Position numbers and translations under genes: made by a program
Notes under the pieces: model-generated
The model's input: only the letters and a program-made list of their open reading frames with translations
The model's database searches: none
What the model was told of the DNA's origin: nothing
Shown here: positions 1 through 64,000 of the stretch, piece by piece
How the letters are laid out: the number at the start of each line of letters is the position of its first letter
Position numbering within the stretch: the first letter of the stretch is position 1
Assembly: GCA_947630105.1 (NCBI GenBank)
Contig: CANRGD010000001.1
Span: 5,749-69,748 of the forward strand
Direction: 5' to 3'
DNA from: an uncultured Bacilli bacterium
Lineage (GTDB): Bacteria > Bacillota_I > Bacilli_A > RF39 > UBA660
Length of the DNA: 64,000 bases

Positions 1-539
1 GCAATTTTTCCATCATAATTAATATTTCTATAATCAATACTATCTTTATTTAAAGATGTCCCAACTATCCAGTAACCTTCTTTTTTTAAAGTTTTAATAG
101 TATTAGAAAGATTGCTAACTACTGCAATTTTCACATTATCCAAAGTCCCAGCACTAGTTTTCATAACAGTAGCATTAATAGGAGCCTGCCTATCTTTTGG
201 TAATATAATAGCTTTTATTCCTGCAGCTTCACAAGTTCTAATAATTGCTCCAACATTATGAGGATCCTCTAAATGATCTAACAAAACTATAATATTTTCA
301 TTAATAAATTCTTTAAAATTATAATATTCATAATCCGGAATAGTTAGTATTATACCTTGATGAACCCCATTAACCAAATGATCAATTTCTCTTTTTGCTT
401 TATAAGTTACCTGAAAATTACCATTTTCAATTAATGCTTTTATTTCATTGTCATCAAATCCCTCTTGCAAAATAATTTTTTTAATTTTTTTGTTACTTCC
501 TAATATTTCCTTAGCAACATTTCTTCCATAAACCAACAT
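1..539 (-). CDS. rlmB: 23S rRNA 2'-O-methyltransferase, TrmH/RlmB family (YacO-like); partial, C-terminus lies beyond the window start
   Basis: Reverse translation from 539 gives MLVYGRNVAKEILGSNKKI..., a typical RlmB N-terminus. Sits directly downstream of mrnC, as in the B. subtilis cysS-mrnC-rlmB order. Confidence 0.6.
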   Translation of the reverse strand, partial: MLVYGRNVAKEILGSNKKIKKIILQEGFDDNEIKALIENGNFQVTYKAKREIDHLVNGVHQGIILTIPDYEYYNFKEFINENIIVLLDHLEDPHNVGAIIRTCEAAGIKAIILPKDRQAPINATVMKTSAGTLDNVKIAVVSNLSNTIKTLKKEGYWIVGTSLNKDSIDYRNINYDGKI

Positions 540-540
540 A

Positions 541-915
541 TTAATCATTAATGATGAAATTCATTATTTCATCAATCCTTTCTTCTTTATTATCTAAACT
601 TAAATATCCTATCAATGCTTCTAATCCCGTCGCATACTTGTAAGTAACAATATCACAGCTTTTTGGATGACTTGTCGTTTTATAATTCCTAGCTCGCATA
701 ACAATTCGTACTTCTTCTTCCGTTAAAATTTCTTTTTCTAACATCTTTTTTAAAAAATTAGCTTGATTAGGGGCACTAACATATTTAATAGTTTCCTTTT
801 GTAAATCATTAACATTACTAATACCTTTTTTTATGAGATGAGTTCTAATATAATTTTCATAAATAGAATCTCCTAAAAAAGCTAAAACTAATACATTAAT
901 CTCTTTAACATTCAT
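541..915 (-). CDS. mrnC: Mini-ribonuclease III
   Basis: 124 aa, LAFLGDSIYE motif of the Mini-III family; positioned after cysS as in Bacillus. Confidence 0.8.
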   Translation of the reverse strand: MNVKEINVLVLAFLGDSIYENYIRTHLIKKGISNVNDLQKETIKYVSAPNQANFLKKMLEKEILTEEEVRIVMRARNYKTTSHPKSCDIVTYKYATGLEALIGYLSLDNKEERIDEIMNFIIND

Positions 916-981
916 TTAAATTCACCACCTAAAGTATATCATTAATATATCATAAAAAAAGAATTATCAAACTAATAATTC

Positions 982-2388
982 TTATAAAATTTCATAAGTA
1001 GTTCCATCAACACCATCGATAAGTTTAACCCCTTTTTTTAATAACTCATCACGTATTGCGTCTGCCTCTTTAAAATTTTTATTTTCTTTAGCTACTTTTC
1101 TTTCAGCTATTTTTTGTAAAATTTCTGCTTTAAATTCGTCTGATATATTAATATTATTTTCCTTAGTTAAGTCCAAAGATAAAACCTTATCAAAATCTTT
1201 TATTATCTCAAATTTAGTAGTTTCATTAATAGTCGTGTCTTTTAAAATATCATAAACTTTAGTAAGCATTAAAGAAGTATTAATATCATTTTCAAAAGAT
1301 TTTTTAAATTCCGTTATATACTTCTGTTTTTCTTTTTCTTCAACTTTTTCTAATTTATTAAGTGCTAGAACTTTTTTTCTTAATTTAGTTAAAGCATTCT
1401 TAGCAATATCTAAAGATTCATAATTGAAAATTAAAGAATTTCGATAATGACTATTTAAACAAAAATATCTATAATCTAATGGACTATATCCTTTTTCTTT
1501 AAGTAAAGATAATGTTAAAAACTCACCATTTGATTTACTCATCTTTCCACTTTTATCATTTAAATGAGCTCCATGGCACCAGTAATTGCACCATTTATGT
1601 CCTAAATATGCTTCACTTTGCGCAATTTCATTAGTATGATGAGGAAAAATATTGTCTACTCCACCACAATGAATATCTAAATATTCACCTAACATTTCAT
1701 AAGAGATTCCAGAACATTCAATATGCCAGCCTGGATATCCCACACCCCATGGAGAGTCCCATTTCATTATTTGGTTTTCAAATTTTGATACTGTAAACCA
1801 TAATACAAAATCTGCTGGATTTCTTTTGGCCATATCTTGAGAAACAGTATTTCTTACACCTATAAGTAAATCATCAGGATTTTTACCAGATAATTTATAA
1901 TAATCTTTTGCTTTTGAAATATCAAAATATACATTACCATTTGATATATATGCAAACCCATCATCTAACATTTTTTGAATCATTTTTATATAAGTATCAA
2001 TATGATCACTAGCTTTTTCTATTATTTTCGGAATCTTAATATTTAAATCCTTCATATCTTGTAAAAAAGCCTTAGTATAAAATTCAGCTATCTCATAAAC
2101 AGTCTTTCCTTCACGCTCAGCCCCTTTTATCATTTTATCTTCGCCAACGTCTCCATCACTTGTTAAATGACCTACATCAGTTATGTTCATAACTCTTATA
2201 ACTTCATACCCTAAATATTCAAGGCCTTTTTGTAAAATATCTTCAAAAATATATGTTCTTAAATTACCTACATGAGCATAATTATATACAGTTGGCCCAC
2301 AAGTATACATCTTTACTTTGCCTTTTTCATTTGGAACAAACTCTTCTATTTCTTTACTTAAGGTATTATATAATTTCATTTCACTCAC
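982..2388 (-). CDS. cysS: Cysteine--tRNA ligase
   Basis: 468 aa; class I aaRS with HVGN (HIGH-like) and KMSKS motifs and a zinc-binding CGPT region. Confidence 0.95.
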   Translation of the reverse strand: MSEMKLYNTLSKEIEEFVPNEKGKVKMYTCGPTVYNYAHVGNLRTYIFEDILQKGLEYLGYEVIRVMNITDVGHLTSDGDVGEDKMIKGAEREGKTVYEIAEFYTKAFLQDMKDLNIKIPKIIEKASDHIDTYIKMIQKMLDDGFAYISNGNVYFDISKAKDYYKLSGKNPDDLLIGVRNTVSQDMAKRNPADFVLWFTVSKFENQIMKWDSPWGVGYPGWHIECSGISYEMLGEYLDIHCGGVDNIFPHHTNEIAQSEAYLGHKWCNYWCHGAHLNDKSGKMSKSNGEFLTLSLLKEKGYSPLDYRYFCLNSHYRNSLIFNYESLDIAKNALTKLRKKVLALNKLEKVEEKEKQKYITEFKKSFENDINTSLMLTKVYDILKDTTINETTKFEIIKDFDKVLSLDLTKENNINISDEFKAEILQKIAERKVAKENKNFKEADAIRDELLKKGVKLIDGVDGTTYEIL

Positions 2389-2427
2389 CTACTAATAATA
2401 TATCAAATATTAGATAAAAAAGCACTA

Positions 2428-4656
2428 TCAATTTTTAATCATTAATTCTTTCGTATATTTATTTAATAATAAATCCACTTTTCTAGCTCCATATTCCTTA
2501 AAATTACTTTCCTTTTCTATTTTATCCACAATTTCTGTTAATAATTTTTTATCTAAATCAATAGTTATCTTTTCTTTTAATTTCTGTAAAATTATTTTTC
2601 TAATACTTTTTGCAGATAAATTTTCAAAAGCCACTATCTCATCAATTCTATTTAATAATTCCACACCTAAAAATTTTTTCAATTCCTCATTATTTTTTTC
2701 ATTTTCAATAAAGCCAATATTATTACTATTACTTCCTAAATTAGAAGTCATAAAAATAGTACAATTAGAAAAATCTATTTTTTCTCCACTAGATGTGTTC
2801 ATAAAACCTTCATCAAAAACTTGTAAGAATAATTTTAAGACATTTTTATTAGCTTTTTCAATTTCATCAAGCAAAATTATAGCATAAGGTCTAACTTTTA
2901 CTTTTTCTAAAATTATATCATTATTATCAAATCCTATATATCCAGGAGGAGCCCCAATAATTTTACTTATACTATGCTCTTCTTTATATTCACTCATATC
3001 TAATCTAATAAATGAATCTTCATTATATAATTGTCTAGCCATCTCTTTTACCAAAAATGTTTTTCCAACTCCACTTTTTCCAACTAATAATATAGAGGAA
3101 GGAACATTTCTATATCTTAAACTACAATTTTCTAAACAATCCACAATTTTAGTAATAGCAGTTTCTTGTCCAATTATTATTTTACTTAATTTTCTTCTAA
3201 TTTTTACATAATCTATTTTTCTTAATGTTTCAATAGGAATTTTAGTTTTTTCATAAATTACCTCATTTACTTCCTCAAATGAAACACATTTCTTTTTCTC
3301 CTCCGAAGTAGAAATAAGTAATTCCGTAAACTTATCTTCTAATTGTTGCTCTTTTTCTTTTAAAGATATGGCTAATTTATAATCATGATTAATTATAGCC
3401 TGATTCTTATCTTCTTTTATTTTATTAAGCAATAAATTTAAATTTTTGATTTTTTTATCCGCCTTACTATCTTTTAATGCTGCTTTAGAACATACTTCAT
3501 CCAATATATCTATGGCTTTATCTGGCTGCCTTCCAAATCCCATATATCTATTTGAATAATTAACAATTTGTAAAATGATATCATCAGTAATTAAAACATT
3601 ATGATAATTTTCATATGATACTTTTAAATGCTTTAAAATCTCCACAGTTTGTTCTAAATTTGGTTCAGTAATAAATATTTTCTGAAATCTTCTATCTAAT
3701 GCCTTATCTTTTTCAATAAATTTAGCATATTCTTTTTGTGTTGTCGCCCCAATTACCTTAATTTTACCTCGAGCTAAATAAGGTTTTATCAAGTTTGAAG
3801 CATCAATAGCTCCTTCTGCTCCGCCTGCTCCAACTAAAGTATGAATTTCATCAATAAACAAAATTATATCATCTCGTGCTTCTATCTCATCTATAATTTT
3901 ATTAATTCGTTCCTCAAACTCACCTCTATACTTAGTTCCTGCAACTAAAGATGCCATACTTATACTATAAATTTTCATATTTAACAACTTAGTAGGAACA
4001 TTTTTTAAAACTATTCTTCTAGTCAATTCCTCAATAATAGCCGTTTTCCCTACCCCTGCATCCCCTATTAACAAAGGATTATTTTTAGTTTTTCTTAATA
4101 AAATTTCCATTATTCTATTAATTTCTTTATCACGACCTACAACAGTATCAAAATTTTCTTTCAAACATACTTTATTTAAACAACTACCAAATTCATCTAA
4201 AAATAAACTATTATTACTTTGACTATGCTTTAACTTAAATTTTTTTAAGAATTTTTCATATAGAAAATCAACATCAATATTCATCCCCATTAAAATTCTA
4301 TTAGCAACTCCTTCTCCTTCTTCTAATAAGGAAATAAATAAGTCTTCACTTGTTACTTTTAAATTACTATCTTTTTTTGTAAGCATTGCATTTTCCAAAA
4401 CTCTTTTTAATAAAGGTGTAAGTAAAAACCATTCATTAGCAATTTTTCCCACTCCCACTATTTTTATAAGTTCATTTTTAAAACTTTCATAATTAATTTT
4501 ATATTCATTTAAAACATTAGTAATTTCTAAAGTTTTATTATGTAAAATAGCCAATAATAAATGTTCTGTTCCAACATATGGATGTTTTAACTCTTTCATT
4601 TCTTTTTTAGCTAATATAATTATTTTTTGAGCATTTTCATCAAATTTTGAAAACAT
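2428..4656 (-). CDS. clpC: ATP-dependent Clp protease ATP-binding subunit, ClpC-like
   Basis: 742 aa; Clp_N repeats and two AAA+ P-loops (GDAGVGKT and GKSGVGKT). Confidence 0.8.
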   Translation of the reverse strand: MFSKFDENAQKIIILAKKEMKELKHPYVGTEHLLLAILHNKTLEITNVLNEYKINYESFKNELIKIVGVGKIANEWFLLTPLLKRVLENAMLTKKDSNLKVTSEDLFISLLEEGEGVANRILMGMNIDVDFLYEKFLKKFKLKHSQSNNSLFLDEFGSCLNKVCLKENFDTVVGRDKEINRIMEILLRKTKNNPLLIGDAGVGKTAIIEELTRRIVLKNVPTKLLNMKIYSISMASLVAGTKYRGEFEERINKIIDEIEARDDIILFIDEIHTLVGAGGAEGAIDASNLIKPYLARGKIKVIGATTQKEYAKFIEKDKALDRRFQKIFITEPNLEQTVEILKHLKVSYENYHNVLITDDIILQIVNYSNRYMGFGRQPDKAIDILDEVCSKAALKDSKADKKIKNLNLLLNKIKEDKNQAIINHDYKLAISLKEKEQQLEDKFTELLISTSEEKKKCVSFEEVNEVIYEKTKIPIETLRKIDYVKIRRKLSKIIIGQETAITKIVDCLENCSLRYRNVPSSILLVGKSGVGKTFLVKEMARQLYNEDSFIRLDMSEYKEEHSISKIIGAPPGYIGFDNNDIILEKVKVRPYAIILLDEIEKANKNVLKLFLQVFDEGFMNTSSGEKIDFSNCTIFMTSNLGSNSNNIGFIENEKNNEELKKFLGVELLNRIDEIVAFENLSAKSIRKIILQKLKEKITIDLDKKLLTEIVDKIEKESNFKEYGARKVDLLLNKYTKELMIKN

Positions 4657-4727
4657 CTAGTAATCATCTCCTTAATATAATTCTATTTCTACTAATGTAA
4701 TTAAATCAAGAAAAGTCATACCAAAAA

Positions 4728-4760
4728 AAAAGACAAAAAAAGAAGCCCTAAAGGCTTCCC
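4728..4760 (-). terminator. Rho-independent terminator after the YfcC-family gene
   Basis: Hairpin GAAGCC-TTTA-GGGCTTC followed by a T-run when read on the minus strand. Confidence 0.4.
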
Positions 4761-4764
4761 CTTT

Positions 4765-6378
4765 CTATATTAATGCTAAAATTATAAAAATTATAAATAA
4801 GATTATTAAAAATTCTAGTAGGAATTTCCAAGCATTTTTTAACCAATCTTTATAATTAATATTTAAATAAGCAAGTACACTCATCAATACAACACTTGTT
4901 GGTCCAACTAACATAGTAAATCCATATAATGATTGGAACATAATTGCTACAATAGAATAATTATCACTATTAGTAACAACACTTGTATAATATGGAAGTA
5001 CACTTTGATATACATAAGAAGGATCAGCATTAAACAAGCTTGCTAATATACCAACCAATGCCGTAGTTGCAATATTAAATCCTTTTGATAATCCAAGAAT
5101 TGCTTTATAAATAACTAATTGGAAAGGATGATATGTAACAATTACTAGACAAGTATAAATTAAAATTACTAATACTGCTGGAGCTAAAGCTTTCTTTGCA
5201 CCTTTAATAAATCCATCAAATACATCTTCCAATTTAACTTTATAAATTATTACTAATAATAAAGTAACAATTGCAAGTGGTAAGAACATATCAGTAATTA
5301 CCCATTCTCCAAAAGGATTAACTGTTCCTAATAATTTACCAAAAAGTGGAAAATCAAATAATTCATATTCCAAAACATTTTTAGTTACATCTTCAAATAA
5401 AGTAATTCCAAAACCATTTTCTCCCCATGTAACAAATGCTAAGATAATTAATACAAATAATAGTAAGAAACTTATTACAAAAGGCCAAATTTTATGTTTG
5501 CCACCAACAATAGTAGGAACTAATTCATCATTATCATTTGTTCCATTTTCCTTAACTACAATGATATTTTCATCTTTTGTTGCGGCTTTATTATAATTTT
5601 TTGCTGCTTTCTTATTAGTAGATTGTTTCTTTGATGTTGTTTTTGAAGTTGCTTTTGTCGTTGTTTTAGAAGTTTTAACTTTCTTTTCTTTATCCTCTTC
5701 TTTTGCTTCAACTACTTCAACTTTTTTAATTGTTTTCTTTTCTAATTTAATATTATTTTTTCCATTAATTTTATGTTTTTTAATATACATAAAAGTATTA
5801 AACATTAAAACAATTAAACCAACTAATAAAATAACAAATCTAATTTCTATTTCATAGCCTATTTTTAATTGAAGTGCAGATAATAATATAGATAAATTTG
5901 TATACGCATAAGTTGATCCTGCAAGTCCAACTCCAATTGATCCAACAACAGTTAAAGCTGCTACTATTTTATCATATCCCATTAATAAGATTATAGAAAC
6001 TATCAATGGAATAAAAATAGCTAATCCAAATTGTAATCCACAAATTGAAGTTATTACAGCTAATAAAACCATAAATATTGCAATTACTAATTTACCCTTT
6101 CCTGCAAATTTCGCAACCATTTTATCAAGAAATGTGCGATAAGCTGGAATTTTATACAAAATCCCATAAAATCCACCTACAAGAACTATAAAAAATGCAA
6201 TATATCCAAAATATGATAATGATGTTAATGGATAATTAAACAAATCAAATAGTCCCATTTGAATACGTCCTTGTTCAGCATACTCACCAGAAAAATAAGC
6301 AGCAGGTATTATCCAAGTAAGTAACATAAATAACAACATTACGACAAGAACGACTTTTACTGTATTATTCTTTTTCAT
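4765..6378 (-). CDS. YfcC-family integral membrane transporter (C4-dicarboxylate anaerobic carrier superfamily) with a K/T-rich loop insertion
   Basis: 537 aa polytopic protein; N-terminus LTWIIPAAYF...FGILYKIPAY matches the YfcC pattern. Central low-complexity lysine/threonine-rich stretch. Confidence 0.55.
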   Translation of the reverse strand: MKKNNTVKVVLVVMLLFMLLTWIIPAAYFSGEYAEQGRIQMGLFDLFNYPLTSLSYFGYIAFFIVLVGGFYGILYKIPAYRTFLDKMVAKFAGKGKLVIAIFMVLLAVITSICGLQFGLAIFIPLIVSIILLMGYDKIVAALTVVGSIGVGLAGSTYAYTNLSILLSALQLKIGYEIEIRFVILLVGLIVLMFNTFMYIKKHKINGKNNIKLEKKTIKKVEVVEAKEEDKEKKVKTSKTTTKATSKTTSKKQSTNKKAAKNYNKAATKDENIIVVKENGTNDNDELVPTIVGGKHKIWPFVISFLLLFVLIILAFVTWGENGFGITLFEDVTKNVLEYELFDFPLFGKLLGTVNPFGEWVITDMFLPLAIVTLLLVIIYKVKLEDVFDGFIKGAKKALAPAVLVILIYTCLVIVTYHPFQLVIYKAILGLSKGFNIATTALVGILASLFNADPSYVYQSVLPYYTSVVTNSDNYSIVAIMFQSLYGFTMLVGPTSVVLMSVLAYLNINYKDWLKNAWKFLLEFLIILFIIFIILALI

Positions 6379-6469
6379 TTTAACCTCCCACTATAATTAT
6401 AACTAGTTAAATTTTAATTTACAAGTATTTACATTATATTTTTTATGAAAATTAAATGAATTTTTTAAT

Positions 6470-7069
6470 TTAATAACTCTTTTTTAAAACTTTTTTTAAA
6501 AAGCATTCCCCACATAATGGGACATATTCTATATTCTCATGCTTCTTATCATCAATAATAACAACTTCTCCTTCCGTAACATATTGTCCATTTAAAAGAC
6601 GAGCATTAAATTGAGCCTGATTTCCACAAGGACAAAGACTAACTGTATCCAATTCTTTAATTTCATCCGCAAGTTCAAATAATCTCTTACTTCCTGGAAA
6701 AAGTTCTCCTTTAAAATTAGTCCTTAATCCATAACAAATAATTCCTATATTTGATACTTTACTAATTTTCCATAATTCCTCAACCTGTTCAGGTTCCAGC
6801 AACTGAGCTTCATCTATCAAAATATAATCAGTCTCTAAAACTTTATTTGCATATTTTTCTGATAATAATTTCTCTCCTTTGCCTAAAAGAATATCAACTT
6901 CCATCTTAGCTCCATTTCTAGATTCTAAAAAACTACCACCTTTAGTATCAATAGCTGATTTAACTAATAAAACATTTAATCCATTTTCTTTATAATTATA
7001 TGCTCTTTGCATAATAAGCATTGATTTAGCACCTTTCATAGCACTATAATAAAACGTTAAATTTTCCAT
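6470..7069 (-). CDS. tdk: Thymidine kinase
   Basis: FYYSAMKGAKS...YNYKENG matches the Tdk N-terminus; C-terminal zinc ribbon CPCG...CGEC. Confidence 0.85.
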   Translation of the reverse strand: MENLTFYYSAMKGAKSMLIMQRAYNYKENGLNVLLVKSAIDTKGGSFLESRNGAKMEVDILLGKGEKLLSEKYANKVLETDYILIDEAQLLEPEQVEELWKISKVSNIGIICYGLRTNFKGELFPGSKRLFELADEIKELDTVSLCPCGNQAQFNARLLNGQYVTEGEVVIIDDKKHENIEYVPLCGECFLKKVLKKSY

Positions 7070-7071
7070 AT

Positions 7072-7752
7072 TTACCTCCTAAAAATTTCCTTATTTTCAG
7101 CACTTTCAATAAATTTATAAATATTAGCGGGCTTTCGTCCTACAAAATTAACCTTTTTTTCTGTATCATAAATTAAATTTAAACTTAGTAGTTTTTTTCT
7201 AAAATTACGTCTATCCAGTTTTTTATTTAAAATTAATTCATATACTTTTTGAATTTCAGGTAAAGTAAATCCCAAAGGATATAAACTACGTAAAATATCT
7301 GTTCTTAAAATTGCTATCTTTAGTTTATTAATACTATCAGTTAATATTTCATTGTGATCATAAGCAAGCGCTGGTATCTCTGTAATTGAAAACCACTCTG
7401 CGTTAGATGTCTTTAAAGTTTCTTTTAATAGTTCTACATTTTTCAAATCAACTAAACCAATATAACTAACTGCCACCATTCTTATAAGAGGAGCTCTATC
7501 TTTTTTTCCAAATACATTACACAAACGTAAATCTATATTTTTAAGTCCGGTTTTTTCAAATATTTCTCTATTTAAACCTTCCATCAAATCTTCATCATTA
7601 TATAAAGCTCCTCCAACTAAAGCCCACATCCCATTATAAGGATTATTTTTTCTTTTTATTAATAAAACTTTCACTATTCCCTTATCCACAGTAAATATTG
7701 ATGAAATCAAATGAATACCTTGATTTTTATATTTAGGATTATTAATTTCCAA
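7072..7752 (-). CDS. NUDIX hydrolase fused to a C-terminal winged-helix domain (NrtR-like)
   Basis: 226 aa; Nudix box GGALYNDEDLMEGLNREIFEKTG, followed by a C-terminal domain typical of NrtR regulators. Confidence 0.55.
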   Translation of the reverse strand: MEINNPKYKNQGIHLISSIFTVDKGIVKVLLIKRKNNPYNGMWALVGGALYNDEDLMEGLNREIFEKTGLKNIDLRLCNVFGKKDRAPLIRMVAVSYIGLVDLKNVELLKETLKTSNAEWFSITEIPALAYDHNEILTDSINKLKIAILRTDILRSLYPLGFTLPEIQKVYELILNKKLDRRNFRKKLLSLNLIYDTEKKVNFVGRKPANIYKFIESAENKEIFRR

Positions 7753-7877
7753 AAAATCACCTCACTTATTTTAAGTATATGTGTATAGTTATACACTTGT
7801 CAATATTAAAAAAAACTGTTTACAAAATATAAACAGTTTTATAAAGTTATCTTTTAAATTTCAAATGAAAAATTTTT

Positions 7878-9335
7878 CTATTTATTTCTCATAAGTGGAA
7901 ATAAAATAACATCCTTAATATTTTCAGAATTAGTAAGTAATTGAACTACTCTATCAATTCCCATTCCCCAACCACTTATTGGCGGCATACCACATTCCAT
8001 AGCAGAAATATAGTCATAATCCATTGGCATTGCTTCTTCATCACCAAGTTCTTTTAATCGAGCTTGTTCTTCTAATCTTTTCATTTGTTCTTGAGGATCA
8101 ACAAGTTCAGAATAAGCATTAATAATTTCAGCTCCATTAATAATTAATTGGAATCTATCAGTAATTTCTGGATTATCATCATTAGCTCTAGCCAAAGGAC
8201 TTAAACTAATTGGATGTTCCGTTAAAAATATAGGATTAACTATATTAACACGGGCAACTTTTTTATAAAGTTGATCAACTAAATTACCATAACCTAAATC
8301 TTCTAATGCCGTTTCTGAATCAATTTCAATTTTATCTTCTTTTATCTTCTTTAATAATTTTTCTTTTGTATCATATTCTTTTATATCAATATTACTATAT
8401 TTTAAAATTAAATCTCTAAAACTTACTGCTTCCCATTCTCCACTTAAATCTACATCTTTATCACCAACAGTAATAGTCAAAGTACCAAATAATTTCAAAA
8501 TTATATTTTGTAACATTTCTCTTAAAAATTTCATATTATCTTTATAATTATAATAAGCACAATATCCTTCAATCATTGTAAAATCTTGCAAATGAGTAGC
8601 ATCCATTCCTTCATTTCTAAAACATCTAGCTATCTCAAAAACTTTATTAAATCCCCCTACTACTGCCCTTTTTAAATATGTTTCGGGAGCAATTCTTAAA
8701 TATAAATCTATATCTAATGCATTATGATGGGTAATAAAAGGTTTTGCTGTAGCTCCACTTGCTTTATTATTTAAAATTGGTGTCTCAATTTCAATATATC
8801 CTGCTTTATCTAAATAATCACGAATTTCTTTAATAAATCTACTTCTGAATAAGAATTTCTTTTTAGCATCATCATTCATTATTAAATCTAAATATCTTTC
8901 ACGATAAATAGTTTCTATATCTTCAACACCATGAAATTTTTCTGGTAATGGTCTTAATGCTTTTCCTAAAAAAGTTATCTTACTAGCTCTAACAGTTTTT
9001 TCTCCTGTATGAGTAGTAAACACTTCTCCTTCAACTCCAATAAAATCCCCTAAATCATAATTAGTTTTGAATTCACTATAAGCTTCTTCTCCTATCATAT
9101 CTAATTTTACAGAAACTTGAATTTTTCCCTTTATATCTCCAATAGTTAAAAAACTCATTTTTCCCATTTTTCTCATCAAAACTATTCTACCAGCAATACA
9201 AACACCAGTCACACCATCTTCTAATTGACTAGCCTCATCTAATTCATAATTTATTTCAAATCGTTCAGGATAAGGATTTTTAATATTTTGTAATTTTTCT
9301 CTTCTAACTAACTCTTGTTCACTTAATTCTCTCAT
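7878..9335 (-). CDS. lysS: Lysine--tRNA ligase
   Basis: 485 aa class II aaRS with N-terminal OB-fold anticodon-binding domain. Confidence 0.95.
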   Translation of the reverse strand: MRELSEQELVRREKLQNIKNPYPERFEINYELDEASQLEDGVTGVCIAGRIVLMRKMGKMSFLTIGDIKGKIQVSVKLDMIGEEAYSEFKTNYDLGDFIGVEGEVFTTHTGEKTVRASKITFLGKALRPLPEKFHGVEDIETIYRERYLDLIMNDDAKKKFLFRSRFIKEIRDYLDKAGYIEIETPILNNKASGATAKPFITHHNALDIDLYLRIAPETYLKRAVVGGFNKVFEIARCFRNEGMDATHLQDFTMIEGYCAYYNYKDNMKFLREMLQNIILKLFGTLTITVGDKDVDLSGEWEAVSFRDLILKYSNIDIKEYDTKEKLLKKIKEDKIEIDSETALEDLGYGNLVDQLYKKVARVNIVNPIFLTEHPISLSPLARANDDNPEITDRFQLIINGAEIINAYSELVDPQEQMKRLEEQARLKELGDEEAMPMDYDYISAMECGMPPISGWGMGIDRVVQLLTNSENIKDVILFPLMRNK

Positions 9336-9346
9336 AAAACTCTCCT

Positions 9347-10054
9347 TTAATCTTTAATTACTCTTGTATGAGCTAAATAATCATGAATTCCTTTACCACT
9401 TTTACTAAACATAACCATTAATATAGTTATAAAAATAATTACGTATCCTATAGCTTCAAACAAACCTGCTCCATAAAAATAAATATATTTTGAAGAACTT
9501 AACATAAATCCAAAAGAAATCATCTCAACTAATATTGAATTAATTATTAAACTTCTAAAAATCATTTGATTCATTGAAAGTGTTTCATTTTCAGAAACAA
9601 CCCTAATTTTCATCAATTTTTTACCAATAGTTTGTCCCTTATTATATAACTGATAAATAATAAAGTAGCACACTTCTATAATAATAGTAATTAAACTTAC
9701 TGCACCATTTACCCTAGCAGATTGATAAGATAAACTTACTGCTTCTGTTGCATAAGTTTCCAAATTAATTTTTCCTTCAATATATTTATTAACAATTTCT
9801 TGAGTACTGTTATTTATTTTTTCTGCTGACTTAGAATCAACAAAAGGAAATGATATAATTGACACTATCAATGATATAATAATCGCATCTATTAAATAAG
9901 CAACTACTCTTTGAAAAAACAATGCTTTTTCTTCAGATTCTACCTTTTCTTTTTTTTCTAATTTTTCTTCTTTTTCTGTATTTTTTTCTATTTTAACATT
10001 TTCTTCTTTTTCACTTTTTTTTTCATTTTCTTTCATTAGGCAATTCCTCCTCAA
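9347..10054 (-). CDS. RDD-family membrane protein with E/K-rich N-terminus
   Basis: 235 aa; RVVAYLIDAII RDD-type motif and TM helices. Confidence 0.4.
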   Translation of the reverse strand: MRRNCLMKENEKKSEKEENVKIEKNTEKEEKLEKKEKVESEEKALFFQRVVAYLIDAIIISLIVSIISFPFVDSKSAEKINNSTQEIVNKYIEGKINLETYATEAVSLSYQSARVNGAVSLITIIIEVCYFIIYQLYNKGQTIGKKLMKIRVVSENETLSMNQMIFRSLIINSILVEMISFGFMLSSSKYIYFYGAGLFEAIGYVIIFITILMVMFSKSGKGIHDYLAHTRVIKD

Positions 10055-11009
10055 ATTTCTTTAACAATTTGATTATATCATGAATATCAGAAGTTTGATA
10101 TATTTTATTTTTTAAAACGTTTGCTCCTTCAATACCCTTTAAATACCAACCAATATGATTTCTAATTTCTAAGCTAGCAACTTTTTCACTTTTTAATTCT
10201 AACAAATATTTTAAATGCTTTAAACACATTTGAATTTTATCTTTAGGAGAAACTAATAATGTCTTTTTATTATTTAAATAAAGTAAACTATTTTTAATCA
10301 ACCATGGATTTCCAAGAACGCCTCTTCCAATCATTACCGCATCACAACCAGTTTGTTCTAACATTTTTTTTACATCTTCACAAGTTTTAATATCTCCATT
10401 GCCAATAACAGGAATATTAACATTATTTTTTACATCTTTTATTATGTTCCAATCAGCCTTACCACTATATCCCTGACTTCTTGTTCTTGGATGTACACAT
10501 ATAGCCCTAGCACCAGCTTTTTCAATCATTTTAGCATTTTCAACTGCATTTATGCTATTCAAATCCCATCCACTTCTAATTTTTACCGTTACAGGTATTG
10601 GAACTGCATCAACCACAGCCTTAACAATTTCATAAACCTTAGTTGGATTTTTCAACAAAGCAGCTCCCGCTTGAGCTCGAAGTGCTACCTTAGGAACAGG
10701 ACACCCCATATTAATATCAATTATATCAGGATGCATATTTTCATAAATGTATTTGGCTGCCTCTACAAAAGATTCTTTATCAGAGCCAAATATTTGTTGA
10801 GCTATAGGTCTTTCTTCATCTTTCATATAAAGCATATCAATAGTCTTTTTATTATTATAAGTTATTGCTTTATCACTTACCATTTCCGCATAAATAAGAC
10901 CACAACCCATTTCTTTACAAATTCTTCTAAAAGCTGAATTACAAATACCAGCCATAGGTGCTAAAACAATTTGGTTTTCTATTTGAACATCACCAATATT
11001 CCATTTCAC
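10023..11009 (-). CDS. dusB: tRNA-dihydrouridine synthase B
   Basis: 328 aa; LAPMAG...DINMGCP FMN-binding TIM-barrel motifs. Confidence 0.85.
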   Translation of the reverse strand: MKWNIGDVQIENQIVLAPMAGICNSAFRRICKEMGCGLIYAEMVSDKAITYNNKKTIDMLYMKDEERPIAQQIFGSDKESFVEAAKYIYENMHPDIIDINMGCPVPKVALRAQAGAALLKNPTKVYEIVKAVVDAVPIPVTVKIRSGWDLNSINAVENAKMIEKAGARAICVHPRTRSQGYSGKADWNIIKDVKNNVNIPVIGNGDIKTCEDVKKMLEQTGCDAVMIGRGVLGNPWLIKNSLLYLNNKKTLLVSPKDKIQMCLKHLKYLLELKSEKVASLEIRNHIGWYLKGIEGANVLKNKIYQTSDIHDIIKLLKKFEEELPNERK

Positions 11010-11153
11010 ATAATCACATCCAAAAGTATATTTAAACGGTATTCATATTATAGTACATCTTATAAAATTTAACAACATTATAAATTCTCTTTTGTTTTTA
11101 TTTAGTCATTATATAAAAAAAGAAAACATCTTTATGTTTACTTGTTTAAAAAA

Positions 11154-11588
11154 TTATTTTACTTTTTTCTTTAAAAGATCTCTTATTTCTTCTAATAATA
11201 TAGCTTCATCACTTTTCTTAGGTTCTTCTTGTTTAACTTCTGCTTTTTTCTGAAATTTACTAAATAATCTTACCATAAAGAAAATACAAAATGAAATTAT
11301 AAGAAAATCAATAATAGACTGTATAAATGATCCATAAGCAATTTTAGCATCATAAAACTTTATACTTAAATTAGTAAAATCTAACCCTCCAAGAAAAACA
11401 CCTACAATTGGCATTAAAATATCATTTACTAAACTAGTAACAATTTTACCAAAAGCACTACCAGCTATAACACCAACAGCCATATCAACAACATTACCTC
11501 GAGAAATAAATTCTTTAAATGCCGTTGCTTCTCCTTTTAATTTTTTTAATTCTTCTTTACTTTTCTCTTTTAATTCTTTCTTTTTCAC
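11154..11588 (-). CDS. mscL: Large-conductance mechanosensitive channel
   Basis: 144 aa; FKEFISRGNVVDMAVGVIAGSAFGKIV. Confidence 0.85.
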   Translation of the reverse strand: MKKKELKEKSKEELKKLKGEATAFKEFISRGNVVDMAVGVIAGSAFGKIVTSLVNDILMPIVGVFLGGLDFTNLSIKFYDAKIAYGSFIQSIIDFLIISFCIFFMVRLFSKFQKKAEVKQEEPKKSDEAILLEEIRDLLKKKVK

Positions 11589-11668
11589 TTCTATTTCACT
11601 TCCTACTAACTATTATAAAAATAATTTTTTAAATTTCAAGAAAAAAATACTGATAAAATCAGTATTCT

Positions 11669-13639
11669 TTATACATCTAACTCTTTTAAAAGTTCAGCTT
11701 TGCTTTTTTTAGAATAGTTTTCGATACCTTTTTCTTTAGCAAGTTCTCTTAATTTAGTAATAGACATAGCCTCTAAATTATTTTCATCATCTTCAGGCAT
11801 CTTTCCATTTTCAACTAAATAATCAATTTGTTCTTTTGTTAAAGTTTCATATTCTAATAATGCATCAGCAATCAATTTTAATAAATCTTTATTTTTCTTA
11901 ATAATTTCTGTTGCTTTTTTATGACAATCATCAATAATCTTTCTCATTTCCATATCAATTTCATTTGCCACTTCATTAGAAAAATGTTGAGTTTTATTAT
12001 AATCTCTTCCAAGGAATACACTTCCAGCTTGTTGTTCAAATTGTAAAGGACCTAAATCACTCATACCATATTCAGTAACCATTGCTCGAGCAATTTTTGT
12101 AGCTTTTTCAAAATCGTTATGGGCACCTGTTGTTATTTCTCCAAAAGTTATCTCTTCTGCAGTTCTACCACCTAACAATCCTGTAATTTCTTCTAATAAA
12201 TCTGTCTTTGTAGAACACATTTTTTCCTCAGTAGGTACCATCATATTATAACCACCTGCTGAACCCCTAGGAATTATTGTAACTTTTTGAACATCACTAG
12301 CATTTTTTAATTTTAAGCCAATTACTGCATGTCCTGCTTCATGGTAAGCAACTAATCGACGATCATTTTCACTATATTTATGTGAAGTTTTTGCTGGTCC
12401 CATTAACACACGATCAGTAGCTTCATCTATTTCACTCATCGTAATTTCTTCTTTATCACGTCTTACAGCTAATAAGGCAGCTTCATTTAATAAATTTTCA
12501 AGATCGGCACCACTAAATCCAGGTGTACGACGAGCTAAATTTCCTAATGTAACACCTTTAGCTAAAATCTTATTTTTAGCATGAACCTCTAATATTTCTT
12601 CACGACCTTTTCTATCTGGTAAATTAACAGTTATTTGTCTATCAAATCTTCCAGGTCTTAATAAAGCAGGATCTAAAACATCAGGCCTATTAGTTGCAGC
12701 TATAATAATTATTCCTTCATTAACCCCAAAACCATCCATTTCTGTTAGTAATTGATTTAGTGTTTGCTCACGTTCATCATGTCCTCCACCTAAACCAGTT
12801 CCTCTTTGTCTTCCAACAGCATCTATTTCATCAATGAAAATTAAACATGGTGCATTTCTTTTTGCTTGTTGAAACATATCTCTAACACGGCTGGCTCCAA
12901 CACCAACAAACAATTCTACAAAATCTGAACCACTTATAAAATAAAATGGAACATCTGCTTCTCCAGCAACAGCCTTAGCTAATAAAGTTTTACCAGTTCC
13001 TGGAGGGCCAAATAATAAGACTCCTTTAGGTATTCTAGCTCCAAGTTTTTGAAATTTTTTTGGATTTTTTAAAAAATCTATTAATTCTTTAACTTCTTCT
13101 TTTTCTTCTTTTAAACCCGCAACATCTTTAAATGTAACCTTATTATTGTCACTACTTAAACGAGCCTTACTTTTTCCAAAGTCCATTGAACTCTTATTAC
13201 CTGCAAGTTGTCTATTAAAAAACCAAAATCCTAAAACTAAAATTAACAACAAAGGTAATATATTTACTAAAATATATAAAAATGAAGATGCATCAGGATC
13301 TGGAGTAGTAGTAAATTTAAAACTCTGAGTTTCACTAGCTTTAACAATCTTTTTCATAACCTCTTCACTTAAAGGAAGACGTGCAAAAAATGATTCATTA
13401 TCTTTATAACCTTTTAATTTACCTGTTGCTTCATAAGTATATGCATTACCTCTTGTAACAATTTCTAATTCTGTTATTTTTTCTTTATTTAATTTTTCAA
13501 TAAATTCATTATATGTTAAAACATTAATATCCTTATTTAAGACATTAAATACATAAATTATTCCTAGCATAATTATTGCTAAAAATAAATATGGTAAAAG
13601 ACCTTTTTTTATAGTTTTCTTATTTATGTTATTATTCAC
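11669..13639 (-). CDS. ftsH: ATP-dependent zinc metalloprotease FtsH
   Basis: 656 aa; AAA P-loop GPPGTGKT and HEAGH zinc motif. No hprT between tilS and ftsH. Confidence 0.95.
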
Positions 13640-13651
13640 TGAATTTCCTCC

Positions 13652-14965
13652 TTAAATATATTTCAATATTATATCATAACTATCATTCTTTTTTTTGTCA
13701 AATTTTGATTTTTTTAATCCTGGAATCCATACTATAACCCCTTTCGAATCAACAACTATGGGCCATATTTCCCTTTTATCTAAAGAAATTTTTTTATCAA
13801 TAAAAATATCTTTAACTTTTTTTGAACCATTTAAATTCTTTACTGCAATTCTATCTCCTATTTTTCTAGTTCTAATTATTAAAGGTAATGTTATATCTTT
13901 ACTATTTAATCTACATATATTATTACTGTTATCTTCACAAGTATTTACTTTTTCTATTTTATGATTATTTGGTAAAGTTACATAATTATCAAACTCTATT
14001 TCATAAGAAGTAATCTCCTCAGTTACCCTTTTTAATTCTAACATATTATATTTTTTACAAGCAATAACTTCATTAGGCAAATTAACAAAACAATTAGCCT
14101 TATTACTTTTTAATAAATTAAAAATTAAGTTTAAATGTCCATCATTAACTAAAATTAAATCATCTTGATAAAATTCACTTAATAAATAATAAATAATTTC
14201 TTTTTGAATATACTCATCTTCTAATAAAAACTTATCTATTAATATTTTTTGATTTTCACACACTCTTTTTAAAGCTTTATTTCTTTCCTTTATAATAAAT
14301 TTATCTGCTTCATTTAATGATTTACTATATTTCAAAAATTTTAAATGAACATCCCTTTCTTCTTTCTTTAAAAAGGGCAAAATATATTTTCGATAACGAT
14401 TTCTAGTATACTTATCTTTTTCATTAGAACTGTCAATATAATATTTAACATTATTTTCTTTATCATATTCTTCTAATTGTTTTTTAGTAAAACTTACTAA
14501 AGGTCTTACTATTTTATAATCACCCATATCAACGATATCTCTAAAACCACTATAGCCACTTAAATTTGAACCTCTTACAATTCTCATCAAAATTGTCTCC
14601 ATTAGATCATCTCCATGATGTGCTGTCATTAAATAATTAGCTCCATATTTATGAACGACCATTTCAAAGAAATTATATCTTATATTCCTAGCTTCATTAT
14701 GAAAATTATCATCTCCATATTTTTCTATAGTCATCGATTCAAAAATAAGTTTATGTTTTGTACAGTATTCTTTCATAAATAAACTTTCTTCATAGCTTTC
14801 TTTTCGAACATTATGATTAACATGGGCAACAATTAAAGATAAATTATATTTACTTTGTATTTTAATTAGCATATCCAATAAGGCCATAGAATCTGGTCCT
14901 GTAGAGCAACCAATTACAATTATATCATTATTATTAAAAGAAAAATAATCATCAATCTTAATCAT
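13652..14965 (-). CDS. tilS: tRNA(Ile)-lysidine synthetase
   Basis: 437 aa; PP-loop GCSTGPDS. Confidence 0.85.
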   Translation of the reverse strand: MIKIDDYFSFNNNDIIVIGCSTGPDSMALLDMLIKIQSKYNLSLIVAHVNHNVRKESYEESLFMKEYCTKHKLIFESMTIEKYGDDNFHNEARNIRYNFFEMVVHKYGANYLMTAHHGDDLMETILMRIVRGSNLSGYSGFRDIVDMGDYKIVRPLVSFTKKQLEEYDKENNVKYYIDSSNEKDKYTRNRYRKYILPFLKKEERDVHLKFLKYSKSLNEADKFIIKERNKALKRVCENQKILIDKFLLEDEYIQKEIIYYLLSEFYQDDLILVNDGHLNLIFNLLKSNKANCFVNLPNEVIACKKYNMLELKRVTEEITSYEIEFDNYVTLPNNHKIEKVNTCEDNSNNICRLNSKDITLPLIIRTRKIGDRIAVKNLNGSKKVKDIFIDKKISLDKREIWPIVVDSKGVIVWIPGLKKSKFDKKKNDSYDIILKYI

Positions 14966-15053
14966 AGTGCCTCCTGTACAACTAACATTTATTATAACAA
15001 AACCCTTAATTTTAGTAAACTTTTTTAAAAAATTTAAATAAAAAAAAAGAAAG

Positions 15054-15362
15054 CTAATCTTCTTCAGGTATTTTTAAAATAAATTCTCCATCTTTTGAAT
15101 ATAAATACTTTTCACGAGCATAGCGAGCAATATAATCAGGATCCTGAAGTTTATCAGCATCAACCTTTAATTTATCCTCTTCTTCTTTTAAAGCTATCAA
15201 CTTTTTATCTAGTTGCTTTTTTTCTTGGTATTTATCATAAATCTCTATCCAATATTTTCCAATAGTAAGTGTCATAATTAATATAATGGCTATTGACCCA
15301 AGTCCTAAAATAAGCATTCTTCTTTTTTTCTTAATTTTACTTTTTTTAGCCATTTTCTTCAC
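15054..15362 (-). CDS. divIC: Septum formation initiator DivIC/FtsB
   Basis: 102 aa; single TM segment, coiled coil, DPDYIARYAREK motif. Lies in the yabP-yabQ-divIC context. Confidence 0.7.
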   Translation of the reverse strand: MKKMAKKSKIKKKRRMLILGLGSIAIILIMTLTIGKYWIEIYDKYQEKKQLDKKLIALKEEEDKLKVDADKLQDPDYIARYAREKYLYSKDGEFILKIPEED

Positions 15363-15423
15363 CTACCATTCCACCATATATTGTACATCTAAAATCTTTA
15401 AACTTCAATAAATTAAAAGCACT

Positions 15424-15696
15424 TTACTTTTTTTTGACATTAAAAATTTTATCTTCAACTATCCACCCAATAAAAATTAAAAATAAGAAATGAGGATGTA
15501 AAATTCCATTATTTATATATTTTATACTAAAAAAGTATATTAAAGCCATAATAAAAAAAAAGAAAAAATTAAAAAGTATTCTTTTACGCATACTTATAAG
15601 AAACAAAAACTTATAACATAATTTTACAAAAATGCCAAAAAAAACACCAAAAAAGAAAGAAAAAATAATACTATATATCTGTAATCTTAAACTCAT
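15424..15696 (-). CDS. yabQ: Spore cortex biosynthesis membrane protein YabQ
   Basis: 90 aa hydrophobic protein immediately downstream of yabP, as in B. subtilis. Confidence 0.5.
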   Translation of the reverse strand: MSLRLQIYSIIFSFFFGVFFGIFVKLCYKFLFLISMRKRILFNFFFFFIMALIYFFSIKYINNGILHPHFLFLIFIGWIVEDKIFNVKKK

Positions 15697-15989
15697 TATT
15701 TAAATAACCGACTAATTATACTTTCTTCTTTATTTTTTTTGCCATTTTCTTCAACATAATTAATTGAATTAATTAATCCTTTAATCGTAACATGACCTTG
15801 TAAAGTATCAAGTTTAACTAATTCTAATCCTTCTCCTTTAATTATTTGATATCCCATAATAGTTTCTAAAATAAATTGTGAATTATCAAAATTTTCTATT
15901 TTTTTTACTCCTGTTATAACTAAGTTCTTTCTTTCTAATAAACTAATACTATGATTATAATTATTTATACTATTCTCTTGTTTATCCAT
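15696..15989 (-). CDS. yabP: Sporulation protein YabP
   Basis: 97 aa YabP-family beta-barrel protein; conserved synteny with yabQ and divIC. Confidence 0.7.
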   Translation of the reverse strand: MDKQENSINNYNHSISLLERKNLVITGVKKIENFDNSQFILETIMGYQIIKGEGLELVKLDTLQGHVTIKGLINSINYVEENGKKNKEESIISRLFK

Positions 15990-16056
15990 ATTATCCTCCC
16001 ACTAAATAATATGCACGACAAAAGATAATTATTCAAAAAAAAAGATGCCCTAGCAT

Positions 16057-16338
16057 CTATTCTTCATCTTCTTTTGATACATCTTCTGCGTTCTTATAAG
16101 CATCTAAAATAGCTTCTTCAAACATAGAACGTACTTCTGGATTAATTGGATGAGCAATATCACGATATCCACCTGTAGCAGTCTTTCGGCTAGGCATTGC
16201 TATAAATAGACCGTTGTCTCCTTCAATAATACGAATATCATGTACAGCAAAACTGTCATCAAGTAATACTGATGCAATTCCCTTCATACGAGATCCTTCT
16301 TTTTCAATTTTACGTACATTTACTGATGTAATTTTCAT
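16057..16338 (-). CDS. spoVG: Septation protein SpoVG
   Basis: 93 aa; [12 protein letters not shown]...[19 protein letters not shown]. Confidence 0.9.
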
Positions 16339-16429
16339 AAGAATTTTCCTCCCTCATAAAGTATCTAGTACTTTATAACTCCATTCTATAATAATTTATT
16401 AGAAATTGCAACAAATTTTTTAAGAAGTA

Positions 16430-16642
16430 TTAATCAAGAATTTCTAAATTATCAATAAGTAAATCACTATAACTAAATGATCTAATTTTAGAATCATTCA
16501 AAGTTATTACAAAAATAGCCGGATAAACACCTGTAATTGTTCCTTCAAACTCTTCAGTTTGATTTCTGCTCCCTTTAAATCTAAAGCTATGTTCTACTCC
16601 CTTATTATCCGAAACATACTTTTTTACCATACTTATTGTCAT
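16430..16642 (-). CDS. veg: Veg protein
   Basis: 70 aa Veg/DUF1021 pattern; adjacent to yabG as in Bacillus. Confidence 0.75.
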   Translation of the reverse strand: MTISMVKKYVSDNKGVEHSFRFKGSRNQTEEFEGTITGVYPAIFVITLNDSKIRSFSYSDLLIDNLEILD

Positions 16643-17160
16643 CTTGGATACCCCACATACATAGTACCATTAGTTATAATTCCACCTATCCCATCACTAC
16701 CATATTTTGTTTTTTCAATTAAACTAATTAAATCAATACTTTGATTTCTATCCGATAAAGCTAATGAGGAAGCTATAATAGCTGGATCTAAAGCATGAAT
16801 ATTAATTCTTTTAGGACTAGAAGCAAAATTAGCTCCTGCTTTAATTAATTCTTCATAATTAGATTGACATGCCCCTGCTATAACAATTAATTTATCTTGA
16901 CTCTTTTCATATTTTCTTATCTCTCTAATAGCCGCAATAAAATTACTAGTATTTTGGTAATTATCCAAATTATTTTTGTCTTTTTTCTTTGAATAAAAAG
17001 CATCATGTCCAGTAATTACTACTATATCAGGACGATATTCTTTTATAAGACCTAACACTTTATTTGACATTTCTACCTCAGCCAAAGTAAGACCATTAGC
17101 TTTAACACCCATACTATCATAAAAACTCATACATCTTTCTAAATATTCTTCATCTCCATC
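16639..17160 (-). CDS. yabG: Sporulation-specific protease YabG, 3' segment (residues after the conserved H-I-D junction). The caller's ORF continues to 17373 by reading through into element DNA
   Basis: The segment DGDEEYLERC...RPDIVVITGHDAF...IVIAGACQSNYEELIKAGANFASSPKRINIHALDP aligns with the C-terminal two-thirds of B. subtilis YabG. The upstream 71 residues of the called ORF have no YabG similarity. Confidence 0.8.
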   Translation of the reverse strand, partial: DGDEEYLERCMSFYDSMGVKANGLTLAEVEMSNKVLGLIKEYRPDIVVITGHDAFYSKKKDKNNLDNYQNTSNFIAAIREIRKYEKSQDKLIVIAGACQSNYEELIKAGANFASSPKRINIHALDPAIIASSLALSDRNQSIDLISLIEKTKYGSDGIGGIITNGTMYVGYPR

Positions 17161-17459
17161 TGCTGACCTTTGATAAGTAAATACGTGTGTTTTAAATAAA
17201 GGCAACTCTTTGCCATCATGTAGATTTAAGTAATTTTTCGGTCTCTCATATAACTTCTTTACTTTTTCATTTATCAACCTTTTTATTGCTTTTCTTTTAT
17301 CCTGTTCTTTTATTTCAGGTTCCTGCGATAACCTTAAATACAGAATAACCTTAGAGTCATTTGTTAGTTCCATAATTTACCTCCCTTTCTAACCTTTTAT
17401 ATATGCGACTTCTTGTGCCACTCTAATATATGATGCATTTTCTCTAATCATACATTCTC

Positions 17460-19022
17460 TTAATACAATTTTATTTTTTTAGGATCTCCTAATCCAAATT
17501 TATATGATATTTTTAATGTATTATCACTATAAACTACAATTTCTTTTATCAAATCTCTAACAACATTATTGATAAATTCATCATGATTTATAAATTTATT
17601 ATATTTATCAATCAATTCTTCTTTTCGTACTTTTTCATTTTTTGACTCCATTATTTCTTTTAGCATTTGCTCGGATTGTTCTTTTTGTTTTACTTCTTCC
17701 TCTTTTCGTTCAATGAACTCATTTAAAGTTATTTCTCCTGTAGTCTTTTTTAAATACAGATTTCTAATATTAGCATTATGAAATTCAATATCTTCCTTTA
17801 AATTAGATATTTTCAAATTGGGTCTTTCACTTTTTAATATATCCTTGGTTGCTTTAGAAACAATCTTTTCTTCATCAACATAATTATCGATGATATCCTT
17901 CAAATTTTCTTTAATTATTGTTCTTAATCGAGAATCTGCTATTTTTCTGTTTTTACACCGTTTTCTATCAACAACTTTCGTACATTCAAAGTAGTATTGT
18001 ACTTTTCTGTCTTTTTTTTGAACTCTACACGCTGTCATTATCCTTCCGCAAGTACCACAAATAACTAAACCACTGAATAAACCACAATAGTCATTTTTTT
18101 CCCTTCTTTTCGTTTGCCTTAATCTACTATTAGCAGCTTCAAATAGCTCATCAGATATAATAATCGGATGACAATTCTCTATTGCTTCTCTATCTCTTAT
18201 AGGTATTACTTGTCTTTGCTTTTGATGATAATCTTGCTTACTTGATTTTCTTTTAACAATTCTTCCCGTATAAGTTTTATTTTTGAGTATTCTATAAACA
18301 ACCTTGTTAGACCAATCATAGTAATATTTTTTATTTTTGCTTGGTGTCATTTTCATATGAATAACAGGTGGTATAACTTTATCCTTATTAAGCTCATCTG
18401 CTACTTCCTGCCTAGTCTTACCACTTGCTACTTCAGTAAAAATCCTTTTTACTACTTTAGCAGCATCTTCATCAATTTCAAGAAACCTTTTATCTTTAAT
18501 TTTCTTAATTTTATATCCATAAGGTGCCATAAATCCAATAAACTGTCCTTCTTCTGTTTTTGCCATTGCTACCTGTTTTCTTTTTACGGATGCCTCTTTA
18601 ACATATCGGTCGTTAATTAAAGAACGTATACCTAACATTACCTCTTGTTCATTATCTTGAGGATTATTACTATCAAAGCAATCATTGATAGCAATATATC
18701 TAACATTATTTTTAGGAAAGTATTCGCTTATATAATATGCAGTTTCTAAAAAGTTTCTTCCTAATCTGGACATATCTTTTGTTATAACTATGCCAATTAA
18801 ACCATTTTCAATATCTTCTTTTAATCTTTCAAATCCAGGTCGATCAAAAGTTATTCCCGAATACCCATCATCAATATATTCTCTATCTACTGTCAAACCC
18901 ATACTTTTAGCATAAGATTTTATAAAACCTAATTGATTATATATGCTAGATGAATATTCACTTTCTTTAACAAAATCTTCTTGAGATAATCGCCCATAGG
19001 AAACAGTTAATCGATTATCCAT
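17460..19022 (-). CDS. Large serine recombinase (resolvase catalytic domain, recombinase domain, zinc ribbon), second of a tandem pair
   Basis: YGRLSQED catalytic-serine motif, DDGYSG, VITKDMSRLGRN, and a C-terminal Cys cluster. The likely start is the ATG at 19022, preceded by a GAGGT RBS, which overlaps the upstream recombinase stop by 8 nt. Confidence 0.85.
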   Translation of the reverse strand: MDNRLTVSYGRLSQEDFVKESEYSSSIYNQLGFIKSYAKSMGLTVDREYIDDGYSGITFDRPGFERLKEDIENGLIGIVITKDMSRLGRNFLETAYYISEYFPKNNVRYIAINDCFDSNNPQDNEQEVMLGIRSLINDRYVKEASVKRKQVAMAKTEEGQFIGFMAPYGYKIKKIKDKRFLEIDEDAAKVVKRIFTEVASGKTRQEVADELNKDKVIPPVIHMKMTPSKNKKYYYDWSNKVVYRILKNKTYTGRIVKRKSSKQDYHQKQRQVIPIRDREAIENCHPIIISDELFEAANSRLRQTKRREKNDYCGLFSGLVICGTCGRIMTACRVQKKDRKVQYYFECTKVVDRKRCKNRKIADSRLRTIIKENLKDIIDNYVDEEKIVSKATKDILKSERPNLKISNLKEDIEFHNANIRNLYLKKTTGEITLNEFIERKEEEVKQKEQSEQMLKEIMESKNEKVRKEELIDKYNKFINHDEFINNVVRDLIKEIVVYSDNTLKISYKFGLGDPKKIKLY

Positions 19023-20604
19023 ATTTAACCTCATTCAAATTAAAATTAAAGAAAATTTTAACTGACTTATCTTCATGTATTTCTATTCTATTAACAAATG
19101 TCCTTAAGACTTCCTTATCGGGATTCTTTGCATTTAAAAATTCATTGATGTATTTCCTTTTCGTTTTTTCATCTGTTAGAATATTTTTGGCTTCACTTAC
19201 TGATATTTCTAAATCTACTATTTTTTCTGCACAATTTTTTCTATCTTTCTCTAGGTCACTTTTTATTCCAAAAAATTCCTCATTAGAAATAATATTATTT
19301 GCTCTATCCTTATATAAATCACTAATAACCTTATCAATAGTTATCATTTTTGATTTATATTCTTTTAAATTAGCTTCATATTCGCTTAAAACATTCAAAT
19401 CACATAATGATGTTTCATATTTTTTTTCTAAAGATTCATTATTAGAATATTTGATTAAGATAGTTCTAATTTCCTTTAAAACAAGTTCATTCAGATCTTC
19501 CTCTCTATAATAATGCATTGTACATACGTGATTACGATATGTTGCATAAGTTCTGCACAGATATATAGGAGTAATTTTTGTAGAGTCGTTCTTTCCTTTT
19601 ACTCGTCGTACTAACATAGTCTTACCACATTCGCCACAAACAACTAATCCTTTTAACAAGTAATCATATTGTCTATGACGTGTATCAGTCTTTCTTTTAG
19701 GAGTATTAACCTTTTCAAAAAGTTCAGTAGAAACAATTTGAGGTAATGCTCCTTTTTTTATTATCCACTTACTTTTTGGTAGTAGTCTTTTCTTTTTTGA
19801 CTTCAAGCTCACCCTTTCATATTTTCCTTGAATCAAAGTTCCTATATATACTTCATTTTCTAATATATGTTTAACAGAAGATGCCTTCCATATATTCGTA
19901 GTCACCGTGACTTTTTTCATTTTTTTACCTCTATAAACGTCAGGAGGACTAATCCCATCGTTTGTTAAAATTCTTGCTATCATCCCTTCCGATTTTCCAC
20001 TATCTTTTAATTCAAAGATTTTTTTAACTATTGGTGCAGCATACTCATCAATAACAAGTAGCTTATTATTTTCCTCTGATCTTTTATAACCAAAAGGAAC
20101 AGAACTACCTACAAATTCTCCTTTTTTCATCATATCGTGTCTAACACTTTTAATTTTTTTTGATATATCTTTTATATACATATCATTGATAACTGCCTTA
20201 AAAGGAATTATATCTTCTACCCCATTAGGAGTTAAAGAATCATAATTATCCAATATAGCAATATATCTAACATTATGTTCTGGAAAATATTTAAACACAT
20301 AATTACCAGTCTCTATAAACTCTCTACCTAATCTAGACATATCCTTTGTAATGACGCAATCAATTACTCCGTTTTCAATGTCATTTATTAGTCGACGAAA
20401 TGCAGGTCTATCAAAATTTCCACCAGAGTATCCATCATCAACATAGTAATCATATATTTCAATATTGTTTTTCAAAGCAAAATCTTTTATAAAGGCTCTT
20501 TGATTTTTGATACTTATACTTTCGTTATTTTTATTGTCATCTTCTATCGAAAGCCTTAAATAACCTCCTGCTTTGTATGTTTTATCAGTTAAGTAATTTA
20601 TCAT
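19015..20604 (-). CDS. Large serine recombinase, first of a tandem pair
   Basis: YLRLSIED, DDGYSGG, VITKDMSRLGRE, CGECG...C zinc ribbon. The start at 20604 is preferred because of its GGGAGGG RBS; the caller's ORF extends to 20637. Confidence 0.85.
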   Translation of the reverse strand: MINYLTDKTYKAGGYLRLSIEDDNKNNESISIKNQRAFIKDFALKNNIEIYDYYVDDGYSGGNFDRPAFRRLINDIENGVIDCVITKDMSRLGREFIETGNYVFKYFPEHNVRYIAILDNYDSLTPNGVEDIIPFKAVINDMYIKDISKKIKSVRHDMMKKGEFVGSSVPFGYKRSEENNKLLVIDEYAAPIVKKIFELKDSGKSEGMIARILTNDGISPPDVYRGKKMKKVTVTTNIWKASSVKHILENEVYIGTLIQGKYERVSLKSKKKRLLPKSKWIIKKGALPQIVSTELFEKVNTPKRKTDTRHRQYDYLLKGLVVCGECGKTMLVRRVKGKNDSTKITPIYLCRTYATYRNHVCTMHYYREEDLNELVLKEIRTILIKYSNNESLEKKYETSLCDLNVLSEYEANLKEYKSKMITIDKVISDLYKDRANNIISNEEFFGIKSDLEKDRKNCAEKIVDLEISVSEAKNILTDEKTKRKYINEFLNAKNPDKEVLRTFVNRIEIHEDKSVKIFFNFNLNEVKYG

Positions 20605-20687
20605 TTTCACCCTCCCTTTATTCCTAACTAACTCCACATAACACAGTCATTATAAATTACTTATCAATTTATTCCCAATGTGCAAAT

Positions 20688-20813
20688 TTATTGATATTTT
20701 GTATTTTGCAGTGTTGACTTCAAATATCTTTCAAATGCCTCTAAAATTTTTTCACTAATTGTTGGAGCATTTTCATCAAAAACACATATAACTAATTCCT
20801 TGCCTTTATCCAT
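20688..20813 (-). CDS. Small 41-aa ORF (MDKGKELVICVFDENAPTISEKILEAFERYLKSTLQNTKYQ) with a strong RBS, just upstream of the recombinase pair
   Basis: AGAGGAGG Shine-Dalgarno 7 nt upstream of the ATG. Not in the supplied ORF track because it is too short. Confidence 0.3.
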   Translation of the reverse strand: MDKGKELVICVFDENAPTISEKILEAFERYLKSTLQNTKYQ

Positions 20814-21031
20814 GGTATTCCTCCTCTTTAAATTTATGAATATTTTCTTAATTAATGAACAAAAAATTCCTTAATATTTTACATAAGTTAAATTTTTTAC
20901 CATTGATTTAAAATGTTATAGTAAAATAAATATTGAAAACAAAAAAGCAAACTCACCTTTATAGAATTTGCTCATTTACTCATTTCCTATTTCTTTTCAA
21001 TAATATCGTATGTAAATTAAATACTATATAA

Positions 21032-21490
21032 TTATTTTAAATTATAACCTAACTTTTCTAATTCCATATTTGCAATATATGATAATTCTTCTTTTGAAAG
21101 TTCATCAATTTCATAAAAATCAGCACCAAGTGAATCATCATTTTGATCATCAATCTTAACATTTCTTTTTATTTGTCCATCATATTCTAACACTTTGTAA
21201 AAAACACCAACATGGTGACCTTTTATTATAACATCTTTATAAGGCCATTCAAAAGTAACCGAATCAGCATCAAATAATTCATGCTTTTTTACTTCTATAC
21301 CAACTTCTTCTACTAACTCTCTTTTTAGTGTATCTTCTGGTCTTTCACAAAATTCAATCGTACCACCAGGCAAATCTAACTTTCCATCATATGGACCACC
21401 AGATTTTTTTATCAATAAAATCTTACCTTCATTTACTATTAAAGCATAAGCTCCCAATTGTTTGTATTCTTTATATTTCTCCACCTTCAT
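21032..21490 (-). CDS. NUDIX hydrolase (element cargo)
   Basis: 152 aa; Nudix box GGTIEFCERPEDTLKRELVEEVGIEV. Confidence 0.8.
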   Translation of the reverse strand: MKVEKYKEYKQLGAYALIVNEGKILLIKKSGGPYDGKLDLPGGTIEFCERPEDTLKRELVEEVGIEVKKHELFDADSVTFEWPYKDVIIKGHHVGVFYKVLEYDGQIKRNVKIDDQNDDSLGADFYEIDELSKEELSYIANMELEKLGYNLK

Positions 21491-21518
21491 CGCTCCTATT
21501 TAGCATCATTATATCATA

Positions 21519-22673
21519 TTATTTCTTTAACACATAACTAAATTTATTTTTATCATTTTTATGATTATCTTCCCAATCAAAACTTACCTCTTGCTCTCTA
21601 CAATAATCACAAAAAGGTATAGGTTTATTTAATTTTTCAATTGCTTCCCAACCATCAGTAATATCATTAATTTTTACATAATCGTCGTCAGAAATTTCAA
21701 AGTTTGTTCCATACTTTTTATTAAGAATATCAATTAATAAAGGATAATAACATTTTGAAATTTTTCCATCTCTTAAAAACCTACAAAATCTGCCATAACA
21801 AATTTCACTAGCAAAATTATTCTCACTTTTCTTTTCTAGGGATAATCTTGTCTGAAATTGTTTTATAACTTCTGGTTCTTTAAAATAATCATCATTAATT
21901 AAGTATTTAATATTATATTTTTTTAATGTTTCTTCAATACTTTGTATTTTTTCATATGTAGGTTTATATAAGGAAATAGAAATCATTATATTATTATCTG
22001 ATATTGTTTGCAATGTTTCATTATCCAATCTATCAATTAACAGACCATTTGTTACAATAACAATTCTAGATTTTTTTAAAATATTTCTAGCTATTTTAAC
22101 TAATTCTGAAATTTTTGGATGGAGAAAAGGTTCTCCCCCTAGGATTCTAAAATTATATAGAAAAAATTTATCAGATACCTTTTTCAAATCTTCTTTAAAT
22201 TTATTTACATCAACATAATTATTATCATAAATATTTGAAAAATGAGCACAACCTTTACAATTTAAATTACATTGATCAACAATATTCATCTCTAAATAAT
22301 TTAAAAAAGGAATATTAAAATCAATCTTTTCAAGGTGTTGATATAAATCTTCTATAGTATTTGGATTAGAAAATAAAATTTCCTCACTTACTACATACAC
22401 ATTCAAATATTCATGCTGTTTTAAATAAGTAATTGTTTCTCCTAATATCATAGGCTTTTTTGTAATAAATATATTACTATCTTTATCTATGTTAAAATAT
22501 TCATCAACACCAATGGTAGGAATATCTCTATAGATATTTTGTGGCAACCTTTTATTATCATTAGAAATTTTTAAAAAACCATCAATTGGAATATGAAATT
22601 TTTCTAATATTTCGGCTGTTTCAGCTGCAAAAGGTCCTGTACCAAAAATGAAATTATTTGCCATACTTATCAC
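21519..22673 (-). CDS. Radical SAM enzyme with N-terminal extension and C-terminal Cys-rich (SPASM/twitch-like) region (element cargo)
   Basis: 384 aa; CNLNCKGCAH CxxxCxxC cluster; additional C-terminal cysteines CYGRFCRF, CYYP, CDYC. Confidence 0.8.
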   Translation of the reverse strand: MISMANNFIFGTGPFAAETAEILEKFHIPIDGFLKISNDNKRLPQNIYRDIPTIGVDEYFNIDKDSNIFITKKPMILGETITYLKQHEYLNVYVVSEEILFSNPNTIEDLYQHLEKIDFNIPFLNYLEMNIVDQCNLNCKGCAHFSNIYDNNYVDVNKFKEDLKKVSDKFFLYNFRILGGEPFLHPKISELVKIARNILKKSRIVIVTNGLLIDRLDNETLQTISDNNIMISISLYKPTYEKIQSIEETLKKYNIKYLINDDYFKEPEVIKQFQTRLSLEKKSENNFASEICYGRFCRFLRDGKISKCYYPLLIDILNKKYGTNFEISDDDYVKINDITDGWEAIEKLNKPIPFCDYCREQEVSFDWEDNHKNDKNKFSYVLKK

Positions 22674-23658
22674 CTGCTTTCTGATAAACCTTAGGATGCT
22701 CTAAAGAAGCAATTCTAAAATTTAAATTTTCATACATCCAATCAAATTTTCCATATTGTTTCAATTCACAATCAACAATCATCTTTAATATTACGTACAT
22801 TCTATAAATTTCTATTCTATTTAATTCTGATGAATTAAGTGATGATTTATTAAAACCCTTCAAAAAATGAGAACTCATTTTACCATCAATAGTATGAAAA
22901 TAAAATGTCATTAACTCATCACAATAATACAAATCTGTAAAATCAACTATACCAGAAATATTACCTTCATTAACAAGAACATTGCCATCCCATATATCTG
23001 TATGACTTAAACATAAATTTGTTATATTATTAAGATTTTCCTTATTTGATGATATTACATTTATAATTCTTTCATACATATTTTTTCCTAAATCCATATT
23101 TTTAGTAGATGCATCATTTAATAATAATTGAAATAAATTTAATACAAACTCAAAATTATCATTAAATCTTTTCTCAGGCTGACTAGGTAGAAAAAATTCA
23201 TTACCTTTTAACATACATATTTTAGAGCTAAAAAAGCCAATCTGATATTCTATCTTTTCAATTTCTTTTGAAGTTAACTTTTCCTTGCATTGTAAAAAAT
23301 TATTTCCTGGTATATAACTCATAAAAAAGTAAGGCTCTTTACAAATATTACTAGTATCACTATATCTTAATAATCTAGGAGATGGAAAATCTATTGTTTC
23401 CATTTTCTTTAACATTTCGGATTCCCACCATAAAATATTTCTATCTACGGTTATCATTTTACTTTCATCTTTAGGTGCTATTTTAAGAACGACTTTATTA
23501 CCATCATCATCTATTAAATATACTGCATTTTTCATTCCACCACTTAATTTCATAATATTTAATTTATTGGATTTTTTTTGAAATGATTCTTCATACATTA
23601 ATTTAATTATTTCTTCTGATTGATAATTTTTTACGGAAGAATTATTATTTGTTTCCAT
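22654..23658 (-). CDS. APH/choline-kinase-family phosphotransferase (element cargo)
   Basis: 334 aa; catalytic loop LSHTDIWDGNVLV and IVDFTD (DFG-like). Overlaps its neighbours on both sides, consistent with an operon. Confidence 0.65.
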   Translation of the reverse strand: METNNNSSVKNYQSEEIIKLMYEESFQKKSNKLNIMKLSGGMKNAVYLIDDDGNKVVLKIAPKDESKMITVDRNILWWESEMLKKMETIDFPSPRLLRYSDTSNICKEPYFFMSYIPGNNFLQCKEKLTSKEIEKIEYQIGFFSSKICMLKGNEFFLPSQPEKRFNDNFEFVLNLFQLLLNDASTKNMDLGKNMYERIINVISSNKENLNNITNLCLSHTDIWDGNVLVNEGNISGIVDFTDLYYCDELMTFYFHTIDGKMSSHFLKGFNKSSLNSSELNRIEIYRMYVILKMIVDCELKQYGKFDWMYENLNFRIASLEHPKVYQKAGDKYGK

Positions 23659-25591
23659 TTTTGGCTCCTTGATATCCTTTTATGTATTTTTTACAAACTT
23701 CGTTAGTATATTGGAATTCATCATTATCTACTGTTAAATGAAAAATATTATCATAAGCATAATTAGATATTTTATGTTTATAATACTTTCTAATAAACGA
23801 TTTTAAATTAGCAACTTCCTCAAACATAAAACCTTTCATTTTATTAAAATACATATAATTTGATACTTTTACCAGCATATTTAATATTACTATTGTATTA
23901 CTATCATATTTATCAATCAAAGTACTTGCTTTTATATATGGAATTCCTTCAAATTCATGATTATCTTCATAAATTGCATTTATAAACTCACTATACTTAT
24001 CCTTTAAATCAATTGGTATACATTCTTGTATTGATACTTTTTCACCAATAAGGCCTACTGCTTCTTTCATCATATTCTCATCTAAAGAATTCCATAAAAT
24101 ACCTATACAAGGTAATTCTATTGATGGCATTTTATTCTTATCTATTTTTCCATCTTCGATTAAAGTATTTATAATTGATAATACTTCATCTAATTTTCTA
24201 AACTTCTTAACATTATTTGCTGTTAATAGTAAATTCATTAAATTATTTATCACATCCTGTAATTCTTTTTTAAATTCATCTTTTTCTAAAATACCTTCTT
24301 TGTGGTCTCTCATATAATTCCTAATAATATGAACCAAACTATTATATAATATTTTTTCAGCAGCATCTCTATACTCTTCCCCTTGAGATAGAACTTCTTC
24401 ATATTTTTCTTTTCCCCAATCTTGAAGTGTAAATAATTCAGATGATATTTTATTACCTGTTAATGATACAGATTTTCTTTTAACATAGTGATAAAATGGT
24501 ATATTAACAAGTGCAAATGATTTATCCTCCTTACACAATCTGTAAATATAATCAGAATCTTCTTTAAAACAAGTTTTATCAAATCTAATATTTCTAATAG
24601 AAGAAAGTTTATATAACTTATCCCAAGCAGGAATCAATATTGTTGCATCCGAATATGCATTGATTAAATCTAAATGACCCTCTACTAATTTAACTCCTTT
24701 TTGTTCACAACTTACATCTTTAATATCACCATTTTTCATATGAATATAAAAACTACTTTCACATACATCTGCATTTGTTTTTTCCGCGGTTTTCATTAGG
24801 GTTTCAATCATAGAATTTTCAACATAATCATCAGAATCAAAAAAACATATATATTCTCCTGTTGCTAACTCTATTCCTTTATTTCTAGTCTCAGCAAGTC
24901 CACAATTTTGCTGATGAACAACTTTTATTCTACTATCCGCCTCGGCAAGTAAATTACATATTTTTAATGAATCATCTGTTGAGCCATCATCAATTAAAAT
25001 TATTTCTAAATTTCTATAAGTTTGATTTGTTATACTTTTAATACAACGTACCAAATAATTAGATGTGTTATATATAGGTACTACAACAGTAACTTTTTTA
25101 TCATTATAAATATTATAGTCAATATATTCTTGTAATTTATCTTTCCAATCACTATCAGTATCATTTATTTTTAAATGATAAAAAGAATCATTATAAGTTG
25201 ACTCAATACTTTTAACTCTATATTTTTGTAATAATTCCATTCCATTATCTAAACAGCTATGATACTGATTAGAATTTGCTTTTATTACTAAATTACAATT
25301 ACTAAAAATATATGAATCTTCTAAATTAGAATAATTAATAACAACTATATCATTCTTCCTAAAATGAGCTAAATTTGCCATTATTTCATCATCCACTTTA
25401 TTTCTAATTTTCATAAAATATAAAATCTTTGAATTATAATTCATATTTTTTTCTTTATCGTAATAATTATCCTGTTCTAAAATTTTTTTTAGTATTTGAT
25501 CTACATCTAAATACTTAAATGAATAATTTTCAATTAAATACTCTGCAATTTCCTTTCCTACTCTATTATTACCGGTAATTCCTACAATCAC
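23645..25591 (-). CDS. Three-part protein: N-terminal P-loop nucleotide-kinase-like domain, central family-2 glycosyltransferase domain, C-terminal domain of unknown function (element cargo); GTG start
   Basis: 648 aa. GITGNNRVGKE P-loop. VTVVVPIYNTSNYL...LIDDGSTDDS with FFDSDDYV DxD motif, typical of GT2. GTG start with a GGGGGTG RBS. Confidence 0.7.
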   Translation of the reverse strand: MIVGITGNNRVGKEIAEYLIENYSFKYLDVDQILKKILEQDNYYDKEKNMNYNSKILYFMKIRNKVDDEIMANLAHFRKNDIVVINYSNLEDSYIFSNCNLVIKANSNQYHSCLDNGMELLQKYRVKSIESTYNDSFYHLKINDTDSDWKDKLQEYIDYNIYNDKKVTVVVPIYNTSNYLVRCIKSITNQTYRNLEIILIDDGSTDDSLKICNLLAEADSRIKVVHQQNCGLAETRNKGIELATGEYICFFDSDDYVENSMIETLMKTAEKTNADVCESSFYIHMKNGDIKDVSCEQKGVKLVEGHLDLINAYSDATILIPAWDKLYKLSSIRNIRFDKTCFKEDSDYIYRLCKEDKSFALVNIPFYHYVKRKSVSLTGNKISSELFTLQDWGKEKYEEVLSQGEEYRDAAEKILYNSLVHIIRNYMRDHKEGILEKDEFKKELQDVINNLMNLLLTANNVKKFRKLDEVLSIINTLIEDGKIDKNKMPSIELPCIGILWNSLDENMMKEAVGLIGEKVSIQECIPIDLKDKYSEFINAIYEDNHEFEGIPYIKASTLIDKYDSNTIVILNMLVKVSNYMYFNKMKGFMFEEVANLKSFIRKYYKHKISNYAYDNIFHLTVDNDEFQYTNEVCKKYIKGYQGAKNGNK

Positions 25592-25618
25592 TGATAAACA
25601 CCCCCAAAATTATCAAAT

Positions 25619-25648
25619 ATACTAGCATATTCCCCCATATTTTGTCAA
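25619..25648 (-). promoter_or_regulatory. Candidate sigma-A-type promoter for the cargo operon (TTGACA-18 nt-TAGTAT)
   Basis: Read on the minus strand: ttgacaaaatatgggggaatatgctagtatat, about 25 nt upstream of the GTG start. Confidence 0.3.
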
Positions 25649-26085
25649 TTAAATGTCCAAGGAATCACAGAGTTCATTCTTATATTAAATGTTTTAATTA
25701 AAGTGTTTTATTTTTACTAGATTCTTATTCACAATCTTTTATAAATTTTTTTATATAGTCTATACATCTTAGAGAAATATATCTTTCTTTAACATCTGCT
25801 ATCCAAATTACTTTACAATTAGATATATTTTCAACCTTTCATTCTAAAAAAAGATATGTATAGCAAAAAAAAGAACTTAAATTTATTAAATTCTTGTTAT
25901 GTTTTATTAGTTAAGAATATATCAATTTTATTTACTTAAGAAATGTCACCCCTCCTTTTGAGTGAAGAATCTTTTAAATTTTTTACCTATTTTTTGGCAT
26001 TTTTGAGATTTTTTATGAATTTTAAAGTTTAGTATTTCCCTATTTTATAAGGGTTTGCGAGTGGTTATTTAATTTAATGTCAGCG

Positions 26086-26357
26086 TCAATATGTAATATT
26101 TTTCCTGGTATATAAAAATATTTATTTCTATCCATTTCTAAACTTCTTAAATTACTTTCTATAATTTGTTTATCCTCAGCCTTTCCTTCTGTATTAGCAA
26201 TCACTAAATCGTTAATATCACTATCCGCATAAAGTCTTAAATCAACACCTTTTAACAAAACACTATTTTGATTAATTTCAATGATTTTAAATAAAATATC
26301 ATGTTGATGAGAAATTCTAGTAACATAATCACCTATATTAAATTGCAATAACATCAT
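26086..26357 (-). CDS. yabG: Sporulation-specific protease YabG, 5' segment (N-terminal ~91 residues). The caller's ORF runs on to a stop at 26040 inside the element
   Basis: MMLLQFNIGDYVTRISHQHDILFKIIEINQ...LRLYADSDINDLV...YFYIPGKILHID aligns with the B. subtilis YabG N-terminus (MQFQIGDMVARKSYQMDVLFRIIGIEQ...RLIADSDFSDLV...HMPGKVLHLDGD). Confidence 0.8.
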
Positions 26358-26400
26358 CTCCAGTAAAAGTTTATGATAAAAAAAAAGAAATAGTCCAAAA

Positions 26401-27201
26401 CTATTTACTTAATTCATTAGCAATCTCAATAAAAATACTATAATCTAATTTTTCAGCTCGAACATTCAAATCATATCCATGTTTAATTAAAACTTTTTCT
26501 ATTTTTTCTAAATTATAAGATTTTAAGTTATTTTTTATTGTTTTTCTCTTAAATTGAAAACTATCTTTTACTATCTTTTCAAATAATGTAAAATCTTTTA
26601 CAAATAATTTTTCTTTTTTCTCAGTAAAAGAAATAACCACACTATCAACATTAGGCTCAGGAATAAATTGTTTTCTAGAAACTGCAAATTCTTTTTTTAT
26701 ATCAAAAAAATAATTTAAAAATACAGTAATAGAGCCATATTCTTTACAACCACATTTAGTAGAAAATCTATCACCAACTTCTTTTTGTACCATCATCACT
26801 ACTTTTTCAAAGTGTAACTTACTTTTTATAATTTTTAAGATTATAGGTGTAGTTATATAATAAGGAACATTACTCACAAAAAATAACTTTGAAAAATCAT
26901 ATTTTTTTATGTCTTTTTCTAAATCTGAATTTAAAAAATCTTCAAATAATATATCTATATTTGAATATCCTAATAACTTAGAATTTAGTTCTTCTTCTAA
27001 ATCTTTGTCTATCTCATAGGCTAAAACATTTTTAGCCTTGCTTGCTACTTCTTTTGTTAAAATTGCTCCTCCAGGTCCAACTTCAATTACTAAAGAGTTT
27101 TTATCAATATCACAACTATTCACTATTTTTTTAACGATATTAACATCTTTTAAAAAGTTCTGTCCCAATTTCTTTTTAAACTTAACATTATATTTCTCCA
27201 T
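26401..27201 (-). CDS. rsmA: 16S rRNA (adenine1518/1519-N6)-dimethyltransferase
   Basis: 266 aa; LGQNFL, VIEVGPGGAILT SAM motif. Confidence 0.9.
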   Translation of the reverse strand: MEKYNVKFKKKLGQNFLKDVNIVKKIVNSCDIDKNSLVIEVGPGGAILTKEVASKAKNVLAYEIDKDLEEELNSKLLGYSNIDILFEDFLNSDLEKDIKKYDFSKLFFVSNVPYYITTPIILKIIKSKLHFEKVVMMVQKEVGDRFSTKCGCKEYGSITVFLNYFFDIKKEFAVSRKQFIPEPNVDSVVISFTEKKEKLFVKDFTLFEKIVKDSFQFKRKTIKNNLKSYNLEKIEKVLIKHGYDLNVRAEKLDYSIFIEIANELSK

Positions 27202-27243
27202 ACCTCACCACTACCCTATTATAATTCATAAAAAAAGAAAATA

Positions 27244-27882
27244 CTAGTTATACCTTTTTTCTTTCTTTCTCAAAACTAAAGTCGCTTTTATTAAATCGAA
27301 TAAAACAACAATTCCAATTGGTATTAAAATACTTATTAAAAACCCAGAAGGTTTAGATACAAATTTTTGAATATAACCAATTTTTGGAATTTTTAAAATA
27401 ACTTTTCCATAAATATCTTCTTGTTTAACAGTTGAATTATCTCTACTCTCATTATTATCACCTTTTGTTATAAATTCATAATTCCCATTTTCTAAAAATT
27501 GTTTATCGACAACTCTATGAGTTATAGTAAGTCCTGAATATTCATTATCAGTAGATAAAAAAGTTATAATATCTCCTTCTTTTATACTATTTTTATTAAC
27601 TCTTTTAACTATAACTGCATCATTAATCTTAATTGTTGGTACCATACTTGGAGATACAATTATATAAGCACTAAGTAATGGAGATTTATAATTACCTGTT
27701 TTAACATTAAAATATAAATCACCAAAATAAAAAAGTAAAAATAAACATAAAATTATCATTAAACTAAGTATTGCTAATAAAAAAGCCTTTGTTAAAAAAT
27801 AAGTCCAAAAAAAAGTTTTTTGTAAAAAAGTCATTTCTACTTCATCTAAATTTACTCTAATTTGTTTTGCCATTGAACTCAT
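27244..27882 (-). CDS. sipW: SipW-type (ER/archaeal-type) signal peptidase I
   Basis: IVSPSMVPTIKINDAVIV (SxSMxP...DAIIV) and the GDNN motif characteristic of SipW. Confidence 0.7.
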   Translation of the reverse strand: MSSMAKQIRVNLDEVEMTFLQKTFFWTYFLTKAFLLAILSLMIILCLFLLFYFGDLYFNVKTGNYKSPLLSAYIIVSPSMVPTIKINDAVIVKRVNKNSIKEGDIITFLSTDNEYSGLTITHRVVDKQFLENGNYEFITKGDNNESRDNSTVKQEDIYGKVILKIPKIGYIQKFVSKPSGFLISILIPIGIVVLFDLIKATLVLRKKEKRYN

Positions 27883-27974
27883 TTTATCAAACCTTTCTTA
27901 TAATCATTATAATACTAAATTTAAGAAAAAAATATCTTAAAAATATAAAAAGCAAATGCTTTACACATTTGCTT

Positions 27975-28577
27975 TTAACTAGCTTTACCTGTAACTGAAA
28001 CAGAAACTTTATAATTATTTAATGCCCCCGTAGCAGTTACTGCTTTGTCAGATAACCATAATCTTAATCTATAATTATCAACGCTATCTTTATTTTTAGT
28101 TTGTTTTACTAAAACCATAGCACCTTTTTTAGTTCCTAATTTTGTAGTTTTATCTAATTTTTTATAAGCTGAAGGTTCCAAAATTGTAACATAACTTCCA
28201 CTTTTTTGTTGTTCTAAAAAAATTCTAATATCTTCATCTTTAATAGATGATTCATTTTCAACTTTTGTAATTGCTAATTCATAATCAATATTAGACGCTT
28301 CATCTAAAGTAGTTTTTACACTAAAATCAAAATATTGATTCAAACCATCTAATTTTTTACCATCAGCATCTAATAAAGGCATTGCATTAAGCAAAGAAAA
28401 AGTATTATCATTACCACTATATAATAAAGCTACATCACCACCAGCTAAATTTTCATTCACTTTACCTTGATTTTTGTCAAACATCGTAAAAAGTCCTATT
28501 AATATAACAGTAAATAAAATACAAACTAATAAGATAAATATTACAAATTTTTTAGATACTTTATTGTTTTCTTTCAT
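27975..28577 (-). CDS. Membrane-anchored/secreted protein, paralogue of the upstream ORF; candidate SipW substrate
   Basis: 200 aa; N-terminal signal-anchor; shared C-terminal motif NYRLRLWLSD. Confidence 0.4.
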   Translation of the reverse strand: MKENNKVSKKFVIFILLVCILFTVILIGLFTMFDKNQGKVNENLAGGDVALLYSGNDNTFSLLNAMPLLDADGKKLDGLNQYFDFSVKTTLDEASNIDYELAITKVENESSIKDEDIRIFLEQQKSGSYVTILEPSAYKKLDKTTKLGTKKGAMVLVKQTKNKDSVDNYRLRLWLSDKAVTATGALNNYKVSVSVTGKAS

Positions 28578-28583
28578 ATTTAA

Positions 28584-29135
28584 TCAAACCTCTCTAACTT
28601 TTATTTTAAAAGAAAAACTTTGTTGTTCCCTAAGTATAATGTAAGAATCTGAAACCCATACTCTTAAATTAAAATACTGTTTTTCCCCTTTTTTTATTAC
28701 TCCACTATATAAAATTTTATTTCCTGGTAAACTAAGTGAAACTTTCAAATCATTATAACTTGGGATAATATTAGTATTAAAACCATTTACCGGATTATCA
28801 TTATTATCTGTTAAATAAAGCTTTAAATAATTTGAATTTAATTCATTACTAGAATCTTCCTTAACTAAATAAACTTCATATTTGGTAGTTTTATTTGAAC
28901 TTAAAGTAAATTTTAAATGGCCTAACACGTTATCATCTACACTTTCTAAATCAGTTGTTTTACCTATTTCATCAGAAATAGGCAAACGACCTACCATTTT
29001 TATTTTATTACTGCCATCAAATTTAATTTTTATTTTTCCTGAAGTTTTATTAAAAATTTTTAATACCCCAATAACACTTAAAAATATAATAATTACTATT
29101 ACCAAAATAGTTATTTTCTTATAATTTTTACTCAT
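28584..29135 (-). CDS. Membrane-anchored/secreted protein, paralogue of the downstream ORF; candidate SipW substrate
   Basis: 183 aa; N-terminal signal-anchor; shared C-terminal motif QYFNLRVWVSD. Confidence 0.4.
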   Translation of the reverse strand: MSKNYKKITILVIVIIIFLSVIGVLKIFNKTSGKIKIKFDGSNKIKMVGRLPISDEIGKTTDLESVDDNVLGHLKFTLSSNKTTKYEVYLVKEDSSNELNSNYLKLYLTDNNDNPVNGFNTNIIPSYNDLKVSLSLPGNKILYSGVIKKGEKQYFNLRVWVSDSYIILREQQSFSFKIKVREV

Positions 29136-29187
29136 TACTAGCCTCCAAAAACACCCTTTTACTATATATAAAAGGGTATCATAAAAC

Positions 29188-29943
29188 TTAATTCAAGTCA
29201 AACACTTGATAAGCATTATTTGATGTAATTTTTGCAACTTTTGTAATATCACAGTGACATATATTAGCAATAAACTCAGCTATATATGGTATATATTTAG
29301 AACTATTCTTTTTACCTCTCACAGGTTCAGGAGCTAAATAAGGACTATCAGTTTCTAAAACAATATTATCTAAACCTATTTTTTCTATTACTTGGAACAA
29401 TTTACTGTTTTTAAAAGTTATTACTCCTCCTATACCAAGTTTATATCCCATTGACATATAAATATTAGCCGTTTCAACACTTCCATTAAAACAATGTATT
29501 ATTCCTTTTAAATCATACTTTTTTAAAATATCAATTGTATCTTTTGTAGCATCTCTACTATGAATAACCACTGGGAGTTTTAATTTTTCTGCTAATTGTA
29601 ACTGCTTTTCAAAAAGGCTAATTTGTTTTTCTCTATTATCGTTTTTATAGTGATAATCAAGGCCTATTTCACCAATACCAACAACTTTTTTATTATTAGT
29701 AATTATTTTTTCTAATGTCTTAATATCACTATCATTTATAATACTAGCATATTCAGGATGAAAACCTAGAGTTAAAAATACATCATTATATTTTTTGGCA
29801 TATTTAATAGATTCTAAAATACTACTTTCACTACAACCAGAAATTACTATTTTCTCAATATTATTAGCTCTATTTTCTTTAATTACTAAATCAATATCAT
29901 CATAGTCTTCTTCAGATAAATGACAATGAGTATCTACAAACAT
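29188..29943 (-). CDS. tatD: TatD-family metal-dependent DNase/hydrolase
   Basis: 251 aa; MFVDTHCHL start, TIM-barrel metal-binding histidines; located after metG as YabD is in Bacillus. Confidence 0.85.
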   Translation of the reverse strand: MFVDTHCHLSEEDYDDIDLVIKENRANNIEKIVISGCSESSILESIKYAKKYNDVFLTLGFHPEYASIINDSDIKTLEKIITNNKKVVGIGEIGLDYHYKNDNREKQISLFEKQLQLAEKLKLPVVIHSRDATKDTIDILKKYDLKGIIHCFNGSVETANIYMSMGYKLGIGGVITFKNSKLFQVIEKIGLDNIVLETDSPYLAPEPVRGKKNSSKYIPYIAEFIANICHCDITKVAKITSNNAYQVFDLN

Positions 29944-29983
29944 CTTATCCTCCTAAAAAGAAAAAAGGAAAAGCTCCTTTATT

Positions 29984-31513
29984 CTAAAATTCAAATTTTT
30001 TTTTATCAATACGTTGAAATAATATTTTAGCTTCATTTAAATTATATTGAGTATCCTCTACATATTTAATATCTTTAACTGTAGTATTCAATTGTTCTAA
30101 AATATTTTTACTAGTATCTGGCATAAATGACTCCAATAAAATTGCACAAACTCTAATTGCTTCTAATAAATTGTATAATACAGTCTTCAATCTATCAACT
30201 TTTGCCTCATCTTTAGCCAAAATCCAAGGTGTTGTTTCATCAATATATTTATTACTAGCCCTTAAAACATTAAATATTTCTGTAATAGCATCACTAATTT
30301 GTAATTGATCCATTTTTTCACAAACTAAAGCATCAAGATTATTTATTTGTTTTATAAAATTCTTATCAACAGTCTCAATAACTTTAGAATTAGTAATGTT
30401 CCCATTAAAATACTTATGTCCCATTGAAATAGTTCTTTGTACAAGGTTACCTAAAACATTAGCAAGTTCACTATTTATTTTTTCAATCATCAGTTCATAA
30501 GAAATATTTCCATCGCTTGCAAAAGGAATCTCATGCAATAAATAAAATCTAACCGCATCAACTCCAAATTTATCAACTAAATCATCAGCATATATAATAT
30601 TTCCCTTAGATTTACTCATCTTATCTAAATTCATTAATAACCATGGATGTCCAAATACTTGTTTAGGCATTTCTAAATCTAAACTCATCAAAAAGCAAGG
30701 CCAATAAATAGTATGAAATCTAATTATATCTTTACCAATCAAATGTAAATCAGCTGGCCAACGATACTTAAACTCCTCAGTTGAAGAATCAAAATCAAAT
30801 CCTATATTTGTAATATAATTCGTAAGAGCATCCAACCACACATAAACAATATGCTTATCATCAAAATCTACAGGAATTCCCCATTTAAAAGAAGTTCTAG
30901 AAACACATAAATCTTGTAAACCTGGTTTAATAAAATTATTAATCATTTCATTTTTTCTAGCAACTGGTTGAATAAATTCAGGATGAGTTTCAATATAATT
31001 TTCTAATTTCTTTTGATATTTAGATAATTTAAAAAAATAAGCTTCTTCTTCCTTTGGTTGTACATCTCTTCCACAATCTGGACATTTTCCATCAACTAAT
31101 TGACTTTCTGTCCAAAAAGATTCGCATGGAATACAATATAATCCTTTATATTCTCCTTTATAAATATCTCCTTTATCATACATGTATTTAAAAATATGTT
31201 GAACAACTTTTTCATGAGTTTTATCCGTAGTTCGTACAAAATTATCATAACTTGTATTCATTAAATCCCATATATTTTTTATCATTGTAGATACTTCATC
31301 AACATATTCTTGAGGTGAAACGCCAGCTTCTTTTGCCTTTAATTCTATTTTTTCACCATGCTCATCTGTTCCTGTTTGAAAATATACATCATATCCTTGA
31401 AATCTTTTATATCTCGCAATAGCATCAGCTAACACTATTTCATAGGTATTACCAATATGCGGTTTTCCAGAAGTATAAGCAATTGCCGTAGAAATATAAT
31501 AACTTTTTTTCAT
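29984..31513 (-). CDS. metG: Methionine--tRNA ligase (short form)
   Basis: 509 aa; HIGN and KMSKSKGN motifs, CPDCG zinc knuckle. Confidence 0.95.
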   Translation of the reverse strand: MKKSYYISTAIAYTSGKPHIGNTYEIVLADAIARYKRFQGYDVYFQTGTDEHGEKIELKAKEAGVSPQEYVDEVSTMIKNIWDLMNTSYDNFVRTTDKTHEKVVQHIFKYMYDKGDIYKGEYKGLYCIPCESFWTESQLVDGKCPDCGRDVQPKEEEAYFFKLSKYQKKLENYIETHPEFIQPVARKNEMINNFIKPGLQDLCVSRTSFKWGIPVDFDDKHIVYVWLDALTNYITNIGFDFDSSTEEFKYRWPADLHLIGKDIIRFHTIYWPCFLMSLDLEMPKQVFGHPWLLMNLDKMSKSKGNIIYADDLVDKFGVDAVRFYLLHEIPFASDGNISYELMIEKINSELANVLGNLVQRTISMGHKYFNGNITNSKVIETVDKNFIKQINNLDALVCEKMDQLQISDAITEIFNVLRASNKYIDETTPWILAKDEAKVDRLKTVLYNLLEAIRVCAILLESFMPDTSKNILEQLNTTVKDIKYVEDTQYNLNEAKILFQRIDKKKFEF

Positions 31514-31519
31514 TTTACC

Positions 31520-31790
31520 CTCTCCTAAAAAAAGTTATTATAATATAAGGACGATTTACCGTGGTACCACCTTATTTTATAATAACTTGTATTATACACT
31601 ATTCTAGTTAACGCCTAGTAGCGATTATTCCTACATATCGAAATAATAGTTCAGAAGCCATATTTTATAATTATTTATTCTCATTTTCACCAACTTGAGA
31701 TCTCTTCTTCATAAAATTTAAATTATAAAACTCTTCATCAAAACTTTTAAATATTTAAAAATTTATACTATTAATATAACATAAGAACAC
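31520..31790 (-). promoter_or_regulatory. Putative T-box riboswitch leader of metG
   Basis: Minus-strand sequence AAGGUGGUACCACGG (31559-31573) matches the conserved T-box motif AGGGUGGNACCGCG. A U-run follows immediately before the metG RBS, and the leader is ~270 nt long. Confidence 0.5.
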
Positions 31791-32321
31791 CTATTCTTCA
31801 ACTATTTTACAAAAAAATTTCGTAACAAGTTCAACAAGTTTTTCTTCTTTTTCGTTAACTTGATTTTTTTCTGAAAAAATTATAACTAACCCAATAATAT
31901 CACTATTAACATTAATTGGACTAATTACATATGAATATCTTTCAAATATATCTTTACCAAATTCTACTTCTACAAATGAATTTTCTATAATTCTTTTTCT
32001 ATCACACATAGTTTTTTCTAAAAAAGATGATATTTTTTTGTTAAACAAGTTACTTCTATTTTTATTACTAATAGCAACTATTTTATCTCGATCTGTAATT
32101 AATATATTAACTCCAAAAACACAATTAATAGTATCAACAATTATATTTGATAATTCCAAAAAATTAGAAAAACTCGAATATTTTTTTAAAACTATCAAAT
32201 CATCATCCTTCAATATTTCTACTTGTTCTCCCGCTTTTATTCCCAATGTTCTTCTTATTTCTTTAGGTATAACAATTCTTCCTAATTCATCAATTCTTCT
32301 AACAACACCTGTTGATTTCAT
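31791..32321 (-). CDS. spoVT: Stage V sporulation protein T (AbrB-type N-terminal DNA-binding domain plus GAF domain)
   Basis: MKSTGVVRRIDELGRIVIPKEIRRTLGIKAGEQVEI matches the SpoVT/AbrB swapped-hairpin domain; the C-terminal region looks like a GAF domain; sits adjacent to mfd as in Bacillus. Confidence 0.8.
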   Translation of the reverse strand: MKSTGVVRRIDELGRIVIPKEIRRTLGIKAGEQVEILKDDDLIVLKKYSSFSNFLELSNIIVDTINCVFGVNILITDRDKIVAISNKNRSNLFNKKISSFLEKTMCDRKRIIENSFVEVEFGKDIFERYSYVISPINVNSDIIGLVIIFSEKNQVNEKEEKLVELVTKFFCKIVEE

Positions 32322-32378
32322 AACAACTTTCCTCTCCTTCTACTATACTTAGTTTGGAAAAAGAAACTAGTTTTATAC

Positions 32379-33035
32379 CTATTTATCTAAATCACTATTT
32401 AATAATCTTGAATTTGTTAAAGTAAATAAATATCTTTCTGCTTGCTCTTTAACACTATTAATCAAAGTAGTATCTTTAACTAAAACCTTAATATCAAAAT
32501 TATCTATTAAATTTTTTTGATAATTTCCATTTAAAAATTTAATAATTTCAGTTTTCTGTTTAATAATATCAGCAGAATCTTTAAAAATATCTTCAATATT
32601 AGTAATTAGTATCTCAGAAATAGACTCTTTTAATTGATTTTTTAATATTTTCTTTAATTTTTTATTAATTTCATTAAAATCTTTTTTATTTATTTTAATA
32701 ACATCAGTTACTTTTGATACTTCAAAGTTATTTACTTTATCTATTAAAAATTTCTCACGAACATTTTTTATTTCTTCATAACATTTAGAAACATCCTTTC
32801 TATATAAATTCAAGGTTTTATCTAATAATTCTGCATTTAAAATCATTTTATTTTTTTTAGCTACATCTAAAAATTTACTTTTTATAATATCCATAGAATC
32901 AAGAGGTGGTTTCTTTATTAAAGATGATATATCTTCATAAATTAAAATATTAGTATTATTTTTAATATTTTCTATAATAGCTTTTTTATAGTTTTCAACA
33001 TGCTGAATTTTAAATTTTTCTAATGTCTCGTTCAT
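32379..33035 (-). CDS. Hypothetical K/N-rich protein between mfd and spoVT
   Basis: 218 aa ORF with no recognisable motifs. Confidence 0.3.
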   Translation of the reverse strand: MNETLEKFKIQHVENYKKAIIENIKNNTNILIYEDISSLIKKPPLDSMDIIKSKFLDVAKKNKMILNAELLDKTLNLYRKDVSKCYEEIKNVREKFLIDKVNNFEVSKVTDVIKINKKDFNEINKKLKKILKNQLKESISEILITNIEDIFKDSADIIKQKTEIIKFLNGNYQKNLIDNFDIKVLVKDTTLINSVKEQAERYLFTLTNSRLLNSDLDK

Positions 33036-33079
33036 AGAATCCTCCTAGTATTAATTTTAATTTAACAAGCAATAATGAT

Positions 33080-36000
33080 TTAGTCAATAAACTTTCCAAA
33101 TTTATTATAAATTTTATCTAATAATTCTACTAAATAATAAATTGGATGTTTATCTAATTTTATAGTGTCTAAAACAATAACCATTTTGTTTTCTTTACTT
33201 ATAAAACGAAACATATTAGTAATATAAAAAGCATCCATAAAAATTTCTTCAGTATTTAATTTTTCAACAACATTTTGTGGAAAAATCATTTCTATATAAT
33301 TTTTTGTTTGTCTAACTTTTTCTATCTTTAAATTACTTGCTAGTTTTTCAAACCATTCTTCATACATATAAATTATTAAATCTTCATTTATTTTCCCAAA
33401 TCTATCTTCTAATTCGTATTTAATTTTCTCAAAAGAAGTTTTTGAATCTACTTCATTTATCATCCTATGAATATCAATTTTCAATTCATCTTCTGAAACA
33501 TAAGAATCATCTATATGAGTCGTAACACTAATTAAAGGTTGAGAATTTTCATTTATGTTTTCTTCTAAAGTCATATCTAGATTTTTTTTCTTACTTACTT
33601 CTTCATTTAACATTTTTAAATATAAATCAATTCCAACTGAATCAATAAAGCCTGCTTGCTCACTACCTAAAATATCTCCAGCCCCTCGTATTGATAAATC
33701 TCTAGTTGCTATAGAAAATCCACTACCTAATTCAGTAAATTCTTTAATAACATTCAATCGCTTAATAGCCGTTTCTGTCAAAACTTTATAAGGTTGATAA
33801 AAAAGGTAAGCATAGGCAAATTTGTCACTTCTACCAACTCTTCCTCTAATTTGATACAACTGACTTAACCCAAATTTATCAGCATCCATAATAATTAAAG
33901 TATTAACATTTGGTATATCTATACCAGTTTCAATAATTGTAGTACAAACTAAAATATCATATCTATAATTAATAAAATCAAATATTCTACTTTCTAATTC
34001 ATTTTTATTCATTTGACCATGAACAATAGTTATTCTTGCATCAGGAACCAAATTCTTAATCCTATTACCTGCTTCCTCTATTGATTGCACACGATTATAT
34101 AATATAAAAATTTGCCCATTACGTGACATTTCTTTATAAATTGCATCTTTTAAAATTTGATTATTCTCTTCTATTACATAAGTTTGTACAGGATATCTAT
34201 TACTTGGTGGAGTTTCTATTAAAGAAAGACTTCTAATTCCCACCAAAGACATTTGCAGCGTTCTAGGAATTGGAGTTGCCGTTAAAGTCAAAACATCTAC
34301 ATTTGTTTTATATTGCTTTATTTTTTCTTTATGCATTACCCCAAATCTTTGTTCCTCATCAATTATTAATAATCCCAAATCTTTTAAAATTATGTCATCA
34401 CTTAACAATCTATGAGTACCAAAAATTAAATCAATTGTTCCGCTTTTTAAACCTTCTAATATTCTCTTAGTTTCTTTAGGACTTGTAAATCGGTTAATTA
34501 AAGCAATTGAAACAGGAAAATTTTTAAATCGTTCCTTGGCATTTTCATAATGTTGATTTGACAAAATAGTAGTTGGACATAAAAATAAAACTTGCTTTGA
34601 ATCTAAAATTGCCTTAAAAGCAGCAACAAAAGCTACTTCTGTTTTTCCAAATCCTACATCTCCACATAATAATCTATCCATAGGAATTGGTTTTTCCATA
34701 TCTTCTTTAATACTTTTTATAGCTTGAATCTGATCTGAAGTAAGTTCATAAGGAAAATCACTTTCAAAATCATGTAACATATCACAATCCTTTGAAAAAG
34801 CAAAACCTTTTTTAGATTCTCTTTCTGCATACAAGGCTAAAAGTTTATCTGCCATATCAGTTACCTTTTTTCTAACCCTAGCCTTCGTTTTTTGCCATTC
34901 TAATCCACCCAATTTATTAATTTTAGGTACTAACCCATCTTTACCCGAATATTTACTAAGTAAATCTATTTTTTCAACAGGAATATATATTTTATCAGTA
35001 CCTTGATATAAAACTTCAAGATAATCTTTACTAATATCATTCAAAGTTAAATTTTTAATTCCATTATAAATACCTATTCCATGGACATTATGAACAACAT
35101 AATCTCCAATTGATAATTTATCAATATCTTTAATAGCTGTAGTATATTTAAACCTAGTATTATATTTTTTAGTATGTTCTTTAATATTAAACAATTCTTG
35201 AGCTGTCAAAATAACAATATTTTTATAACTAAATCCCTTATTTAAAGGTACCTTAATTAAATTTACTTCATTTTCTTTAATATGATTAAAATCAGTTTCC
35301 ACTACTTTCATATTTAATTTCTTCAAAATAGTTTTTAATTGATATTCCTTTAAACAAATACATATCGTTTTATTATTATTTAATTCATCTCTTATATATT
35401 TATTTATAGCTTCAACATTTTCAACTAAATTGCCAATAGATTTTACATTAAAATCTATGCTAGAATTAATATTTTTATTGCTTATTATATTATTAATTGA
35501 CATATAATAAACTGGAAAATCAACTACTAACTTATAAAAATCAAACATATAATTGCCCAAATAATTAATGTCTTTTGAAGTTTTATAAGAAAAAACATCT
35601 TCCATTATTTTAGAATAGCTTACTTCCAATTGATCATAATCTTTAAAAAATGTATAAGGATTCTCTAAATACTCCCCTATATTCATTACTTTTTCAAAAT
35701 CCGGTAAATATTTTTGTTTTCCAAATTTTTCATCATCAACTTTAGTTGAAGTTAAAAACTCAAAATAAGGTTTAATAACCACTTTTTCGATGTTTTTTAT
35801 AGATTTTTGAGTATCTGGATCAAAATATCTTATTGATTCAATTTCATCATCAAAAAATTCTATTCTAAAAGGATATTCTTCATCAACTGCAAAAATATCA
35901 ATTATATATCCTCTAACACCTATTTCTCCTGTTTTATTAACTAAAGTATCCCTAACATAACCACTAGCCAATAATTTTTCAATTAAGAAAGAAGGTTTAA

Positions 36001-36409
36001 CTATATCTCCAACCTTATATTTTAAAATAAAATTTTCATATGTTTTTTTATTTGGTAAATATCTTAAATAACCCATCAAATTTGTAATTATTATTGATTT
36101 ATCATTTTCCAATATTTTATTTAATGTTTCTAATCTTGTAATTTGCAAATCAGGAGAAATAGCCAAAGCCTCACTAGTTAAAAAATCATCCATTGGAAAT
36201 AAATATACTTTATCATTATATAAAGAAATGTTTGAATAAATTTGATTAGCTTCATATAAACTATTAACAACAACTAAAATGTTTTTATCATTTTCTATAA
36301 AAATTTTATTTAAACAAACACAAAAAAATTCATCGGTAAGCCCCATCATACCCATGTCTTTACTTAAATTAAATTCAATAAAATCATTTAAACGTTTCAA
36401 CTTTATCAC
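33080..36409 (-). CDS. mfd: Transcription-repair coupling factor
   Basis: 1109 aa; UvrB-homology region, superfamily-2 helicase motifs (GDVGFGKTEVA, DEEQRFG), TRCF domain. Confidence 0.95.
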   Translation of the reverse strand: MIKLKRLNDFIEFNLSKDMGMMGLTDEFFCVCLNKIFIENDKNILVVVNSLYEANQIYSNISLYNDKVYLFPMDDFLTSEALAISPDLQITRLETLNKILENDKSIIITNLMGYLRYLPNKKTYENFILKYKVGDIVKPSFLIEKLLASGYVRDTLVNKTGEIGVRGYIIDIFAVDEEYPFRIEFFDDEIESIRYFDPDTQKSIKNIEKVVIKPYFEFLTSTKVDDEKFGKQKYLPDFEKVMNIGEYLENPYTFFKDYDQLEVSYSKIMEDVFSYKTSKDINYLGNYMFDFYKLVVDFPVYYMSINNIISNKNINSSIDFNVKSIGNLVENVEAINKYIRDELNNNKTICICLKEYQLKTILKKLNMKVVETDFNHIKENEVNLIKVPLNKGFSYKNIVILTAQELFNIKEHTKKYNTRFKYTTAIKDIDKLSIGDYVVHNVHGIGIYNGIKNLTLNDISKDYLEVLYQGTDKIYIPVEKIDLLSKYSGKDGLVPKINKLGGLEWQKTKARVRKKVTDMADKLLALYAERESKKGFAFSKDCDMLHDFESDFPYELTSDQIQAIKSIKEDMEKPIPMDRLLCGDVGFGKTEVAFVAAFKAILDSKQVLFLCPTTILSNQHYENAKERFKNFPVSIALINRFTSPKETKRILEGLKSGTIDLIFGTHRLLSDDIILKDLGLLIIDEEQRFGVMHKEKIKQYKTNVDVLTLTATPIPRTLQMSLVGIRSLSLIETPPSNRYPVQTYVIEENNQILKDAIYKEMSRNGQIFILYNRVQSIEEAGNRIKNLVPDARITIVHGQMNKNELESRIFDFINYRYDILVCTTIIETGIDIPNVNTLIIMDADKFGLSQLYQIRGRVGRSDKFAYAYLFYQPYKVLTETAIKRLNVIKEFTELGSGFSIATRDLSIRGAGDILGSEQAGFIDSVGIDLYLKMLNEEVSKKKNLDMTLEENINENSQPLISVTTHIDDSYVSEDELKIDIHRMINEVDSKTSFEKIKYELEDRFGKINEDLIIYMYEEWFEKLASNLKIEKVRQTKNYIEMIFPQNVVEKLNTEEIFMDAFYITNMFRFISKENKMVIVLDTIKLDKHPIYYLVELLDKIYNKFGKFID

Positions 36410-36975
36410 CTGTTTTTTTGATTATATTTATTCATTAATTGATCAAAAGGTAATTTAAAATAATCATCTAACACTTTTTCAATTACAGAAAATAATTCCT
36501 CCAACTTATTTTTTTCTTCAGTTGAAAATTTACCTAAAACATAATCCTTAGTTTCAATATTTTTATTATTAGAAATACCTATTTTCAAACGTTTATATTC
36601 TGAAGTTTGTAAATTATGTTCAATATTTTTTAATCCATTATGTCCTCCACTAGAACCTCGATTTTTTAACTTAAAATTACCAATATTTAAATCCAAATCA
36701 TCAGAAATAATTAAAATATCATTAATATCAATTTTAAAATAATCTACAAATTTTTTTACAACTTCACCAGATAAATTCATAAATGATTGAGGCTTCAAAA
36801 ATATAATATTTTCATTAAATAATTTGCATTGACAATAAAAACTATTAAATTTTTTTGTCCATGCAAATTCACATTTTTTATATTTTAAGTATTTGTCTAT
36901 TATTAAAAAACCAATATTATGTCTAGTATTTTCATATTCTTCTCCTGGATTACCTAAACCAACTATCAATTTCAT
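36406..36975 (-). CDS. pth: Peptidyl-tRNA hydrolase
   Basis: MKLIVGLGNPG...TRHNIGF. Confidence 0.9.
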   Translation of the reverse strand: MKLIVGLGNPGEEYENTRHNIGFLIIDKYLKYKKCEFAWTKKFNSFYCQCKLFNENIIFLKPQSFMNLSGEVVKKFVDYFKIDINDILIISDDLDLNIGNFKLKNRGSSGGHNGLKNIEHNLQTSEYKRLKIGISNNKNIETKDYVLGKFSTEEKNKLEELFSVIEKVLDDYFKLPFDQLMNKYNQKNR

Positions 36976-37014
36976 ATTTTTATCTCCTAATTACCTAATA
37001 TCACAAGTAATCAT

Positions 37015-37854
37015 TTATTTTTGCTTATGATATTCTTTATATATAATAGATTTTGCTACATTTCGTTCCTTAGCTACTAATTTTATTGCCTCATTCGCAG
37101 ATAAACCATCATCCATATAAATTTTTATATGTTCATTTATACCCAAATCACTATAATCAACATTGTCTTTATTACCTTCAACAACTATAACAATTTCACC
37201 TTTCATATTATCAGTTTTATTTAATAAATTGCTTATATTATCGTGATAAATTTCTTCATGAACTTTAGAAATTTCTCTACTAATTGAAATATATCTATTT
37301 CCAAAAATATCCAACATATTTTCTAATGTATTTTTTATTCGATGAGGAGATTCATAAAAAATCATTGTATATTTAAAATTTTGTAAAGATAATAATTCTT
37401 TTCTTTGTTTAGTATCTTTTGCATTTAAAAAACCATAAAACAAAAATCTACTAGGATCTATTCCAGCCGAAGTTAATGCTGGTACAAAAGCAGTAGCACC
37501 AGGTAAACTAATTACATTAAATCCATTCTTTATAACTTCTTTAACAATAATATAACCAGGATCACTTATAATTGGAGTCCCCTGATCAGTAACTAATCCT
37601 ATATTTTTGCCACTTTGTAATTTTTCTATTACCATTTTCTTTATTTTTTCTTCATTATGTTCATGACAACTAATTAAATTTTTCTTTAAATTAAAACAAT
37701 TTAAAAGTTTACTTGTTTCTCTCGTATCTTCACATAAAATAAAATCAACAGACTTTAATATTTCTAAAGAACGTTTTGTTATATCATCTAAATTACCTAT
37801 AGGAGTTGGAATTAAATATAAACTTGGACTATTATCATAACTTATTTGACTCAT
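37015..37854 (-). CDS. rsmI: 16S rRNA (cytidine1402-2'-O)-methyltransferase
   Basis: LYLIPTPIGNLDDIT...ILCEDTR tetrapyrrole-methylase-fold motifs. Confidence 0.9.
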   Translation of the reverse strand: MSQISYDNSPSLYLIPTPIGNLDDITKRSLEILKSVDFILCEDTRETSKLLNCFNLKKNLISCHEHNEEKIKKMVIEKLQSGKNIGLVTDQGTPIISDPGYIIVKEVIKNGFNVISLPGATAFVPALTSAGIDPSRFLFYGFLNAKDTKQRKELLSLQNFKYTMIFYESPHRIKNTLENMLDIFGNRYISISREISKVHEEIYHDNISNLLNKTDNMKGEIVIVVEGNKDNVDYSDLGINEHIKIYMDDGLSANEAIKLVAKERNVAKSIIYKEYHKQK

Positions 37855-38585
37855 TTAGATACCTCCATCAATAATTTTTCATATTCATAAGAATTAGTTC
37901 CATCCAAATTTTTAAGTATAAAAGGTTTTTCAATTTTTAAGCCAACTTTACCATTTAATTGACCCTCAATTAATACTAAATTTGATGGTTTCTCAATATT
38001 TTCATAAACAAATTGAATTCTTTTTGGCTCGATATTATTTTTATGAAATTCATTAATAATCTCAATTAATCGATCAGTTCTATGAACCATACAAAAATTT
38101 CCATCACTTTTTAATATTTTTTTTGCACAACCTAATAATTCACTTAAAGTTAATTCAATTTCATGTCGAGCTATTAATTTTTGCTTACTTAAATTAAAAA
38201 AATTTTTGTATTCATTTACCTTAAAAAAAGGAGGATTACAAACTACCAAATCAAATTTATTTAAATTTTTTCCAGTTGCAAAATTTTTAATATTTTCATT
38301 TAAAATTATTATTTTATCTTCCAATTTATTATACTTAACTGATTTTATAGCTAAATCACTCAATTCTTTTTGCAACTCAACACCAATAATTTTTTCAGAA
38401 GTCCTTAAAGACATAATTAATGGTATTACTCCATTTCCACTACCTAAATCTACAATATTTTTATCTCTTTTTCTTATAGTTGCAAAATTAGCTAACATAA
38501 TACTATCCAATGAAAATGAAAAATAATCTAAATTTTGATATATTTTTCTATTTTTATATCCTAAAATATCATTTAATACTACCAC
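37851..38585 (-). CDS. N6-adenine-specific SAM methyltransferase, YabB-family (tRNA m6A37 methyltransferase-like)
   Basis: VDLGSGNGVI SAM-binding motif and NPPF catalytic motif. Confidence 0.7.
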   Translation of the reverse strand: MVVLNDILGYKNRKIYQNLDYFSFSLDSIMLANFATIRKRDKNIVDLGSGNGVIPLIMSLRTSEKIIGVELQKELSDLAIKSVKYNKLEDKIIILNENIKNFATGKNLNKFDLVVCNPPFFKVNEYKNFFNLSKQKLIARHEIELTLSELLGCAKKILKSDGNFCMVHRTDRLIEIINEFHKNNIEPKRIQFVYENIEKPSNLVLIEGQLNGKVGLKIEKPFILKNLDGTNSYEYEKLLMEVSK

Positions 38586-38587
38586 TA

Positions 38588-39406
38588 TTAATCTTCCTTT
38601 GAAAGTTCAATAATTTCTTGATTTTTTAATTCAACTTTATAAGTTTTTCTAAAAATATCAACATCAATAACTTTTCCAATTCCCATCGGAGTATCAGTAT
38701 TAAATCCTAAACTTGGCATATCACTTTTAAGATTAGTGTAAGTATCATTTTCATATCCCAAACAACATAATAATCGCCCACAAACACCATTTATTTTTGA
38801 TGGATTTAAAGCTAAATATTGATTTTTTGCCATATTTATAGAAACACTACTAAAATCAGTTAAAAATGAATTACAACATAAGAATAATCCACAAGGTCCA
38901 AGTCCACCTATTCTTTTTGCCTTATCGCGAACACCTATTTGTCTTAATTCAATCCTAGTTTTATATTTTTGAGCTATTTTTTTTGCCAAATCCCGAAAAT
39001 CTACTCTATTTTCTGCCAAAAAAGAAAAAATAAGTTGAGATTTATCAAAATTATAAAAAGCATCTACAAAATTCATTTCTAAATTAAGACTATTGCTAGA
39101 CTTTTTCGCATATTTCAAAGCTTTTTCAGCAATAATCTGATTTTCATTATACTTATTTACATCATCTTGAGTACATTTTCTAATAACCTTATCTAAAGGT
39201 AAAAGCAAATTTTCCTTTTTTTCTTTATAATTCTCCTTTATAACATGAGCTATACATATTCCATTTTCTGTATTTATTAAAATTTTATCACCTTTTTTTA
39301 AATCCCATTCTCCAGGAGATAAATAATAAATATTCTTTGTATCTTTTACAGCTGCTACAATTACTTCAATCATACTTACCCTCCTATTAATTGTGCAAAC
39401 AAACAA
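38588..39406 (-). CDS. ricT: PSP1-domain protein RicT/YaaT
   Basis: 272 aa; PSP1 C-terminal cysteines (GGLGPCGLFLCC...GVCGRLLCC). Confidence 0.75.
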   Translation of the reverse strand: MFVCTINRRVSMIEVIVAAVKDTKNIYYLSPGEWDLKKGDKILINTENGICIAHVIKENYKEKKENLLLPLDKVIRKCTQDDVNKYNENQIIAEKALKYAKKSSNSLNLEMNFVDAFYNFDKSQLIFSFLAENRVDFRDLAKKIAQKYKTRIELRQIGVRDKAKRIGGLGPCGLFLCCNSFLTDFSSVSINMAKNQYLALNPSKINGVCGRLLCCLGYENDTYTNLKSDMPSLGFNTDTPMGIGKVIDVDIFRKTYKVELKNQEIIELSKED

Positions 39407-40215
39407 TCAAGCCATAATTTATAATTAACATTATACACTAATTTTTGTAATTCATTTTCAATAATTATAATATAATTAATTATAGAATTTATATTTATAT
39501 CTTTTAAAATATTACTTATTTCTAAAGAACAACATTTTTGTTTATCAGCTAATGAATTTACATAAAGCATTAATATATGTTCTACTTGATTCAACAAATC
39601 TTTAGCACATTGCTTATCGGGTAATAAAAATTCAATAATTTCATTATAATTTATAAATAACTCATCTTTTTTAGAAATATATTGTAAAATTTTTACTGCT
39701 TCATTTGAAAAATCATTAGTTTTTCCATTATGAATAGATAAAATTTGACAGCGTGAAAGTATTGTATTCATAACTTGATATCTATTTTTTGTTACTAATA
39801 TTGCAATAATTCCATCCTCAGGTTCCTCTAAAAATTTAAGAATTGTATTTGCAGAAGAACCATTTAATTTTTCGGCTTCTTTTATAACATAAATTCTAAG
39901 ATTATTTAATAGTGACTTATTACTATATTCACTTTGTAATTCTAATAATTGACTTTTTTTAATCCATTGCCCAGTTGGTTCAATAATTTTTAAATCTGGA
40001 TAAGTATTATTATCTATAGCCTTACATAAATAATTTTCTTTTAAATCATTAAATTTACATTTACAAAAAAGCATTTTTATAAAATCTAAAATACATTGAA
40101 AATCACAATCATAATCATCAATTTCTATTAAATATGCATGAGATATTTTTTCAGTTTCTATAAATTTATCCACAACATTAAAAAAATTAATTTTACCACT
40201 AGACAACTCTTCCAT
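39376..40215 (-). CDS. holB: DNA polymerase III delta' subunit
   Basis: HAYLI, LKFLEEP and SRCQ motifs; synteny with B. subtilis holB-yaaT. Confidence 0.7.
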   Translation of the reverse strand: MEELSSGKINFFNVVDKFIETEKISHAYLIEIDDYDCDFQCILDFIKMLFCKCKFNDLKENYLCKAIDNNTYPDLKIIEPTGQWIKKSQLLELQSEYSNKSLLNNLRIYVIKEAEKLNGSSANTILKFLEEPEDGIIAILVTKNRYQVMNTILSRCQILSIHNGKTNDFSNEAVKILQYISKKDELFINYNEIIEFLLPDKQCAKDLLNQVEHILMLYVNSLADKQKCCSLEISNILKDININSIINYIIIIENELQKLVYNVNYKLWLDCLFAQLIGG

Positions 40216-40225
40216 TAAATCAACC

Positions 40226-40411
40226 TCAAATCAACAACAATTTAAAAAGTACCAAAGCAAATAAACCAGGAGCTCCTAAAATAAAAGTAAAAGCAATAGT
40301 AAAAATATTAAATGGAACCATCATATTAAAATTTACTGCAATTACATTATACCCATATAATATAAAAGCACTTACAATAAATCTTTTAAATAATTTCATA
40401 AAATTCTTCAT
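40226..40411 (-). CDS. bofA: Pro-sigma-K processing inhibitor BofA (short form)
   Basis: C-terminus MVPFNIFTIAFTFILGAPGLFALVLFKLL aligns with B. subtilis BofA HVPINLVTTAISGILGIPGIAALVVIKQF; located between recR and holB as in Bacillus. Confidence 0.55.
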   Translation of the reverse strand: MKNFMKLFKRFIVSAFILYGYNVIAVNFNMMVPFNIFTIAFTFILGAPGLFALVLFKLLLI

Positions 40412-40450
40412 AAAAATCTCCTTTATATAGAGTATGAAAAATTTTTATTA

Positions 40451-41047
40451 TTATTCTATTTCTTTTCGATCAGCTAAAGCTCTTTCTAATGTTAAACTAT
40501 CTAAATATTCTATATCAGCACCCATAGGAACTCCACTTGCTAATCTAGAAAATTTAATATTCATACCTTCTAATATTTTTTTGATATATAAAGACGTAGT
40601 TTCTCCCTCAATACTTGGTCTAAAAGCAAAAATAATTTCCTTATATTTTTCTTTAGTAATCCTATCAATTAATTTATCAATTCCAACATCTTCTGGATTA
40701 ATACCATCTAATGGCGAAATTAATCCATTAAGGACATGATATTTACCATGAAACACTCCCATTTTTTCAAACAAAAAAATATTTTTCGACTCATCAACAA
40801 CACATAGAATATTATTATCTCTTAGTTTATCAATACAAATATAACATTCTTCATTTTCTGTTAATGCATTACATATTTTACATTTATGAATTTTATTTTT
40901 TAGATTAATAATACTATTAGAAAAAAATTCAGTCTGCTCCTCCTCCAAATTTAAAACAGAAAAAGCTAAACGTTCAGCCGTTTTTTCTCCAATACCTGGT
41001 AAAAATTTAAATGCCTCAATTAAATTTTTAAGACTTTCCGGATACAT
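40451..41047 (-). CDS. recR: Recombination protein RecR
   Basis: HhH, C4 zinc finger CKIC...CYIC, Toprim domain. Confidence 0.9.
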   Translation of the reverse strand: MYPESLKNLIEAFKFLPGIGEKTAERLAFSVLNLEEEQTEFFSNSIINLKNKIHKCKICNALTENEECYICIDKLRDNNILCVVDESKNIFLFEKMGVFHGKYHVLNGLISPLDGINPEDVGIDKLIDRITKEKYKEIIFAFRPSIEGETTSLYIKKILEGMNIKFSRLASGVPMGADIEYLDSLTLERALADRKEIE

Positions 41048-41050
41048 ATT

Positions 41051-41350
41051 TTAAAACAAACCTGGTATATTACCAAATTTTCCCATTTTCTTCTCAGTTT
41101 CTTGATCAATTTTTTTGTTTGCATCATTAATAGCAACAACAATCATATCTTGTAACATTTCAACATCATCTGCATCAAGACGACCATTTTCAGCATTAAT
41201 TTCAACCTTTACAACTTCTTTTGTACCTTTAAGTGTAACTTTAACTAATGAACTTTCACCTACAAAAGTTGAATTATCAATTTCTTCTTTAACTTTTAAC
41301 ATATCTTTTTGTAAAGCTTGTGCTTGTTTTAACATAGCTTGCATATTCAT
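41051..41350 (-). CDS. ybaB: Nucleoid-associated protein YbaB/EbfC
   Basis: Start moved to the internal ATG at 41350 (MNMQAMLKQAQALQ...), which is preceded by an AAGGAGAG RBS. The caller's longer ORF would overlap dnaX. Confidence 0.85.
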   Translation of the reverse strand: MNMQAMLKQAQALQKDMLKVKEEIDNSTFVGESSLVKVTLKGTKEVVKVEINAENGRLDADDVEMLQDMIVVAINDANKKIDQETEKKMGKFGNIPGLF

Positions 41351-41366
41351 ATTCTTATCTCTCCTT

Positions 41367-43082
41367 TTAATCAATTTCCACAATATCACCAAATAGTTCA
41401 ATTGCATTACTATTTATTATACCATCAGTCTTATTTTCTTCCAAGACCTCTTCAGGCTCTTTCATGATTTCATATTGAATATTTTTTTTAACAGACTGAA
41501 TATATTTATCTCTTTCCAAATTCCATCTTTCATCAGAAATAATTGCAAATCTTTTATTTGAATTAGTAATTTTATTATAAACATCTTCAATTTTATTAAT
41601 TAAATTTAAATTTTGTTTCACAATAGAATCATAATCATAACTAATAATAAGATTATCAGGACTAACAGCTCTCACTTTTCCATCTAATAAAGTACATATA
41701 ATATACCCTATTTCTTGATCAAAAGTATAATCTTTTAATAATTCAAATTTATCTAATTCCAATTTTAATAATTTTTTATCCGCAAGAGTCAAAGTATTAT
41801 TTACTCTAGCATCAATAATTTCATTTATATTTAAAATTTTAGATTCTGAAATATCAGCCTTACTTTCAAATTTTAAATCTTTTAATATAACTTCTTCCTT
41901 TTTCATTAAAGATTCTTCATTATTAGTTTCAACTTTACTATCACTGTTTTCTATATTATTTGTTGAATTATCTGCATCTTTATTATTCATAGGTTTAATT
42001 TGCTTATCTTTTGAAATTATATTAATATTAGTATTTTCATTAATAAATTTTAACAACAAAATTTCCAAAAAAATTTTAATATTTTCACTTCTTTTTATAT
42101 CGAACATTTTTTCGTTTAAAAGAAATATTAAATTTTCAATAATATCAATAGAATAATTTATTTTTTTATTAGAAATATAATAATCCACAACAATATTTCT
42201 TAAATAATACATAACTTGATTAATAATTTGTATTAAATTTTTACCATTATTGTCATATTCTTCAATTTTTTTTAACACATTATAAATATCATAATCTAAA
42301 ATAAAATTACAAAACTTTTCAATTTCAACTTTAGTAATCATATAATTAAGTTCTGCAAAAAGATTTATATCAATTTTATTTTTTGAATAAGATACTAATT
42401 TATCAAGCACTCCTAAAGCATCACGTAATCCACCATCAGAAGATATTGCTATTTCATTAAGAACCTCATCATCAATTTCAATTTTTTCTTTTTCACAAAC
42501 AAATTTTAATCTCTTAACAATCATTTCATTTGAAATTCTTTTAAACGAAAAGCACTGACACCGAGAAATAATTGTTTCAGGAACTTTCTGAGGATCCGTA
42601 GTAGCTAAAATAAAAACTACATGATCTGGTGGTTCCTCTAAAGTCTTTAATAAAGCATTAAAAGCTCCAATAGAAAGCATATGAACTTCATCGATTATAT
42701 ATACTTTGTATTTTAATTCCGAAGGAACTAAAGAAATTTTATTTTTTAATTCTCTAATTTCATCAACACCATTATTAGAAGCTGCATCAATTTCAATAAT
42801 ATCAACACATTCTTTATCATAAGAAACTAAACAATTTTTACATTTTCCACAAGAAATTCCATCAGTTGAATCCAAACAATTTATACTCCTAGCAAAAATT
42901 TTTGATACAGTAGTTTTTCCTGTTCCACGAGGTCCAAAAAACATATATGCATGCGTAAAAGTTTTATTAATAATTGAATTTTTAAGTGTTGTAATAATAG
43001 AATTTTGTCCAACTACAGAATCAAAATCTAAAGGTCTATATTTTCTATATAAGGCATGATACATAAAGCACCTCCTAAACAA
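41367..43082 (-). CDS. dnaX: DNA polymerase III subunit gamma/tau
   Basis: GPRGTGKTT P-loop; zinc module CGKCKNC. Confidence 0.9.
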   Translation of the reverse strand: MFRRCFMYHALYRKYRPLDFDSVVGQNSIITTLKNSIINKTFTHAYMFFGPRGTGKTTVSKIFARSINCLDSTDGISCGKCKNCLVSYDKECVDIIEIDAASNNGVDEIRELKNKISLVPSELKYKVYIIDEVHMLSIGAFNALLKTLEEPPDHVVFILATTDPQKVPETIISRCQCFSFKRISNEMIVKRLKFVCEKEKIEIDDEVLNEIAISSDGGLRDALGVLDKLVSYSKNKIDINLFAELNYMITKVEIEKFCNFILDYDIYNVLKKIEEYDNNGKNLIQIINQVMYYLRNIVVDYYISNKKINYSIDIIENLIFLLNEKMFDIKRSENIKIFLEILLLKFINENTNINIISKDKQIKPMNNKDADNSTNNIENSDSKVETNNEESLMKKEEVILKDLKFESKADISESKILNINEIIDARVNNTLTLADKKLLKLELDKFELLKDYTFDQEIGYIICTLLDGKVRAVSPDNLIISYDYDSIVKQNLNLINKIEDVYNKITNSNKRFAIISDERWNLERDKYIQSVKKNIQYEIMKEPEEVLEENKTDGIINSNAIELFGDIVEID

Positions 43083-43098
43083 AATATATTATATCATA

Positions 43099-43554
43099 TT
43101 ATAAATTTTTATTTCTTTTTAATTTAAAAAAATTTTGTAATATTTTTGTACCTTTTTCAACATCTAAATTATTTATAAAATTAACTTTTTTATTATTTTT
43201 ATCAGCTTTAAAAATTTGCTTTAATATTACTTCATTATTAGAATCAGAATTTTTTAAAGCACAATAGACATTTGAAATTCGAGATTGTTTAATAGCACTA
43301 GCACACATAGGGCAAGGTTCTAGAGTTATATAAATATCACAATCATCTAATCTCCAATTTTTTAATAATAAAGATGCCTTTTTAATAGCAATTAATTCTG
43401 CATGATCACCTACAAAATTATTTATTTCTTTCATATTATGAGCTCGCGCTATTATTTTATTATCTTTTACAATAACTGCACCTATTGGAATTTCATTTAA
43501 TTCAAATGCTTTTTTTGCCTCTTTAAAAGCTTCATTCATAAATAATTTATTCAT
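43099..43554 (-). CDS. tadA: tRNA-specific adenosine-34 deaminase
   Basis: HAE...PCPMC deaminase zinc motifs. Start set to the ATG at 43554 with a GGAGG RBS. The caller's ORF begins at a TTG at 43611, and that extension would overlap the SRP RNA. Confidence 0.85.
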   Translation of the reverse strand: MNKLFMNEAFKEAKKAFELNEIPIGAVIVKDNKIIARAHNMKEINNFVGDHAELIAIKKASLLLKNWRLDDCDIYITLEPCPMCASAIKQSRISNVYCALKNSDSNNEVILKQIFKADKNNKKVNFINNLDVEKGTKILQNFFKLKRNKNL

Positions 43555-43562
43555 AAAACCTC

Positions 43563-43650
43563 CAAAAAAAAGTGCACATGAAAGTTTAATTTTAAGGCTG
43601 CTATTTTCCAATCCTGACCTAGTTCAATTTCTTTCATTGCACAAGCATAT
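43563..43650 (-). ncRNA. ffs: Small (4.5S-type) signal recognition particle RNA
   Basis: Minus-strand sequence ...GUGCAAUGAAAG AAAUUGAACUAGGUCAGGAUUGGAAAAUAGCAGCCUUAAAAUUAAA CUUUCAUGUGCAC UUUUUUUU. The closing helix GUGCAAUGAAAG/CUUUCAUGUGCAC flanks the conserved domain-IV motif GGUCAGG-N-GGAA-N-AGCAGCC (E. coli: GGUCAGGUCCGGAAGGAAGCAGCC), and a U-run terminator follows. Confidence 0.55.
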
Positions 43651-43748
43651 TTTATATTATTTTATTTATTTTGTAAACAAATAATTTTAATTTTTTGCAT
43701 ACTCTTTTTTTCAAAAAAAATTAAAAAATATTTATATTTATTAAATTT

Positions 43749-43762
43749 ATTTCCCGGGAAAT
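43749..43762. other. Noc-binding-site palindrome ATTTCCCGGGAAAT (perfect match to the B. subtilis NBS consensus)
   Basis: Exact 14-bp palindrome read directly from the sequence, 11 bp from a parS site. Confidence 0.6.
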
Positions 43763-43773
43763 AATTTATTATA

Positions 43774-43789
43774 TGTTTCACGTGAAACA
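43774..43789. other. parS site TGTTTCACGTGAAACA (perfect 16-bp ParB/Spo0J site)
   Basis: Exact match to the canonical Firmicute parS palindrome. Confidence 0.8.
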
Positions 43790-44272
43790 TTCAATTTTTT
43801 TACCTATTTATAATTAATAAAAATATACGACTAGTTATTTGCAGTAATATTAATTTCTCGTAATTGGTGCTAAACTTTTATAATGTAATATATCAATATA
43901 GTCATCAAAATTTTCTACATTTCATTAATATTATTCTGTTCTTTTTTTACAAAAACTCCATAAAAAATAAATACACGGTCTGGAAATATTTCAATATTTG
44001 TTAGTGTTTTTTTATAAACTTTCTTAAGATTTATACATTTTTAGACTATTTTTTACTATAAAATACTCTTTTTTTATATTTTTAGTGCAAAAACAATATA
44101 ATATTTATAATTAGCATGTTCTTATTTGATAAAGTATATTGTCATTCATTGGTATGACATTTTTTTATAATTGGCAAACAAATTTTACTAGTAAAAAAAA
44201 TTTTATTTTAGATTAATAACTAAAATTCTGTTGAACTATCAAAATATTGAAAAAATTTCCTAAAGAAAATAA

Positions 44273-44288
44273 TGTTTCACGTGAAACA
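44273..44288. other. parS site TGTTTCACGTGAAACA embedded in a perfect 38-bp palindrome (44262..44299)
   Basis: aaagaaaataatgtttcac|gtgaaacattattttcttt is perfectly self-complementary. Confidence 0.8.
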
Positions 44289-44464
44289 TTATTTTCTTTA
44301 TTGTAATTAAATCAGTTTATTAAGTTAAATCTTGAATTTTTAATTAATTTATTAATTTTTATTAAAATTTTATATTATAAAAAATTATTTACTCTTTAAT
44401 ATAAATATTTATTTAAACTCATGTTTATAAAATTATTTTCATTTTAAAAAAATAATTTAATATA

Positions 44465-44480
44465 TGTTTCACGTGAAACA
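44465..44480. other. parS site TGTTTCACGTGAAACA
   Basis: Exact match to canonical parS. Confidence 0.8.
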
Positions 44481-44554
44481 TTAAATATTTATTAACAAAA
44501 ATCATATAATATTTGCCTTTTTATATGCATTTATTTAAAATTTATAACAAAATT

Positions 44555-44568
44555 ATTTCCCGGGAAAT
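44555..44568. other. Noc-binding-site palindrome ATTTCCCGGGAAAT followed by a half-site repeat TTTGGGAAATAATT
   Basis: Exact 14-bp palindrome. A further degenerate copy, ATTTCCCAGAAAAT, lies at 44754..44767. Confidence 0.6.
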
Positions 44569-44821
44569 AATTTTTGGGAAATAATTGAAAATAAGTAACT
44601 TTCTTATAAGAAATAATAATAAAAAAATATTTATTACCAATAATTATATAAAATTTAATATATAAAAAAACATAATTATAAAATGATAGTTCATTAAAAA
44701 ACAAAAATATAATTTCAAACTTCAACATACAAATCAATAAAACTATAAAAATTATTTCCCAGAAAATAAATTTTAAAAAATATTTTTCCACAAATATCTT
44801 TTTATATAATGTATACACAAA

Positions 44822-44860
44822 AAAAGCAAAAAATTGTAAAATTTTTTGCTTTTTTATTAT
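44822..44860. terminator. Bidirectional rho-independent terminator downstream of gyrA
   Basis: Hairpin GCAAAAAATT-GTAA-AATTTTTTGC flanked by T/A runs on both strands. Confidence 0.5.
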
Positions 44861-44861
44861 T

Positions 44862-47300
44862 TTATTCTTCTACTTCTTTTTCATCTTTCTTTACTATAGT
44901 AACAGTAGAAACAAGTTGATTATCTTTCAGATTAATTAATCTTACACCTTGAGTTGCTCTCTTTAAAGTAGATATTTGATCTAAAGGCATTTTCATAAAT
45001 ACACCACTATTAGTTACCAATATAACATCTAACTCTTTTTCCACATCCCCTTTAAATGTTTTTAAACTAACCATAATACCATTTTTTTCGGTAATATTAT
45101 AAGCTTTTACTCCTTTGCTACCTCTATGAGTTAATCTATATTCATCAATCAAGCTCTTTTTTCCATAACCATTTTCAGTAACAATCAATACATATTGACC
45201 AGAATCAATAACCTCAGCACCTACCACAATACCATCTTCTAAATCAATACCCTTAACTCCAGAACTACTTCTACCCATAGCTCTAACTTCATTCTCATCA
45301 AATCTAACCATTCGACCATTACTAGAACCAATAATAATTTCATTTTTTCCACAGGTCTTTCTTACACTAATTAGCTCATCATTTTCTTTTAAAACAATAG
45401 CAATTTTACCACTTTTTCTTATGTTATCAAATTCCTCAATAGAAGTTCTTTTTACTATTCCATTTTTAGTAGCAAACATTAAATATTTTGTAAAATTATC
45501 ATCAGTTTTCAATTCTACTATCGAACTAATGTTTTCATTTTTATCTAAAGGTAACAAATTAATTATTGGTAATCCTTTAGATTGCCGAGAAAATTCAGGA
45601 ACCTCATATCCCTTCATTCTATATACCCTTCCTAAATTAGAGAAGAATAATATATAGTCATGAGTTTTCATAGAAACTAAATGTTCCACAAAATCCTCTT
45701 CATTAGTAGACATTCCCTTAATTCCAACTCCACCCCTATTTTGAGTACGATATGTATCACTACGTAATCTCTTTATATATCCATTATTTGTTAAAGTAAT
45801 TATTATATCCTCTTCAGGTATTAAAGATTCATCTTCAATATATTCAATAGCTGTCATATCAATATTTGTTCTTCTTTCATCAGCATATTTTGACTTAATT
45901 TCTAAAAGCTCATTTTTTATAACTTCTAAAACTTTTTGATCACTAGCTAAAATTGCTTTCAAATCAGCAATAGTCTTTAACAAATCAGCTAATTCATTTT
46001 CAATTTTTTCTCTTTCTAAACCAGTTAAACGACGTAATCTCATCTCTAAAATAGCATTAGCTTGAATTTCAGTTAATTTAAAATTACTCATCAAACCAGC
46101 TCGAGCTTCTTCATCAGACTCCGAACCACGAATTAATTTAATAACAGCATCAATATTATCTAAAGCAATTTTTAATCCTTCTAAAATATGAACACGTTTT
46201 TCAGCAACATCTAAATCAAATTTTGTTCTTCTAATAATAACTTCTTTTTGAAATTCAACATATTTAGAAATTATATCCTTTAGACCTAAAGTTTTAGGAA
46301 CACCTTGATCCAACATTAAAAATATAATTCCATAAGAAGTTTGAAAGGCAGTATGCTTATATAACTTATTCAAAACAACTTGAGCATTCGCATCCTTCTT
46401 TAAAGTTATCGTAATTTTTATACCATTTTTTAAATCAGAATGATAATCAGCAATTCCCTCAATTACCTTATTATGAACAAGTTCTGCAACTTTATTTTTT
46501 AATTCTAAAGTATTAACACCATATGGAACTTCATCAATAATAATATATTGCTTACCATTTTTTTCCTCAATTTGAGCTTTACTTCGAATTGTTATTGAAC
46601 CACGACCAGTTTCATATGCTTTTCTTATACCACTATTTCCAAGGATAATAGCTCCCGTAGGAAAATCAGGACCCTTTATATATTTCATTAATCCATCTAA
46701 ATCAATATCAGGATTATCAATATAAGCAACACATCCATCAATAACTTCCCCTAAATTATGGGGAGGAATATTAGTAGCCATACCAACCGCAATACCAGTA
46801 GTTCCATTAACTAAAATATTTGGAAATCTAGAAGGTAAAACCGTTGGCTCTTTCTCACTTTCATCAAAATTTGGAATAAAATCAACAGTATCTTTATTAA
46901 TATTTCTAAGTAATTCCAAAGAAATTTTTGATAATCTAGACTCAGTATATCTCATTGCAGCTGCACCATAACCTTCTATATTACCAAAATTTCCATGTCC
47001 ATCTATCAACATATACCTATAAGAAAAATCTTGAGCCATTCTTACCATAGCTTCATAAATAGAAGAATCACCATGTGGGTGAAAATTACCCATAACCTCT
47101 CCTACTGTTTTGGCACTTTTTCTATGTGGTTTATCAGGTGTATATCCCGATACAAACATTGAATATAAAATTCTTCGATGAACTGGTTTTAAACCATCCC
47201 TTAAATCCGGAATAGCACGTGCTGTAATTACACTCATAGAATAATCTAAGAATGAATCCTGTACCTCTTTAACAATATTATTTTTTTCTAATCTATCCAT
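44862..47300 (-). CDS. gyrA: DNA gyrase subunit A
   Basis: 812 aa; catalytic Tyr region, C-terminal beta-pinwheel repeats. Confidence 0.95.
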
Positions 47301-47311
47301 CCTTAAACCTC

Positions 47312-49237
47312 CTAAACATCCAAATTAGCATAAGTTGCATTTTGCTCAATAAATTCTCTTCTTGGTTCTACTTCTTCACCCATTAATTTAGAGAAAATTT
47401 CATCTGCAGATATTGCATCTTCAACTGTAATTTTTCTTAAAACCCTTTGATTTATATCCATAGTAGTCTCATTCAACTCTTCCGCGTCCATCTCTCCTAG
47501 TCCTTTCATACGTGCTATTTCATAACGTACATTAGGTCCTAATGTTGCCAAATATTCATCTCTTTCAGCGTCATCCAAAACATATTTTCTTGTTTTTCCA
47601 TGAGTAATTCTATATAAAGGAGGTTGAGCAGCATATACATGTCCAGCTTCAACTATAGGCTTAAAAAATCTATAAAATAAAGTTAATAATAACACTCTAA
47701 TATGACTTCCATCAACATCAGCATCTGTCATAATAATAATTTTATGATAACGTAATTTTGATAAATCAAATTCTTCCCCAATACCAGTACCAAAAGCTGT
47801 AATAATAGTCCTAATTTCCTCATTAGATAAAGCCCTATCAAGTCTAGCTTTTTCCACATTTAATATTTTTCCTCGTAAAGGCAAAATAGCTTGAGTCATA
47901 CTATCTCGACCTTTAATTGCTGATCCTCCAGCAGAATCTCCTTCGACCAAAAAAATTTCACTTACAGTAGCATCTTTACTTTTACAATCAGATAATTTTC
48001 CATAAAAATTAGTAATATCTAAATCTCCTTTTCTTCTAGTAAGTTCACGAGCTTTTTTAGCCGCTACTCTTGCTCTACTAGCAGTCATAGATTTATCAAT
48101 TATAATTTTTGCTTGATCAGGATTTTCCATTAAAAATCTTTCTAAAGCTTCAGAAAATATTTTATCAGAAATAGTTCTTACTTCACTATTACCAAGTTTA
48201 GTTTTAGTTTGTCCTTCAAATTGAGGATTAGGATGTTTAATAGATATAATCATAGTTATACCTTCTCTAACATCATCACCAGTTAGAGGATCATCCTTTT
48301 CTTTTAACAATCCAGCATTTGTAGCATATTTATTTAAAATTCTAGTTAACGCCCTTCTTACACCATCTTCATGCGTACCACCTTCAGGTGTAGTAATATT
48401 ATTAACAAAAGAATAAATACTTGAATTATATGTTTCATTATATTGAAAAGCTACTTCAACTTTTATATCTTTATCTTCTCCATCTACATATACAATTGTT
48501 TCATGAATAGGATTTTTATTTTTATTCAACATCTGAACATACTCTATTATACCGCCTTCATAATAAAAAGAATCTTTTTTATCAGCTTCTCTATCATCAT
48601 AAAGACTTATTCTTAATCCTTTATTTAAAAAAGCTAATTCCTTTAATCTTGTTTTTAAAATTTCGTAATCATATACTGTAGTTTCTGTAAAAATATCATC
48701 ATCTGGAAGAAAATGAACAGTTGTACCAGTTCTATTAACATCACATTTATCAATAATTTTCAAATTATCTTCTGGATGACCACCTTTACTAAACCTCTGA
48801 TAATATACATTTCCATTTTTATAAACTTTTACTTCAAGCCAATCACTAAGAGCATTAACAACACTAGCTCCAACTCCATGTAATCCTCCAGATACTTTGT
48901 ATCCTCCTCCACCAAATTTTCCACCAGCATGCAAAACTGTATAAACTGTTTCTACTGTACTTTTACCAGTTTTTGGATGAATATCTACAGGAATTCCTCG
49001 TCCATCATCTTTTACTGTAATACTATTATCTTTACCAACAGTAACCTCAATATGTGTACAATACCCAGCCAAAGCCTCATCAATCGCATTATCAACAATT
49101 TCCCATACTAAATGATGAAGTCCTCTAGAACTAGTAGTACCTATGTACATTCCAGGTCTTTTTCTAACAGCTTCTAATCCTTCTAAAACTTGAATTGCTG
49201 AAGAATCATAAACTTTTTCTATTTTTTCATCGTTCAT
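47312..49237 (-). CDS. gyrB: DNA gyrase subunit B
   Basis: 641 aa; GHKL ATPase, Toprim motifs ([15 protein letters not shown]). Confidence 0.95.
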
Positions 49238-49241
49238 AACT

Positions 49242-50354
49242 TTACCTACTTTCTATCTCACCATTTTTAACTTCATAAATACATGCATTTTTTAAATTAC
49301 TTTTTCTGATATTTTTTAAATCTGTAGTTGTAATTATTGATTGAATTTCAAATTTATTTATTAAATTAAGTAATTTATTTCTTTTTGTTATATCAAGTTC
49401 ACTAAACATATCATCTAACAATAATAAAGGATAATCACCACACATATTTTTAAAAATATTAATTTCAGCTAATTTAAAAGCTATAATTGCTAATTTTTGC
49501 TGTCCTTGAGAACCATAAAATTTTAAATCATTACTTTTAAATTCAAAATAAAAATCATCTCTATGTGGACCATATATAGTCATACCATAATTTAATTCTT
49601 TTAAATAGTTTTTTTTAAATTTATGTTTCATTTTCTTTCGTATATTTTCATAATCATAATTATCTAATTCAATATTAGGTTGATAAATTATCTTTAATCC
49701 CTTTTCAAGGGCTATTTCATTAAAATAAAAATCAATATTTTCATTTATTAAATCAATATACTCTTTTCTTTTTTGATAAATAATAATAGCTTTTTCAATT
49801 AATTTATCAGTTATTATATCTAAATAATTAGTATCAGCAATACTATTATTAAAAAGGATTTTTAAATATTCATTTCTAGTTTTTAAAAGTTTATTATATT
49901 GATTATAAGTATTTAAATAACTTCTTGATAATTGGGATAATTGAATATTCAATAAATTTCTTCTAACATTAGGAGAACTTTTTATTATTTCTAAATCATC
50001 AGGAGTAAAAATAATAACATTCAAATTAGAAATATAATCAGCTATTTTTTTAATATTAGTATTATTTATTTTTAACTTTTTAGTTTCTTCATCTATTTCT
50101 ATTTCTAATTTAGAAATAATATTATTTCTTTTAATAACACCATTTATTCTACACTTTTTTTTATCAAATTTTATTATATTTGGACTATTACCTACTCTAT
50201 GAGATTTAGTTAATGCTAAAATTGTAATAGATTCTAATAAATTAGTTTTCCCTTGCGCATTATTTCCAATAAAAATATTCATTCCATTTCCGAATTTTAT
50301 ATTAATATTAGAATAATTTCTAAAATTAACCAGATTCAGCTTAGTAATTTTCAT
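49242..50354 (-). CDS. recF: DNA replication and repair protein RecF
   Basis: 370 aa; Walker [13 protein letters not shown]-like signature. Confidence 0.9.
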
Positions 50355-50481
50355 TTAAATCCCGTTAAAAGACACATAAACCTCACCTATTCCCTAATTG
50401 ATATTTCTATATATACATATCAATTATAACACAAACAAGCCTAAAAAGCACAAAAAAATAGTCTTTTAGACTATTTTTAAT

Positions 50482-50928
50482 TTATAGATTTTTTCTTTTT
50501 CGTAAAACAAAATCTAATCTTGAAGCTCTAGCAACTTGATTTTCAACAGTTCTATAAGAACAAGGTACAATTAATTCAATATTATTATCAAAAATAATCT
50601 TAGTATTAAAAGAATCTATTTTTATAAACTTTTTCAATCTTTTTAATGAAATCCATACACAATCTTCTGCTAATGGAGAAGTCGTTGGAAAGACAATTAA
50701 ATTATTAGTATCTTCTATTAATATAGGAACTTTATACTCAGCTCCTAAAATATCCCTTGCCCCCTCTTTTCTACCATTATAAGAACTACCAAAATATTTA
50801 CAACTTTCTTCCATAATTTTAAATGGAGACTCTTCAATAATATACCTCTCTTCATCCTCATAGACTAAACTTGTAGCATTTTCATTAGGTACAATTGCTA
50901 ATGTACCATTACTAATTTCATATTTCAT
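50482..50928 (-). CDS. comK: ComK-family transcription factor homologue
   Basis: 148 aa; YEISNGTLAIVPNE, SCKYFGSSYNGRKEGA, KVPILIEDTNNLIVFPTTS, CVWISLKRLKKF and LIVPCSYRTVENQVARASRL align block-by-block with B. subtilis ComK. Confidence 0.7.
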   Translation of the reverse strand: MKYEISNGTLAIVPNENATSLVYEDEERYIIEESPFKIMEESCKYFGSSYNGRKEGARDILGAEYKVPILIEDTNNLIVFPTTSPLAEDCVWISLKRLKKFIKIDSFNTKIIFDNNIELIVPCSYRTVENQVARASRLDFVLRKRKNL

Positions 50929-51078
50929 ATTTTTCCCCCTCTGAAAGCGAAATTACACGCTTTCACTTCTAATATTATCAAATTTAAAAGTCTAAATTTG
51001 TCGATTTTTGACATATTTATTAACTTTCTATATAAATTTTACTCAAAAAAATATATTTTCCATAAAAAAAGAACTTTT

Positions 51079-52206
51079 TTAGTAAGTTCTTATTGGTAAA
51101 ACTAATTGAGTTAATGATTCATCCTCTTTTGATTTTATTAAAATAGGTTTAATTTCTCCTACAAAATGAATATCCACAGATTCTGTTGAAAAACTTTTTA
51201 AAGCTTCCATCATATATTTTGCACTAAAAGAAATCTTTATATCTTCATTATTATTTTTATTAATAAGCATTTTTTCTTCTACTCTACCTATTTCAGCAGA
51301 ACTACTTTTTAAAATAAGAGTATCACCTTTAGTTTCTAAAGTAACAATATTTTTTTCTTTATCGCTTGTTAATATACTAACTCTATCAATAACATCATAA
51401 AATGCATTTAAATTAGTATTAACAATCAAAAATGAATCATCAGGCATTAAATTAGCAGTATTTGGATATGTTCCATTAATAAGTCTTGATTCAAATTTTA
51501 AATTATTTACTTTAAACAAAATCTTATTGTTAAAAATATGTAATTCAATTATTTCATCATCATCATTTAATATTTTAGAAAATTCAATTATATTTCTACT
51601 AGGTATAACAATATTATAACTATCTTCACTAACTTGATCTAATTTAATAACTTTTCTTGCCAATCTATAAGAATCAGTCGAATTACACTCTAAAATATCA
51701 CCTGTAATATTAAAATTAATTCCAGTTAAAATTGGTTTACTTTCTTCATTTGAAGAAGCAAATGCTGTTTGATTAACAATATTTTTAAATACTCCTGCTT
51801 TTATATCTACTTTTTTCTTACTTTCTTCAAGTCCTATATTAGGATATTCACTTTCAGCTATTCCATTAAGATTAAATTCACTATTTTCTGTGTAAATAAG
51901 AATTTTCAATTCATCAACTACTTCAATATTTATAAACTTATCTGGTAATTTTCTAACAATATCTAAAATATATTTTCCTTGAATAATTATACTACCTTCA
52001 TTATATATAGTAAAATCTTCTTCCTTAGTTGATTCTATACTTGTTTGAATAGTTATATCATTATCACTAGCAGTTAAAACTAATTTTTTCTTTTTTAATT
52101 CAAATTTAATTCCCGCAAGAACAGGTATCAAGTTCTTAGTAGATATAGCTTTTGATACTTTATTTAAAGCTTCCAATAATAATTCTTTTTTAATAGTAAA
52201 TTTCAT
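51079..52206 (-). CDS. dnaN: DNA polymerase III beta sliding clamp
   Basis: 375 aa three-domain clamp, conserved position after dnaA. Confidence 0.9.
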   Translation of the reverse strand: MKFTIKKELLLEALNKVSKAISTKNLIPVLAGIKFELKKKKLVLTASDNDITIQTSIESTKEEDFTIYNEGSIIIQGKYILDIVRKLPDKFINIEVVDELKILIYTENSEFNLNGIAESEYPNIGLEESKKKVDIKAGVFKNIVNQTAFASSNEESKPILTGINFNITGDILECNSTDSYRLARKVIKLDQVSEDSYNIVIPSRNIIEFSKILNDDDEIIELHIFNNKILFKVNNLKFESRLINGTYPNTANLMPDDSFLIVNTNLNAFYDVIDRVSILTSDKEKNIVTLETKGDTLILKSSSAEIGRVEEKMLINKNNNEDIKISFSAKYMMEALKSFSTESVDIHFVGEIKPILIKSKEDESLTQLVLPIRTY

Positions 52207-52337
52207 TATAATTCCTTCTTTCTTTTTTTATATTTTTATTATTACTGTGGAAAAAGTTAATAACTTAATATTTTTATATATTTCAAAGATTTAACTAAAA
52301 ATTAATTTGTGGAAAATTATTATTAAATTAATTATTT
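52207..52337. other. dnaA-dnaN intergenic DnaA-box cluster (second oriC module)
   Basis: Two TGTGGAAAA (=TTTTCCACA) boxes at 52247..52255 and 52309..52317 in a highly AT-rich spacer. Confidence 0.5.
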
Positions 52338-53720
52338 TTACACAATCCCAATATCCTTCTTTAATTTTTCAATAATATTAGCTAAATCTTTATTTACTTT
52401 TATTTCATTTTCAATTTTCTCAACAGAATGCATTACTGTAGAATGATCTTTTCCTCCAAATTCAGTTCCTATTTTAGGAAAAGATTCACTGGTCATATTT
52501 CTACACAGATACATAGCTATTTGCCGAGGAAAAGAAATATTTGAACTTCGTTTTTTACTTCTAATATCTTCAACTGATATTTGAAAATATTCGGAGACTA
52601 TTTTTTGTATTCTTTGAATATCGTTTTTCTCTCCCATTCCTTTACTAATAAAGTCTTTTAAGGCCTCTATAGCCAGATCTAAATTAATATCAGCTCCTCC
52701 CATTATTGTGGAATAAGCAATTAACCTTGTTATTGAACCTTCTAATTGTCTAACATCTGGTCCTATATTAGAAGCAATATATTCAACAACATCTTCAGGA
52801 ATTTCTTTTTCAAAATTCCCAGCAATAATTTTTTTCTTAATAATTTCCGTTTTTAAAGCAAAATCAGGTGGAAATATATTAACAGTCAGTCCCCAACAAA
52901 ATCTTGTTCTTAATCTATCTTCTAGTAATTTCAAATCATCAGGAGATCTATCAGATGAAATAATAATTTGCTTACTATCATTATATAATGAATTAAAAGT
53001 GTGGAAAAATTCTTGTTGTGTTTGAGTAGCTCCACCTAAAAATTGAATATCATCTATTATCAAAACATCTATATTTCGATACTTATTTTTAAAAAAATCA
53101 ACATAATTAAAATTAGTACCTTTTTCATCTTTCTTATTTATTCCAATAAAATCTTGAATAAATTGATCACTTGTAACATATAAAACACGTTTATTAGTAT
53201 TTTCAAAAATATAATTTCCAATAGCATGCATTAAATGAGTTTTACCTAACCCACTATTTCCATATAAAAATAAAGGATTATACATATTACCAGGATTTTC
53301 CGCAACAGATAATGCTGCTGCATGAGCAAATTTATTACTATTCCCTACTATAAAATTTTCAAAAGTATATTTTTTCTTCAAATTTGAACTAGAATAATTA
53401 AAAGAAATAGGACTATTTTCATTATTAGTAATACTAACACTTTTTTCTTTCTCTTTTTCTTCTTCTAATTCAATTTCTTCCTTTAACAACAATACTAAAT
53501 CATAATTATTTCCTGTAATTTCATATAATTTTTCATTAATTAAATTTGAATAATTATCAATTAAATGTTTCTTATGTATAGGCATAGGAACTATTATATA
53601 AGCTTTATTATTTTCAAATTTATATAATTCCGTATCAGAAAACCAAGTATCAAATGAAAGGGAGCTAAGTTCAATTTTTATAGAATCTAGAAATTTTGAC
53701 CATAAAATTTTTACATTCAT
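52338..53720 (-). CDS. dnaA: Chromosomal replication initiator DnaA
   Basis: AAA+ P-loop GNSGLGKTHL and a C-terminal DnaA-box-binding domain. Start set to the internal ATG at 53720 (MNVKILWSKFL...), the canonical DnaA N-terminus; the caller's ORF begins upstream at 53813. Confidence 0.95.
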   Translation of the reverse strand: MNVKILWSKFLDSIKIELSSLSFDTWFSDTELYKFENNKAYIIVPMPIHKKHLIDNYSNLINEKLYEITGNNYDLVLLLKEEIELEEEKEKEKSVSITNNENSPISFNYSSSNLKKKYTFENFIVGNSNKFAHAAALSVAENPGNMYNPLFLYGNSGLGKTHLMHAIGNYIFENTNKRVLYVTSDQFIQDFIGINKKDEKGTNFNYVDFFKNKYRNIDVLIIDDIQFLGGATQTQQEFFHTFNSLYNDSKQIIISSDRSPDDLKLLEDRLRTRFCWGLTVNIFPPDFALKTEIIKKKIIAGNFEKEIPEDVVEYIASNIGPDVRQLEGSITRLIAYSTIMGGADINLDLAIEALKDFISKGMGEKNDIQRIQKIVSEYFQISVEDIRSKKRSSNISFPRQIAMYLCRNMTSESFPKIGTEFGGKDHSTVMHSVEKIENEIKVNKDLANIIEKLKKDIGIV

Positions 53721-54027
53721 TCCACCATCTCCCCACAAGATAAATAATTTAAATTTAGTGTACCTTAATTTGTGCAAAAAATAAATGTTTTTTTTACAAA
53801 AAAAATTATCCACATTTTATCAACAACTTTTTCCACTAATAAGAGTATTGAATTTAAATGCTAAAGCAAAGTTATCCACATTTTCCACAATTTATTAATA
53901 ACAATGTTCCAAAAAAAAATACACAAGCTTGTGTATAAAGTGAAAAACTCTAAAATTAAAGTTTTAATTGACAAAATATCAATAATATTATTATAATAAT
54001 GTAGATTTATGTCTGGAGGTGGAACAA
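53721..54027. other. oriC region upstream of dnaA with DnaA boxes
   Basis: Perfect TTATCCACA at 53806..53814 and 53872..53880, plus near-boxes TTTTCCACA (53881..53889) and TTTTCCACT (53829..53837); AT-rich flanks. Confidence 0.75.
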
Positions 54028-54150
54028 ATGAAGAGAACATATCAACCAAATAATCGTAAAAAAGCAAAAAAATTAGGCTTTTTTGCTCGCAAGAAAACAA
54101 ATATTTTAAATCGTCGCCGTCGCAAAGGTCGTAAAAGTCTTTGCGCCTAA
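54028..54150 (+). CDS. rpmH: 50S ribosomal protein L34
   Basis: Manual translation gives [40 protein letters not shown], preceded by a GGAGGTGG RBS. Too short for the supplied ORF track. Confidence 0.85.
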
Positions 54151-54198
54151 AACCGCTGATAAAACAGTGGTTTTTTACTCTTAAAAAGAAGGGATATT

Positions 54199-54534
54199 AT
54201 GAGAAAATTATATAGAGTAAAGAAAGACTATGATTTCGAATATATAATTAATAATGGAAATACTATAAAAAGTAAAAATTTTATTATTTATTTTAAAACA
54301 AATAATTTTCCCTATGACAGATTTGGAATATCTGTAGGAAAAAAAATAGGTAATGCTGTTACAAGGAATAAATATAAAAGAAAAATAAGAGCCATTATTG
54401 ATAATATTAAAAAAAATTTTAATAATCAAACAGATTATATTATAATATTAAGAAAGAATGCATTAAATAAAAGTTTTTCTTTATTAAGTAATGATTTAAA
54501 AGATATGCTTCAAAAAACAAGAAAGGAAATTTAA
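54199..54534 (+). CDS. rnpA: Ribonuclease P protein component
   Basis: 111 aa basic protein, RNR-like motif; conserved position after rpmH. Confidence 0.9.
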   Translation: MRKLYRVKKDYDFEYIINNGNTIKSKNFIIYFKTNNFPYDRFGISVGKKIGNAVTRNKYKRKIRAIIDNIKKNFNNQTDYIIILRKNALNKSFSLLSNDLKDMLQKTRKEI

Positions 54535-54535
54535 T

Positions 54536-55471
54536 ATGAAGAAAAATAAAAATAAAATAAAAATCATTATAATACTTTGTTTATTATTAATTTCCACAGG
54601 TTGTACAAAAGTATTAACTGATAAAAATAATAAACCAGTAAAAAATGAATTAACAGGTCAAAATTTAACAGCTAATATATTATGTAAACCAACCAATAAA
54701 AAAACAAAAGAAATATATATAAAAAATGGAGTCGATTTAAAAAAGTTACCAGATTGCAATAATTTCAAAATTACTTCCGGCAAATATGAAGGGTTATGGA
54801 CTAGTATTTTTGTAAAACCATTATCTTATATTCTTTTACTAATTGGCAAAATATTTAAAAATTATGCTCTTTCATTAATCTTAATAACACTTATAATAAG
54901 ATTTATTGCTTTTCCAATAACAAAAAAGACAGCCATGCAATCGGAATTAATAAAAAAAGCTCAACCAGAATTAAATAGAATTCAAAAGAAATATCAAGGC
55001 AAAGAAGATCAAGAATCTATGATCAAACAAAATCAAGAAATGCTTATGGTTTATAAAAAATATAATATAAATCCTTTATCAGGTTGTTTATTTGCAATGT
55101 TACAATTACCACTATTTATTGCTTTTTTAGAAGCAATTCAAAGAACGCCATCTATTTTTGAAGATAAATTCTTAGGCCTACAATTAGGAACAACACCAGC
55201 AATAGGAATCACAACAAGTTCATATATAGCCTATATAATATTAATTTTAATAATTGCTTTAACTACATTTTATTCATTTAAATTTAATTCAACTGGAAAC
55301 ATGGAAGATCCTTCTATGAAAATGATGCCTATAATGATGTCAGTAATGATTGTAATAACAGGAATATTTATGCCATCAGGATTAGGTATATATTGGATAA
55401 CCTCAAATATATTTACAATAATACAAAATATATTAGTGAAAAGGAGTAAAGAAGTAAATGGAAAAGCATAA
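54536..55471 (+). CDS. yidC: Membrane protein insertase YidC/SpoIIIJ (lipoprotein)
   Basis: Lipobox LLISTGC; 60 kDa IMP domain. Confidence 0.85.
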   Translation: MKKNKNKIKIIIILCLLLISTGCTKVLTDKNNKPVKNELTGQNLTANILCKPTNKKTKEIYIKNGVDLKKLPDCNNFKITSGKYEGLWTSIFVKPLSYILLLIGKIFKNYALSLILITLIIRFIAFPITKKTAMQSELIKKAQPELNRIQKKYQGKEDQESMIKQNQEMLMVYKKYNINPLSGCLFAMLQLPLFIAFLEAIQRTPSIFEDKFLGLQLGTTPAIGITTSSYIAYIILILIIALTTFYSFKFNSTGNMEDPSMKMMPIMMSVMIVITGIFMPSGLGIYWITSNIFTIIQNILVKRSKEVNGKA

Positions 55472-56072
55472 TTATTATGGCAAAACTTTAGAAGAAGCCA
55501 CAAAAGAAGCAACTATCGATTTACAAGAAACAGAAAATAATCTATTAATTAAAGAAATAAAAGAAACAAAAGGGGGATTATTCAAGAGTAAAAAAGTAGA
55601 AATAGAAGTTATTGAAAAAAGAGATTTAATTAAATATATTAAAGATTATTTATTAAAATTATTAAAAAATATTGGTATAGTAGCAAATATAGAAATAAAA
55701 AATAAAGAAGAAATTCCAATTTATACAATTTTTTCAGATAATGATGCCTTATTAATTGGAAAAAATGGTAAAAACCTAAAAGCGTTATCTGTAATAGTAA
55801 ATCAACATATAAATAAAGAATTAGGAGAAAAATTTAAATTTGTAATAGATATAAATGATTATAAAGAAAAGCGAGAAAAATCTCTTGAAGCATTAGCTAA
55901 AAAATTAGCTAGAGAAGTAGCAACTACAAAAATAGAAGTAAAATTAGATCCTATGAATTCATATGAAAGAAGAATAATTCATAATGCTTTAACAAACAAT
56001 AAAAAAGTATATACTGAAAGTGAAGGGGAAGAACCTAATAGATATGTTGTTATAAAACCAAAAGAAGATTAA
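55458..56072 (+). CDS. jag: Jag/KhpB RNA-binding protein (KH and R3H domains)
   Basis: R3H motif YERRIIHNAL. Confidence 0.8.
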   Translation: MEKHNYYGKTLEEATKEATIDLQETENNLLIKEIKETKGGLFKSKKVEIEVIEKRDLIKYIKDYLLKLLKNIGIVANIEIKNKEEIPIYTIFSDNDALLIGKNGKNLKALSVIVNQHINKELGEKFKFVIDINDYKEKREKSLEALAKKLAREVATTKIEVKLDPMNSYERRIIHNALTNNKKVYTESEGEEPNRYVVIKPKED

Positions 56073-56132
56073 ATCAAACTTCTTTTTTTCTTTCTAATAT
56101 GCTATAATACAAAAGAAAAAAGGAGGAATTAT

Positions 56133-57485
56133 ATGACTGATACAATAGTCGCAATTTCAACAGCATTAGGCGTAGGAGCTATTTCCATTGTAAGATTAAG
56201 TGGTAAAGAAGCTATAAATATAGTAAATAAAATTTTTAAAGGAAAAGATTTAACAAAAGTAAATACTCATACAATTAATTATGGTTACATTATTGATGAA
56301 AATGAAGAAATAGTAGATGAAGTATTAGTATCAGTTATGAAATCTCCTAAAACATTTACAACAGAAGATATTGTTGAAATTAATTGTCATGGAGGAATAA
56401 TCGCAACTAATAAAGTCTTAGAAATTTGTTTAAATAATGGAGCTCGTCTTGCGGAAGCAGGAGAGTTTACTAAACGAGCTTTTTTAAATGGAAGAATTGA
56501 TTTAACTGAAAGTGAAGCAGTAATGGATATTATAGAAAGTAAAAGTGAAGAATCTAGAAAACTTGCTATATCTCAGCTTAAAGGTAATTTATATAACTTA
56601 ATAGAATCTTTTCGAACTAAATTACTAAATTTAATTTCTTCCATAGCCGTTAATATTGATTATCCCGAATATTACGATATTGAAGTTATAACACTTGAAA
56701 AACTTACCAAAGAATTAAAAAAACTCCAACTAGAGTTGAAAAATTTAATAAAAGAATCGGAAAACACAAAATTATTAAAAACTGGTATAAAAACAGTAAT
56801 TGTAGGTAAACCAAATGTAGGCAAAAGTAGTATTTTAAATACTTTACTTCATGAAGATAAAGCTATAGTAACAGATATTGCTGGTACCACTAGAGATATT
56901 GTTGAAGGAGAAATATTACTAGATGGAATTTTATTAAATATTATCGATACCGCAGGTATTAGATCAACTCAAGATATAGTTGAAAAATTAGGTGTAGATA
57001 AAAGTTTAACATTAATAAATGATGCTGATTTAGTAATAGTCGTTTTAAATGGCCATGAAAAATTATCTTCAGAAGATAAAGAAATTCTTGAAAAAACAAA
57101 AGATAAGTTAAGAGTAATAGTAGTTAATAAATCTGATTTAGACCAAAATATTGAATTAGAAGAATTACCAACTACTATATTATGTAATACAACAACTAAA
57201 GAAGGATTATCACCTCTAAAAGAAAAAATAAAAGAATTATTTAACTTAGAAAAAATAGCCACAAAAGACTATACATATTTATCAAATACAAGACAAATAT
57301 CTTTAGCCAAACAAGCTTACAAAAGTCTTTTATCTGCAGTAGAAGCGACTGCTAATAAAGAACATATAGATTTAATAGAGATAGATTTAAGAGAGTGTTT
57401 TGATATTTTAGGAGAAATAATAGGTATTACATATAGTGATGAAGTAATAGATAATTTATTTAAAAATTTTTGTGTAGGAAAATAG
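56133..57485 (+). CDS. mnmE: tRNA modification GTPase MnmE
   Basis: G-domain GKPNVGKSS, DTAG, NKSD; C-terminal CVGK. Confidence 0.9.
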   Translation: MTDTIVAISTALGVGAISIVRLSGKEAINIVNKIFKGKDLTKVNTHTINYGYIIDENEEIVDEVLVSVMKSPKTFTTEDIVEINCHGGIIATNKVLEICLNNGARLAEAGEFTKRAFLNGRIDLTESEAVMDIIESKSEESRKLAISQLKGNLYNLIESFRTKLLNLISSIAVNIDYPEYYDIEVITLEKLTKELKKLQLELKNLIKESENTKLLKTGIKTVIVGKPNVGKSSILNTLLHEDKAIVTDIAGTTRDIVEGEILLDGILLNIIDTAGIRSTQDIVEKLGVDKSLTLINDADLVIVVLNGHEKLSSEDKEILEKTKDKLRVIVVNKSDLDQNIELEELPTTILCNTTTKEGLSPLKEKIKELFNLEKIATKDYTYLSNTRQISLAKQAYKSLLSAVEATANKEHIDLIEIDLRECFDILGEIIGITYSDEVIDNLFKNFCVGK

Positions 57486-57496
57486 GAAGTGACAAA

Positions 57497-59359
57497 ATGG
57501 AATATGAAATAATAGTAGTTGGAGGAGGTCATGCTGGATGTGAAGCCTCATTAGCTGCCGCTCGTAAAAATCATAAAACTCTTTTAATAACAAGCAATCT
57601 TCAAAATATAGCCGACATGCCTTGTAATCCTTCAATAGGTGGACCCGCCAAAGGAATTGTTGTAAGAGAAATAGATGCTTTAGGTGGAGAAATGGGCAAA
57701 AATGCTGATAAAAGTTTACTTCAAGCAAAAATGTTAAATACCAAAAAAGGTCCAGCTGTCCAAGCTTTAAGATTTCAAATAGATAAAATTACATATCCAA
57801 AAGAAATGTTAAAAACATTAACTAAAGAAAAAAATCTTACTTTAAAAGAAGCAATGGTAGAAAAACTTTTAATAAAAAATAATAAAATAGAAGGAGTAGA
57901 ATTAGCAACAGGAGAAAAAATTTATGCTCAAGCAGTAATTTTAACTACAGGAACTTATCTACGCTCTGTAGTCTTAGCAGGTTCAACAAAAAAGGCAAGT
58001 GGTCCTCATGGCGAAAAAGAATCAAAATATTTAAGTACTCATTTAAAAGAGTTAGGTTTTAAAATACTACGTCTTAAAACAGGAACTCCTCCGCGTATTG
58101 CCAAAGAAACTATTGATTATTCAGAAACTTTATTAGAAGCTGGAGCTACTGAGCCCTTATCATTTTCTTTTGATAATAAAATATATTATGATGTAAATAA
58201 ACAAATACCATGTCATCTTATTTATACAACTCCTCAAACTCATCAAATAATTAAAGATCATTTAAAAGAATCCAGCATGTATGGTGGATATGTTGAAGGA
58301 GTAGGGCCTAGATATTGTCCATCTATCGAAGATAAAGTAGTACGCTTTTCCGATAAAGAGCGTCATCAGTTATTTTTAGAACCAGAAAGTATTTTTTATG
58401 ATGATATATATATTCAAGGCTTTTCTACCAGTATGCCTCATAATATTCAAGAAGAAATGGTTCATAGTCTTCCAGGTCTTCATAAAGCCAAAATATTAAA
58501 ATATGCTTATGCCATAGAATATGATGCTATTGATTCTAAACAATTAAAAAATACTCTTGAAACAAAAATAATAGAAAATCTATATACTGCGGGGCAAATT
58601 AATGGTACAAGTGGCTATGAAGAAGCAGCAGGACAAGGATTAATAGCTGGAATCAACGCTGCTTTAAAATTAGAAAAAAAAGAACCCTTAATCTTAAAAA
58701 GAAATGAAGCTTATATAGGTGTCTTAATAGATGATTTAGTTACTAAGGGAGTAAAAGATCCCTATAGATTATTAACATCACGAGCAGAATATAGATTATT
58801 ATTACGCCATGACAATGCTGATTTAAGACTAAGAGAATATGGCTATAAGATAGGTTTAATATCAAAAGAAAAATATCAAGAATTTACAAAGAAAAAACAA
58901 GAAATTAATAATTTATTTAATTTATTAAAAACAACAAAAATAACTCCGAAAAAAGAGATAAATTCTTATTTAGAAAAAATAAATACAACCACTATCAAAG
59001 ATGGCATATCATTATATGATTTATTAAAAAGACCAGAAGTATCTATTAATCATTTAGAAAACTTTATTTCACTTCCTTATTCAAAAGAAGTAAAACAACA
59101 AGTTACAATAAATGCTAAATATGAAGGTTATATCAAAAAAGCCAGTAAAGAAGCTGAAAAAATGCTTACTTTAGAAGAAAAAATAATTCCAGCTACCTTA
59201 AATTATCAGTTAGTTCCTAATTTAGCTAGTGAAGCTAGACAAAAATTATCTGAAATAAAACCAACTACACTTGGCCAAGCATCAAGAATAAGTGGAGTTA
59301 ATCCCGCTGATATATCTATACTTATGGTTTACTTAAGAAGGTTGAATAAAGATGAATAA
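57497..59359 (+). CDS. mnmG: tRNA uridine 5-carboxymethylaminomethyl modification enzyme MnmG
   Basis: FAD-binding VVGGGHAGCEA. Start set to the internal MEYEIIVVGGG ATG; the caller's ORF begins at 57470. Confidence 0.95.
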   Translation: MEYEIIVVGGGHAGCEASLAAARKNHKTLLITSNLQNIADMPCNPSIGGPAKGIVVREIDALGGEMGKNADKSLLQAKMLNTKKGPAVQALRFQIDKITYPKEMLKTLTKEKNLTLKEAMVEKLLIKNNKIEGVELATGEKIYAQAVILTTGTYLRSVVLAGSTKKASGPHGEKESKYLSTHLKELGFKILRLKTGTPPRIAKETIDYSETLLEAGATEPLSFSFDNKIYYDVNKQIPCHLIYTTPQTHQIIKDHLKESSMYGGYVEGVGPRYCPSIEDKVVRFSDKERHQLFLEPESIFYDDIYIQGFSTSMPHNIQEEMVHSLPGLHKAKILKYAYAIEYDAIDSKQLKNTLETKIIENLYTAGQINGTSGYEEAAGQGLIAGINAALKLEKKEPLILKRNEAYIGVLIDDLVTKGVKDPYRLLTSRAEYRLLLRHDNADLRLREYGYKIGLISKEKYQEFTKKKQEINNLFNLLKTTKITPKKEINSYLEKINTTTIKDGISLYDLLKRPEVSINHLENFISLPYSKEVKQQVTINAKYEGYIKKASKEAEKMLTLEEKIIPATLNYQLVPNLASEARQKLSEIKPTTLGQASRISGVNPADISILMVYLRRLNKDE

Positions 59360-59987
59360 AGAAGAATTTATATTAGAATTACAAAAAATAAATATAAAAT
59401 TAACCAATCACCAATTACAACAATTAGAAAAATTTTATAATTTATTAATTATGTGGAACAAAAAAATAAATTTAACAGCCATTACTTCTAAAGAAGAAGT
59501 CTATTTAAAACATTTTTATGATAGTTTAACTATAATAAAAGCAATAGATTTACAATCAGTAAAAACCTTATGTGATGTAGGAACAGGAGCCGGCTTTCCC
59601 GGAATTGTCTTAAAAATAGCTTTTCCTCACTTAAAAGTTACTTTATTAGATTCTCTTCAAAAAAGAGTAACTTATTTAAATGAAGTAATAAAAGAATTAG
59701 ATTTAAAAGATATTGAAGCCTATCATGTCCGAGGAGAAGATTATAATAATAAATTTGATATAGTCACAGCTAGAGCCGTTGCTAATATTGAAAAATTACT
59801 AGGTTATACTATGCATTTAGTAAATGATACAGGTCATTTTATTGCTATGAAAGGAAATATTGATACTGAATTAACCCCTATAATTAAAAATAAAATAACA
59901 CAAAAATATCAAATAGAATCTATTATAAAATTTACACTTCCAAAAGAATTAAGTAATAGAAGTTTAATAATAATTAAAAATAAATAA
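59352..59987 (+). CDS. rsmG: 16S rRNA (guanine527-N7)-methyltransferase
   Basis: 211 aa; DVGTGAGFPG SAM motif. Confidence 0.9.
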   Translation: MNKEEFILELQKINIKLTNHQLQQLEKFYNLLIMWNKKINLTAITSKEEVYLKHFYDSLTIIKAIDLQSVKTLCDVGTGAGFPGIVLKIAFPHLKVTLLDSLQKRVTYLNEVIKELDLKDIEAYHVRGEDYNNKFDIVTARAVANIEKLLGYTMHLVNDTGHFIAMKGNIDTELTPIIKNKITQKYQIESIIKFTLPKELSNRSLIIIKNK

Positions 59988-60071
59988 AATCTTATCTACT
60001 AAAAATCATTGAAATAAAATAATAAATAGTATATAATGAAAATAGGGAAAAAGAATAAGCGAGGGATGAAA

Positions 60072-61385
60072 ATGTTTAATGATGAAAAAGATGAAGTAGT
60101 ACAATTATTTTTAGATGATATCATTCCAAATAGATTTCAACCACGCGAAGTCTTTGATGAGAAAGCTTTAAAAGAATTAGCGGTTTCTATTAAAGAACAT
60201 GGAGTAATTCAACCCATTATTGTACGAAGTGTAAATGGAAAATATGAAATAATAGCCGGTGAAAGAAGATATAAAGCCTCAGCTTTAGCAGGTTTAACTA
60301 AAATCCCAGCAATAATAAGAAATTTAGATGATAAAGAAAGTTCTAAAGTAGCTTTACTTGAAAATTTACAAAGAAAGAATTTAAATCCTATAGAAGAAGC
60401 TAGAACTTATCAAAAAATTTTAGAAATTGATGAAATGACTCAAGAAGAGTTAGCTAAAACAATGGGAAAAAGTCAATCTGCAGTAGCTAATAAAATAAGA
60501 TTACTTTCTTTACCTGATGAAATACAAGATTCATTATTAAAAGAACAAATTTCAGAAAGACATGCTCGTGCATTATTAAATATCCCTAATGCCAAAAAAC
60601 AAAAAGAAATGTTAAATAAGATTATAACTACAAAAATGAGTGTCAGAAATTTAGAAGAAGAAATAAAAAAAGAATATCCTAAAGATACTGATTCATCAAC
60701 ATCAGATGAAGGAAATGACTCATCTCCAGCTTCACAGGAGAACTTATCTCCTAATAATTTTGTTAATAATAGTCCACTTGCTCCAACAGCTGAATTACCA
60801 GAAGATACATCAAATTATGGTAAAGTCACAATAGTTCCTCCTGTTGGAGAAACTGCCACTGATCAACCTAAATTTATTAATTATAATGAAAGTGAAGCAA
60901 ATAATGATGATGACGATGATGAAGGAGGAGATATTAACATTCCAACTTCAATAAATCCTATAAATATAAATGAAATAAAAGAAACATCAAAAAATATAGA
61001 GACTCCTTCTTCAGCAGATTTAGATGGATTATTAAATTTGAATGAAAATTTAAATTCTGAAAATAATGAAAAATTTATTACTCCAGCAGAAAAGATAGTT
61101 AAAACAGATAATGTTAATACTACTGAAACAACAGAAGATTATTTTAAAACTCCAGATTTGTCTGCTTTAGAAGTTCCATCTATAAAGAAAACAACTAATC
61201 CAGATTTAATTTCAATAAATACTACTCAAGATATAAATCCTAAATATAGTTTAGAAGAAGCAACACAAAAAATTAAAAATTTATATGATGACTTAAAAAA
61301 TAATGGTATAAAAGTCACCCTTGATGAGATGGATTTTCCAAATTCTTATCAAGCTATTATAAAAATAGAAAAAGATGGAGAATAA
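60072..61385 (+). CDS. noc: Nucleoid occlusion protein Noc (ParB paralogue) with a long acidic disordered insertion
   Basis: ParB box GERRYKA. HTH region GKSQSAVANKIRLL...ISERHARAL matches B. subtilis Noc (GKGQSTIANKLRLL...ITERHARAL) rather than Spo0J (GKSRP...GHGRTL). Located between rsmG and soj. Start chosen at the ATG 6 nt after a GAGGG RBS; the caller's ORF begins at 60036. Confidence 0.7.
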   Translation: MFNDEKDEVVQLFLDDIIPNRFQPREVFDEKALKELAVSIKEHGVIQPIIVRSVNGKYEIIAGERRYKASALAGLTKIPAIIRNLDDKESSKVALLENLQRKNLNPIEEARTYQKILEIDEMTQEELAKTMGKSQSAVANKIRLLSLPDEIQDSLLKEQISERHARALLNIPNAKKQKEMLNKIITTKMSVRNLEEEIKKEYPKDTDSSTSDEGNDSSPASQENLSPNNFVNNSPLAPTAELPEDTSNYGKVTIVPPVGETATDQPKFINYNESEANNDDDDDEGGDINIPTSINPININEIKETSKNIETPSSADLDGLLNLNENLNSENNEKFITPAEKIVKTDNVNTTETTEDYFKTPDLSALEVPSIKKTTNPDLISINTTQDINPKYSLEEATQKIKNLYDDLKNNGIKVTLDEMDFPNSYQAIIKIEKDGE

Positions 61386-61485
61386 TAAAAGAGGTAGAAA
61401 AATTTCTACTTTTTTTAATTAAAGCATTTTAAAAATAAACTTTATTTGATACAATATAATAAGTTAATTGAAAATGGGTGATAAG

Positions 61486-62271
61486 ATGGGAAAGGTTATA
61501 TCATTAGTTAATCAAAAAGGTGGAGTAGGCAAAACAACTACAAGTATAAATCTTTCTGCATCATTAGCAGTATTAGGAAAAAAAGTTTTATTAATCGATT
61601 TAGATCCTCAAGGAAATACGACTACTGGTGTAGGAATAAATAAGGGTGACATTGAACAAAGTATTTATGATGTTTTAATAGGAGAATGCAACATTAATGA
61701 TGCTATAATTAAAACAAAATATAAAAATTTATTTGTTCTTCCAGCAACAATAAATTTAGCAGGTTTAGATATTGAATTAATGGAAAAAAGCAAACAAGAA
61801 GCTGGCTTTGTAAAAGGAGAACAATTAAAAAAATATCTTCAAGCTATAGAAGAACAATTTGATTATGTCATTATAGATTGTCCACCTTCTTTAGGCGTAA
61901 TAACAACAAATGCTTTAACAGCATCTAATTCAGTTATTATTCCTGTCCAATGTGAATTCTTTGCTTTAGAAGGAATTACACAATTATTAAAAACAATAAT
62001 GTTAGCTCAAAAAACTTTAAATCCAAATCTTGATATTGAAGGAGTTCTTTTAACAATGTTAGATTCAAGAACTAATTTAGGCTTTGAAGTAGTAGATGAT
62101 ATAAGAAAATTTTTTAAAGAAAAAGTTTATAATACAATTATACCAAGATTAGTAAGATTAACAGAAGCTCCATCTCATGGAGAACCAATAGTTGCTTATG
62201 ATCCCAAAAGTCGAGGATCGGAGGCTTATATTAATCTAGCAAAGGAAGTGATTGCAAGAAATGGAGAATAA
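61486..62271 (+). CDS. soj: Chromosome partitioning ATPase Soj/ParA
   Basis: Deviant Walker A KGGVGKTTT. Start moved to the MGKVISL ATG; the caller's ORF begins at 61468. Confidence 0.9.
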   Translation: MGKVISLVNQKGGVGKTTTSINLSASLAVLGKKVLLIDLDPQGNTTTGVGINKGDIEQSIYDVLIGECNINDAIIKTKYKNLFVLPATINLAGLDIELMEKSKQEAGFVKGEQLKKYLQAIEEQFDYVIIDCPPSLGVITTNALTASNSVIIPVQCEFFALEGITQLLKTIMLAQKTLNPNLDIEGVLLTMLDSRTNLGFEVVDDIRKFFKEKVYNTIIPRLVRLTEAPSHGEPIVAYDPKSRGSEAYINLAKEVIARNGE

Positions 62272-63151
62272 CAATAATATTCCAAAAAGAAGAGCCTTAG
62301 GACGAGGTTTAGAAGAATTATTTAGTAATGAAATTCTAGATTATAGTAAAGTAGAAGAAAAAATAATTACCGAATCAAAAAAAGATGAAATAGTTTTACT
62401 TAAATTAGATGAATTAAGAGCTAATCCATATCAACCTAGAAAATATTTTGACCAAGAAGCTCTACAAGAATTATCTAATTCTATTAAAGAACATGGTGTA
62501 TTTCAACCAATAATCGTTAAACCTAGTATAAAAGGCTATGAAATAATAGCTGGTGAAAGAAGAGTTAAAGCTTCCCTTATGGCAGGCTTAAAAGAAATAC
62601 CAGCCATTGTTAAAGATTTTAATGATACTCAAATGATGGAAATTGCTTTATTAGAAAATTTACAACGAGAAAATTTAAATTCCATTGAAGAAGCAACAGC
62701 TTATAAAAAATTATTAGAAACACTAGCTATAACTCAAGAAGAACTAGCTAAAAGATTAGGTAAAAGTAGAAGTCATATTACTAATATGTTAGGTTTATTA
62801 AATTTAGATTCCTCAATTCAAAATTTAATAAGTGATAAAAAAATATCAATGGGCCATGCTCGTGTACTTAGTAAATTAGAAGATTCAAAACAACAATATA
62901 ATTTAGCTTTAAAAGTAATAAATGAAGATTTAAGTGTTAGAGAATTAGAAAAAATAACTACCGAAAAAGATAAATATACTAGAATTCATTCCATTAAAAC
63001 AAAAACTATTTCCAATGAATTTAAATATTTAGAAGAAGAATTATGTGATAAACTTGGAACAAAAGTAAAAATAAGTAAAAACAAAGTAGAAATAAGTTTT
63101 GCAAATGCTAATGACTTAAATAGATTATTAGAAATTATGAAATTAAATTAA
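62252..63151 (+). CDS. spo0J: Chromosome partitioning protein ParB/Spo0J
   Basis: GERRVKA ParB box, HTH GKSRSHITNMLGLL...GHARVL (arginine at the parS-specificity position). Confidence 0.85.
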   Translation: MQEMENNNNIPKRRALGRGLEELFSNEILDYSKVEEKIITESKKDEIVLLKLDELRANPYQPRKYFDQEALQELSNSIKEHGVFQPIIVKPSIKGYEIIAGERRVKASLMAGLKEIPAIVKDFNDTQMMEIALLENLQRENLNSIEEATAYKKLLETLAITQEELAKRLGKSRSHITNMLGLLNLDSSIQNLISDKKISMGHARVLSKLEDSKQQYNLALKVINEDLSVRELEKITTEKDKYTRIHSIKTKTISNEFKYLEEELCDKLGTKVKISKNKVEISFANANDLNRLLEIMKLN

Positions 63152-63161
63152 AGGATAAGCT

Positions 63162-63974
63162 ATGAAATTATTAAATTTAGAATTTGATTTAAAATTAATT
63201 ATTTTACCAATTATATATATTTCTTTAGGAATAATAATATTTGAAATTATTAAAAACATACTTAGTAAAATAATAAAATTGTCACCTAATAATAAAAATT
63301 CTCATAATCAACGTTTAAAAACAGTAAATATATTAATATTAAATATAATAAAATATATAATTTGTATTTTTGTTATATTAGCAATCTTATCAACTTTTGG
63401 AGTAAATGTTCGATCAATATTAGCAGGTCTTGGAATAGGAACAGCTATAATTGGTCTTGCTTTTCAAGATTTAGCTAAGGATATAATTGCTGGAATTTTT
63501 ATAATTAGTGAAGACCAATATGAAGTAGGACAAACAATTGAAGTCGATGGTTTTATGGGTGAAGTAATTTTTGTTGGCTTAAAAACAACAAGAATAAAAG
63601 ATTTTAAAGGTGCTGTAAAAATTATTTCTAACCGCAATATGGATAAAATAATTAATTATAGTTTAAATAATTCTTTAGCCCTTATAGATTTAAATATCTC
63701 TTATGATAATTCTCCATTAGAAGTAGAAAAAGTATTAGAAAAAATAATAACTGATGTAAACAAAAATATAAAATATGCTAAAGGGGATCTTCATATAATT
63801 GGAGTAAATGCTTTAGAAGATTCAAGTGTAGTTTATAGATTAGGTGTAGAAGTAGTACCAATGAAAAATTTTGAAGTAGAAAGATATTTAAAAAAAGAAT
63901 TTTTAACTCGTCTTTTAAAATCAAATATAAAAATACCATATCCACAAATTGAGGTGCATAATGGAAAAAAATAA
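63162..63974 (+). CDS. MscS-family small-conductance mechanosensitive channel
   Basis: 270 aa; three TM helices followed by the MscS beta domain (GQTIEVDGFMGEVIFVGLKTTRIKDFKG). Confidence 0.7.
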   Translation: MKLLNLEFDLKLIILPIIYISLGIIIFEIIKNILSKIIKLSPNNKNSHNQRLKTVNILILNIIKYIICIFVILAILSTFGVNVRSILAGLGIGTAIIGLAFQDLAKDIIAGIFIISEDQYEVGQTIEVDGFMGEVIFVGLKTTRIKDFKGAVKIISNRNMDKIINYSLNNSLALIDLNISYDNSPLEVEKVLEKIITDVNKNIKYAKGDLHIIGVNALEDSSVVYRLGVEVVPMKNFEVERYLKKEFLTRLLKSNIKIPYPQIEVHNGKK

Positions 63975-64000
63975 TTATAATATAGGCTCTAAAGTAATTA

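Follow-up and report, generated by a model that had tools for sequence, protein, structure and literature searches.

The described precedent with the same target gene as the locus studied here is yin of C. botulinum V73, a predicted functional prophage from a single isolate that lies in yabG, is flanked by a 14-bp repeat and carries a single large serine recombinase, in which Resolvase, Recombinase and Zn-ribbon domains are present. PCR demonstrated that yin excises and circularises, and PCR with Sanger sequencing that yabG is then intact; the authors stated in 2023 that public data held no other yabG-disrupting element (Douillard et al. 2023, PMC10747680). A non-prophage element, gin of Bacillus cereus ATCC 10987, interrupts the sporulation gene gerE; it measures 28.6 kb, has a 9-bp junction consensus and encodes three serine recombinases, of which only GirC is needed, together with GirX, a 42-aa protein of no known motif; girAB form an operon of their own that is silent (Abe et al. 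2017, PMC5595907). Skin (in sigK) and SPbeta (in spsM) target mother-cell late sporulation genes, are of phage origin, encode single SpoIVCA/SprA-type recombinases and are proven to excise during development; the only common feature of skin elements is the location of recombinase or recombination genes at the edge (bioRxiv 10.1101/2022.02.25.481979). Tn4451 and Tn4453 use the large serine recombinase TnpX with a 2-bp crossover and target, and, according to a study cited in the same paper, TnpX transposes without any other transposon-encoded protein (PMC3158075). Finally, the SCC elements of staphylococci combine paired adjacent large serine recombinases (ccrAB) with variable cargo and insert site-specifically in a conserved chromosomal gene, at the 3' end of rlmH, which is preserved.

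We analysed a window of 64,000 nucleotides from an uncultured Bacilli bacterium (GCA_947630105.1, CANRGD010000001.1:5749-69748), in which the spore-coat protease gene yabG is interrupted at codon 91 by an element of 8,927 bp (17159..26085), all genes of the locus lying on the minus strand. In B. subtilis, yabG is sigma-K dependent, and a conserved AC-N17-CATAAACTT box precedes the gene here. The first-pass annotation had proposed that two fragments, separated by ~8.9 kb carrying two large serine recombinases and cargo, are contiguous parts of one YabG. Our mapping bore this out: both recombinase genes are intact, the cargo comprises four genes, and the join points at 26086 and 17160 coincide with the crossover determined below. 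The 5' fragment (26086..26357) holds codons 1-90 and the GA of codon 91; its ORF runs into the element up to a stop at 26040 (26040..26357, 105 aa) and matches positions 1-66 of the Pfam Peptidase_U57 profile (E 6e-18). The 3' fragment (16639..17160), recognised by Pfam, TIGR02855 and tblastn, encodes residues 91-263 and the stop, including the GHD and GACQS motifs. It forms part of a 244-aa ORF (16639..17373; Peptidase_U57 positions 56-280, E 5e-71; TIGR02855 spore_yabG) that is more than the YabG C-terminus, as its initial 72 residues are element-encoded.

Comparing attL with attR revealed that the common sequence is a GA dinucleotide of the gene strand, at 26086..26087 (attL) and 17159..17160 (attR), and nothing longer; a repeat search found no long terminal direct repeats at the element ends. 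GA is also the crossover dinucleotide of TnpX. The element length counts one GA copy and was established from the mapped junctions and the modular pattern of blastn matches to sister elements. When the halves are joined in silico, a 263-aa protein results, in which ...GKILHID is followed directly by GDEEYLERC..., and which matches Peptidase_U57 over its full length (1-280/280, 308.6 bits, E 5e-92). The annotation had also suggested looking for an uninterrupted yabG in related genomes; 80 were found, with veg directly downstream in 80/80 as in the window, and the joined YabG aligns with them end to end at 65-86% identity. The inferred attB (junction ...ACATATTGATGGAGATGAAG...) agrees with the yabG sequence of these 80 element-free relatives. 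The inferred attP, ...AAAGGTCAGCA-GA-CGCTGACATT... (junction ...GGTCAGCAGACGCTGACATT...), is an imperfect inverted repeat, symmetric at 12/18 positions around GA; its core, GTCAGC/GCTGAC, is perfect and has the dinucleotide at its centre. When used as a tblastn query, the reconstituted YabG hit the 5' fragment with residues 1-93 and the 3' fragment with residues 91-263 (100%), and no second yabG within the window. The split does not reflect an assembly artefact: an independent assembly, 99.96% identical over 5,164 bp (L001), has the identical left junction, and sister elements in many other assemblies share the junction.

In the direction of transcription, the element begins with a short conserved left end (25806..26085), which retains ~76% identity with that of sister element L082 although the cargo differs. 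The right arm of attP, CGCTGACATTAAATTAAATAAC..., lies here and has the same sequence in L001 and L082, and a terminator-like hairpin (25946..25965) is predicted in this end as well. The cargo operon is preceded by a sigma-A-like promoter candidate, TTGACA-18-TGcTAGTAT (25619..25648). This is the top-scoring site of a consensus scan that, taken together, gave no enrichment over shuffles, and it amounts to no more than a match to the consensus. The cargo consists of a 648-aa GT2 glycosyltransferase with an N-terminal P-loop-like region (23645..25591; Pfam Glycos_transf_2, E 1e-35; PHROG GtrB-like match), an APH/fructosamine-kinase-like phosphotransferase (22654..23658; Pfam APH, E 1.5e-13), a radical SAM enzyme (21519..22673; Pfam Radical_SAM, E 6.5e-13), for which a PADLOC pVip match is restricted to the radical SAM core, and a NUDIX hydrolase (21032..21490; Pfam NUDIX, E 1.2e-15). 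The conserved recombination module follows, starting with a TTCATTAA-N13-CATAAATTTA box (20829..20866) and continuing with a 41-aa acidic ORF that has a strong ribosome-binding site (20688..20813), the recombinase genes rec2 and rec1, and the remnant of a third recombinase gene. Pfam and PHROGs searches of the element returned integrases and metabolic cargo and no phage genes, and its ORFs include neither a relaxase nor TnpV.

Both recombinases, Rec2 (19015..20604, 529 aa from ATG, the ORF extending to a GTG at 20637) and Rec1 (17460..19034, 524 aa, overlapping the Rec2 stop by 20 nt), contain the Resolvase, Recombinase and Zn_ribbon_recom domains (PF00239, PF07508 and PF13408). Residues Y13, R15 and S17 of Rec1 are invariant in 13 homologs, and the YLRLS catalytic motif (YxRLS) of Rec2 is present in 7/7 elements. 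The best PDB match of each is TnpX (2mhc), covering the catalytic domain only (E 3.7e-28 for Rec1, 5e-26 for Rec2), and SprA (YokA) matches Rec2 at E 2e-14, against 5e-26 for TnpX. With three domains and a catalytic serine, a symmetric att site with a 2-bp crossover and a recreated attB, the element has the features of a large-serine-recombinase integrative element. Decay of the recombinases in relatives, which according to the annotation would mark a dead pseudogene, was not what we found: Rec1 and Rec2 are both intact in 7/7 elements compared (the window's, L082, L085, L087, L089, L090 and L091), and across elements they diverge in step (44-90% and 46-95% identity, respectively). Rec1 is the intact recombinase gene nearest attR, ending 300 bp from it, and a recombinase at the edge beside the yabG 3' fragment is common to all sister elements. 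The intervening 72 codons (17161..17373), in frame with the 3' fragment, are what is left of a third serine recombinase gene; Resolvase-domain pseudogene pieces occupy this place in sister elements. They include the attP left arm, ...CTTATCAAAGGTCAGCA, and a predicted terminator-like hairpin (17201..17214) conserved in L082 and L085.

How strictly the target is chosen became evident from sister loci. Rec1 homologs at 90, 74, 70, 64, 58, 53 and 44% identity are each followed immediately by a yabG 3' fragment, after which comes veg at all of these loci except the truncated contig L172. The fragment begins at residue 91 in every locus long enough for testing, the position at which attR lies in all sister loci. 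The family inserts strictly at one GA in codon 91 of yabG, within a conserved ...HID/GDxxYL... motif (slash, insertion point). It has also spread horizontally between hosts. The host YabG of L082 is only 49-61% identical to that of the window, whereas Rec1 is 90% and Rec2 95% identical and the att arms are nearly identical, which indicates recent horizontal transfer. The cargo differs wholly between elements, toxins, immunity genes, toxin-antitoxin genes and glycosyltransferases being found in sister elements, and the module boundaries coincide in blastn comparisons. In all split yabG 3' fragments examined, the GHD and GACQS motifs are kept and no stops occur; within-species polymorphism amounts to 0-7 nucleotide differences, too few for a selection test.

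We place the host in an uncultured low-GC gut Bacilli MAG lineage, a Clostridium or Clostridium-like host being rejected. Genes for YabP, SpoVG and a SpoVT-like protein lie in the window, along with a weak YabQ match, and because the host is uncultured, its ability to sporulate is a prediction. An ORF of the 41-aa family lies upstream of the recombinases in 6/6 elements in which one was identified. Family members are 41-44 aa long, have pI values of 4.4-6.1 and evolve under purifying selection (dN/dS ~0.1), and the 160 homologs are all without Pfam domain and without a name that indicates function; we regard the protein as a candidate recombination directionality or accessory factor. In L255, a Tn4451-like unit with TnpV and relaxase that is unrelated to the window's element, one homolog is the neighbour of a TnpX-like recombinase. 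The box, ~15 nt upstream of the ORF, is kept in 6 elements while its flanks diverge, and homology to sister elements starts at 20856-20866 (L082, L085, L089, L172) or ~20800 (L087, L091). The box is of CATA type, looks like the -10 boxes found in yabG and yabP promoters of this lineage and may represent a sigma-E/K-class promoter. A matrix for which 67 yabP promoters served as training set (training median 22.6 bits) ranked yabP first and yabG second in the window; the site of the 41-aa ORF scored 2.8 bits against this median and ranked 61 of 127,934 positions, and the corresponding sites of sister elements ranked 2, 7, 16, 98 and 770 of about 43,000. The matrix thus gives weak support to a possible control of the recombinase operon by a sporulation sigma factor. 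The conserved box is the one signal in our data that points to mother-cell-specific excision.

How, then, does the island relate to the known systems? It shares its target gene and the domain architecture of its recombinase with yin, the likeness in target being at the gene level. It differs in being 8.9 kb long and free of phage genes, in its two tandem TnpX-like recombinases plus the remnant of a third, in its 2-bp crossover and in its presence in many uncultured gut Bacilli; restoration of yabG is experimental for yin and in silico for the island. Lacking phage structural and lysis genes, and with two intact recombinases and a 2-bp core, the island is not a yin-type prophage. Like gin, it is a non-prophage element in a sporulation gene, with two recombinase genes and a remnant as compared to three, and its 41-44-aa ORF without Pfam match recalls GirX in size and description. 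However, it is much shorter and uses yabG and 2 bp, and, unlike in gin, its recombinases abut, co-diverge and sit directly behind the small ORF. The annotation had likened the locus to skin and SPbeta. This stands for the interrupted mother-cell gene, the recombinases at the edge by the gene fragment, the precise in-frame join and the att sites of large-serine-recombinase type, which are traits of sporulation-gene intervening elements, but not for the phage origin and single recombinase of those elements, which occupy other genes; the island is non-viral with two TnpX-like enzymes, and developmental excision is proven there and proposed here. With Tn4451/Tn4453 it has in common the closest solved recombinase homolog, the 2-bp crossover and the family of the small ORF, found in the TnpX-like recombinase, TnpV and relaxase unit, and it departs from them in lacking relaxase (TnpZ) and TnpV, in having two recombinases instead of one and in its strict single site. 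The paired recombinases, variable cargo and site-specific insertion in a conserved chromosomal gene resemble SCC, with yabG as target in place of rlmH; an identity with SCC/CcrAB was ruled out by NCBIfam CcrB/CcrC scores of 76-111 bits, against a cut-off of 900.

Site-specific integration and its precise reversibility are well supported by these data, and it is very probable that a large serine recombinase integrated the island reversibly. That the recombinases also remove it in a sporulation-linked manner in the mother cell is a reading we favour by a modest degree. The layout is that of an exchangeable cargo block, equipped with a candidate promoter of vegetative type, between a short conserved left end and a conserved right-hand module that runs from the promoter box to attR. 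We propose the following course. Rec1, possibly together with Rec2, would recombine attL with attR, so that the island leaves as a circle and the yabG halves are rejoined in frame. This would take place in the sporulating mother cell, where the 41-aa protein, expressed from a sigma-E/K-class promoter, may act as directionality or accessory factor; in the forespore, the chromosome would retain the island.

Alternatively, the island could be a plain Tn4451/TnpX-type integrative (mobilisable) island for which the conserved yabG sequence merely serves as att site, yabG being inactivated and tolerated, and excision being rare or constitutive and for transfer only. We consider this possible, if somewhat doubtful. 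By analogy with TnpX, which needs no other transposon protein, a sporulation-controlled directionality factor is not required, and the relationship of Rec1 and Rec2 to an enzyme that excises without accessory factor is compatible with such an island. The 2-bp crossover as in TnpX (PMC3158075), the small-ORF family in a Tn4451-like unit, the clear transfer between hosts, the island-typical cargo and the weak outcome of the sporulation-promoter test fit as well, as does the fact that the attP junction sequence had 0 matches in metagenome_contigs and in IMG/VR. Moreover, B. subtilis yabG mutants are reported to sporulate still, although their spore coat is altered (Takamatsu 2000, cited in PMC10868615), so carriers could simply tolerate a dead yabG. 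On the other hand, the gene targeted by an integrative element is preserved in most cases (PMC7192596), whereas this family interrupts the coding sequence mid-gene without bringing a substitute; the fusion ORF is an accident of two elements. A single mother-cell gene is targeted across 44-90% recombinase divergence, and the window's element carries no relaxase. TnpX chooses its targets loosely, unlike the strict yabG specificity seen here. Both halves of the split gene are intact wherever examined, even in a very prevalent carrier species, and yin, the one yabG-inserted element studied experimentally, excises in a growth-phase-dependent manner (PMC10747680).

Two further explanations would dispense with excision. 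A fixed relic, with yabG a dead pseudogene, is very unlikely. The decay of the third recombinase gene to 72 codons would fit it, as would the missing attP matches and the lack of a conspecific empty site in a 5.8-billion-protein collection, where the best intact YabG was 87% identical. Against it, the elements compared have undamaged genes for Rec1, Rec2 and the 41-aa protein, which evolve under purifying selection; the two att half-sites are complete and symmetric, neither half of yabG is damaged, and a near-identical module in the L082 host, whose YabG is only 49-61% identical, shows recent mobility. Hardly credible, too, is that yabG functions while integrated, the 244-aa ORF yielding the catalytic domain from its own ATG. 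The ORF has a good ribosome-binding site, spans most of the Pfam profile and recurs at identical length in L082. However, the window's element and L082 are the only two in which the fusion was seen, and it arose because the stop codon at the remnant's end was lost: L085, L087 and L089 retain a TAA 12 nt before the crossover, and no fusion ORF was called in L090 and L091 (3' fragments of 161 and 165 aa). Its N-terminal 72 residues derive from a recombinase gene, the conserved hairpin lies inside it, and the product would lack residues 1-90, the N-terminal domain of YabG.

Under the favoured sporulation-linked reading as under the plain-island one, the island belongs to a large, previously undescribed non-viral family with two co-conserved TnpX-like recombinases and swappable cargo, present in many uncultured gut Bacilli. 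The annotation had placed yabG outside the genes reported to carry such elements, which is incorrect, yin being an earlier case. In the assembly collection, 745 blocks record a single element type, on contigs that reach 1.27 Mb, and some carriers of yabG-inserted recombinase homologs are very prevalent gut species.

The yabG gene was proposed in the first-pass annotation to be split by an intervening element carrying two large serine recombinases and cargo, and domain searches bore this out. The 5′ ORF (26040..26357, minus strand, 105 aa) matches positions 1-66 of the Pfam model Peptidase_U57 (YabG) with 65.5 bits (E 6e-18), and the ORF holding the 3′ part (16639..17373, minus strand, 244 aa) matches positions 56-280 with 239.7 bits (E 5e-71) as well as TIGR02855 (spore_yabG). 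Between them lie the recombinases Rec1 (17460..19034) and Rec2 (19015..20604, counted from its ATG), which share 34% identity and a composition of Resolvase, Recombinase and Zn-ribbon domains, a 41-aa ORF (20688..20813) preceded by a strong ribosome-binding site, and a cargo operon (21032..25591) for a GT2 glycosyltransferase, an APH-like kinase, a radical SAM protein and a NUDIX protein. Every gene in the yabG region, these included, is on the minus strand, and the flanks, with rsmA upstream and veg, spoVG, yabP and yabQ downstream, represent the classical yabG neighbourhood. The interruption is not an assembly artefact. An independent assembly is 99.96% identical to the window across 5.2 kb, left junction included; exact-protein look-up of RsmA returned this assembly only, and look-up of the 244-aa ORF and of Rec2 (as a 540-aa GTG-start ORF) returned no record. 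Within the window, no second yabG was found, in line with the initial reading, which presupposed that no intact copy exists.

Using the joined YabG protein to scan species-representative genomes, we retrieved 80 loci. In 80 of 80, yabG is uninterrupted, covering residues 1/4-263 at 65-86% identity, the motif ...GKILHIDGDxxYL... can be read, and veg follows directly 3′. Aligning the window junctions with these relatives mapped the crossover to a dinucleotide, GA as read on the gene strand (plus-strand coordinates 26086-26087 and 17159-17160), the sole sequence common to both window junctions. Because the crossover maps to this single shared GA, the length of the element is 8,927 bp. The junctions read ...ACATATTGACGCTGACATT... 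at attL and ...GGTCAGCAGATGGAGATGAA... at attR, giving ...ACATATTGATGGAGATGAAG... for attB and ...GGTCAGCAGACGCTGACATT... for attP. The inferred attB, AATATTACATATT-GA-TGGAGATGAAGAATATTTAG, agrees with the intact relatives. The inferred attP, CTTATCAAAGGTCAGCA-GA-CGCTGACATTAAATTAAATAA, forms an imperfect inverted repeat with GA at its exact centre and a perfect GTCAGC/GCTGAC core; this symmetry is characteristic of the sites of large serine recombinases. Joining the two halves in silico yielded an uninterrupted, full-length YabG of 263 aa that matches Peptidase_U57 over 1-280/280 with 308.6 bits (65.5 and 239.7 for the fragments alone), so that the restored reading frame and the intact locus in related genomes both turned out as the first-pass annotation had anticipated. 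Site-specific, reversible integration by a large serine recombinase is, in our judgement, very probable.

Homologs of Rec1 fall into more than 100 clusters at 44-90% identity, all of MAG or metagenome origin. We fetched genomic contexts for homologs at 90, 74, 64, 58, 53 and 44% identity; a homolog at 70% is an IMG/VR fragment from the viral_contigs scan. The right-hand order Rec2, Rec1, yabG 3′ fragment recurs in every context examined, with veg next in all except the truncated contig L172. In the seven sister loci that could be scored by tblastn, the yabG fragment begins at reference residue 91; in sister element L090 the alignment extends to residue 81 and the junction sequence puts the insertion at the same codon, and L172 has an identical junction by sequence. 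The element-side arm GTTACTTA(A/T)CA..TCAGCA-GA is conserved among elements and diverged in the 44% relative. On these comparisons, the family appears to be wide, with one insertion codon shared by all its members. Recombinases of about 30% identity, returned by a Rec1 profile search of metagenome_contigs, were generic and swamped the search, none of them adjoining yabG.

The cargo is entirely different between elements: sister elements carry an AMP-binding enzyme with a hybrid histidine kinase, SUKH/SMI1/DUF1963 immunity-type genes with PemK and a sigma-like protein, a 3,882-aa M26 peptidase, or RHS/YD toxins. By blastn, four elements become homologous to the window at 20856-20866 and two more at about 20800, points that coincide with the small ORF (start 20813) or lie slightly upstream of it, and the homology runs from there to attR; about 280 bp at the left end are also common to the window and sister element L082. 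The assembly collection records the variant with RHS cargo in 745 blocks, on contigs of up to 1.27 Mb and with the same split yabG every time. Conflict-type cargo was seen in the 10 kb upstream of each of L085, L087, L089, L090, L091 and L252-L254, whose left ends lie more than 10 kb away; it further includes YezG-like immunity genes and sigma-70 region-4 proteins, and the M26 peptidase bears a dockerin.

YabG of the L082 host shares just 49% identity with that of the window host in its N-terminal part and 61% in its C-terminal part, compared with 90% for Rec1 and 95% for Rec2 and nearly identical att arms, and in a set of seven elements recombinase identity does not correlate with host YabG identity. 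These sequence relationships indicate that the elements move between hosts. The host is not a Clostridium. Its nearest relatives are MAGs from rabbit, human, goat and other guts that bear the labels uncultured Bacilli, Tenericutes, 'Mycoplasma sp. CAG:877' or Candidatus Faecimonas. Since the window encodes YabP (above the curated cut-off), SpoVG and a full-length SpoVT-like protein, together with a weak YabQ match, the host has at least part of the sporulation gene set; spore-formers have been predicted among uncultured Bacilli orders of this kind (PMC10868615).

Both recombinases are intact in 7/7 elements and hence not decayed in the related interruptions, as expected of the excisable element first proposed; they keep the catalytic Ser motif, diverge in step and are encoded by genes that abut or overlap. 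An apparently truncated Rec2 in L087 is a gene-calling artefact. The best solved-structure match is the catalytic domain of TnpX, the Tn4451 recombinase (E 3.7e-28 for Rec1, 5e-26 for Rec2), and the match of Rec2 to SPbeta SprA/YokA is much weaker (E 2e-14). TnpX likewise uses GA as its crossover dinucleotide. NCBIfam matches to CcrB, CcrC and XisF lie far under their cut-offs. Downstream of Rec1, a third recombinase gene is decaying, with pieces of 191, 109 and 76 aa left in L085, a single 131-aa stretch in L089 and, in the window, no more than 72 codons. Most elements have a TAA stop 12 nt before the crossover, which in L082 and in the window reads TAT. The 244-aa ORF, an in-frame fusion of the 72-codon remnant to the yabG 3′ fragment, results from this change and occurs only in these two. 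Because a terminator-like hairpin (17201..17214), conserved in L082 and L085, sits inside it, we regard the fusion as accidental and reject it as a functional alternative YabG. The GHD and GACQS motifs survive in every split yabG 3′ fragment, and none of these fragments contains a stop.

A 41-44-aa member of the family of the 41-aa ORF precedes Rec2 in six elements; in L090, no such ORF was identified. Its dN/dS is about 0.1 and the protein is acidic (pI 4.4-6.1). None of its 160 homologs has a Pfam domain or a functional name, and neither TnpW nor any other Pfam family matched the ORF even at E 10. One homolog, of 60 aa, is flanked by a 591-aa TnpX-like recombinase on one side and by TnpV plus a relaxase on the other (L255/L256, 8208..11912), so the small-ORF family accompanies serine recombinases beyond the yabG elements; this unit is Tn4451-like and its genomic context differs from theirs. 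The gin element, inserted in gerE of B. cereus, uses the 42-aa directionality factor GirX (PMC5595907). Being of the same size, the 41-aa protein is, by analogy, a candidate directionality factor.

Upstream of the small ORF, a box (TTCATTAA-N13-CATAAATTTA) is kept in six elements with diverging surroundings, and is similar to the conserved -10 boxes that this lineage has at 80 yabG and 67 yabP promoters. A promoter matrix trained on yabP ranked the window's yabP first and its yabG second. The small-ORF site scored 2.8 bits (training median 22.6), rank 61 of 127,934, and those of sister elements ranked 2 to 770 of ~43,000, which weakly supports a sporulation promoter at this ORF. A yabG-trained matrix was discarded, being dominated by a T-rich spacer. 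For the cargo operon, the candidate promoter TTGACA-18-TAGTAT is the top site of a sigma-70 scan that showed no enrichment over shuffles (74 sites, 79.7 expected).

The first-pass annotation had likened the element to skin and SPbeta. The architecture agrees, with a recombinase at the edge beside the 3′ fragment; excision timed by sporulation, the other half of that comparison, we put at about an even chance, the rival being a plain island with TnpX-like behaviour. Several features count in favour of developmental excision: the element interrupts a late mother-cell gene in its middle and brings no replacement, specificity is strict across a deep family, and the split halves are intact even in prevalent carriers. 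The layout points the same way and matches that of skin-type elements, in which the recombinase occupies the edge beside the 3′ fragment and cargo is not shared (bioRxiv 10.1101/2022.02.25.481979). The conserved box upstream of the small ORF, like the lineage yabG/yabP -10 boxes, also counts in favour, as does the different candidate promoter, TTGACA-18-TAGTAT, of the cargo operon. In yin, the yabG-inserted prophage of C. botulinum, restored yabG increases as cultures sporulate (PMC10747680). Against developmental excision counts the low yabP-matrix score of the small-ORF site. Two published points count against it as well: TnpX-type enzymes do without a directionality factor (a work cited in PMC3158075), and model organisms still form spores when yabG is lost (a work cited in PMC10868615). 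The attP junction had 0 matches in metagenome_contigs and IMG/VR, a scan that is uninformative because the ENA or Logan assemblies that make up most carriers may be absent from both collections. A search for an empty site in the same species found none, the closest intact YabG being 87% identical, the split YabG fragments of other hosts were without a close intact partner in the retrieved sets, and within-species differences in split yabG number 0-7, too few for a selection test.

Only tentatively would we combine these strands into one reading of sporulation-linked excision. Codon 91 of yabG would be a dedicated landing pad for cargo-swapping islands in uncultured spore-forming gut Bacilli, bringing polymorphic toxins with immunity genes, surface-glycan enzymes or giant proteases. 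During sporulation, the mother-cell chromosome would lose the island through a CcrAB-like pair of TnpX-type recombinases, with direction set by the 41-aa protein, which would act like GirX and be controlled by a mother-cell sigma factor; the islands would be kept only in the germ line, and DNA rearrangement would gate YabG activity. If this reading is true, 'regulated gene integrity' at yabG would be common in prevalent gut bacteria rather than a single-strain curiosity, and natural triples of recombinase, attB and attP would be obtained. Developmental excision would also mean that gut spore-formers carry toxin, immunity and glycan cargo in the germ line only.

The first-pass remark that yabG is not among the reported targets is out of date, as the yin prophage was published in December 2023. 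The yin paper stated that no other yabG-disrupting element was present in public data (PMC10747680), which the element family contradicts; our data suggest that, in uncultured gut Bacilli, integration into yabG recurs throughout the lineage. Unlike yin, a prophage with a 14-bp shared core, the element lacks phage genes, has two recombinases and shares 2 bp. The closest analogue in kind is gin, which is non-viral and has three serine recombinase genes besides its 42-aa factor. In the literature searched, we found no paper describing a yabG-inserted non-viral family. New here are the wide family, the single insertion codon, the paired TnpX-type recombinases, the modular cargo and the uncultured gut hosts, and non-viral, multi-recombinase (gin-like) intervening elements would extend to a second sporulation gene and to uncultured hosts. 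The family supplies several divergent pairs of recombinases for which attB and attP are precisely mapped, along with the candidate 41-aa directionality factor. Presence-based sporulation surveys of MAGs may miscount split yabG as absent; a survey of uncultured Bacilli orders noted reduced yabG presence in ML615J-28 by gene annotation (PMC10868615).

In the 80 uninterrupted relatives, strongly conserved promoter-like boxes lie ~110 nt upstream of yabG and yabP, directly 5′ of ribosome-binding sites (yabG, ..CTATTTC-T-rich-CATAnAnTTTA; yabP, GCATAAA/GTTCTAA-N13-CATATTATTT), and could define sigma-K and sigma-E regulons in uncultured bacteria. No pathway could be assigned to the GT2, APH-like kinase, radical SAM and NUDIX genes of the window's cargo operon. 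PADLOC pVip models align with the radical SAM protein in its radical SAM core only (E 1e-13), the NUDIX protein has a match in candidate system PDC-S07, and the GT2 protein matches phage GtrB-like O-antigen conversion families; with PADLOC matches at domain level only, a defence system was rejected. The window also includes the replication origin region (44862..63974). By ORF sizes and gene order, dnaA, dnaN, recF-like, gyrB and gyrA lie on the minus strand, and rnpA, yidC, jag, mnmE, mnmG, rsmG and parA/parB-like genes follow a strand switch at ~54.2 kb. On the side of rsmA away from yabG, a minus-strand cluster (27244..29135) of a SipW-like type I signal peptidase gene and two small-protein ORFs with hydrophobic N-termini might be a TasA/camelysin-like operon.

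Follow-up and report, generated by a model that had tools for sequence, protein, structure and literature searches.

The yabG gene on the minus strand of the 64,000-nucleotide stretch of uncultured Bacilli DNA analyzed here (contig CANRGD010000001.1; hereafter the window) is broken at codons HID|GDE by an insert of 8,925 bp (17161-26085). As an overall explanation, the insert is very probably a non-phage integrative cassette in integrated, structurally intact form, and we hold with high confidence that it is an integrative element whose crossover falls at a GA dinucleotide. The Pfam profile Peptidase_U57 is split around it, with profile positions 1-66 in the ORF at 26040-26357 (E 6e-18) and positions 56-280 in the ORF at 16639-17373 (E 5e-71). 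The yabG 5′ segment (M...PGKILHID; 26086..26357, minus strand) is preceded by a CATA-type box and reads on for 14 further codons inside the element, to 26040. The 3′ segment (D-GDEEYLERC... to the stop codon, including the core GA; 16639..17160, minus strand) is 93% identical over 173 aa to the intact YabG P0001.

The minus-strand sequence is ...tca gca GAt gga gat gaa (S A D G D E) at the left junction and ...cat att GAc gct gac att (H I D A D I) at the right one. The initial annotation had proposed that these junctions share a GA dinucleotide, and its coordinates and reading frames were confirmed: GA alone is common to both (TC on the plus strand, 17159-17160 and 26086-26087), and it is the sole dinucleotide matching at both window junctions in a gene-restoring register. 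Splicing at GA yields HIDGDEEYLERC, which equals the intact yabG of the closest relatives without a single indel, as expected from the earlier proposal that recombination there regenerates an attB restoring YabG. The predicted excised circle is 8,927 bp with one GA counted. The plus-strand termini of the element, TGCTGAC (17161-17167) and GTCAGCG (26079-26085), are complementary at 6 of 7 positions.

The closest relatives have an intact yabG with the sequence ...CATATC-GA-TGGTGATGAAGAATATTTAGAA, in the same length and register as the predicted attB. This type of attB, with ...CATATC-GA-TGGTGAT..., was found in relatives whose YabG is 87% and 85% identical, and the gene order ksgA-yabG-veg-spoVG-yabP is the same there. 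In the window, the host half-site left of the crossover (B arm of attL, ATACCAGGAAAAATATTACATATT; 26088..26111, minus strand) matches intact yabG left of GA, and the B′ arm of attR (TGGAGATGAAGAATATTTAGAAAG on the yabG strand; 17135..17158, minus strand) matches the intact yabG of loci L012 and L013 right of GA. In gene orientation, attL joins the yabG 5′ segment at the GA of 26086..26087 (minus strand), which is placed by junction identity and the intact relatives, and attR joins the 3′ segment at that of 17159..17160 (minus strand), placed by junction identity and the breakpoint in sibling loci. The symmetry of attB is at the chance level (B versus B′, 6-7/24). Its inner B′ motif TGGnGAy (TGGTGAT) resembles the inner P′ motif YRCTGAY (TGCTGAT). 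In serine integrase systems, attB is shorter than attP and its distal (ZD) motif lies ~5 bp nearer the center; inspection by eye revealed no convincing copy of the outer motif shifted in this way in either the B or the B′ arm.

Comparison across the complete elements fixes the crossover position. The blocks of identity between attL and attR are GA, GAT, AGATG and GATG, and their intersection is GA. Cores shifted to the right are ruled out, since GA is followed by A in locus L115 and by C or T in the window, and cores shifted to the left by the T versus A that precedes the G. The aligned junctions thus point to a non-palindromic 2-bp GA crossover common to the att sites, with no longer obligatory repeat.

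The predicted attP reads gtatttacttatcaaaggtcagca-GA-cgctgacattaaattaaataacca on the yabG strand, or ...aatttaatgtcagcg-TC-tgctgacctttgataag... on the plus strand of the window. The P arm, element end gtatttacttatcaaaggtcagca (17161..17184, minus strand), contains an inner TCAGCA and an outer GTTACTTAA-type motif that is degenerate here (ATTTACTTA), and the P′ arm, element end cgctgacattaaattaaataacca on the yabG strand (26062..26085, minus strand), is complementary to it. The outer motif, GTTACTTAA / TTAAGTAAC, occupies half-site positions ~13-22, with a 1-nt offset between the arms. A terminator scan detected a terminator-like hairpin and T-run just inside the P arm (GGCAAAGAGTTGCC TTTATTT; 17201..17214, minus strand), whose stem shows paired changes in other loci (GGTAA/TTACC, AGCAA/TTGCT).

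Taken alone, the short palindrome of the window, tcagcaGAcgctga, is modestly unusual (24-nt arms matching at 13/24 positions ungapped, P=0.018; gapped score, P=0.011), and a shared dinucleotide alone has by our estimate a chance of ~0.1 at this base composition. The window attP is the weakest in symmetry: the corresponding P is 6e-4 in both L007 and L010, and in the distant L023 (GTTACATAAAAAAAGACAGCA-GA-TGCTGCCTTTTTTTATGTAAT) 22/24 positions are symmetric. The P arm occurs once per locus, every time at the junction, and its 24 nt have a mean top-base frequency of 0.85, versus 0.60 for the next 26 nt (13 loci). The P′ arm is an identical 24-mer in L099 and L102, and related arms are found in L007, L010 and L023. 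Both element-side arms are conserved between recombinase lineages that are as little as 36% identical, and they remain complementary to each other, which bears out the inverted-repeat ends and palindromic attP of the initial annotation. The GA core and the palindrome go beyond chance because of the attB of intact relatives, the arms conserved in 13 loci, an empty site within one species and partner sequences that diverge right after GA. In the LI integrase model, attP spans ~40-50 bp, its imperfect inverted repeats flank a central dinucleotide, and each half-site has a distal motif of 9 bp (PMC3783163); the layout predicted here fits that model, since the arms are complementary in every reconstructed attP. 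One detail of the earlier description had to be discarded: the junction string offered for PCR detection of the circle (...aatttaatgtcagcGAcgctga...) was misassembled, with plus-strand text fused to minus-strand text.

The two recombinase genes of the insert encode complete large serine recombinases. Recombinase A (524 aa; 17460..19034, minus strand) adjoins the P arm, and recombinase B (~535-540 aa; 19015..20637, minus strand) overlaps it by 20 nt, is 32-36% identical to it and has the sequence YLRLS. Both ORFs carry the Resolvase (PF00239), Recombinase (PF07508) and Zn_ribbon_recom (PF13408) domains above the Pfam cut-offs, and both have the conserved catalytic R-x-S, of which R15 and S17 are invariant in 13 relatives of recombinase A. 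This full domain set agrees with the large-serine-recombinase integration proposed earlier. The closest solved catalytic domain for both proteins is that of TnpX (E 4e-28 and 5e-26; PDB 2MHC for recombinase A). Relatives of recombinase A form at least 126 clusters at 44-90% identity. Both recombinases are intact wherever this could be checked, recB lies intact upstream of recA in all family loci that reach far enough upstream, and a small third recombinase is also present in some family lineages.

The first gene of the recombinase operon, orf41 (41 aa; 20688..20813, minus strand), is conserved in 16 loci at 42-97% identity, directly upstream of recB every time; it has no family match, and homology to known recombination directionality factors (RDFs) was not detected. 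It is a candidate directionality factor or regulator. A second candidate directionality factor, present in a subset of loci, is a YxRLS ORF of 57-71 aa. In the window this small conserved ORF spans 71 codons (motif YLRLSQEPE...LINEKVKKLY; 17161..17373, minus strand) and has homologues in other loci. Its reading frame continues through the yabG 3′ segment, which creates a 244-aa chimeric ORF (16639-17373). Such fusion is seen only in the window and L001/L099-L102, whereas the homologues in L004, L005 and L016 end before the att site; in the window, the stop codon in the outer P-arm motif is gone. Upstream of orf41, promoter-like boxes (TTCATT-14 nt-TCATAAATT; 20831..20859, minus strand) end 5-6 nt before its RBS and are kept, with their TCATAnnnT box, in 15/16 loci. 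Among the 42 ORFs of the window, the host yabG is the only other one preceded by this box. The sigma-factor assignment of this CATA-type -10 box is tentative, as it was made from a short motif and general consensus sequences.

The cargo region (21032..25591, minus strand; assignments by Pfam and NCBIfam) encodes a NUDIX hydrolase (21032-21490), a radical SAM protein (21519-22673), an APH-like kinase (22654-23658) and a family-2 glycosyltransferase fusion (23645-25591). These cargo genes are metabolic enzymes. Cargo is unrelated across the five complete elements (window, L007, L010, L023 and L099/L102). Searches of the insert with Pfam, NCBIfam and PHROG returned no transposase, the two large serine recombinases being its only recombinases, and the PHROG matches were confined to integrase/invertase-type families for these two proteins.

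The module (orf41, recB, recA and the conserved end) was found beside the C-terminal fragment of yabG in 36 loci, which represent 18 distinct host sequences and all lie in metagenome or MAG assemblies, and the arrangement orf41-recB-recA-P arm-yabG_C is present in 10/11 genome loci. The family is widespread in uncultured low-GC gut Bacilli. A close recombinase relative in a phage or plasmid was not found (≤32% identity). Within one species of a sibling lineage, an occupied locus (L111) and an empty one (L128) share 99.95% identity across the 6,522 nt that begin with the G of GA, and the 62-nt attB of this empty site was recovered from five more samples. One element (0-1 mismatch in 4 kb; 99.99% over 12.1 kb) has four right-hand partners that diverge right after GA: two host yabG alleles, a 5′-truncated GNAT-like ORF (L009) and a 5′-truncated surface-protein ORF (L115). 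The sibling empty site and these alternative partners thus break exactly where the initial annotation had placed the crossover. The same recombination module has also moved horizontally into the same site, as seen in L004 and L005, where dS is 0.044 for recA versus 1.47 for yabG_C; overall, identity in recA does not follow that of the hosts (Spearman 0.18).

Our comparison with relatives supports the earlier view of a bona fide integrated element with intact ends. The window yabG_C gives a dN/dS of 0.05 against intact orthologues, the same as intact against intact, and all complete split yabG_C copies examined are open to the normal end (those of L102 and L109 run off the contig). These dN/dS values are dominated by pre-insertion history, and because the element moves horizontally, the intact yabG halves could mean no more than a recent insertion. 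Family-level attP pattern scans for the junction of the circular form gave no match in viral and metagenome contigs; the metagenome result says little because that collection holds only three close family members. An empty site for the window's own host species was not found either, the best intact YabG being 87% identical overall and 93% in the C-terminal part. No other family member has attP arms as degenerate as those of the window, whose outer P-arm motif contains two substitutions, so this copy could be less active.

We propose that the recombination module would be an operon of orf41 followed by the paralogous large serine recombinases B and A, in that order, placed at the element end adjoining the yabG 3′ segment. 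Integration would be conservative site-specific recombination between an inverted-repeat attP of ~50 bp (P arm-GA-P′ arm) and an asymmetric attB in yabG spanning the codons for PGKILHID|GDEEYL, with strand exchange at the non-palindromic GA. The reverse reaction, attL with attR, would release the circle and restore yabG exactly. The two recombinases may act together, and orf41 may serve as their directionality factor. Excision may be timed to the mother cell during sporulation, as suggested by the CATA-type -10 box that the recombinase operon has like yabG itself. The gene is under SigK control (PMC10747680), and in skin(Cd) a recombinase works with a mother-cell RDF (PMC5025042). We lean slightly towards such developmentally timed excision.

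A more ambitious combination of these elements is unlikely as a whole. The family would then be a class of developmental DNA switch: an SCC-like cassette with an obligate recombinase pair that divides the labour, orf41 as RDF, a mother-cell sigma factor shared with yabG, and cargo removed from the mother cell. One recombinase would recognize the symmetric arms of attP together with the similar B′ arm, and the other the unrelated B arm of the asymmetric attB. Variable cargo (glycosylation enzymes, giant surface proteins) would be kept in the germ line and lost from the mother-cell chromosome as yabG is restored, and the machinery would occasionally capture secondary sites such as those of L009 and L115.

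Alternatively, the cassette could be a mobile element that, like Tn5397 and SCC, integrates and excises for its own horizontal spread, possibly without an RDF. The conserved yabG would then be no more than its docking site, with excision not tied to sporulation and yabG inactive while occupied. We consider this a substantial but less probable possibility. It is in keeping with the clear evidence of horizontal transfer and of very recent insertions (two host yabG alleles that carry the identical element, same-species empty sites), with the L009 and L115 junctions, which recall the secondary sites of TndX (PMC4430133), and with the two-recombinase operon, which is the arrangement of SCC, where CcrAB needs no RDF (PMC5595907, PMC12286644). 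Nevertheless, the target is a mother-cell gene, as it is for skin, SPbeta, gin and yin, which have been studied by experiment, the recombinase operon and yabG have the same rare CATA-type box, a small conserved ORF stands at the head of the operon, and among 18 host lineages there is not one decayed split copy of yabG.

That the window holds a dead, immobile copy, with yabG a permanent pseudogene and the similarity of the ends a relic, is improbable. The degeneracy of its arms, the lost stop codon with the resulting read-through ORF, and the lack of an empty site or circle for this host would fit such a copy, but the genes of both recombinases, orf41 and the two halves of yabG are all intact, and comparison of recA from the window with that of L001 gives a dN/dS of 0.23. 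Moreover, the nearest relative L099 (recA 90% identical), in a different host species, has the identical P′ arm and a near-identical P arm, so that the arm variants of the window were recently integration-competent. A mechanism other than serine-recombinase exchange at GA, either transposition with a 2-bp target duplication or a crossover elsewhere in HID|GDE, is hardly credible. In one genome a 2-bp end repeat looks the same as a target-site duplication; against this, the insert offers two large serine recombinases and no transposase, the same site is used in 18 host lineages, the ends form an inverted repeat centered on GA as in a serine-integrase attP, and no other dinucleotide is shared in register, with L115 and the window excluding shifted cores. 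We therefore retain the integrative cassette with a GA crossover as the preferred reading.

Our results make yabG a recurrent target, hit by a second family that is unrelated to yin, is widespread in uncultured spore-forming gut Bacilli and consists of small non-phage cassettes, not prophages. The family offers a comparative series of defined attB, attP, attL and attR sites with a mapped GA core, natural occupied/empty pairs and secondary-site junctions, and co-evolving pairs of large serine recombinases with a conserved 41-aa partner. It could be used to study why some elements need two recombinases and how directionality is set, and to mine orthogonal integrases. YabG acts in spore coat maturation and influences germination; therefore, whether or not the cassette is present could alter the properties of spores in gut communities.

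The element appears to belong with the intervening elements of sporulation genes, as it lies within a mother-cell gene and its in-silico removal restores the ORF exactly. Skin and SPbeta elements are prophages or remnants of 14-134 kb with one recombinase, whereas the present family consists of 5-11-kb cassettes with a two-recombinase operon and predicted regulation. In skin (sigK) and SPbeta (spsM), the systems of SpoIVCA/Skr, CD1231/CD1234 and SprA/SprB, a large serine recombinase excises the element and restores the ORF of a mother-cell gene; SprA (YokA) is one of the structurally solved relatives of recombinase B. A small RDF made in the mother cell determines the direction in these systems (PMC5025042).

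[quoted passage not shown] It was reported in 2023 as unique to one strain, with no other yabG-disrupting element known in that report (PMC10747680). However, yin is a prophage with a single recombinase beside the yabG 5′ part, a predicted 72-aa RDF and a 14-bp repeat at both ends, whereas the present element has no phage genes, two recombinases beside the yabG 3′ part and a 2-bp core, in a family of at least 126 recombinase clusters. Membership in yin, with its structural and lysis genes, is ruled out by the cargo, the two 3′-side recombinases and the 2-bp block.

Like the present element, gin of Bacillus cereus ATCC 10987 is a non-phage element in a mother-cell sporulation gene (gerE) with several serine recombinase genes, including the girAB operon (PMC5595907). 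It pairs a small RDF, GirX, with the recombinase GirC, and its attG is an imperfect inverted repeat, its attB lacks symmetry and a central dinucleotide is predicted (PMC5595907). In gin, GirC and GirX carry out the rearrangement and girAB is dispensable, whereas here the paired recombinases (with the small third in some lineages) are alone; the target is gerE versus yabG, and the shared core 9 bp versus 2-5 bp. Furthermore, cargo of the present family is highly variable, and the family is known from sequences alone.

SCCmec/SCC cassettes share with the element two large serine recombinases in one operon (CcrA/CcrB), variable cargo without transfer genes, and site-specific insertion in a conserved housekeeping-type gene. 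SCC uses non-canonical partner sites (PMC5595907, PMC12286644), which the L009 and L115 junctions may parallel. Unlike the present element, which splits yabG mid-ORF, SCC leaves rlmH active by inserting at its 3′ end, and the host clade of SCC differs. Ccr family membership was rejected: the recombinases score 76 and 111 bits for CcrB and 93 for CcrC, versus NCBIfam cut-offs of 900. TnpX of Tn4451/Tn4453 cuts at GA. TndX of Tn5397, which is ~31% identical to recombinase A, likewise always has a central GA and uses a strongly preferred target as well as secondary sites (PMC4430133). Those clostridial elements, in contrast, are conjugative or mobilizable transposons in which a single recombinase suffices in both directions; here two recombinases are present every time, and only their catalytic domain matches TnpX strongly. 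We conclude that the element is an undescribed non-phage, two-recombinase relative of gin, skin and yin that also resembles SCC cassettes and Tn5397.

On the minus strand the window reads ksgA, a 5' fragment of yabG, an 8.9-kb insert, a 3' fragment of yabG, veg, spoVG, yabP and yabQ. The yabG 5' fragment runs from 26357 down to 26086 and covers positions 1-66 of the Peptidase_U57 profile (Pfam); beyond 26086 the frame leaves the true gene and meets a stop at 26040. The 3' fragment (yabG_C), on the same strand from 17160 down to 16639, covers profile positions 56-280. The insert carries two ORFs that each combine Resolvase, Recombinase and Zn_ribbon_recom domains (Pfam), the genes for large serine recombinases A (recA, 17460-19034) and B (recB, 19015-20637). 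The junction codons read in the initial annotation, cat att GAc gct gac (26086-26087) and gca GAt gga gat (17159-17160), were recovered at the same coordinates, as were the element termini, TGCTGAC... and ...GTCAGCG. The junction string that it proposed for PCR was wrong, since text from opposite strands had been joined. For the window, the predicted 40-mer of attP, the circle junction, is TTATCAAAGGTCAGCAGACGCTGACATTAAATTAAATAAC and that of attB, the empty yabG site, is AAAATATTACATATTGATGGAGATGAAGAATATTTAGAAA. Comparison of the element with its flanks gave no contrast in composition, and no long direct repeats were found at the element ends.

Taken by itself, the window provides thin evidence for a crossover at GA. 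A dinucleotide shared by both junctions is expected by chance about 1 time in 10 by our own estimate, and the two 24-nt arms pair, ungapped, at 13/24 positions where the null is 7.4 +/- 2.3 (P about 0.018). It is the comparative evidence that is decisive. The protein spliced in silico from the two fragments matches intact 260-aa YabG proteins with an identity of up to 87%. In relatives with the same gene order, intact yabG reads FYLPGKILHIDGDEEYLERC, with ...CATATC-GA-TGGTGATGAAGAATATTTAGAA, and the predicted attB equals this intact gene without any indel. Ungapped symmetry of attB reached chance level only, and a by-eye look at attB for an outer motif shifted 5 bp inward, following the LI integrase model, revealed nothing convincing.

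A scan of the genome collection with recA returned 11 loci, found in distinct species-level MAGs of which most are of rabbit-gut origin, and in 10 of these the order is a 41-aa ORF (orf41; 20688-20813 in the window), recB, recA and a yabG C-terminal fragment. Further searches enlarged the family to 36 loci, which carry 18 different yabG_C sequences of their hosts. Its constant part is the orf41-recB-recA operon together with the two arms, and both recombinase genes are intact wherever checking was possible. Apparent decay of recB in one lineage (annotated at 439 aa, with no resolvase domain) was rejected as a start-codon call, since tblastn shows the gene to be intact. In one related locus (L003) the 41-aa ORF occurs twice upstream of recB, at 7256-7351 and 8219-8335, about 1 kb apart.

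The element ends are conserved across the family. The consensus is GTTACTTAAC-N5-6-TCAGCA-GA at the yabG_C side and GA-YRCTGAYAT-N4-TTAAGTAAC at the other, and a locus has a single copy of either motif, located at the junction. Conservation is 0.85 in the terminal 24 nt vs 0.60 in neighbouring element DNA. In the five complete elements (the window, L007, L010, L023 and L099/L102) the reconstructed attP sites form inverted repeats with GA at the centre, as had been proposed for the window from its own sequence. A gapped arm-versus-arm score gave P=0.011 for the window, 6e-4 for L007 and L010, and below 5e-5 for L023, whose recombinase is just 36% identical to recA and whose arms still match at 22/24 positions (GTTACATAAAAAAAGACAGCA-GA-TGCTGCCTTTTTTTATGTAAT). 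Short hairpins were also observed within the element, about 25-45 nt from either end, CCCTTATAAAATAGGG at 26040-26055 by the P' arm (26062-26085) and GGCAAAGAGTTGCC plus a T-run at 17201-17214 by the P arm (17161-17184). They have equivalents in L007 and L099, with stems that differ between loci through paired changes, and may insulate the yabG halves from cross-junction transcription or act as accessory recombination sites.

A sibling lineage, defined by recA cluster P0207, provided natural experiments. The yabG_C of its host matches an intact YabG (P0065) with 100% identity. L111, which is occupied, and L128, which is empty, share 99.95% DNA identity across 6,522 nt in an alignment that begins exactly at the G of GA, and leftward of it the sequences are unrelated; the 62-nt attB of L128 recurs in five more samples. 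Element copies in this lineage differ by 0-1 mismatch over 4 kb (99.99% identity over 12.1 kb) and continue directly after GA into four different partners. Two of these are yabG_C, of one host and of a second host allele. The third is a 5'-truncated GNAT-like ORF (L009:12088-12200, on a 340-kb MAG contig) that reads GA|TGTTGAGTATTTTG, with an inner motif resembling the TGGTGAT of yabG. The fourth is a 5'-truncated surface-protein ORF (L115:12100-12706; GA|AGTAGCCTTAGTG), whose sole homologue is longer by 29 N-terminal codons. The GA breakpoints of such near-identical copies show that the recombination machinery has been active very recently.

The junctions in L009 and L115 may reflect insertion at secondary sites, rearrangement by the recombinases or tandem arrays, and a promiscuity like that of CcrAB could, by analogy, explain secondary junctions. 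For the partner gene in L115, one 1.1-kb contig was recovered when its native context was sought. Many Logan contigs that start at one distance from recA were considered as graph branching at attL; this was rejected, as the starts are not att arms, and the common starts probably reflect a 250-bp internal repeat. A subset of lineages carries an extra resolvase-only ORF of 165-193 aa after recA. This third short serine recombinase lies between recA and the P arm at L009:11567-12064, L111:5932-6429 and L115:11579-12076, and is also found after recA in L016 and L017. In the data examined, alternative right-hand partners were seen in the sub-lineage with this gene.

Across attL and attR, the occupied-site junctions, the identity blocks are GA, GAT, AGATG and GATG, with GA as their common part. 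The window junctions differ on either side of it, with T vs A before the G and C vs T after the A. Because of these flank mismatches and the sibling-lineage breakpoints, the exchange point is exactly GA, as first read from the window. That reconstruction is right.

In the serine-integrase model, attP is about 50 bp long with two half-sites, each containing a proximal and a distal motif, while attB is asymmetric and shorter, and a non-palindromic 2-bp core sets polarity (PMC3783163). The anatomy of the element, as read from sequence, fits this model, and the comparative data effectively demonstrate integration by attP x attB recombination at the GA within the HID|GDE codons. An inner motif, (T)CAGCA / TG(C/G)TGA, recurs in three of the arms (P, P' and B'). 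The B arm (...ACATATT) bears no relation to it, a pattern suggesting that the two recombinases may divide labour among the arms. Both proteins fall far under the CcrB, CcrC and XisF family cut-offs, and TnpX is the nearest solved structure for both catalytic domains. The reading frames of recB and recA overlap by 20 nt in the window (19015-19034) and by 8 nt in L099, an arrangement that suggests translational coupling.

In 15/16 loci a TCATAnnnT box lies 5-6 nt before the orf41 RBS, and a T(T/G)(C/T)AT box precedes it by about 14 nt. Elsewhere in the window, among 42 ORFs with an RBS, it occurs upstream of yabG only, and it is kept upstream of the relatives' yabG. By the SigE and SigK consensus sequences it is a putative CATA-type -10 element, and it provides a sequence hint of developmental timing. 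Excision would proceed by attL x attR recombination and restore yabG. The best candidate for a recombination directionality factor (RDF) is orf41, with a second small ORF carrying a YxRLS motif as an alternative. In skin(Cd) the recombinase alone can integrate the element, and an RDF of the mother cell makes excision possible (PMC5025042). Further precedents for excision are GirC/GirX of gin (PMC5595907) and yin, in yabG itself (PMC10747680).

Relatedness of the recombinases and of their hosts correlates poorly (Spearman 0.18). Between the window and L001, identity is 90% for recA but 61% for YabG_C, and between L004 and L005 dS is 0.044 for recA and 1.47 for yabG_C. This mismatch indicates that the element moves between species, at the same landing site. 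The window yabG_C has a dN/dS of 0.05 against intact orthologues, similar to the 0.035 among intact genes, and all complete split copies examined read through to the normal ...MYVGYPR-type end (in L102 and L109 the contig stops within the copy). Such intact halves are compatible with gene restoration; the constraint is no proof of it because insertions can be recent.

A chimeric ORF of 244 aa (16639-17373, minus strand) begins within the element behind a strong RBS, AGGGAGG, and after 71 codons enters the catalytic part of yabG in frame. The fusion arises because the TAA-containing outer att motif GTTACTTAAC reads TTACTTATC in the window. The ORF crosses the terminator-like hairpin at 17201-17214, and its element portion has the motif VILYLRLSQEPE, like a serine-recombinase N-terminus. 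Its origin as a remnant of the third small recombinase was rejected, since L016 has both. The same fusion is gene-called in L099-L102; comparison of the window with L099 gives a pN/pS of 0.49, from few changes.

Cargo is entirely different between complete elements: an AAA_14/DUF4143 ATPase in L007, vWA, TelA, AAA and GDPD proteins in L010, a 2,318-aa F5/8-NPCBM surface protein in L023, and an AMP-binding enzyme with a hybrid histidine kinase in L099. In the window it occupies 21032-25591 on the minus strand, in the same orientation as yabG, and comprises a 648-aa family-2 glycosyltransferase whose N-terminus carries a dephospho-CoA-kinase-like P-loop segment, a phosphotransferase resembling APH/fructosamine kinases, a radical SAM enzyme that is extended far at its N-terminus, and a NUDIX hydrolase. 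Together these may serve to modify glycans or nucleotide sugars. The element has neither phage nor conjugation genes. In phage and plasmid collections no relative exceeded ~32% identity, and no unintegrated replicon was found. The attP family pattern (P arm-GA-P' arm) had 0 matches in viral contigs and in metagenome contigs, which says little because a protein-based scan of the metagenome contigs found just three close family members. Across the window, ORFs of at least 150 aa are all minus-strand as far as ~53.8 kb and all plus-strand from ~54.5 kb onward. This switch would fit a replication origin inside the window, at ~30 kb from yabG. The only two Rfam matches in the window are a T-box leader (31544-31750) and the small SRP RNA (43556-43653), and no tRNA genes were found there.

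The yin paper states that no other yabG-disrupting element is known (PMC10747680), and our literature search found none besides yin. That element shares the target gene but is a prophage, has a single recombinase and carries a 14-bp repeat. Like the element described here, gin is non-phage, has several recombinases and targets a sporulation gene. The closest known systems also include skin and SPbeta, and Tn5397/Tn4451, where TndX always uses a GA core, with preferred and secondary sites. SCC cassettes likewise combine a two-recombinase operon with variable cargo. We conclude that the element belongs to an undescribed family and, if its recombinases prove to be obligate partners, their pairing could make it a mechanistic variant among these systems.

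Follow-up and report, generated by a model that had tools for sequence, protein, structure and literature searches.

A non-phage island with a coupled pair of large serine recombinases interrupts the sporulation protease gene yabG

Mother-cell excision of elements carrying large serine recombinases (LSRs) has precedents in skin, SPbeta, gin and yin (PMC5595907, PMC10747680). The element yin is a full prophage in yabG of Clostridium botulinum V73, described from a single strain and equipped with one LSR and a 72-aa candidate recombination directionality factor (RDF); its excision restores yabG, a sigma-K-type context was proposed, and its authors found no other insertions in yabG (PMC10747680). 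The non-phage element gin, located in gerE of Bacillus cereus ATCC10987, contains a two-LSR operon, girAB, likened by its authors to ccrAB; excision is performed by a separate LSR, GirC, together with the RDF GirX, and girAB is dispensable and silent in sporulation (PMC5595907). Streptococcal ICEs carry serine integrase triplets, adjacent paralogues which cluster by position as ancient duplications, insert inside the protein-coding genes mutT, traG and hsdM and leave 2–8-bp repeats (PMC4701971). TnpX and TndX use 2-bp targets (PMC3158075). Multi-LSR modules and one insertion in yabG (yin) were already known before the island reported here. The premise of the preliminary description of this DNA, that most sporulation intervening elements rely on a single LSR, is outdated, as gin has the two-LSR operon girAB plus girC (PMC5595907).

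The island and the rebuilt yabG

The analysed stretch of DNA (the window, 64,000 nucleotides) contains an island of 8,927 bp, which splits yabG within the codons of the invariant HIDGD motif. The gene segments, the att sites and the cargo are arranged as follows:

26365..26394 (-): putative sigma-K-like promoter of yabG, AC-17 nt-CATAAACTT, assigned from the B. subtilis consensus only
26086..26357 (-): yabG 5′ segment, codons 1–91, ending ...PGKILHI-D (Pfam Peptidase_U57 profile positions 1–66)
26086..26087 (-): crossover dinucleotide of attL, GA, within the codon of Asp91, the sole bases common to attL and attR at the junction, giving a gap-free HIDGD
26062..26085 (-): P′ arm of the att site, CGCTGAC ATTAAAT TAAATAAC, in inverted repeat to the P arm
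23645..25591 (-): cargo, glycosyltransferase of family 2, 648 aa (Pfam Glycos_transf_2)
22654..23658 (-): cargo, APH/fructosamine-kinase-like phosphotransferase (Pfam APH)
21519..22673 (-): cargo, radical SAM protein (Pfam Radical_SAM)
21032..21490 (-): cargo, NUDIX hydrolase (Pfam NUDIX)
17161..17184 (-): P arm of the att site, TTTACTTAT CAAAG GTCAGCA (alignment of 24 attR junctions)
17159..17160 (-): attR crossover dinucleotide GA (attL/attR comparison, L031 flank)
16639..17158 (-): yabG 3′ segment, ...GDEEYL through the stop (matched as YabG by Pfam and NCBIfam)

When the two yabG pieces are joined at the common GA, a YabG of 263 aa results, which gives one continuous Peptidase_U57 match over positions 1–280 with 308 bits. 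Its alignment with 12 intact relatives needs no gaps and shows 71–87% identity, and H89-I90-D91-G92-D93 is invariant. An empty site is provided by locus L031, which is syntenic and has an undivided yabG, and in which the homology to the window sets in again precisely at GA; the right flank of attR is 80% identical to this locus from GA onward. The rejoined yabG junction is predicted to read ...CATATT-GA-TGGAGAT... Two other crossover positions, GC and the second GA in GCTGAC/GCAGAT, were rejected because either would give HIDADGD, while 12 out of 12 intact relatives have HIDGD and no extra residues.

The predicted sites are ...TTTACTTATCAAAGGTCAGCA-GA-CGCTGACATTAAATTAAATAACCAC... for the reconstructed attP and ...GGAAAAATATTACATATT-GA-TGGAGATGAAGAATATTTAG... 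for attB in yabG. The attP forms a dyad, GTTAyTTA-N6/7-rTCAGCr-GA-yGCTGAy..., with the same motifs in both arms, and the family consensus of the P arm in the 24 aligned attR junctions is GTTACTTAACAAnnnTCAGCA. Most sequences from a metagenome scan for attL junctions were intact yabG genes belonging to other clades, which naturally encode HIDAD, besides an unrelated abundant gut gene; L112 was the only new attL. A joint resembling attP is present in the 17,227-nt contig CAJUHO010000025.1 (L006) and could come from tandem or circular forms.

Within the island, neither phage genes (Pfam) nor another intact recombinase were found, and an Rfam search gave no match. A scan for sigma-70 promoters stayed at chance level. 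The coding sequence rebuilt by joining, the recombinase gene adjoining an att site and the empty site are the features of an intervening element in a sporulation gene, and the setting surmised in the preliminary description is identified as an insertion in yabG. These comparisons show LSR1 and LSR2, described below, as the integration/excision module of a non-phage mobile island in this sporulation protease gene.

The recombinase pair and its conservation

The recombinase operon comprises the following elements:

20831..20858 (-): promoter-like element, sigma-E-like, TCATTAA-13 nt-CATAAATT, 17 nt upstream of the orf41 ATG
20688..20813 (-): orf41, encoding a 41-aa protein with the core ELVICVYDDNAPSINEKILEAFERYLKSTL, detected by tblastn and alignment ahead of LSR1 in almost every locus
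19015..20604 (-): LSR1, large serine recombinase of 529 aa with Ser19 as nucleophile
17460..19022 (-): LSR2, large serine recombinase of 520 aa with Ser13 as nucleophile
17201..17214 (-): hairpin GGCAAAGAGTTGCC with a trailing T run, terminator-like, 3′ of LSR2; the hairpin is kept in several loci

As the preliminary description had it, the minus strand encodes two full-length paralogous LSRs in head-to-tail order, which share 34% identity from end to end. The longest reading frame of LSR1 begins with a GTG at 20637, and the likely start is the ATG at 20604, from which a spacer of 5 nt separates an upstream GGGAGGG. The LSR1 stop TAA (19017–19015) and the LSR2 ATG (19022–19020) overlap by 8 nt (ATGGATAA), again in agreement with that description, which had also noted a GAGGT ribosome binding site (RBS) embedded in the overlap. 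The GAGGT is indeed present at 19032–19028, 5 nt 5′ of the LSR2 ATG, but it lies outside the overlap, within the LSR1 coding sequence. The motifs reported earlier, YLRLSIED and YGRLSQED, DDGYSG and VITKDMSRLGR, are all present, and the zinc-ribbon/coiled-coil region of each protein was confirmed by Pfam PF13408, four invariant cysteines and antiparallel helices in the AF2 models.

Pfam found the Resolvase (PF00239), Recombinase (PF07508) and Zn_ribbon_recom (PF13408) domains in both proteins, and Ser19 of LSR1 and Ser13 of LSR2 each align with Ser15 of TnpX. The AF2 models (pLDDT 81 and 84) display the complete LSR architecture, with two long antiparallel helices after the zinc ribbon, corresponding to the coiled-coil insertion, and a C-terminus consisting of a helix plus a β-hairpin. 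Foldseek, run with the LSR1 model only, matched the full-length SprA, Bxb1 and phiC31 integrase structures; SprA is a distant match, with 19% identity. TnpX is the best solved-structure match of the catalytic domains (E 5e-26 for LSR1 and 4e-28 for LSR2) and TndX the best annotated full-length match (34.8% identity over 94% of LSR1); the two are the nearest named relatives of the pair. Pfam DUF4368 (PF14287) was not reported for LSR1 or LSR2 at E<=0.001, and one orthologue (P0037) has a precomputed match.

A module composed of orf41, LSR1, LSR2, the att arm and the 3′ part of yabG recurs in at least 25 other gut-metagenome contigs; it was found in 17 species-representative MAGs and in further metagenome contigs, with identities down to 55% for LSR1 and 44% for LSR2. 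In 26 related loci the two genes stay coupled, with junctions that extend from a 4-nt gap to a 29-nt overlap and most often have an overlap of 1, 8 or 11 nt, and an RBS of the GAGG/GGAGG type is kept in the 18 junction sequences inspected. This arrangement is no chance product. In 25–26 orthologues per LSR, the Tyr, Arg and Ser of the nucleophile motif, K-D-x-S-R-L-G-R and the four zinc-ribbon cysteines are invariant, and DDG-x-(S)G is kept, the sole change being Ser to Thr in one LSR1. Because the catalytic and zinc residues are invariant among orthologues, both proteins look catalytically competent; inactivating catalytic substitutions, named in the preliminary description as evidence against a working pair, are absent. 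Median dN/dS values are 0.17 for LSR1 and 0.20 for LSR2, similar to those of host genes, and both are under purifying selection. The DNA-binding domains are conserved in each of them, the LSR1 and LSR2 clades of the tree have mirror-image topologies, and the association of the two genes appears to be ancient.

Between the same pairs of genomes, dS is 0.02–0.2 for the LSRs versus about 1 for the yabG flank, and near-identical modules carry different cargo, as a comparison with the window shows. With variable cargo and a module much less diverged than the host flank, the island thus moves horizontally among host species and inserts each time at one and the same position in yabG. The smallest islands measure 5.6 kb (L022), the only invariant content is the LSR pair with orf41, and the distance from the LSR2 stop to attR varies between 27 and 915 nt across loci.

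Some islands keep the decayed N-terminus of a third LSR, and the gut scaffold L036 contains a coupled LSR triplet. A candidate for a solitary LSR1 relative (P0111 in L024) was unusable, its reading frame lacking the first ca. 47 residues including the nucleophile and being followed by an IS. BLASTP detected no similarity between a 70-aa leader in the window and the resolvase fragment of L026; they have in common only the motif (V/A)I(L/I)Y(L/V)RLS.

The protein encoded by orf41 has no Pfam or NCBIfam match, and searches with the same libraries detected no recognisable RDF family in the island. As an accessory or directionality factor, orf41 is the best candidate. TnpX and TndX each act alone in both directions without a directionality factor, and the 41-aa protein may therefore have another role. 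The motif preceding orf41 occurs at the same place in 16 out of 19 distinct upstream sequences versus 4% of shuffles, although in the window taken alone it is not rarer than chance (3 found versus 1.0 expected). From its resemblance to B. subtilis consensus sequences we infer a sigma-E-like promoter. Promoter, orf41, LSR1, LSR2, terminator and att arm form one transcription unit, which is kept as a block although the cargo is exchanged. The element ahead of orf41 also resembles the sigma-E-type promoter that precedes yabP in the window.

Proposed mechanism and competing explanations

We propose that LSR1 and LSR2 together constitute a heteromeric TnpX/TndX-like serine recombinase, which would introduce 2-nt staggered cuts at GA in attP and attB with active-site serines supplied by both subunits. 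The operon would be driven by the sigma-E-like sporulation promoter in the mother cell, the island would be cut from the mother-cell chromosome and yabG, a sigma-K-type gene, would be rebuilt late in sporulation, while the forespore copy would remain interrupted and transmit the island. The 41-aa protein may serve as the accessory or directionality factor. Taken as a whole, i.e. with joint action, both serines, a mother-cell sporulation promoter and yabG repair, we consider this explanation somewhat probable.

The strict co-conservation of LSR1 and LSR2 would favour joint action. Co-presence of two LSRs is nevertheless no proof of co-requirement, because girAB is dispensable for gin excision (PMC5595907). 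Moreover, since both attP arms carry the same motifs, a homodimer on attP would fit no worse than a heterodimer. Model organisms can sporulate without YabG, and a timed repair of yabG would therefore not be obligatory. A stricter version, in which the paralogues form an obligate heteromer and occupy different positions of the synapse (for example on the symmetric attP arms versus the asymmetric attB), both serines are needed and the 41-aa protein sets the direction in the mother cell, is put forward only tentatively and is given less than even credence.

It is conceivable, if rather unlikely, that only one LSR integrates and excises the island at yabG, most plausibly LSR2, whose gene adjoins the att arm, and that the other acts in multimer resolution, in the accretion of tandem islands or at secondary sites. 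A role in a different reaction was proposed for girAB of gin, which is dispensable and unexpressed in sporulation (PMC5595907), the common motifs of the attP arms are expected for a homodimer, and the attP-like joint in L006 could reflect tandem or circular forms. Against such a division stand the equal constraint and co-divergence of LSR1 and LSR2, their translational coupling behind one promoter, whose sigma-E-like motif is found in 16/19 upstream sequences, and the fact that the pair and orf41 are the sole invariant content of islands down to 5.6 kb (L022); a third intact LSR that could do the job is lacking in the island. Much less plausible, and in our judgement very improbable, is a division by direction, one of the options raised in the preliminary description, with one enzyme integrating (attP × attB) and the other excising (attL × attR) in place of a directionality factor. 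Two intact enzymes and the lack of a recognisable RDF family would suit it, but a precedent was not found, co-translation from one promoter gives no temporal separation of the activities, orf41 is at hand as a conserved accessory factor, and TnpX and TndX manage both directions alone.

An alternative of another kind regards the island as an ordinary integrative element at conserved DNA in a gene dispensable for growth, with excision not tied to sporulation and carriers that are YabG-deficient or produce a truncated YabG. No motif of yabG is more conserved than the target, a convenient site across species, the class of the promoter is putative, an in-frame RBS and ATG in some islands could express the 3′ part of yabG without excision, and yin was excised at all time points (PMC10747680). 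However, a conserved bipartite promoter of the CATA type keeps a constant distance to orf41 and is similar to that of sigma-E type ahead of yabP in the window, and every LSR insertion in a sporulation gene studied so far is excised in the mother cell (PMC5595907, PMC5499854), so that we regard an ordinary element as unlikely.

Significance and relation to known recombinase systems

The islands form a family of yabG-splitting elements in uncultured spore-forming gut bacteria, with metagenomes of rabbit, mouse, ruminant and human-associated origin as sources, where the sole published yabG insertion, yin, had been thought unique. With a minimal pair and a small conserved ORF in numerous natural variants, they make the purpose of multi-LSR modules (ccrAB, girAB, ICE triplets) addressable, and a sharply defined attB in a conserved gene combined with a reconstructable attP renders the question testable in vitro. 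If the obligate heteromer were true, it would provide the first case of a two-subunit serine integrase that is part of a sporulation programme, and its 50-bp sites and islands of 5.6–9 kb would offer a tractable model for why ICE triplets and SCC elements have several LSRs. The serine-integrase toolbox could also gain orthogonal specificity from a heteromeric integrase whose 2-bp crossover is fixed.

The likeness to CcrA/CcrB of SCCmec, emphasized in the preliminary description, holds for the arrangement as a coupled operon of paralogous LSRs but not for sequence kinship. Membership was judged by the NCBIfam equivalog models NF047344 and NF047343 at their own cut-offs; the scores for CcrB (111.2 bits for LSR1 and 75.9 bits for LSR2 versus 900) and for CcrA (59.4 bits, LSR1 only, versus 700) are far below them and rule out an assignment as CcrA/CcrB. 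Both systems have genes that always occur together on a non-phage island with variable cargo, and C-terminal β-strands after the coiled coil, as seen in the AF2 models and remarked upon for Ccr (PMC12286644). CcrA/CcrB, however, integrate at the 3′ end of rlmH (orfX) instead of inside yabG, and they belong to another host clade and have another promoter.

Among the sporulation elements, skin (SpoIVCA) and SPbeta (SprA/SprB) of Bacillus subtilis likewise split a late sporulation gene and have an LSR gene adjoining one att site, yet they are phage-derived and use a single LSR with a dedicated RDF; their mother-cell excision rebuilds the late sporulation gene, as we propose for the yabG island. 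The prophage yin is also an LSR-bearing insertion in yabG but has one LSR, whereas the island described here has two coupled LSRs, contains no phage genes and is spread over many uncultured gut species. Like gin, it is a non-phage intervening element of a sporulation gene with a two-gene LSR operon; in gin, the extra LSR GirC is present, while here the pair is the sole recombinase, adjoins the att site and follows a sporulation-type promoter. The ICE triplets are also adjacent LSR paralogues inserting within protein-coding genes; they comprise three genes on conjugative elements, in contrast to two genes, no conjugation genes and a sporulation-gene target. With TnpX (Tn4451) and TndX (Tn5397) the yabG island shares a 2-bp crossover, here GA, but these are lone enzymes of conjugative or mobilisable transposons with a loose target choice, whereas the yabG island combines two paralogues with one strict target.

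Structure of the island in yabG and in-silico repair of the gene at a GA junction

The gene for the YabG peptidase is split in the window, as one piece matches the start of the YabG profile and the other its end. Between the two pieces lie two large serine recombinase genes (LSR1 and LSR2), a conserved 41-aa ORF directly upstream of LSR1 (orf41) and four cargo genes for a NUDIX hydrolase, a radical-SAM protein, an APH-like kinase and a family-2 glycosyltransferase. A domain search detected neither phage genes nor a further intact recombinase in this island.

Features of the yabG island in the window
16639-17373, minus strand: yabG 3' piece ORF, YabG peptidase profile from position 56 to the end, just downstream of LSR2
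ATG 19022, minus strand: LSR2 ORF, 520 aa
ATG 20604, minus strand: LSR1, 529 aa; most likely start, with GGGAGGG and a 5-nt spacer before the ATG
21032-25591: cargo region
26040-26357, minus strand: yabG 5' piece ORF, 105 aa, profile positions 1-66

The flanking order ksgA-yabG-veg-spoVG-yabP-yabQ-divIC-tilS-ftsH is the usual neighbourhood close to the replication origin. Within 52338-54000, dnaA together with a switch in the sign of the GC skew near 54 kb indicates the origin, which places the island about 28-37 kb away in a conserved origin-proximal sporulation gene cluster.

The only sequence common to the two island ends, attL (...CATATT-GA-CGCTGAC...) and attR (...GTCAGCA-GA-TGGAGAT...), is the dinucleotide GA. 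Fusion of the yabG pieces at this GA yields a 263-aa protein, which covers positions 1-280 of Peptidase_U57 in one stretch (308 bits) and aligns gap-free, at 71-87% identity, with the intact YabG of relatives (12 proteins), across the invariant PGKILHIDGD. Alternative crossover models, with two extra residues in the rebuilt YabG compared with relatives, were ruled out. An empty site is provided by a related locus (L031) with uninterrupted yabG and the same gene order, to which the right flank of the window is 80% identical, beginning exactly at GA. The island thus defined comprises 8,927 bp, and its reconstructed excised joint (attP) forms a dyad, GTTAyTTA, 6 or 7 nt, rTCAGCr-GA-yGCTGAy, which holds in three complete elements and one further attL.

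At its end next to the yabG 3' part the window island supplies an ATG (17373) with the RBS AAAGGGAGG, in frame into 16639-17158 (minus strand), as do the related islands L002, L016, L028/L029 and L118; even with the island in place, a fusion that contains the yabG 3' part, the catalytic portion, could therefore be made. In most other islands the GTTACTTAACAA arm has a stop codon in place of such a start. Intact yabG of other gut clades (L038, L041, L044 and about 30 other metagenome loci) encodes HIDAD (GAT GCT GAT) instead of HIDGD, and in this type of empty target (attB) the identity with the attP core lengthens to GA-yGCTGAy. Judged from these sequences, the HIDAD variant may be the preferred or ancestral target. 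In one genome yabG was hit twice: the yabG 3' part of L008 contains a second, separate insertion (7631-10818), which carries only one LSR, an unrelated one (about 27% identity), and sits some 50 codons further downstream than the tandem-LSR site.

Two coupled recombinases under purifying selection

The preliminary description of a tandem pair of full-length LSRs with an 8-nt stop/start overlap agrees with the ORF reading, which gave two long minus-strand ORFs at 17460-20637 (the longest LSR1 ORF starting at GTG 20637) and an overlap, ATGGATAA, between the LSR1 stop (19017-19015) and the LSR2 start. All motifs quoted there are present. The GAGGT ribosome binding site was also recovered near the LSR2 start, but 5 nt upstream of the ATG within LSR1 and not inside the overlap. 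Both proteins contain Resolvase, Recombinase and Zn_ribbon_recom domains (Pfam) and are 34% identical end to end. Across 26 loci the junction varies from a 4-nt gap to a 29-nt overlap, with a GAGG-type RBS in all 18 printed junctions. In L013 and L015 (at about 9977-10001) LSR1 lacks ATG, GTG or TTG at the expected start, the frame being open and conserved; LSR1 may start at an atypical codon there, or the sequence may contain an error.

Purifying selection acts on both genes, with median pairwise dN/dS values of 0.17 (LSR1) and 0.20 (LSR2) compared with 0.22 for the adjoining yabG segment and 0.14 for spoVG. Inactivating substitutions in one copy, the outcome that would have spoken against a working pair, are absent: the nucleophile motif Y-x-R-x-S, DDG-x-S-G and K-D-x-S-R-L-G-R are invariant in both families, except for one Ser to Thr exchange in one LSR1, and so are the four zinc cysteines. 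Conservation of the recombinase and zinc-ribbon domains is seen in LSR1 and LSR2 alike. AlphaFold models (pLDDT 81 and 84) predict the full architecture for both, consisting of catalytic domain, long helix E, recombinase domain, zinc ribbon, coiled coil and, at the C-terminus, a helix and a beta hairpin, and the LSR1 model matches the integrase structures of SprA, Bxb1 and phiC31. By the coupled junction, low dN/dS, invariant motifs, conserved domains and complete models together, neither copy is a relic.

Conservation and horizontal spread of the module

When one genome per species was scanned, 18 loci emerged, each from a gut MAG that bears the label uncultured Bacilli, Clostridium or Tenericutes. 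The order orf41, LSR1, LSR2 is kept in every evaluable locus, and the yabG 3' part, veg and spoVG follow directly downstream in 15. Protein matches added contigs of the same layout down to 55% (LSR1) and 44% (LSR2) identity. The LSR genes are much less diverged than the yabG flank of the same genome pairs (dS 0.21 versus 0.96 for the window and L002, 0.02 versus 1.03 for L007 and L010, 0.07 versus 1.48 for L005 and L017), near-identical modules bear different cargo, and yabG is intact in many close relatives. The island therefore moves horizontally, and its target is always one and the same site, in the part of yabG that is most conserved. A neighbour-joining tree without support values places LSR1 and LSR2 in two clades of mirror-image branching, which are closer to each other than to TndX and a gut LSR triplet; the pairing is older than the diversification of the family.

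The cargo is very diverse, with glycosylation genes and a racemase as well as RHS/YD toxins, PemK toxins and an M26 peptidase of 3,432 aa, the smallest island being about 5.6 kb (L022). In the cargo regions of the window (21032-25591), L001 (274-9550), L026 (1-5748), L020 (1-9609) and L118 (2114-3619), some islands hold glycosyltransferase/radical-SAM/NUDIX/kinase sets, others RHS/YD toxins, the M26 peptidase, which has dockerin, or PemK toxin modules; the glycosylation cargo may resemble spore-surface polysaccharide genes.

In L006 (CAJUHO010000025.1, a mouse gut MAG; 4440-4700) the P arm (GGTTGACTTAATAAGTATCAG...) downstream of LSR2 does not run into yabG but into a homologue of the left, LSR-distal end of the islands in the window, L004 and L112, with cargo next. 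Owing to this attP-like joint the contig may be a circle formed by excision or a tandem array, although relative to the attP rebuilt from the window the joint lacks about 12 nt. The stretch from LSR2 to the att arm contains degenerate N-termini of a third serine recombinase in the window (17164-17373, minus strand), L002, L028 (11601-11804) and L026 (11620-12015), as short ORFs starting (V/A)I(L/I)Y(L/V)RLS in the first three and, in L026, as an ORF of 131 aa with a Resolvase domain in which Asn takes the place of the nucleophile Ser. These remnants hint at an ancestral triplet or a later duplication.

Expression signals, proposed mechanism and known systems

A bipartite motif, TCATTAA and CATAnnnT separated by 13-14 nt, precedes orf41 in 16 of 19 distinct upstream sequences and ends 14-17 nt before the start codon; the other three keep the CATA box with an ATA-type -35 element. 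Only 4% of shuffled sequences match this motif, which within the window alone is not rarer than chance. It resembles the sigma-E consensus of B. subtilis, and also the promoter upstream of yabP in the window. The sequence upstream of yabG, AC-17 nt-CATAAACTT, is presumably sigma-K-like by the B. subtilis consensus, and LSR2 is followed by a terminator-like hairpin. These signals would fit mother-cell expression of the recombination operon. The core of orf41 (ELVICVYDDNAPSINEKILEAFERYLKSTL) matches no Pfam or NCBIfam family. The ORF precedes LSR1 in essentially all loci, the most distant included, and in L024 a homologue stands ahead of a related truncated LSR in an ICE-like context; the island offers no candidate other than orf41 for an accessory or directionality factor.

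We propose that LSR1 and LSR2 act jointly as a heteromer, that the operon would be expressed with sigma-E-type timing, that the island would be excised in the mother cell and that orf41 would have a role in the recombination system. The main rival is that one of the two enzymes suffices. Two observations speak for it: the two attP arms look alike and, in the gin element in gerE, girAB is dispensable and excision is performed by the separate GirC/GirX pair (PMC5595907). Among the known multi-LSR modules, girAB is the most relevant.

Such modules are already known, ccrAB among them. The likeness to CcrAB noted in the preliminary description does not extend to family membership, as the NCBIfam scores stay below cut-off (CcrB model, 111 and 76 bits versus 900; CcrA model, 59 bits versus 700), and the target of CcrAB differs from that of the yabG island. 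The closest solved catalytic domain is that of TnpX and the best annotated full-length match is TndX (about 35% identity). Streptococcal ICEs carry gene-disrupting LSR triplets which cluster by position (PMC4701971), and Tn6105 has two adjacent LSRs (PMC3158075). Three adjacent LSR genes (557, 549 and 513 aa) with abutting or 16-nt overlapping junctions occur at 2080-6929 of a 7.3-kb human faecal 'phage' scaffold (L036, MT837243.1), and coupled arrays of several LSRs seem to be widespread among gut Firmicutes elements. The published yabG insertion, yin, is a single-LSR prophage, described by authors who came across no further insertion in yabG (PMC10747680). Compared with ccrAB, the ICE triplets, Tn6105, girAB and yin, the distinctive feature here is that a sporulation gene is interrupted by a non-phage island in which a coupled pair constitutes the only intact recombinase.

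Follow-up and report, generated by a model that had tools for sequence, protein, structure and literature searches.

The window, a 64,000-nucleotide stretch of a contig from an uncultured Bacilli bacterium, carries four intact genes, closely packed on its minus strand (positions 21032-25591), which on the sequence evidence form a real, conserved and uncharacterised pathway, and one of which encodes a glycosyltransferase fused to a previously undescribed NDK-like domain. The function preferred for this cassette, tentatively, is a cytoplasmic pathway in which glycosyl and phosphoryl transfer are coupled on a nucleotide-, nucleoside- or sugar-type small molecule, rather than modification of a spore-coat glycan. 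In the genome of the window the cassette is accessory cargo of an 8.9-kb element intervening in yabG.

The operon and its recurrence in other genomes

The genes encode proteins of 648, 334, 384 and 152 aa, with ORF overlaps of 14 nt (648-aa/334-aa) and 20 nt (334-aa/384-aa) and a gap of 28 nt (384-aa/152-aa). All four ORFs of the original prediction were present as described, on the minus strand, every one of its motifs (CNLNCKGC, HTDIWDGN, DFTD, GITGNNRVGKE, DDGSTDDS and DSDD) was located in the translations, and its family assignments were right as assessed by Pfam (NUDIX, E=1e-15; Radical_SAM, 6e-13; APH, 1.5e-13, with Fructosamin_kin at 4e-10; Glycos_transf_2, 1e-35). Full-length homologues of the 648-aa protein (approximately 100 clusters, 41-81% identity), approximately 50 syntenic loci and the invariance of catalytic residues across the homologues together argue that the genes are real and not chance ORFs. 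A sigma-A-type promoter with an extended -10 element (TTGACA-18-TGcTAGTAT; 25619..25648, minus strand), the top sigma-70-type match in the region, is located 27 nt upstream of the GTG start codon of the 648-aa gene, supporting the proposed co-directional operon behind such a promoter. The motif is kept upstream of 8 of the 18 non-redundant homologous cassettes, where shuffles predict 0.2. The promoter travels with the cassette, and being of vegetative type it would drive expression of the cargo.

The same gene set was found in dozens of uncultured gut Firmicutes, a recurrence that argues for a real conserved pathway, and the order GT/NDK – APH/FN3K-like kinase – (radical SAM) – MutT-like Nudix was observed at approximately 50 loci in at least 14 genomic contexts. 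Fusion variants include GT/NDK+APH (963 aa; P0009, in which a kinase of the 334-aa type is joined to a protein of the 648-aa type) and CoaE-GT2-NDK-HipA_C-like kinase (902 aa), and in two split variants separate genes encode either GT2, CoaE, [NDK+kinase] and Nudix, or rSAM, NDK, P-loop kinase, GT2 and Nudix. The parts are considered to work together because of the fixed order, these fusions and the split versions. Deep-clade loci contain an additional YgjV membrane protein and two of them (L008 and L009) also a nucleoside phosphorylase. In profile searches no curated pathway or defence system was matched, in agreement with the earlier remark that the combination was not recognised as a known pathway. 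The hosts are spore-formers; the cassettes are often near mobile elements, with most copies outside any sporulation gene. A mad3-like gene of the MADS type directly borders the cassette at one locus, and at least seven loci adjoin helD; the neighbouring 'UvrD-like helicase' corresponds to the housekeeping HelD.

Domains of the four enzymes

The 648-aa protein (23645..25591, minus strand) comprises a degenerate CoaE-like P-loop domain (aa 1-~150; 25142-25591), a GT-A family-2 glycosyltransferase domain (aa ~165-383; 24443-25099), a helical linker (aa 384-483) and an NDK-fold domain (aa ~484-640; 23672-24142), all encoded on the minus strand. The N-terminal region had been proposed to be a P-loop kinase; the P-loop was retained as CoaE-like but the working kinase was not, since Walker A is decayed in the clade of the window cassette, where the domain is catalytically decayed. 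In the deep clade it is intact and of CoaE type. The C-terminal ~250 aa, previously described as having no recognisable motifs, end in the NDK-fold domain, which occupies the last ~160 aa. Conserved Tyr, Lys/Arg, Asp, His and Glu residues are ordered as the NDK active-site residues and lie on matching secondary-structure elements, an equivalence drawn from motif order and secondary structure and not from a residue-level superposition. However, in contrast to this resemblance, sequence similarity to Ndk (PF00334) was undetectable in sequence and profile comparisons, a Trp replaces NDK Lys12, and the domain, unlike Ndk, is always within, or encoded beside, a glycosyltransferase and a protein-kinase-like kinase. 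Just 89 clusters among 1.8 billion representatives make up this very small family, and a search of sequenced plasmids and phages yielded no copy of the domain.

The GT2 domain is an intact GT-A family-2 domain with a DxD motif. Polymers or glycans are the targets of all its closest relatives by sequence and structure (GalT1/5hea, RmlT, TarP, TarS, chondroitin synthase, TuaG and WaaH-like enzymes), with no small-molecule GT2 standing out among them. For the GT2 domain and helical region combined, the best solved relatives were GalT1 (5hea; profile E=4e-54, Foldseek 5e-21), RmlT (~490 aligned columns), TarP and TarS, and the best PHROG matches were GtrB-like conversion genes. TarP and TarS of S. 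aureus, RmlT of L. monocytogenes and GalT1 of S. parasanguinis are cytoplasmic, soluble enzymes which share the DxD GT-A domain and helical region. These matches raise the alternative, somewhat unlikely but the strongest of those weighed, that the GT2, like these enzymes, adds a sugar to a cytoplasmic precursor of teichoic-acid (polyol-phosphate) or glycoprotein type, altering surface antigenicity or phage adsorption, while the kinase, NDK-like domain and Nudix protein supply or recycle the sugar donor; carriage on mobile elements would also fit, tarP being a prophage gene carried by a mobile element. However, polysaccharide or teichoic-acid genes were found in none of the at least 14 cassette contexts, and the known decorating glycosyltransferases work without a kinase, Nudix or radical-SAM partner. 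TarP/TarS, RmlT and GalT1 also lack the CoaE-like and NDK-like domains of the 648-aa protein and its obligatory kinase and Nudix partners, and the cassette family is defined by the NDK-like domain and kinase, not by the glycosyltransferase.

The 334-aa APH/fructosamine-kinase-like kinase (22654..23658, minus strand) has intact HxDxxxxN and DFxD catalytic motifs; APH was matched by 20/20 members of its family and Fructosamin_kin by 19/20, and no relative with a solved structure was found in the structure-database search. The 152-aa MutT-like Nudix hydrolase (21032..21490, minus strand), for which MutT is the closest relative, has a complete Nudix box (GGTIEFCERPEDTLKRELVEEVGI).

The 384-aa radical-SAM enzyme (21519..22673, minus strand), whose homologues begin at Met4 of the ORF, contains a Rossmann N-terminus with a GxGxxA motif, a CX3CX2C core and C-terminal cysteines. 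Profile searching of the N-terminal extension identified a PglD_N-like Rossmann domain, and five invariant C-terminal cysteines (C292, C297, C308, C355 and C358) fit the auxiliary Fe-S cluster that had been suggested. The best solved relative was 7wzv (tabulated without a functional name), and the nearest relatives of the core include MoaA, viperin and BlsE. The gene has been lost repeatedly, with at least four independent pseudogenisation patterns and many clean losses, and is a dispensable, optional fourth member of the cassette.

Prokaryotic viperins with nucleotide kinases likewise combine radical-SAM and nucleotide-kinase-type proteins on accessory DNA, and an improbable reading of the cassette is nucleotide-based anti-phage defence or signalling in which the radical-SAM enzyme would work like viperin, modifying an NTP made by the kinases, and the Nudix protein would protect the host. 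Individual PADLOC matches were obtained, all of them weak, for the radical-SAM enzyme with pVip (1e-13, core only), the Nudix protein with PDC-S07 (5e-13), a deep-clade P-loop kinase with VakA (2e-6) and the HipA_C-like kinase half with PDC-M03A (1e-22), and the mad3-like neighbour and frequent proximity to mobile elements point the same way. However, there was no system-level PADLOC match, coverage of the pVip and VakA models is partial (pVip over the first ~100 positions only), and viperins have neither the extra N-terminal domain nor the auxiliary-cluster cysteines. Furthermore, most cassettes have lost the radical-SAM gene or carry it as a pseudogene but keep the others, the constant parts being the glycosyltransferase and Nudix in contrast to viperin systems, and the helicase neighbour is a housekeeping protein.

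The preferred small-molecule pathway

In the preferred pathway, of which every chemical step, the substrate and the product are putative, the glycosyltransferase would use an NDP-sugar as donor; the NDK-like domain, through a phospho-histidine, would re-phosphorylate the released NDP or phosphorylate an intermediate; the APH-like kinase would phosphorylate a hydroxyl of a sugar or ribose; the Nudix protein would cleave a nucleoside-diphosphate linkage, either in the product or in a by-product; and the radical-SAM enzyme would tailor the substrate in lineages retaining its gene. The self-promoted, horizontally mobile cassette would in this way perform glycosyl transfer and several phosphoryl-transfer steps on one substrate. 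A nucleotide flavour is suggested by the deep-clade CoaE-type P-loop, the MutT-like Nudix, the relatives of the radical-SAM core and the nucleoside phosphorylase of L008/L009. Counting against the pathway are the polymer- or glycan-acting GT2 relatives, the NDK-like domain's lack of sequence similarity, the decayed P-loop, the dispensability of the radical-SAM enzyme and the absence from every cassette variant of a nucleotidyltransferase to produce a dedicated donor. Modification of a small molecule or nucleotide-sugar conjugate, one of the roles first suggested, stands as the most plausible class but not as an established role.

The yabG-intervening element

The cassette lies in a gene-intervening element of 8,925 bp (17161..26085, minus strand) inserted in yabG, with the crossover dinucleotide GA at 26086-26087 (attL) and 17159-17160 (attR) and a deduced attP that forms the pseudo-palindrome GTCAGCA-GA-CGCTGAC. 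The 5' part of yabG, encoding sporulation peptidase U57 (26086..26357, minus strand), matches PF05582 and TIGR02855 at profile positions 1-78, and the 3' part (16639..17160, minus strand) matches PF05582 (5e-71) at positions 56-280; joining them in silico yielded a 263-aa YabG (...PGKILHIDGDEEYLERC...) collinear with its intact counterpart in L002. In the mother cell, yabG is presumably made whole again by excision. Of the two large serine recombinases, A (540 aa; 19015..20637, minus strand; Pfam Resolvase, Recombinase and Zn_ribbon_recom; PHROG integrase, 6e-98) is overlapped by 20 nt by B (524 aa; 17460..19034, minus strand; 34% identical to A). Directly upstream of both genes, a 41-aa ORF with a strong ribosome-binding site (20688..20813, minus strand), with counterparts beside the recombinases of L143 (49% identity) and of the L002 fossil element, is a candidate recombination directionality factor. 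As first noted, the element contains no phage structural genes, the enzyme set being its sole payload.

A role in modifying a spore-surface glycan, the leading idea of the original prediction, would tie the cargo to this insertion; the hosts are spore-formers, the element splits a spore-coat protease gene, and coat glycosyltransferases are paired with APH-fold coat kinases in B. subtilis, e.g. CotSA/CotS. However, the role found no direct support and is very unlikely: the 334-aa kinase gave zero matches to the CotS, YsxE and YutH NCBIfam models, the conserved promoter is of sigma-A and not sigma-E or sigma-K type, most cassettes are in unrelated loci, beside conjugation genes or near prophage, and the mother-cell genome would have the element excised.

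The nearest relative of the cassette (84.7% DNA identity over 4,653 bp) adjoins conjugation genes in a larger element whose recombination module is the same. All conjugation genes are missing from the window, and the yabG element is a reduced relative of a larger conjugation-gene-carrying element. In L143-145 the cassette is situated between conjugation genes (PrgI, VirB4/TraG-like ATPase, CHAP hydrolase) and HTH regulators/serine recombinases, as is the accessory-gene slot of Tn916/Tn5397-type elements, which lies between conjugation genes and regulator/recombinase genes. This position, the cassette's own sigma-A-type promoter, the classical use of APH-family kinases and glycosyltransferases as drug-modifying enzymes, and the adjoining helD (the HelD-like HelR shields RNA polymerase from rifamycins) are compatible with a cassette that inactivates an antibiotic or a toxic nucleoside analogue, or confers immunity to it; kinase and glycosyltransferase would modify the compound, and the Nudix protein would clear its activated nucleotide form. 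This is nevertheless unlikely, since resistance seldom calls for as many as four to six conserved enzymes or for multidomain fusion proteins, curated resistance models were unmatched except for weak generic APH matches, the NDK-like domain is missing from the plasmids and phages searched and the helD link may reflect shared ancestral gene order. The cargo also differs from that of Tn916/Tn5397 in being a multi-enzyme set and not a single resistance gene.

Like gin (gerE, B. cereus), yin (yabG, C. botulinum), skin and SPbeta, the element interrupts a sporulation gene of the mother cell, and it shares with them large serine recombinase(s), a ~40-aa candidate directionality factor and precise gene restoration, here in silico. 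Gin is likewise phage-free with several recombinases, and its factor GirX has 42 aa (PMC5595907); yin has the same target gene, yabG (PMC10747680). However, the yabG element is far smaller than gin (8.9 kb against 28.6 kb), is not a prophage as yin is, and is distinguished from all four by a payload consisting of a single enzyme operon, a relative that carries conjugation genes, and an excision that is predicted.

Gene order and enzyme families of the cassette

The four genes of the cassette were recovered as open reading frames on the minus strand at exactly the boundaries originally proposed, and every motif quoted in the original prediction was found in the translations. In the direction of transcription they encode a 648-aa protein (23645-25591) carrying a CoaE-like P-loop domain, a GT2 glycosyltransferase domain and an NDK-like domain, a 334-aa kinase of the APH/Fructosamin_kin type (22654-23658), a 384-aa radical-SAM protein (rSAM; 21519-22673) and a 152-aa NUDIX protein (21032-21490), with overlaps of 14 nt and 20 nt and a 28-nt gap ahead of the last gene. 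The assignments to NUDIX, Radical_SAM, APH/Fructosamin_kin and Glycos_transf_2 were borne out by Pfam and NCBIfam; for the prediction as a whole, the observations were confirmed and the interpretation was upheld in part only. A promoter motif, TTGAC[AT]-N16-18-(TGn)TAnnnT, was located no more than 140 nt upstream in eight of 18 non-redundant loci against an expectation of 0.2, and this conservation argues for cassette expression of the vegetative sigma-A type. No common promoter had been visible by eye upstream of the eight cassettes compared first, the motif emerging with the set of 18 loci.

Full-length homologues of the 648-aa protein formed about 100 clusters at 41-81% identity, all from uncultured Firmicutes, Bacilli or Clostridia. 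Its GT2 domain matched PF00535 with an E-value of 1.2e-35 (123 bits, cut-off 23.3) and aligned to 5hea in Foldseek with a TM-score, normalised to the target, of 0.84; residues D202, D252, D254 and D255, representing the DxD motif and the acceptor-side Asp, were invariant in the alignment (n=36 sequences). The P-loop motif, previously read as that of a nucleotide- or nucleoside-kinase-like domain, did not hold up: the window protein reads GITGNNRVGKE and departs from the Walker A pattern GxxxxGK[ST], which is variable or lost across the crown clade of window-type relatives and intact (GKS/T) only in the deep clade, whose members match Pfam CoaE (PF01121).

The kinase matched APH (PF01636, E 1.5e-13) and contains both the HxDxxxxN loop and the DFxD metal-binding motif, with D221, N226 and D239 invariant among homologues; APH was matched by all 20 family members and Fructosamin_kin by 19 of them. 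No solved-structure relative of the kinase was found, profile search included. Modification of the spore surface, a further possible role, is very improbable, as none of the NCBIfam/TIGRFAM spore-kinase models (CotS, YsxE, YutH) was matched by the kinase at E-values up to 0.01.

In the rSAM protein, the CX3CX2C cluster (C135, C139, C142) and the GGE motif (G179-G180-E181) were invariant (n=17; PF04055, E 6.5e-13). Five C-terminal cysteines were likewise invariant among the 17 homologues, which supports the earlier suggestion of a putative auxiliary Fe-S domain; the sole SPASM/twitch model matched was twitch NF033640, weakly, at an E-value of 9e-5 and far below its cut-off. A viperin-like defence role was weighed against the match of this protein to prokaryotic viperin (pVip), which covers profile positions 4-101 of 257 only and is not full-length. 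Whereas pVip is a protein of about 300 aa with a single cluster, the window rSAM carries a further domain at its N-terminus together with the auxiliary set of cysteines. PADLOC returned no system-level match for the component set, only isolated weak single-protein matches, and defence of this kind is accordingly a poor candidate. The Nudix box GX5EX7REUXEEXGU is complete in the 152-aa translation (PF00293, E 1.2e-15). Text searches of the literature for the PDB codes 7WZV, 7WZX, 7X0B, 9DFU and 9DGW, and for PDC-M03, PDC-S07 and VakA, returned nothing relevant.

The NDK-like C-terminal domain

The C-terminal region of about 160 aa is the best-conserved part of the 648-aa alignment and was found to have the NDK alpha/beta fold. 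Across 75 representatives covering every architecture, Tyr, Lys, Arg, Asp, His and Glu were near-universal, with His conserved in 74/75, Arg in 75/75, Tyr in 75/75, Glu in 74/75 and Asp in 70/75, in the order expected for NDK. The His lies on strand beta-4 within the sequence N-x-x-H-x-T-D and is preceded by an 'IRxxY' motif; when residue equivalence is read from motif order and secondary structure, the position of Lys12 of NDK is occupied by Trp. NDK itself carries the motifs NxxHGSD and TIRGDF, and its residues have recognised roles. Since N-x-x-H-x-T-D and 'IRxxY' mirror these two motifs, the domain is probably an active phospho-histidine domain. It had no Pfam match (PF00334), hhalign against NDK gave a probability below 1%, and a PDB profile search with the C-terminal domain at E-values up to 10 retrieved no NDK, so that the link to NDK is drawn from fold and motif order. 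The C-terminus of about 250 aa had been described as free of recognisable motifs; its last 160 aa or so are the NDK-fold region with the near-universal residues.

The family is very small, comprising 89 clusters in 1.8 billion representatives, and is a new NDK-fold family lacking a Pfam model. The domain was not found in the sequenced phages and plasmids searched, and the phage collection gave matches to the GT2 domain only. In BFVD, the top viral structural matches of the NDK-like domain (window 23648-24142, minus strand) were giant-virus proteins, two annotated as glycosyltransferase (Yasminevirus, 726 aa; Catovirus, 863 aa) and one a 477-aa protein from Mimivirus LCMiAC01. On these structural matches, the arrangement of a glycosyltransferase with an NDK-like domain may have counterparts outside bacteria, in giant viruses.

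Recurrence of the cassette and its predicted function

Around 50 homologous loci on other contigs (designated L followed by a number) were collected by a pattern scan with the NDK-like domain and by look-ups of contigs encoding homologues. A contig scan with the full-length alignment drew generic GT2 peptide patterns, hence mostly unrelated glycosyltransferases, and was useful for L010 and L011 only. Wherever a locus extends far enough to reveal the order, the kinase gene comes immediately 3' of the GT/NDK gene, and the Nudix gene is the last of the set except in two locus groups (L005-7 and L133). The rSAM gene is intact in about 20 of the loci. Elsewhere it is either broken up, with four or more independent patterns of fragmentation (L002-4; L104/108/127; L110/113; L114/115), or absent, and is therefore an optional member of the cassette.

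Five arrangements of the NDK-like domain were observed: it ends CoaE-GT2 proteins, forms a protein by itself, precedes a HipA_C-like kinase in fusions of about 450-470 aa, is part of CoaE-GT2-NDK-kinase proteins of 902 aa and, in one case, belongs to a 963-aa fusion of GT/NDK with APH. The cassette also occurs split, either into separate genes for GT2, CoaE, a fused NDK and kinase, and Nudix, or into genes for rSAM, NDK, P-loop kinase, GT2 and Nudix. The recurrence of these parts as fusions and as neighbours provides the strongest evidence that the glycosyltransferase, P-loop kinase, NDK-like domain, protein-kinase-like kinase and Nudix protein would serve one pathway. Loci of the deep clade further contain another GT2 and the membrane protein YgjV, for which no described function was found in the literature, and some cassette loci adjoin genes for an AMP-binding enzyme and a hybrid histidine kinase.

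In line with the original prediction, which recognised no known pathway in this combination, none of the curated pathways, resistance models, spore-kinase families or defence systems was found to fit it. Inactivation of a drug or toxin is an unlikely role. We tentatively favour, at somewhat below an even chance, a cytoplasmic pathway in which transfer of glycosyl groups is coupled to that of phosphoryl groups on a small molecule of the nucleotide or sugar type, because the glycosyltransferase has several phosphotransfer domains either fused to it or as constant neighbours, the ancestral P-loop domain is of the CoaE type, CoaE acting on the ribose 3'-OH, the Nudix is MutT-like, the kinase resembles fructosamine-3-kinase in 19/20 members, the nearest relatives of the rSAM core include MoaA, viperin and BlsE, and polysaccharide genes accompany the cassette in no case. 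The main rival, that an envelope polymer is decorated in the manner of TarP, is doubtful; what speaks for it is the kinship of the GT2 domain, which together with the helical region is closest to GalT1, RmlT, TarP and TarS.

A bolder reading, slightly less likely than the small-molecule one, is a new kind of pathway that would make or destroy a glycosylated, phosphorylated nucleotide-like molecule. A previously unrecognised NDK-fold phospho-histidine family would be its core, with a protein-kinase-like kinase, a GT-A glycosyltransferase, a CoaE-type kinase and a MutT-like Nudix as obligatory partners, and the pathway would have become the cargo of conjugative and gene-intervening elements among gut Firmicutes. 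Protection from a toxin that is a nucleoside or acts on RNA polymerase would be an example and, if true, would explain the recurrent neighbourhood of helD, whose product is an RNA-polymerase recycling motor. This gene (NCBIfam NF041464, E 1e-112 to 1e-126) adjoins many cassettes of several architectures, with no fixed side or strand, at L008 (15258-17198), L010 (13323-15446), L102 (4937-7021) and also L124, L125, L129, L140 and L141; none was found in the window. The proximity could reflect a functional link or a shared ancestral gene order. An identification of the neighbour as a 'UvrD-like defence helicase' was rejected, as NCBIfam identifies the gene as HelD. Beyond the cassette and helD, L141 carries a MADS mad3-like ATPase (12721-15540; PADLOC E 2e-100), and this cassette locus therefore abuts a defence system. 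The cassette opens to experiment an uncharacterised enzyme module that many uncultured spore-formers of the gut have conserved.

The yabG element and the mobility of its cargo

The gene yabG, encoding a sporulation peptidase (U57), is split in the window into a 5' part (26086-26357) and a 3' part (16639-17160), as identified with Pfam and NCBIfam. The intervening element spans 17161-26085 (8,925 bp), its crossover GA dinucleotide having been placed by comparison with the intact orthologue in L002, and its deduced attP is the pseudo-palindrome GTCAGCA-GA-CGCTGAC. Joining the halves yields a 263-aa YabG reading ...HIDGDEEYLERC..., collinear with the orthologue in L002. The operon is followed downstream by a 41-aa ORF and by the genes for two large serine recombinases, A and B; these genes overlap, and their products are 34% identical. 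Neither Pfam nor a phage-profile search found phage genes in the element, in agreement with the prediction. Given the split yabG, the serine recombinases and the reading frame restored on joining, it is a predicted sporulation gene-intervening element.

The element gin is likewise phage-free and encodes three serine recombinases and a directionality factor of 42 aa (PMC5595907), the window candidate being the ORF of 41 aa. The element yin occupies the same target gene in C. botulinum but is a prophage, which the window element is not; the 2023 paper on yin reports that public genomes showed no further insertion in yabG (PMC10747680). The window element would be the second known to interrupt yabG and the first non-prophage one.

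The closest relative of the cassette is that of L143-145. Over 4,653 bp, a stretch that begins with the promoter and ends where the Nudix gene stops, the DNA is 84.7% identical, and the recombination module there (small ORF and two recombinases) is 69% identical to that of the window. In this region (L143 1-18672; also L144 and L145) the cassette lies between conjugation genes (PrgI, a VirB4/TraG-like ATPase and a CHAP hydrolase) on one side and, on the other, HTH regulators with the small ORF and tandem recombinases. Because cassette and recombination module sit beside conjugation genes, the window element appears to have arisen from a conjugative element by reduction. A fossil element occupies the same yabG site in L002-4, where the rSAM and recombinase-A genes remain as fragments only. 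Its cargo is flanked by a 1,068-bp direct repeat of 99.7% identity (L002 7794-8861 and 15140-16207; also in L003 and L004), composed of 3' ksgA and 5' yabG, the second copy of which supplies an intact yabG downstream. In L002-4 the cargo was retained after mobility was lost. A likely evolutionary series for the cargo runs from a helD-side chromosomal locus through an element with conjugation genes and the 8.9-kb yabG mini-element to the fossil, with the recombinases gone and yabG restored by a 1-kb duplication. There is evidence, too, that selection keeps the cargo and not the element. The window insertion is, on its gene content, a putative new addition to the gene-intervening elements, and its cargo is an uncharacterised conserved enzyme module of predicted function.

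Further copies of the cassette have tyrosine integrases, a different serine recombinase or a prophage terminase in their vicinity. In L139 (11771-13733, an IMG/VR contig), about 4.5 kb separates the full four-gene cassette from genes encoding both terminase subunits, small and large, and the cassette is inside or beside a prophage. The variant cassette of L010 (rSAM, NDK-like, P-loop kinase, GT2, Nudix) adjoins an IS66 fragment and a serine recombinase related to recombinase A (L010 5115-6698 and 8321-8680); this contig is binned as Sphaerochaetaceae, a doubtful assignment since L011, with a near-identical arrangement, is placed in Bacilli. L143-145 also carries an AMP-binding enzyme and a hybrid histidine kinase, both missing from the window.

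The 3' part of yabG in the window belongs to an in-frame ORF (16639-17373, minus strand) that begins at an ATG at 17373, inside the element, behind a strong Shine-Dalgarno sequence (aaagggagg) and 86 nt downstream of recombinase B in the same direction. As this ORF has its own start and Shine-Dalgarno sequence within the element, a YabG of 244 aa that lacks its N-terminal part and covers U57 profile positions 56-280 could be made without excision. The window spans the replication origin (51079-57485), where the minus strand carries dnaN and dnaA and the plus strand rnpA, yidC, jag, mnmE and mnmG; the GC skew changes sign near 54 kb of the window, and the element is about 28-37 kb from oriC.
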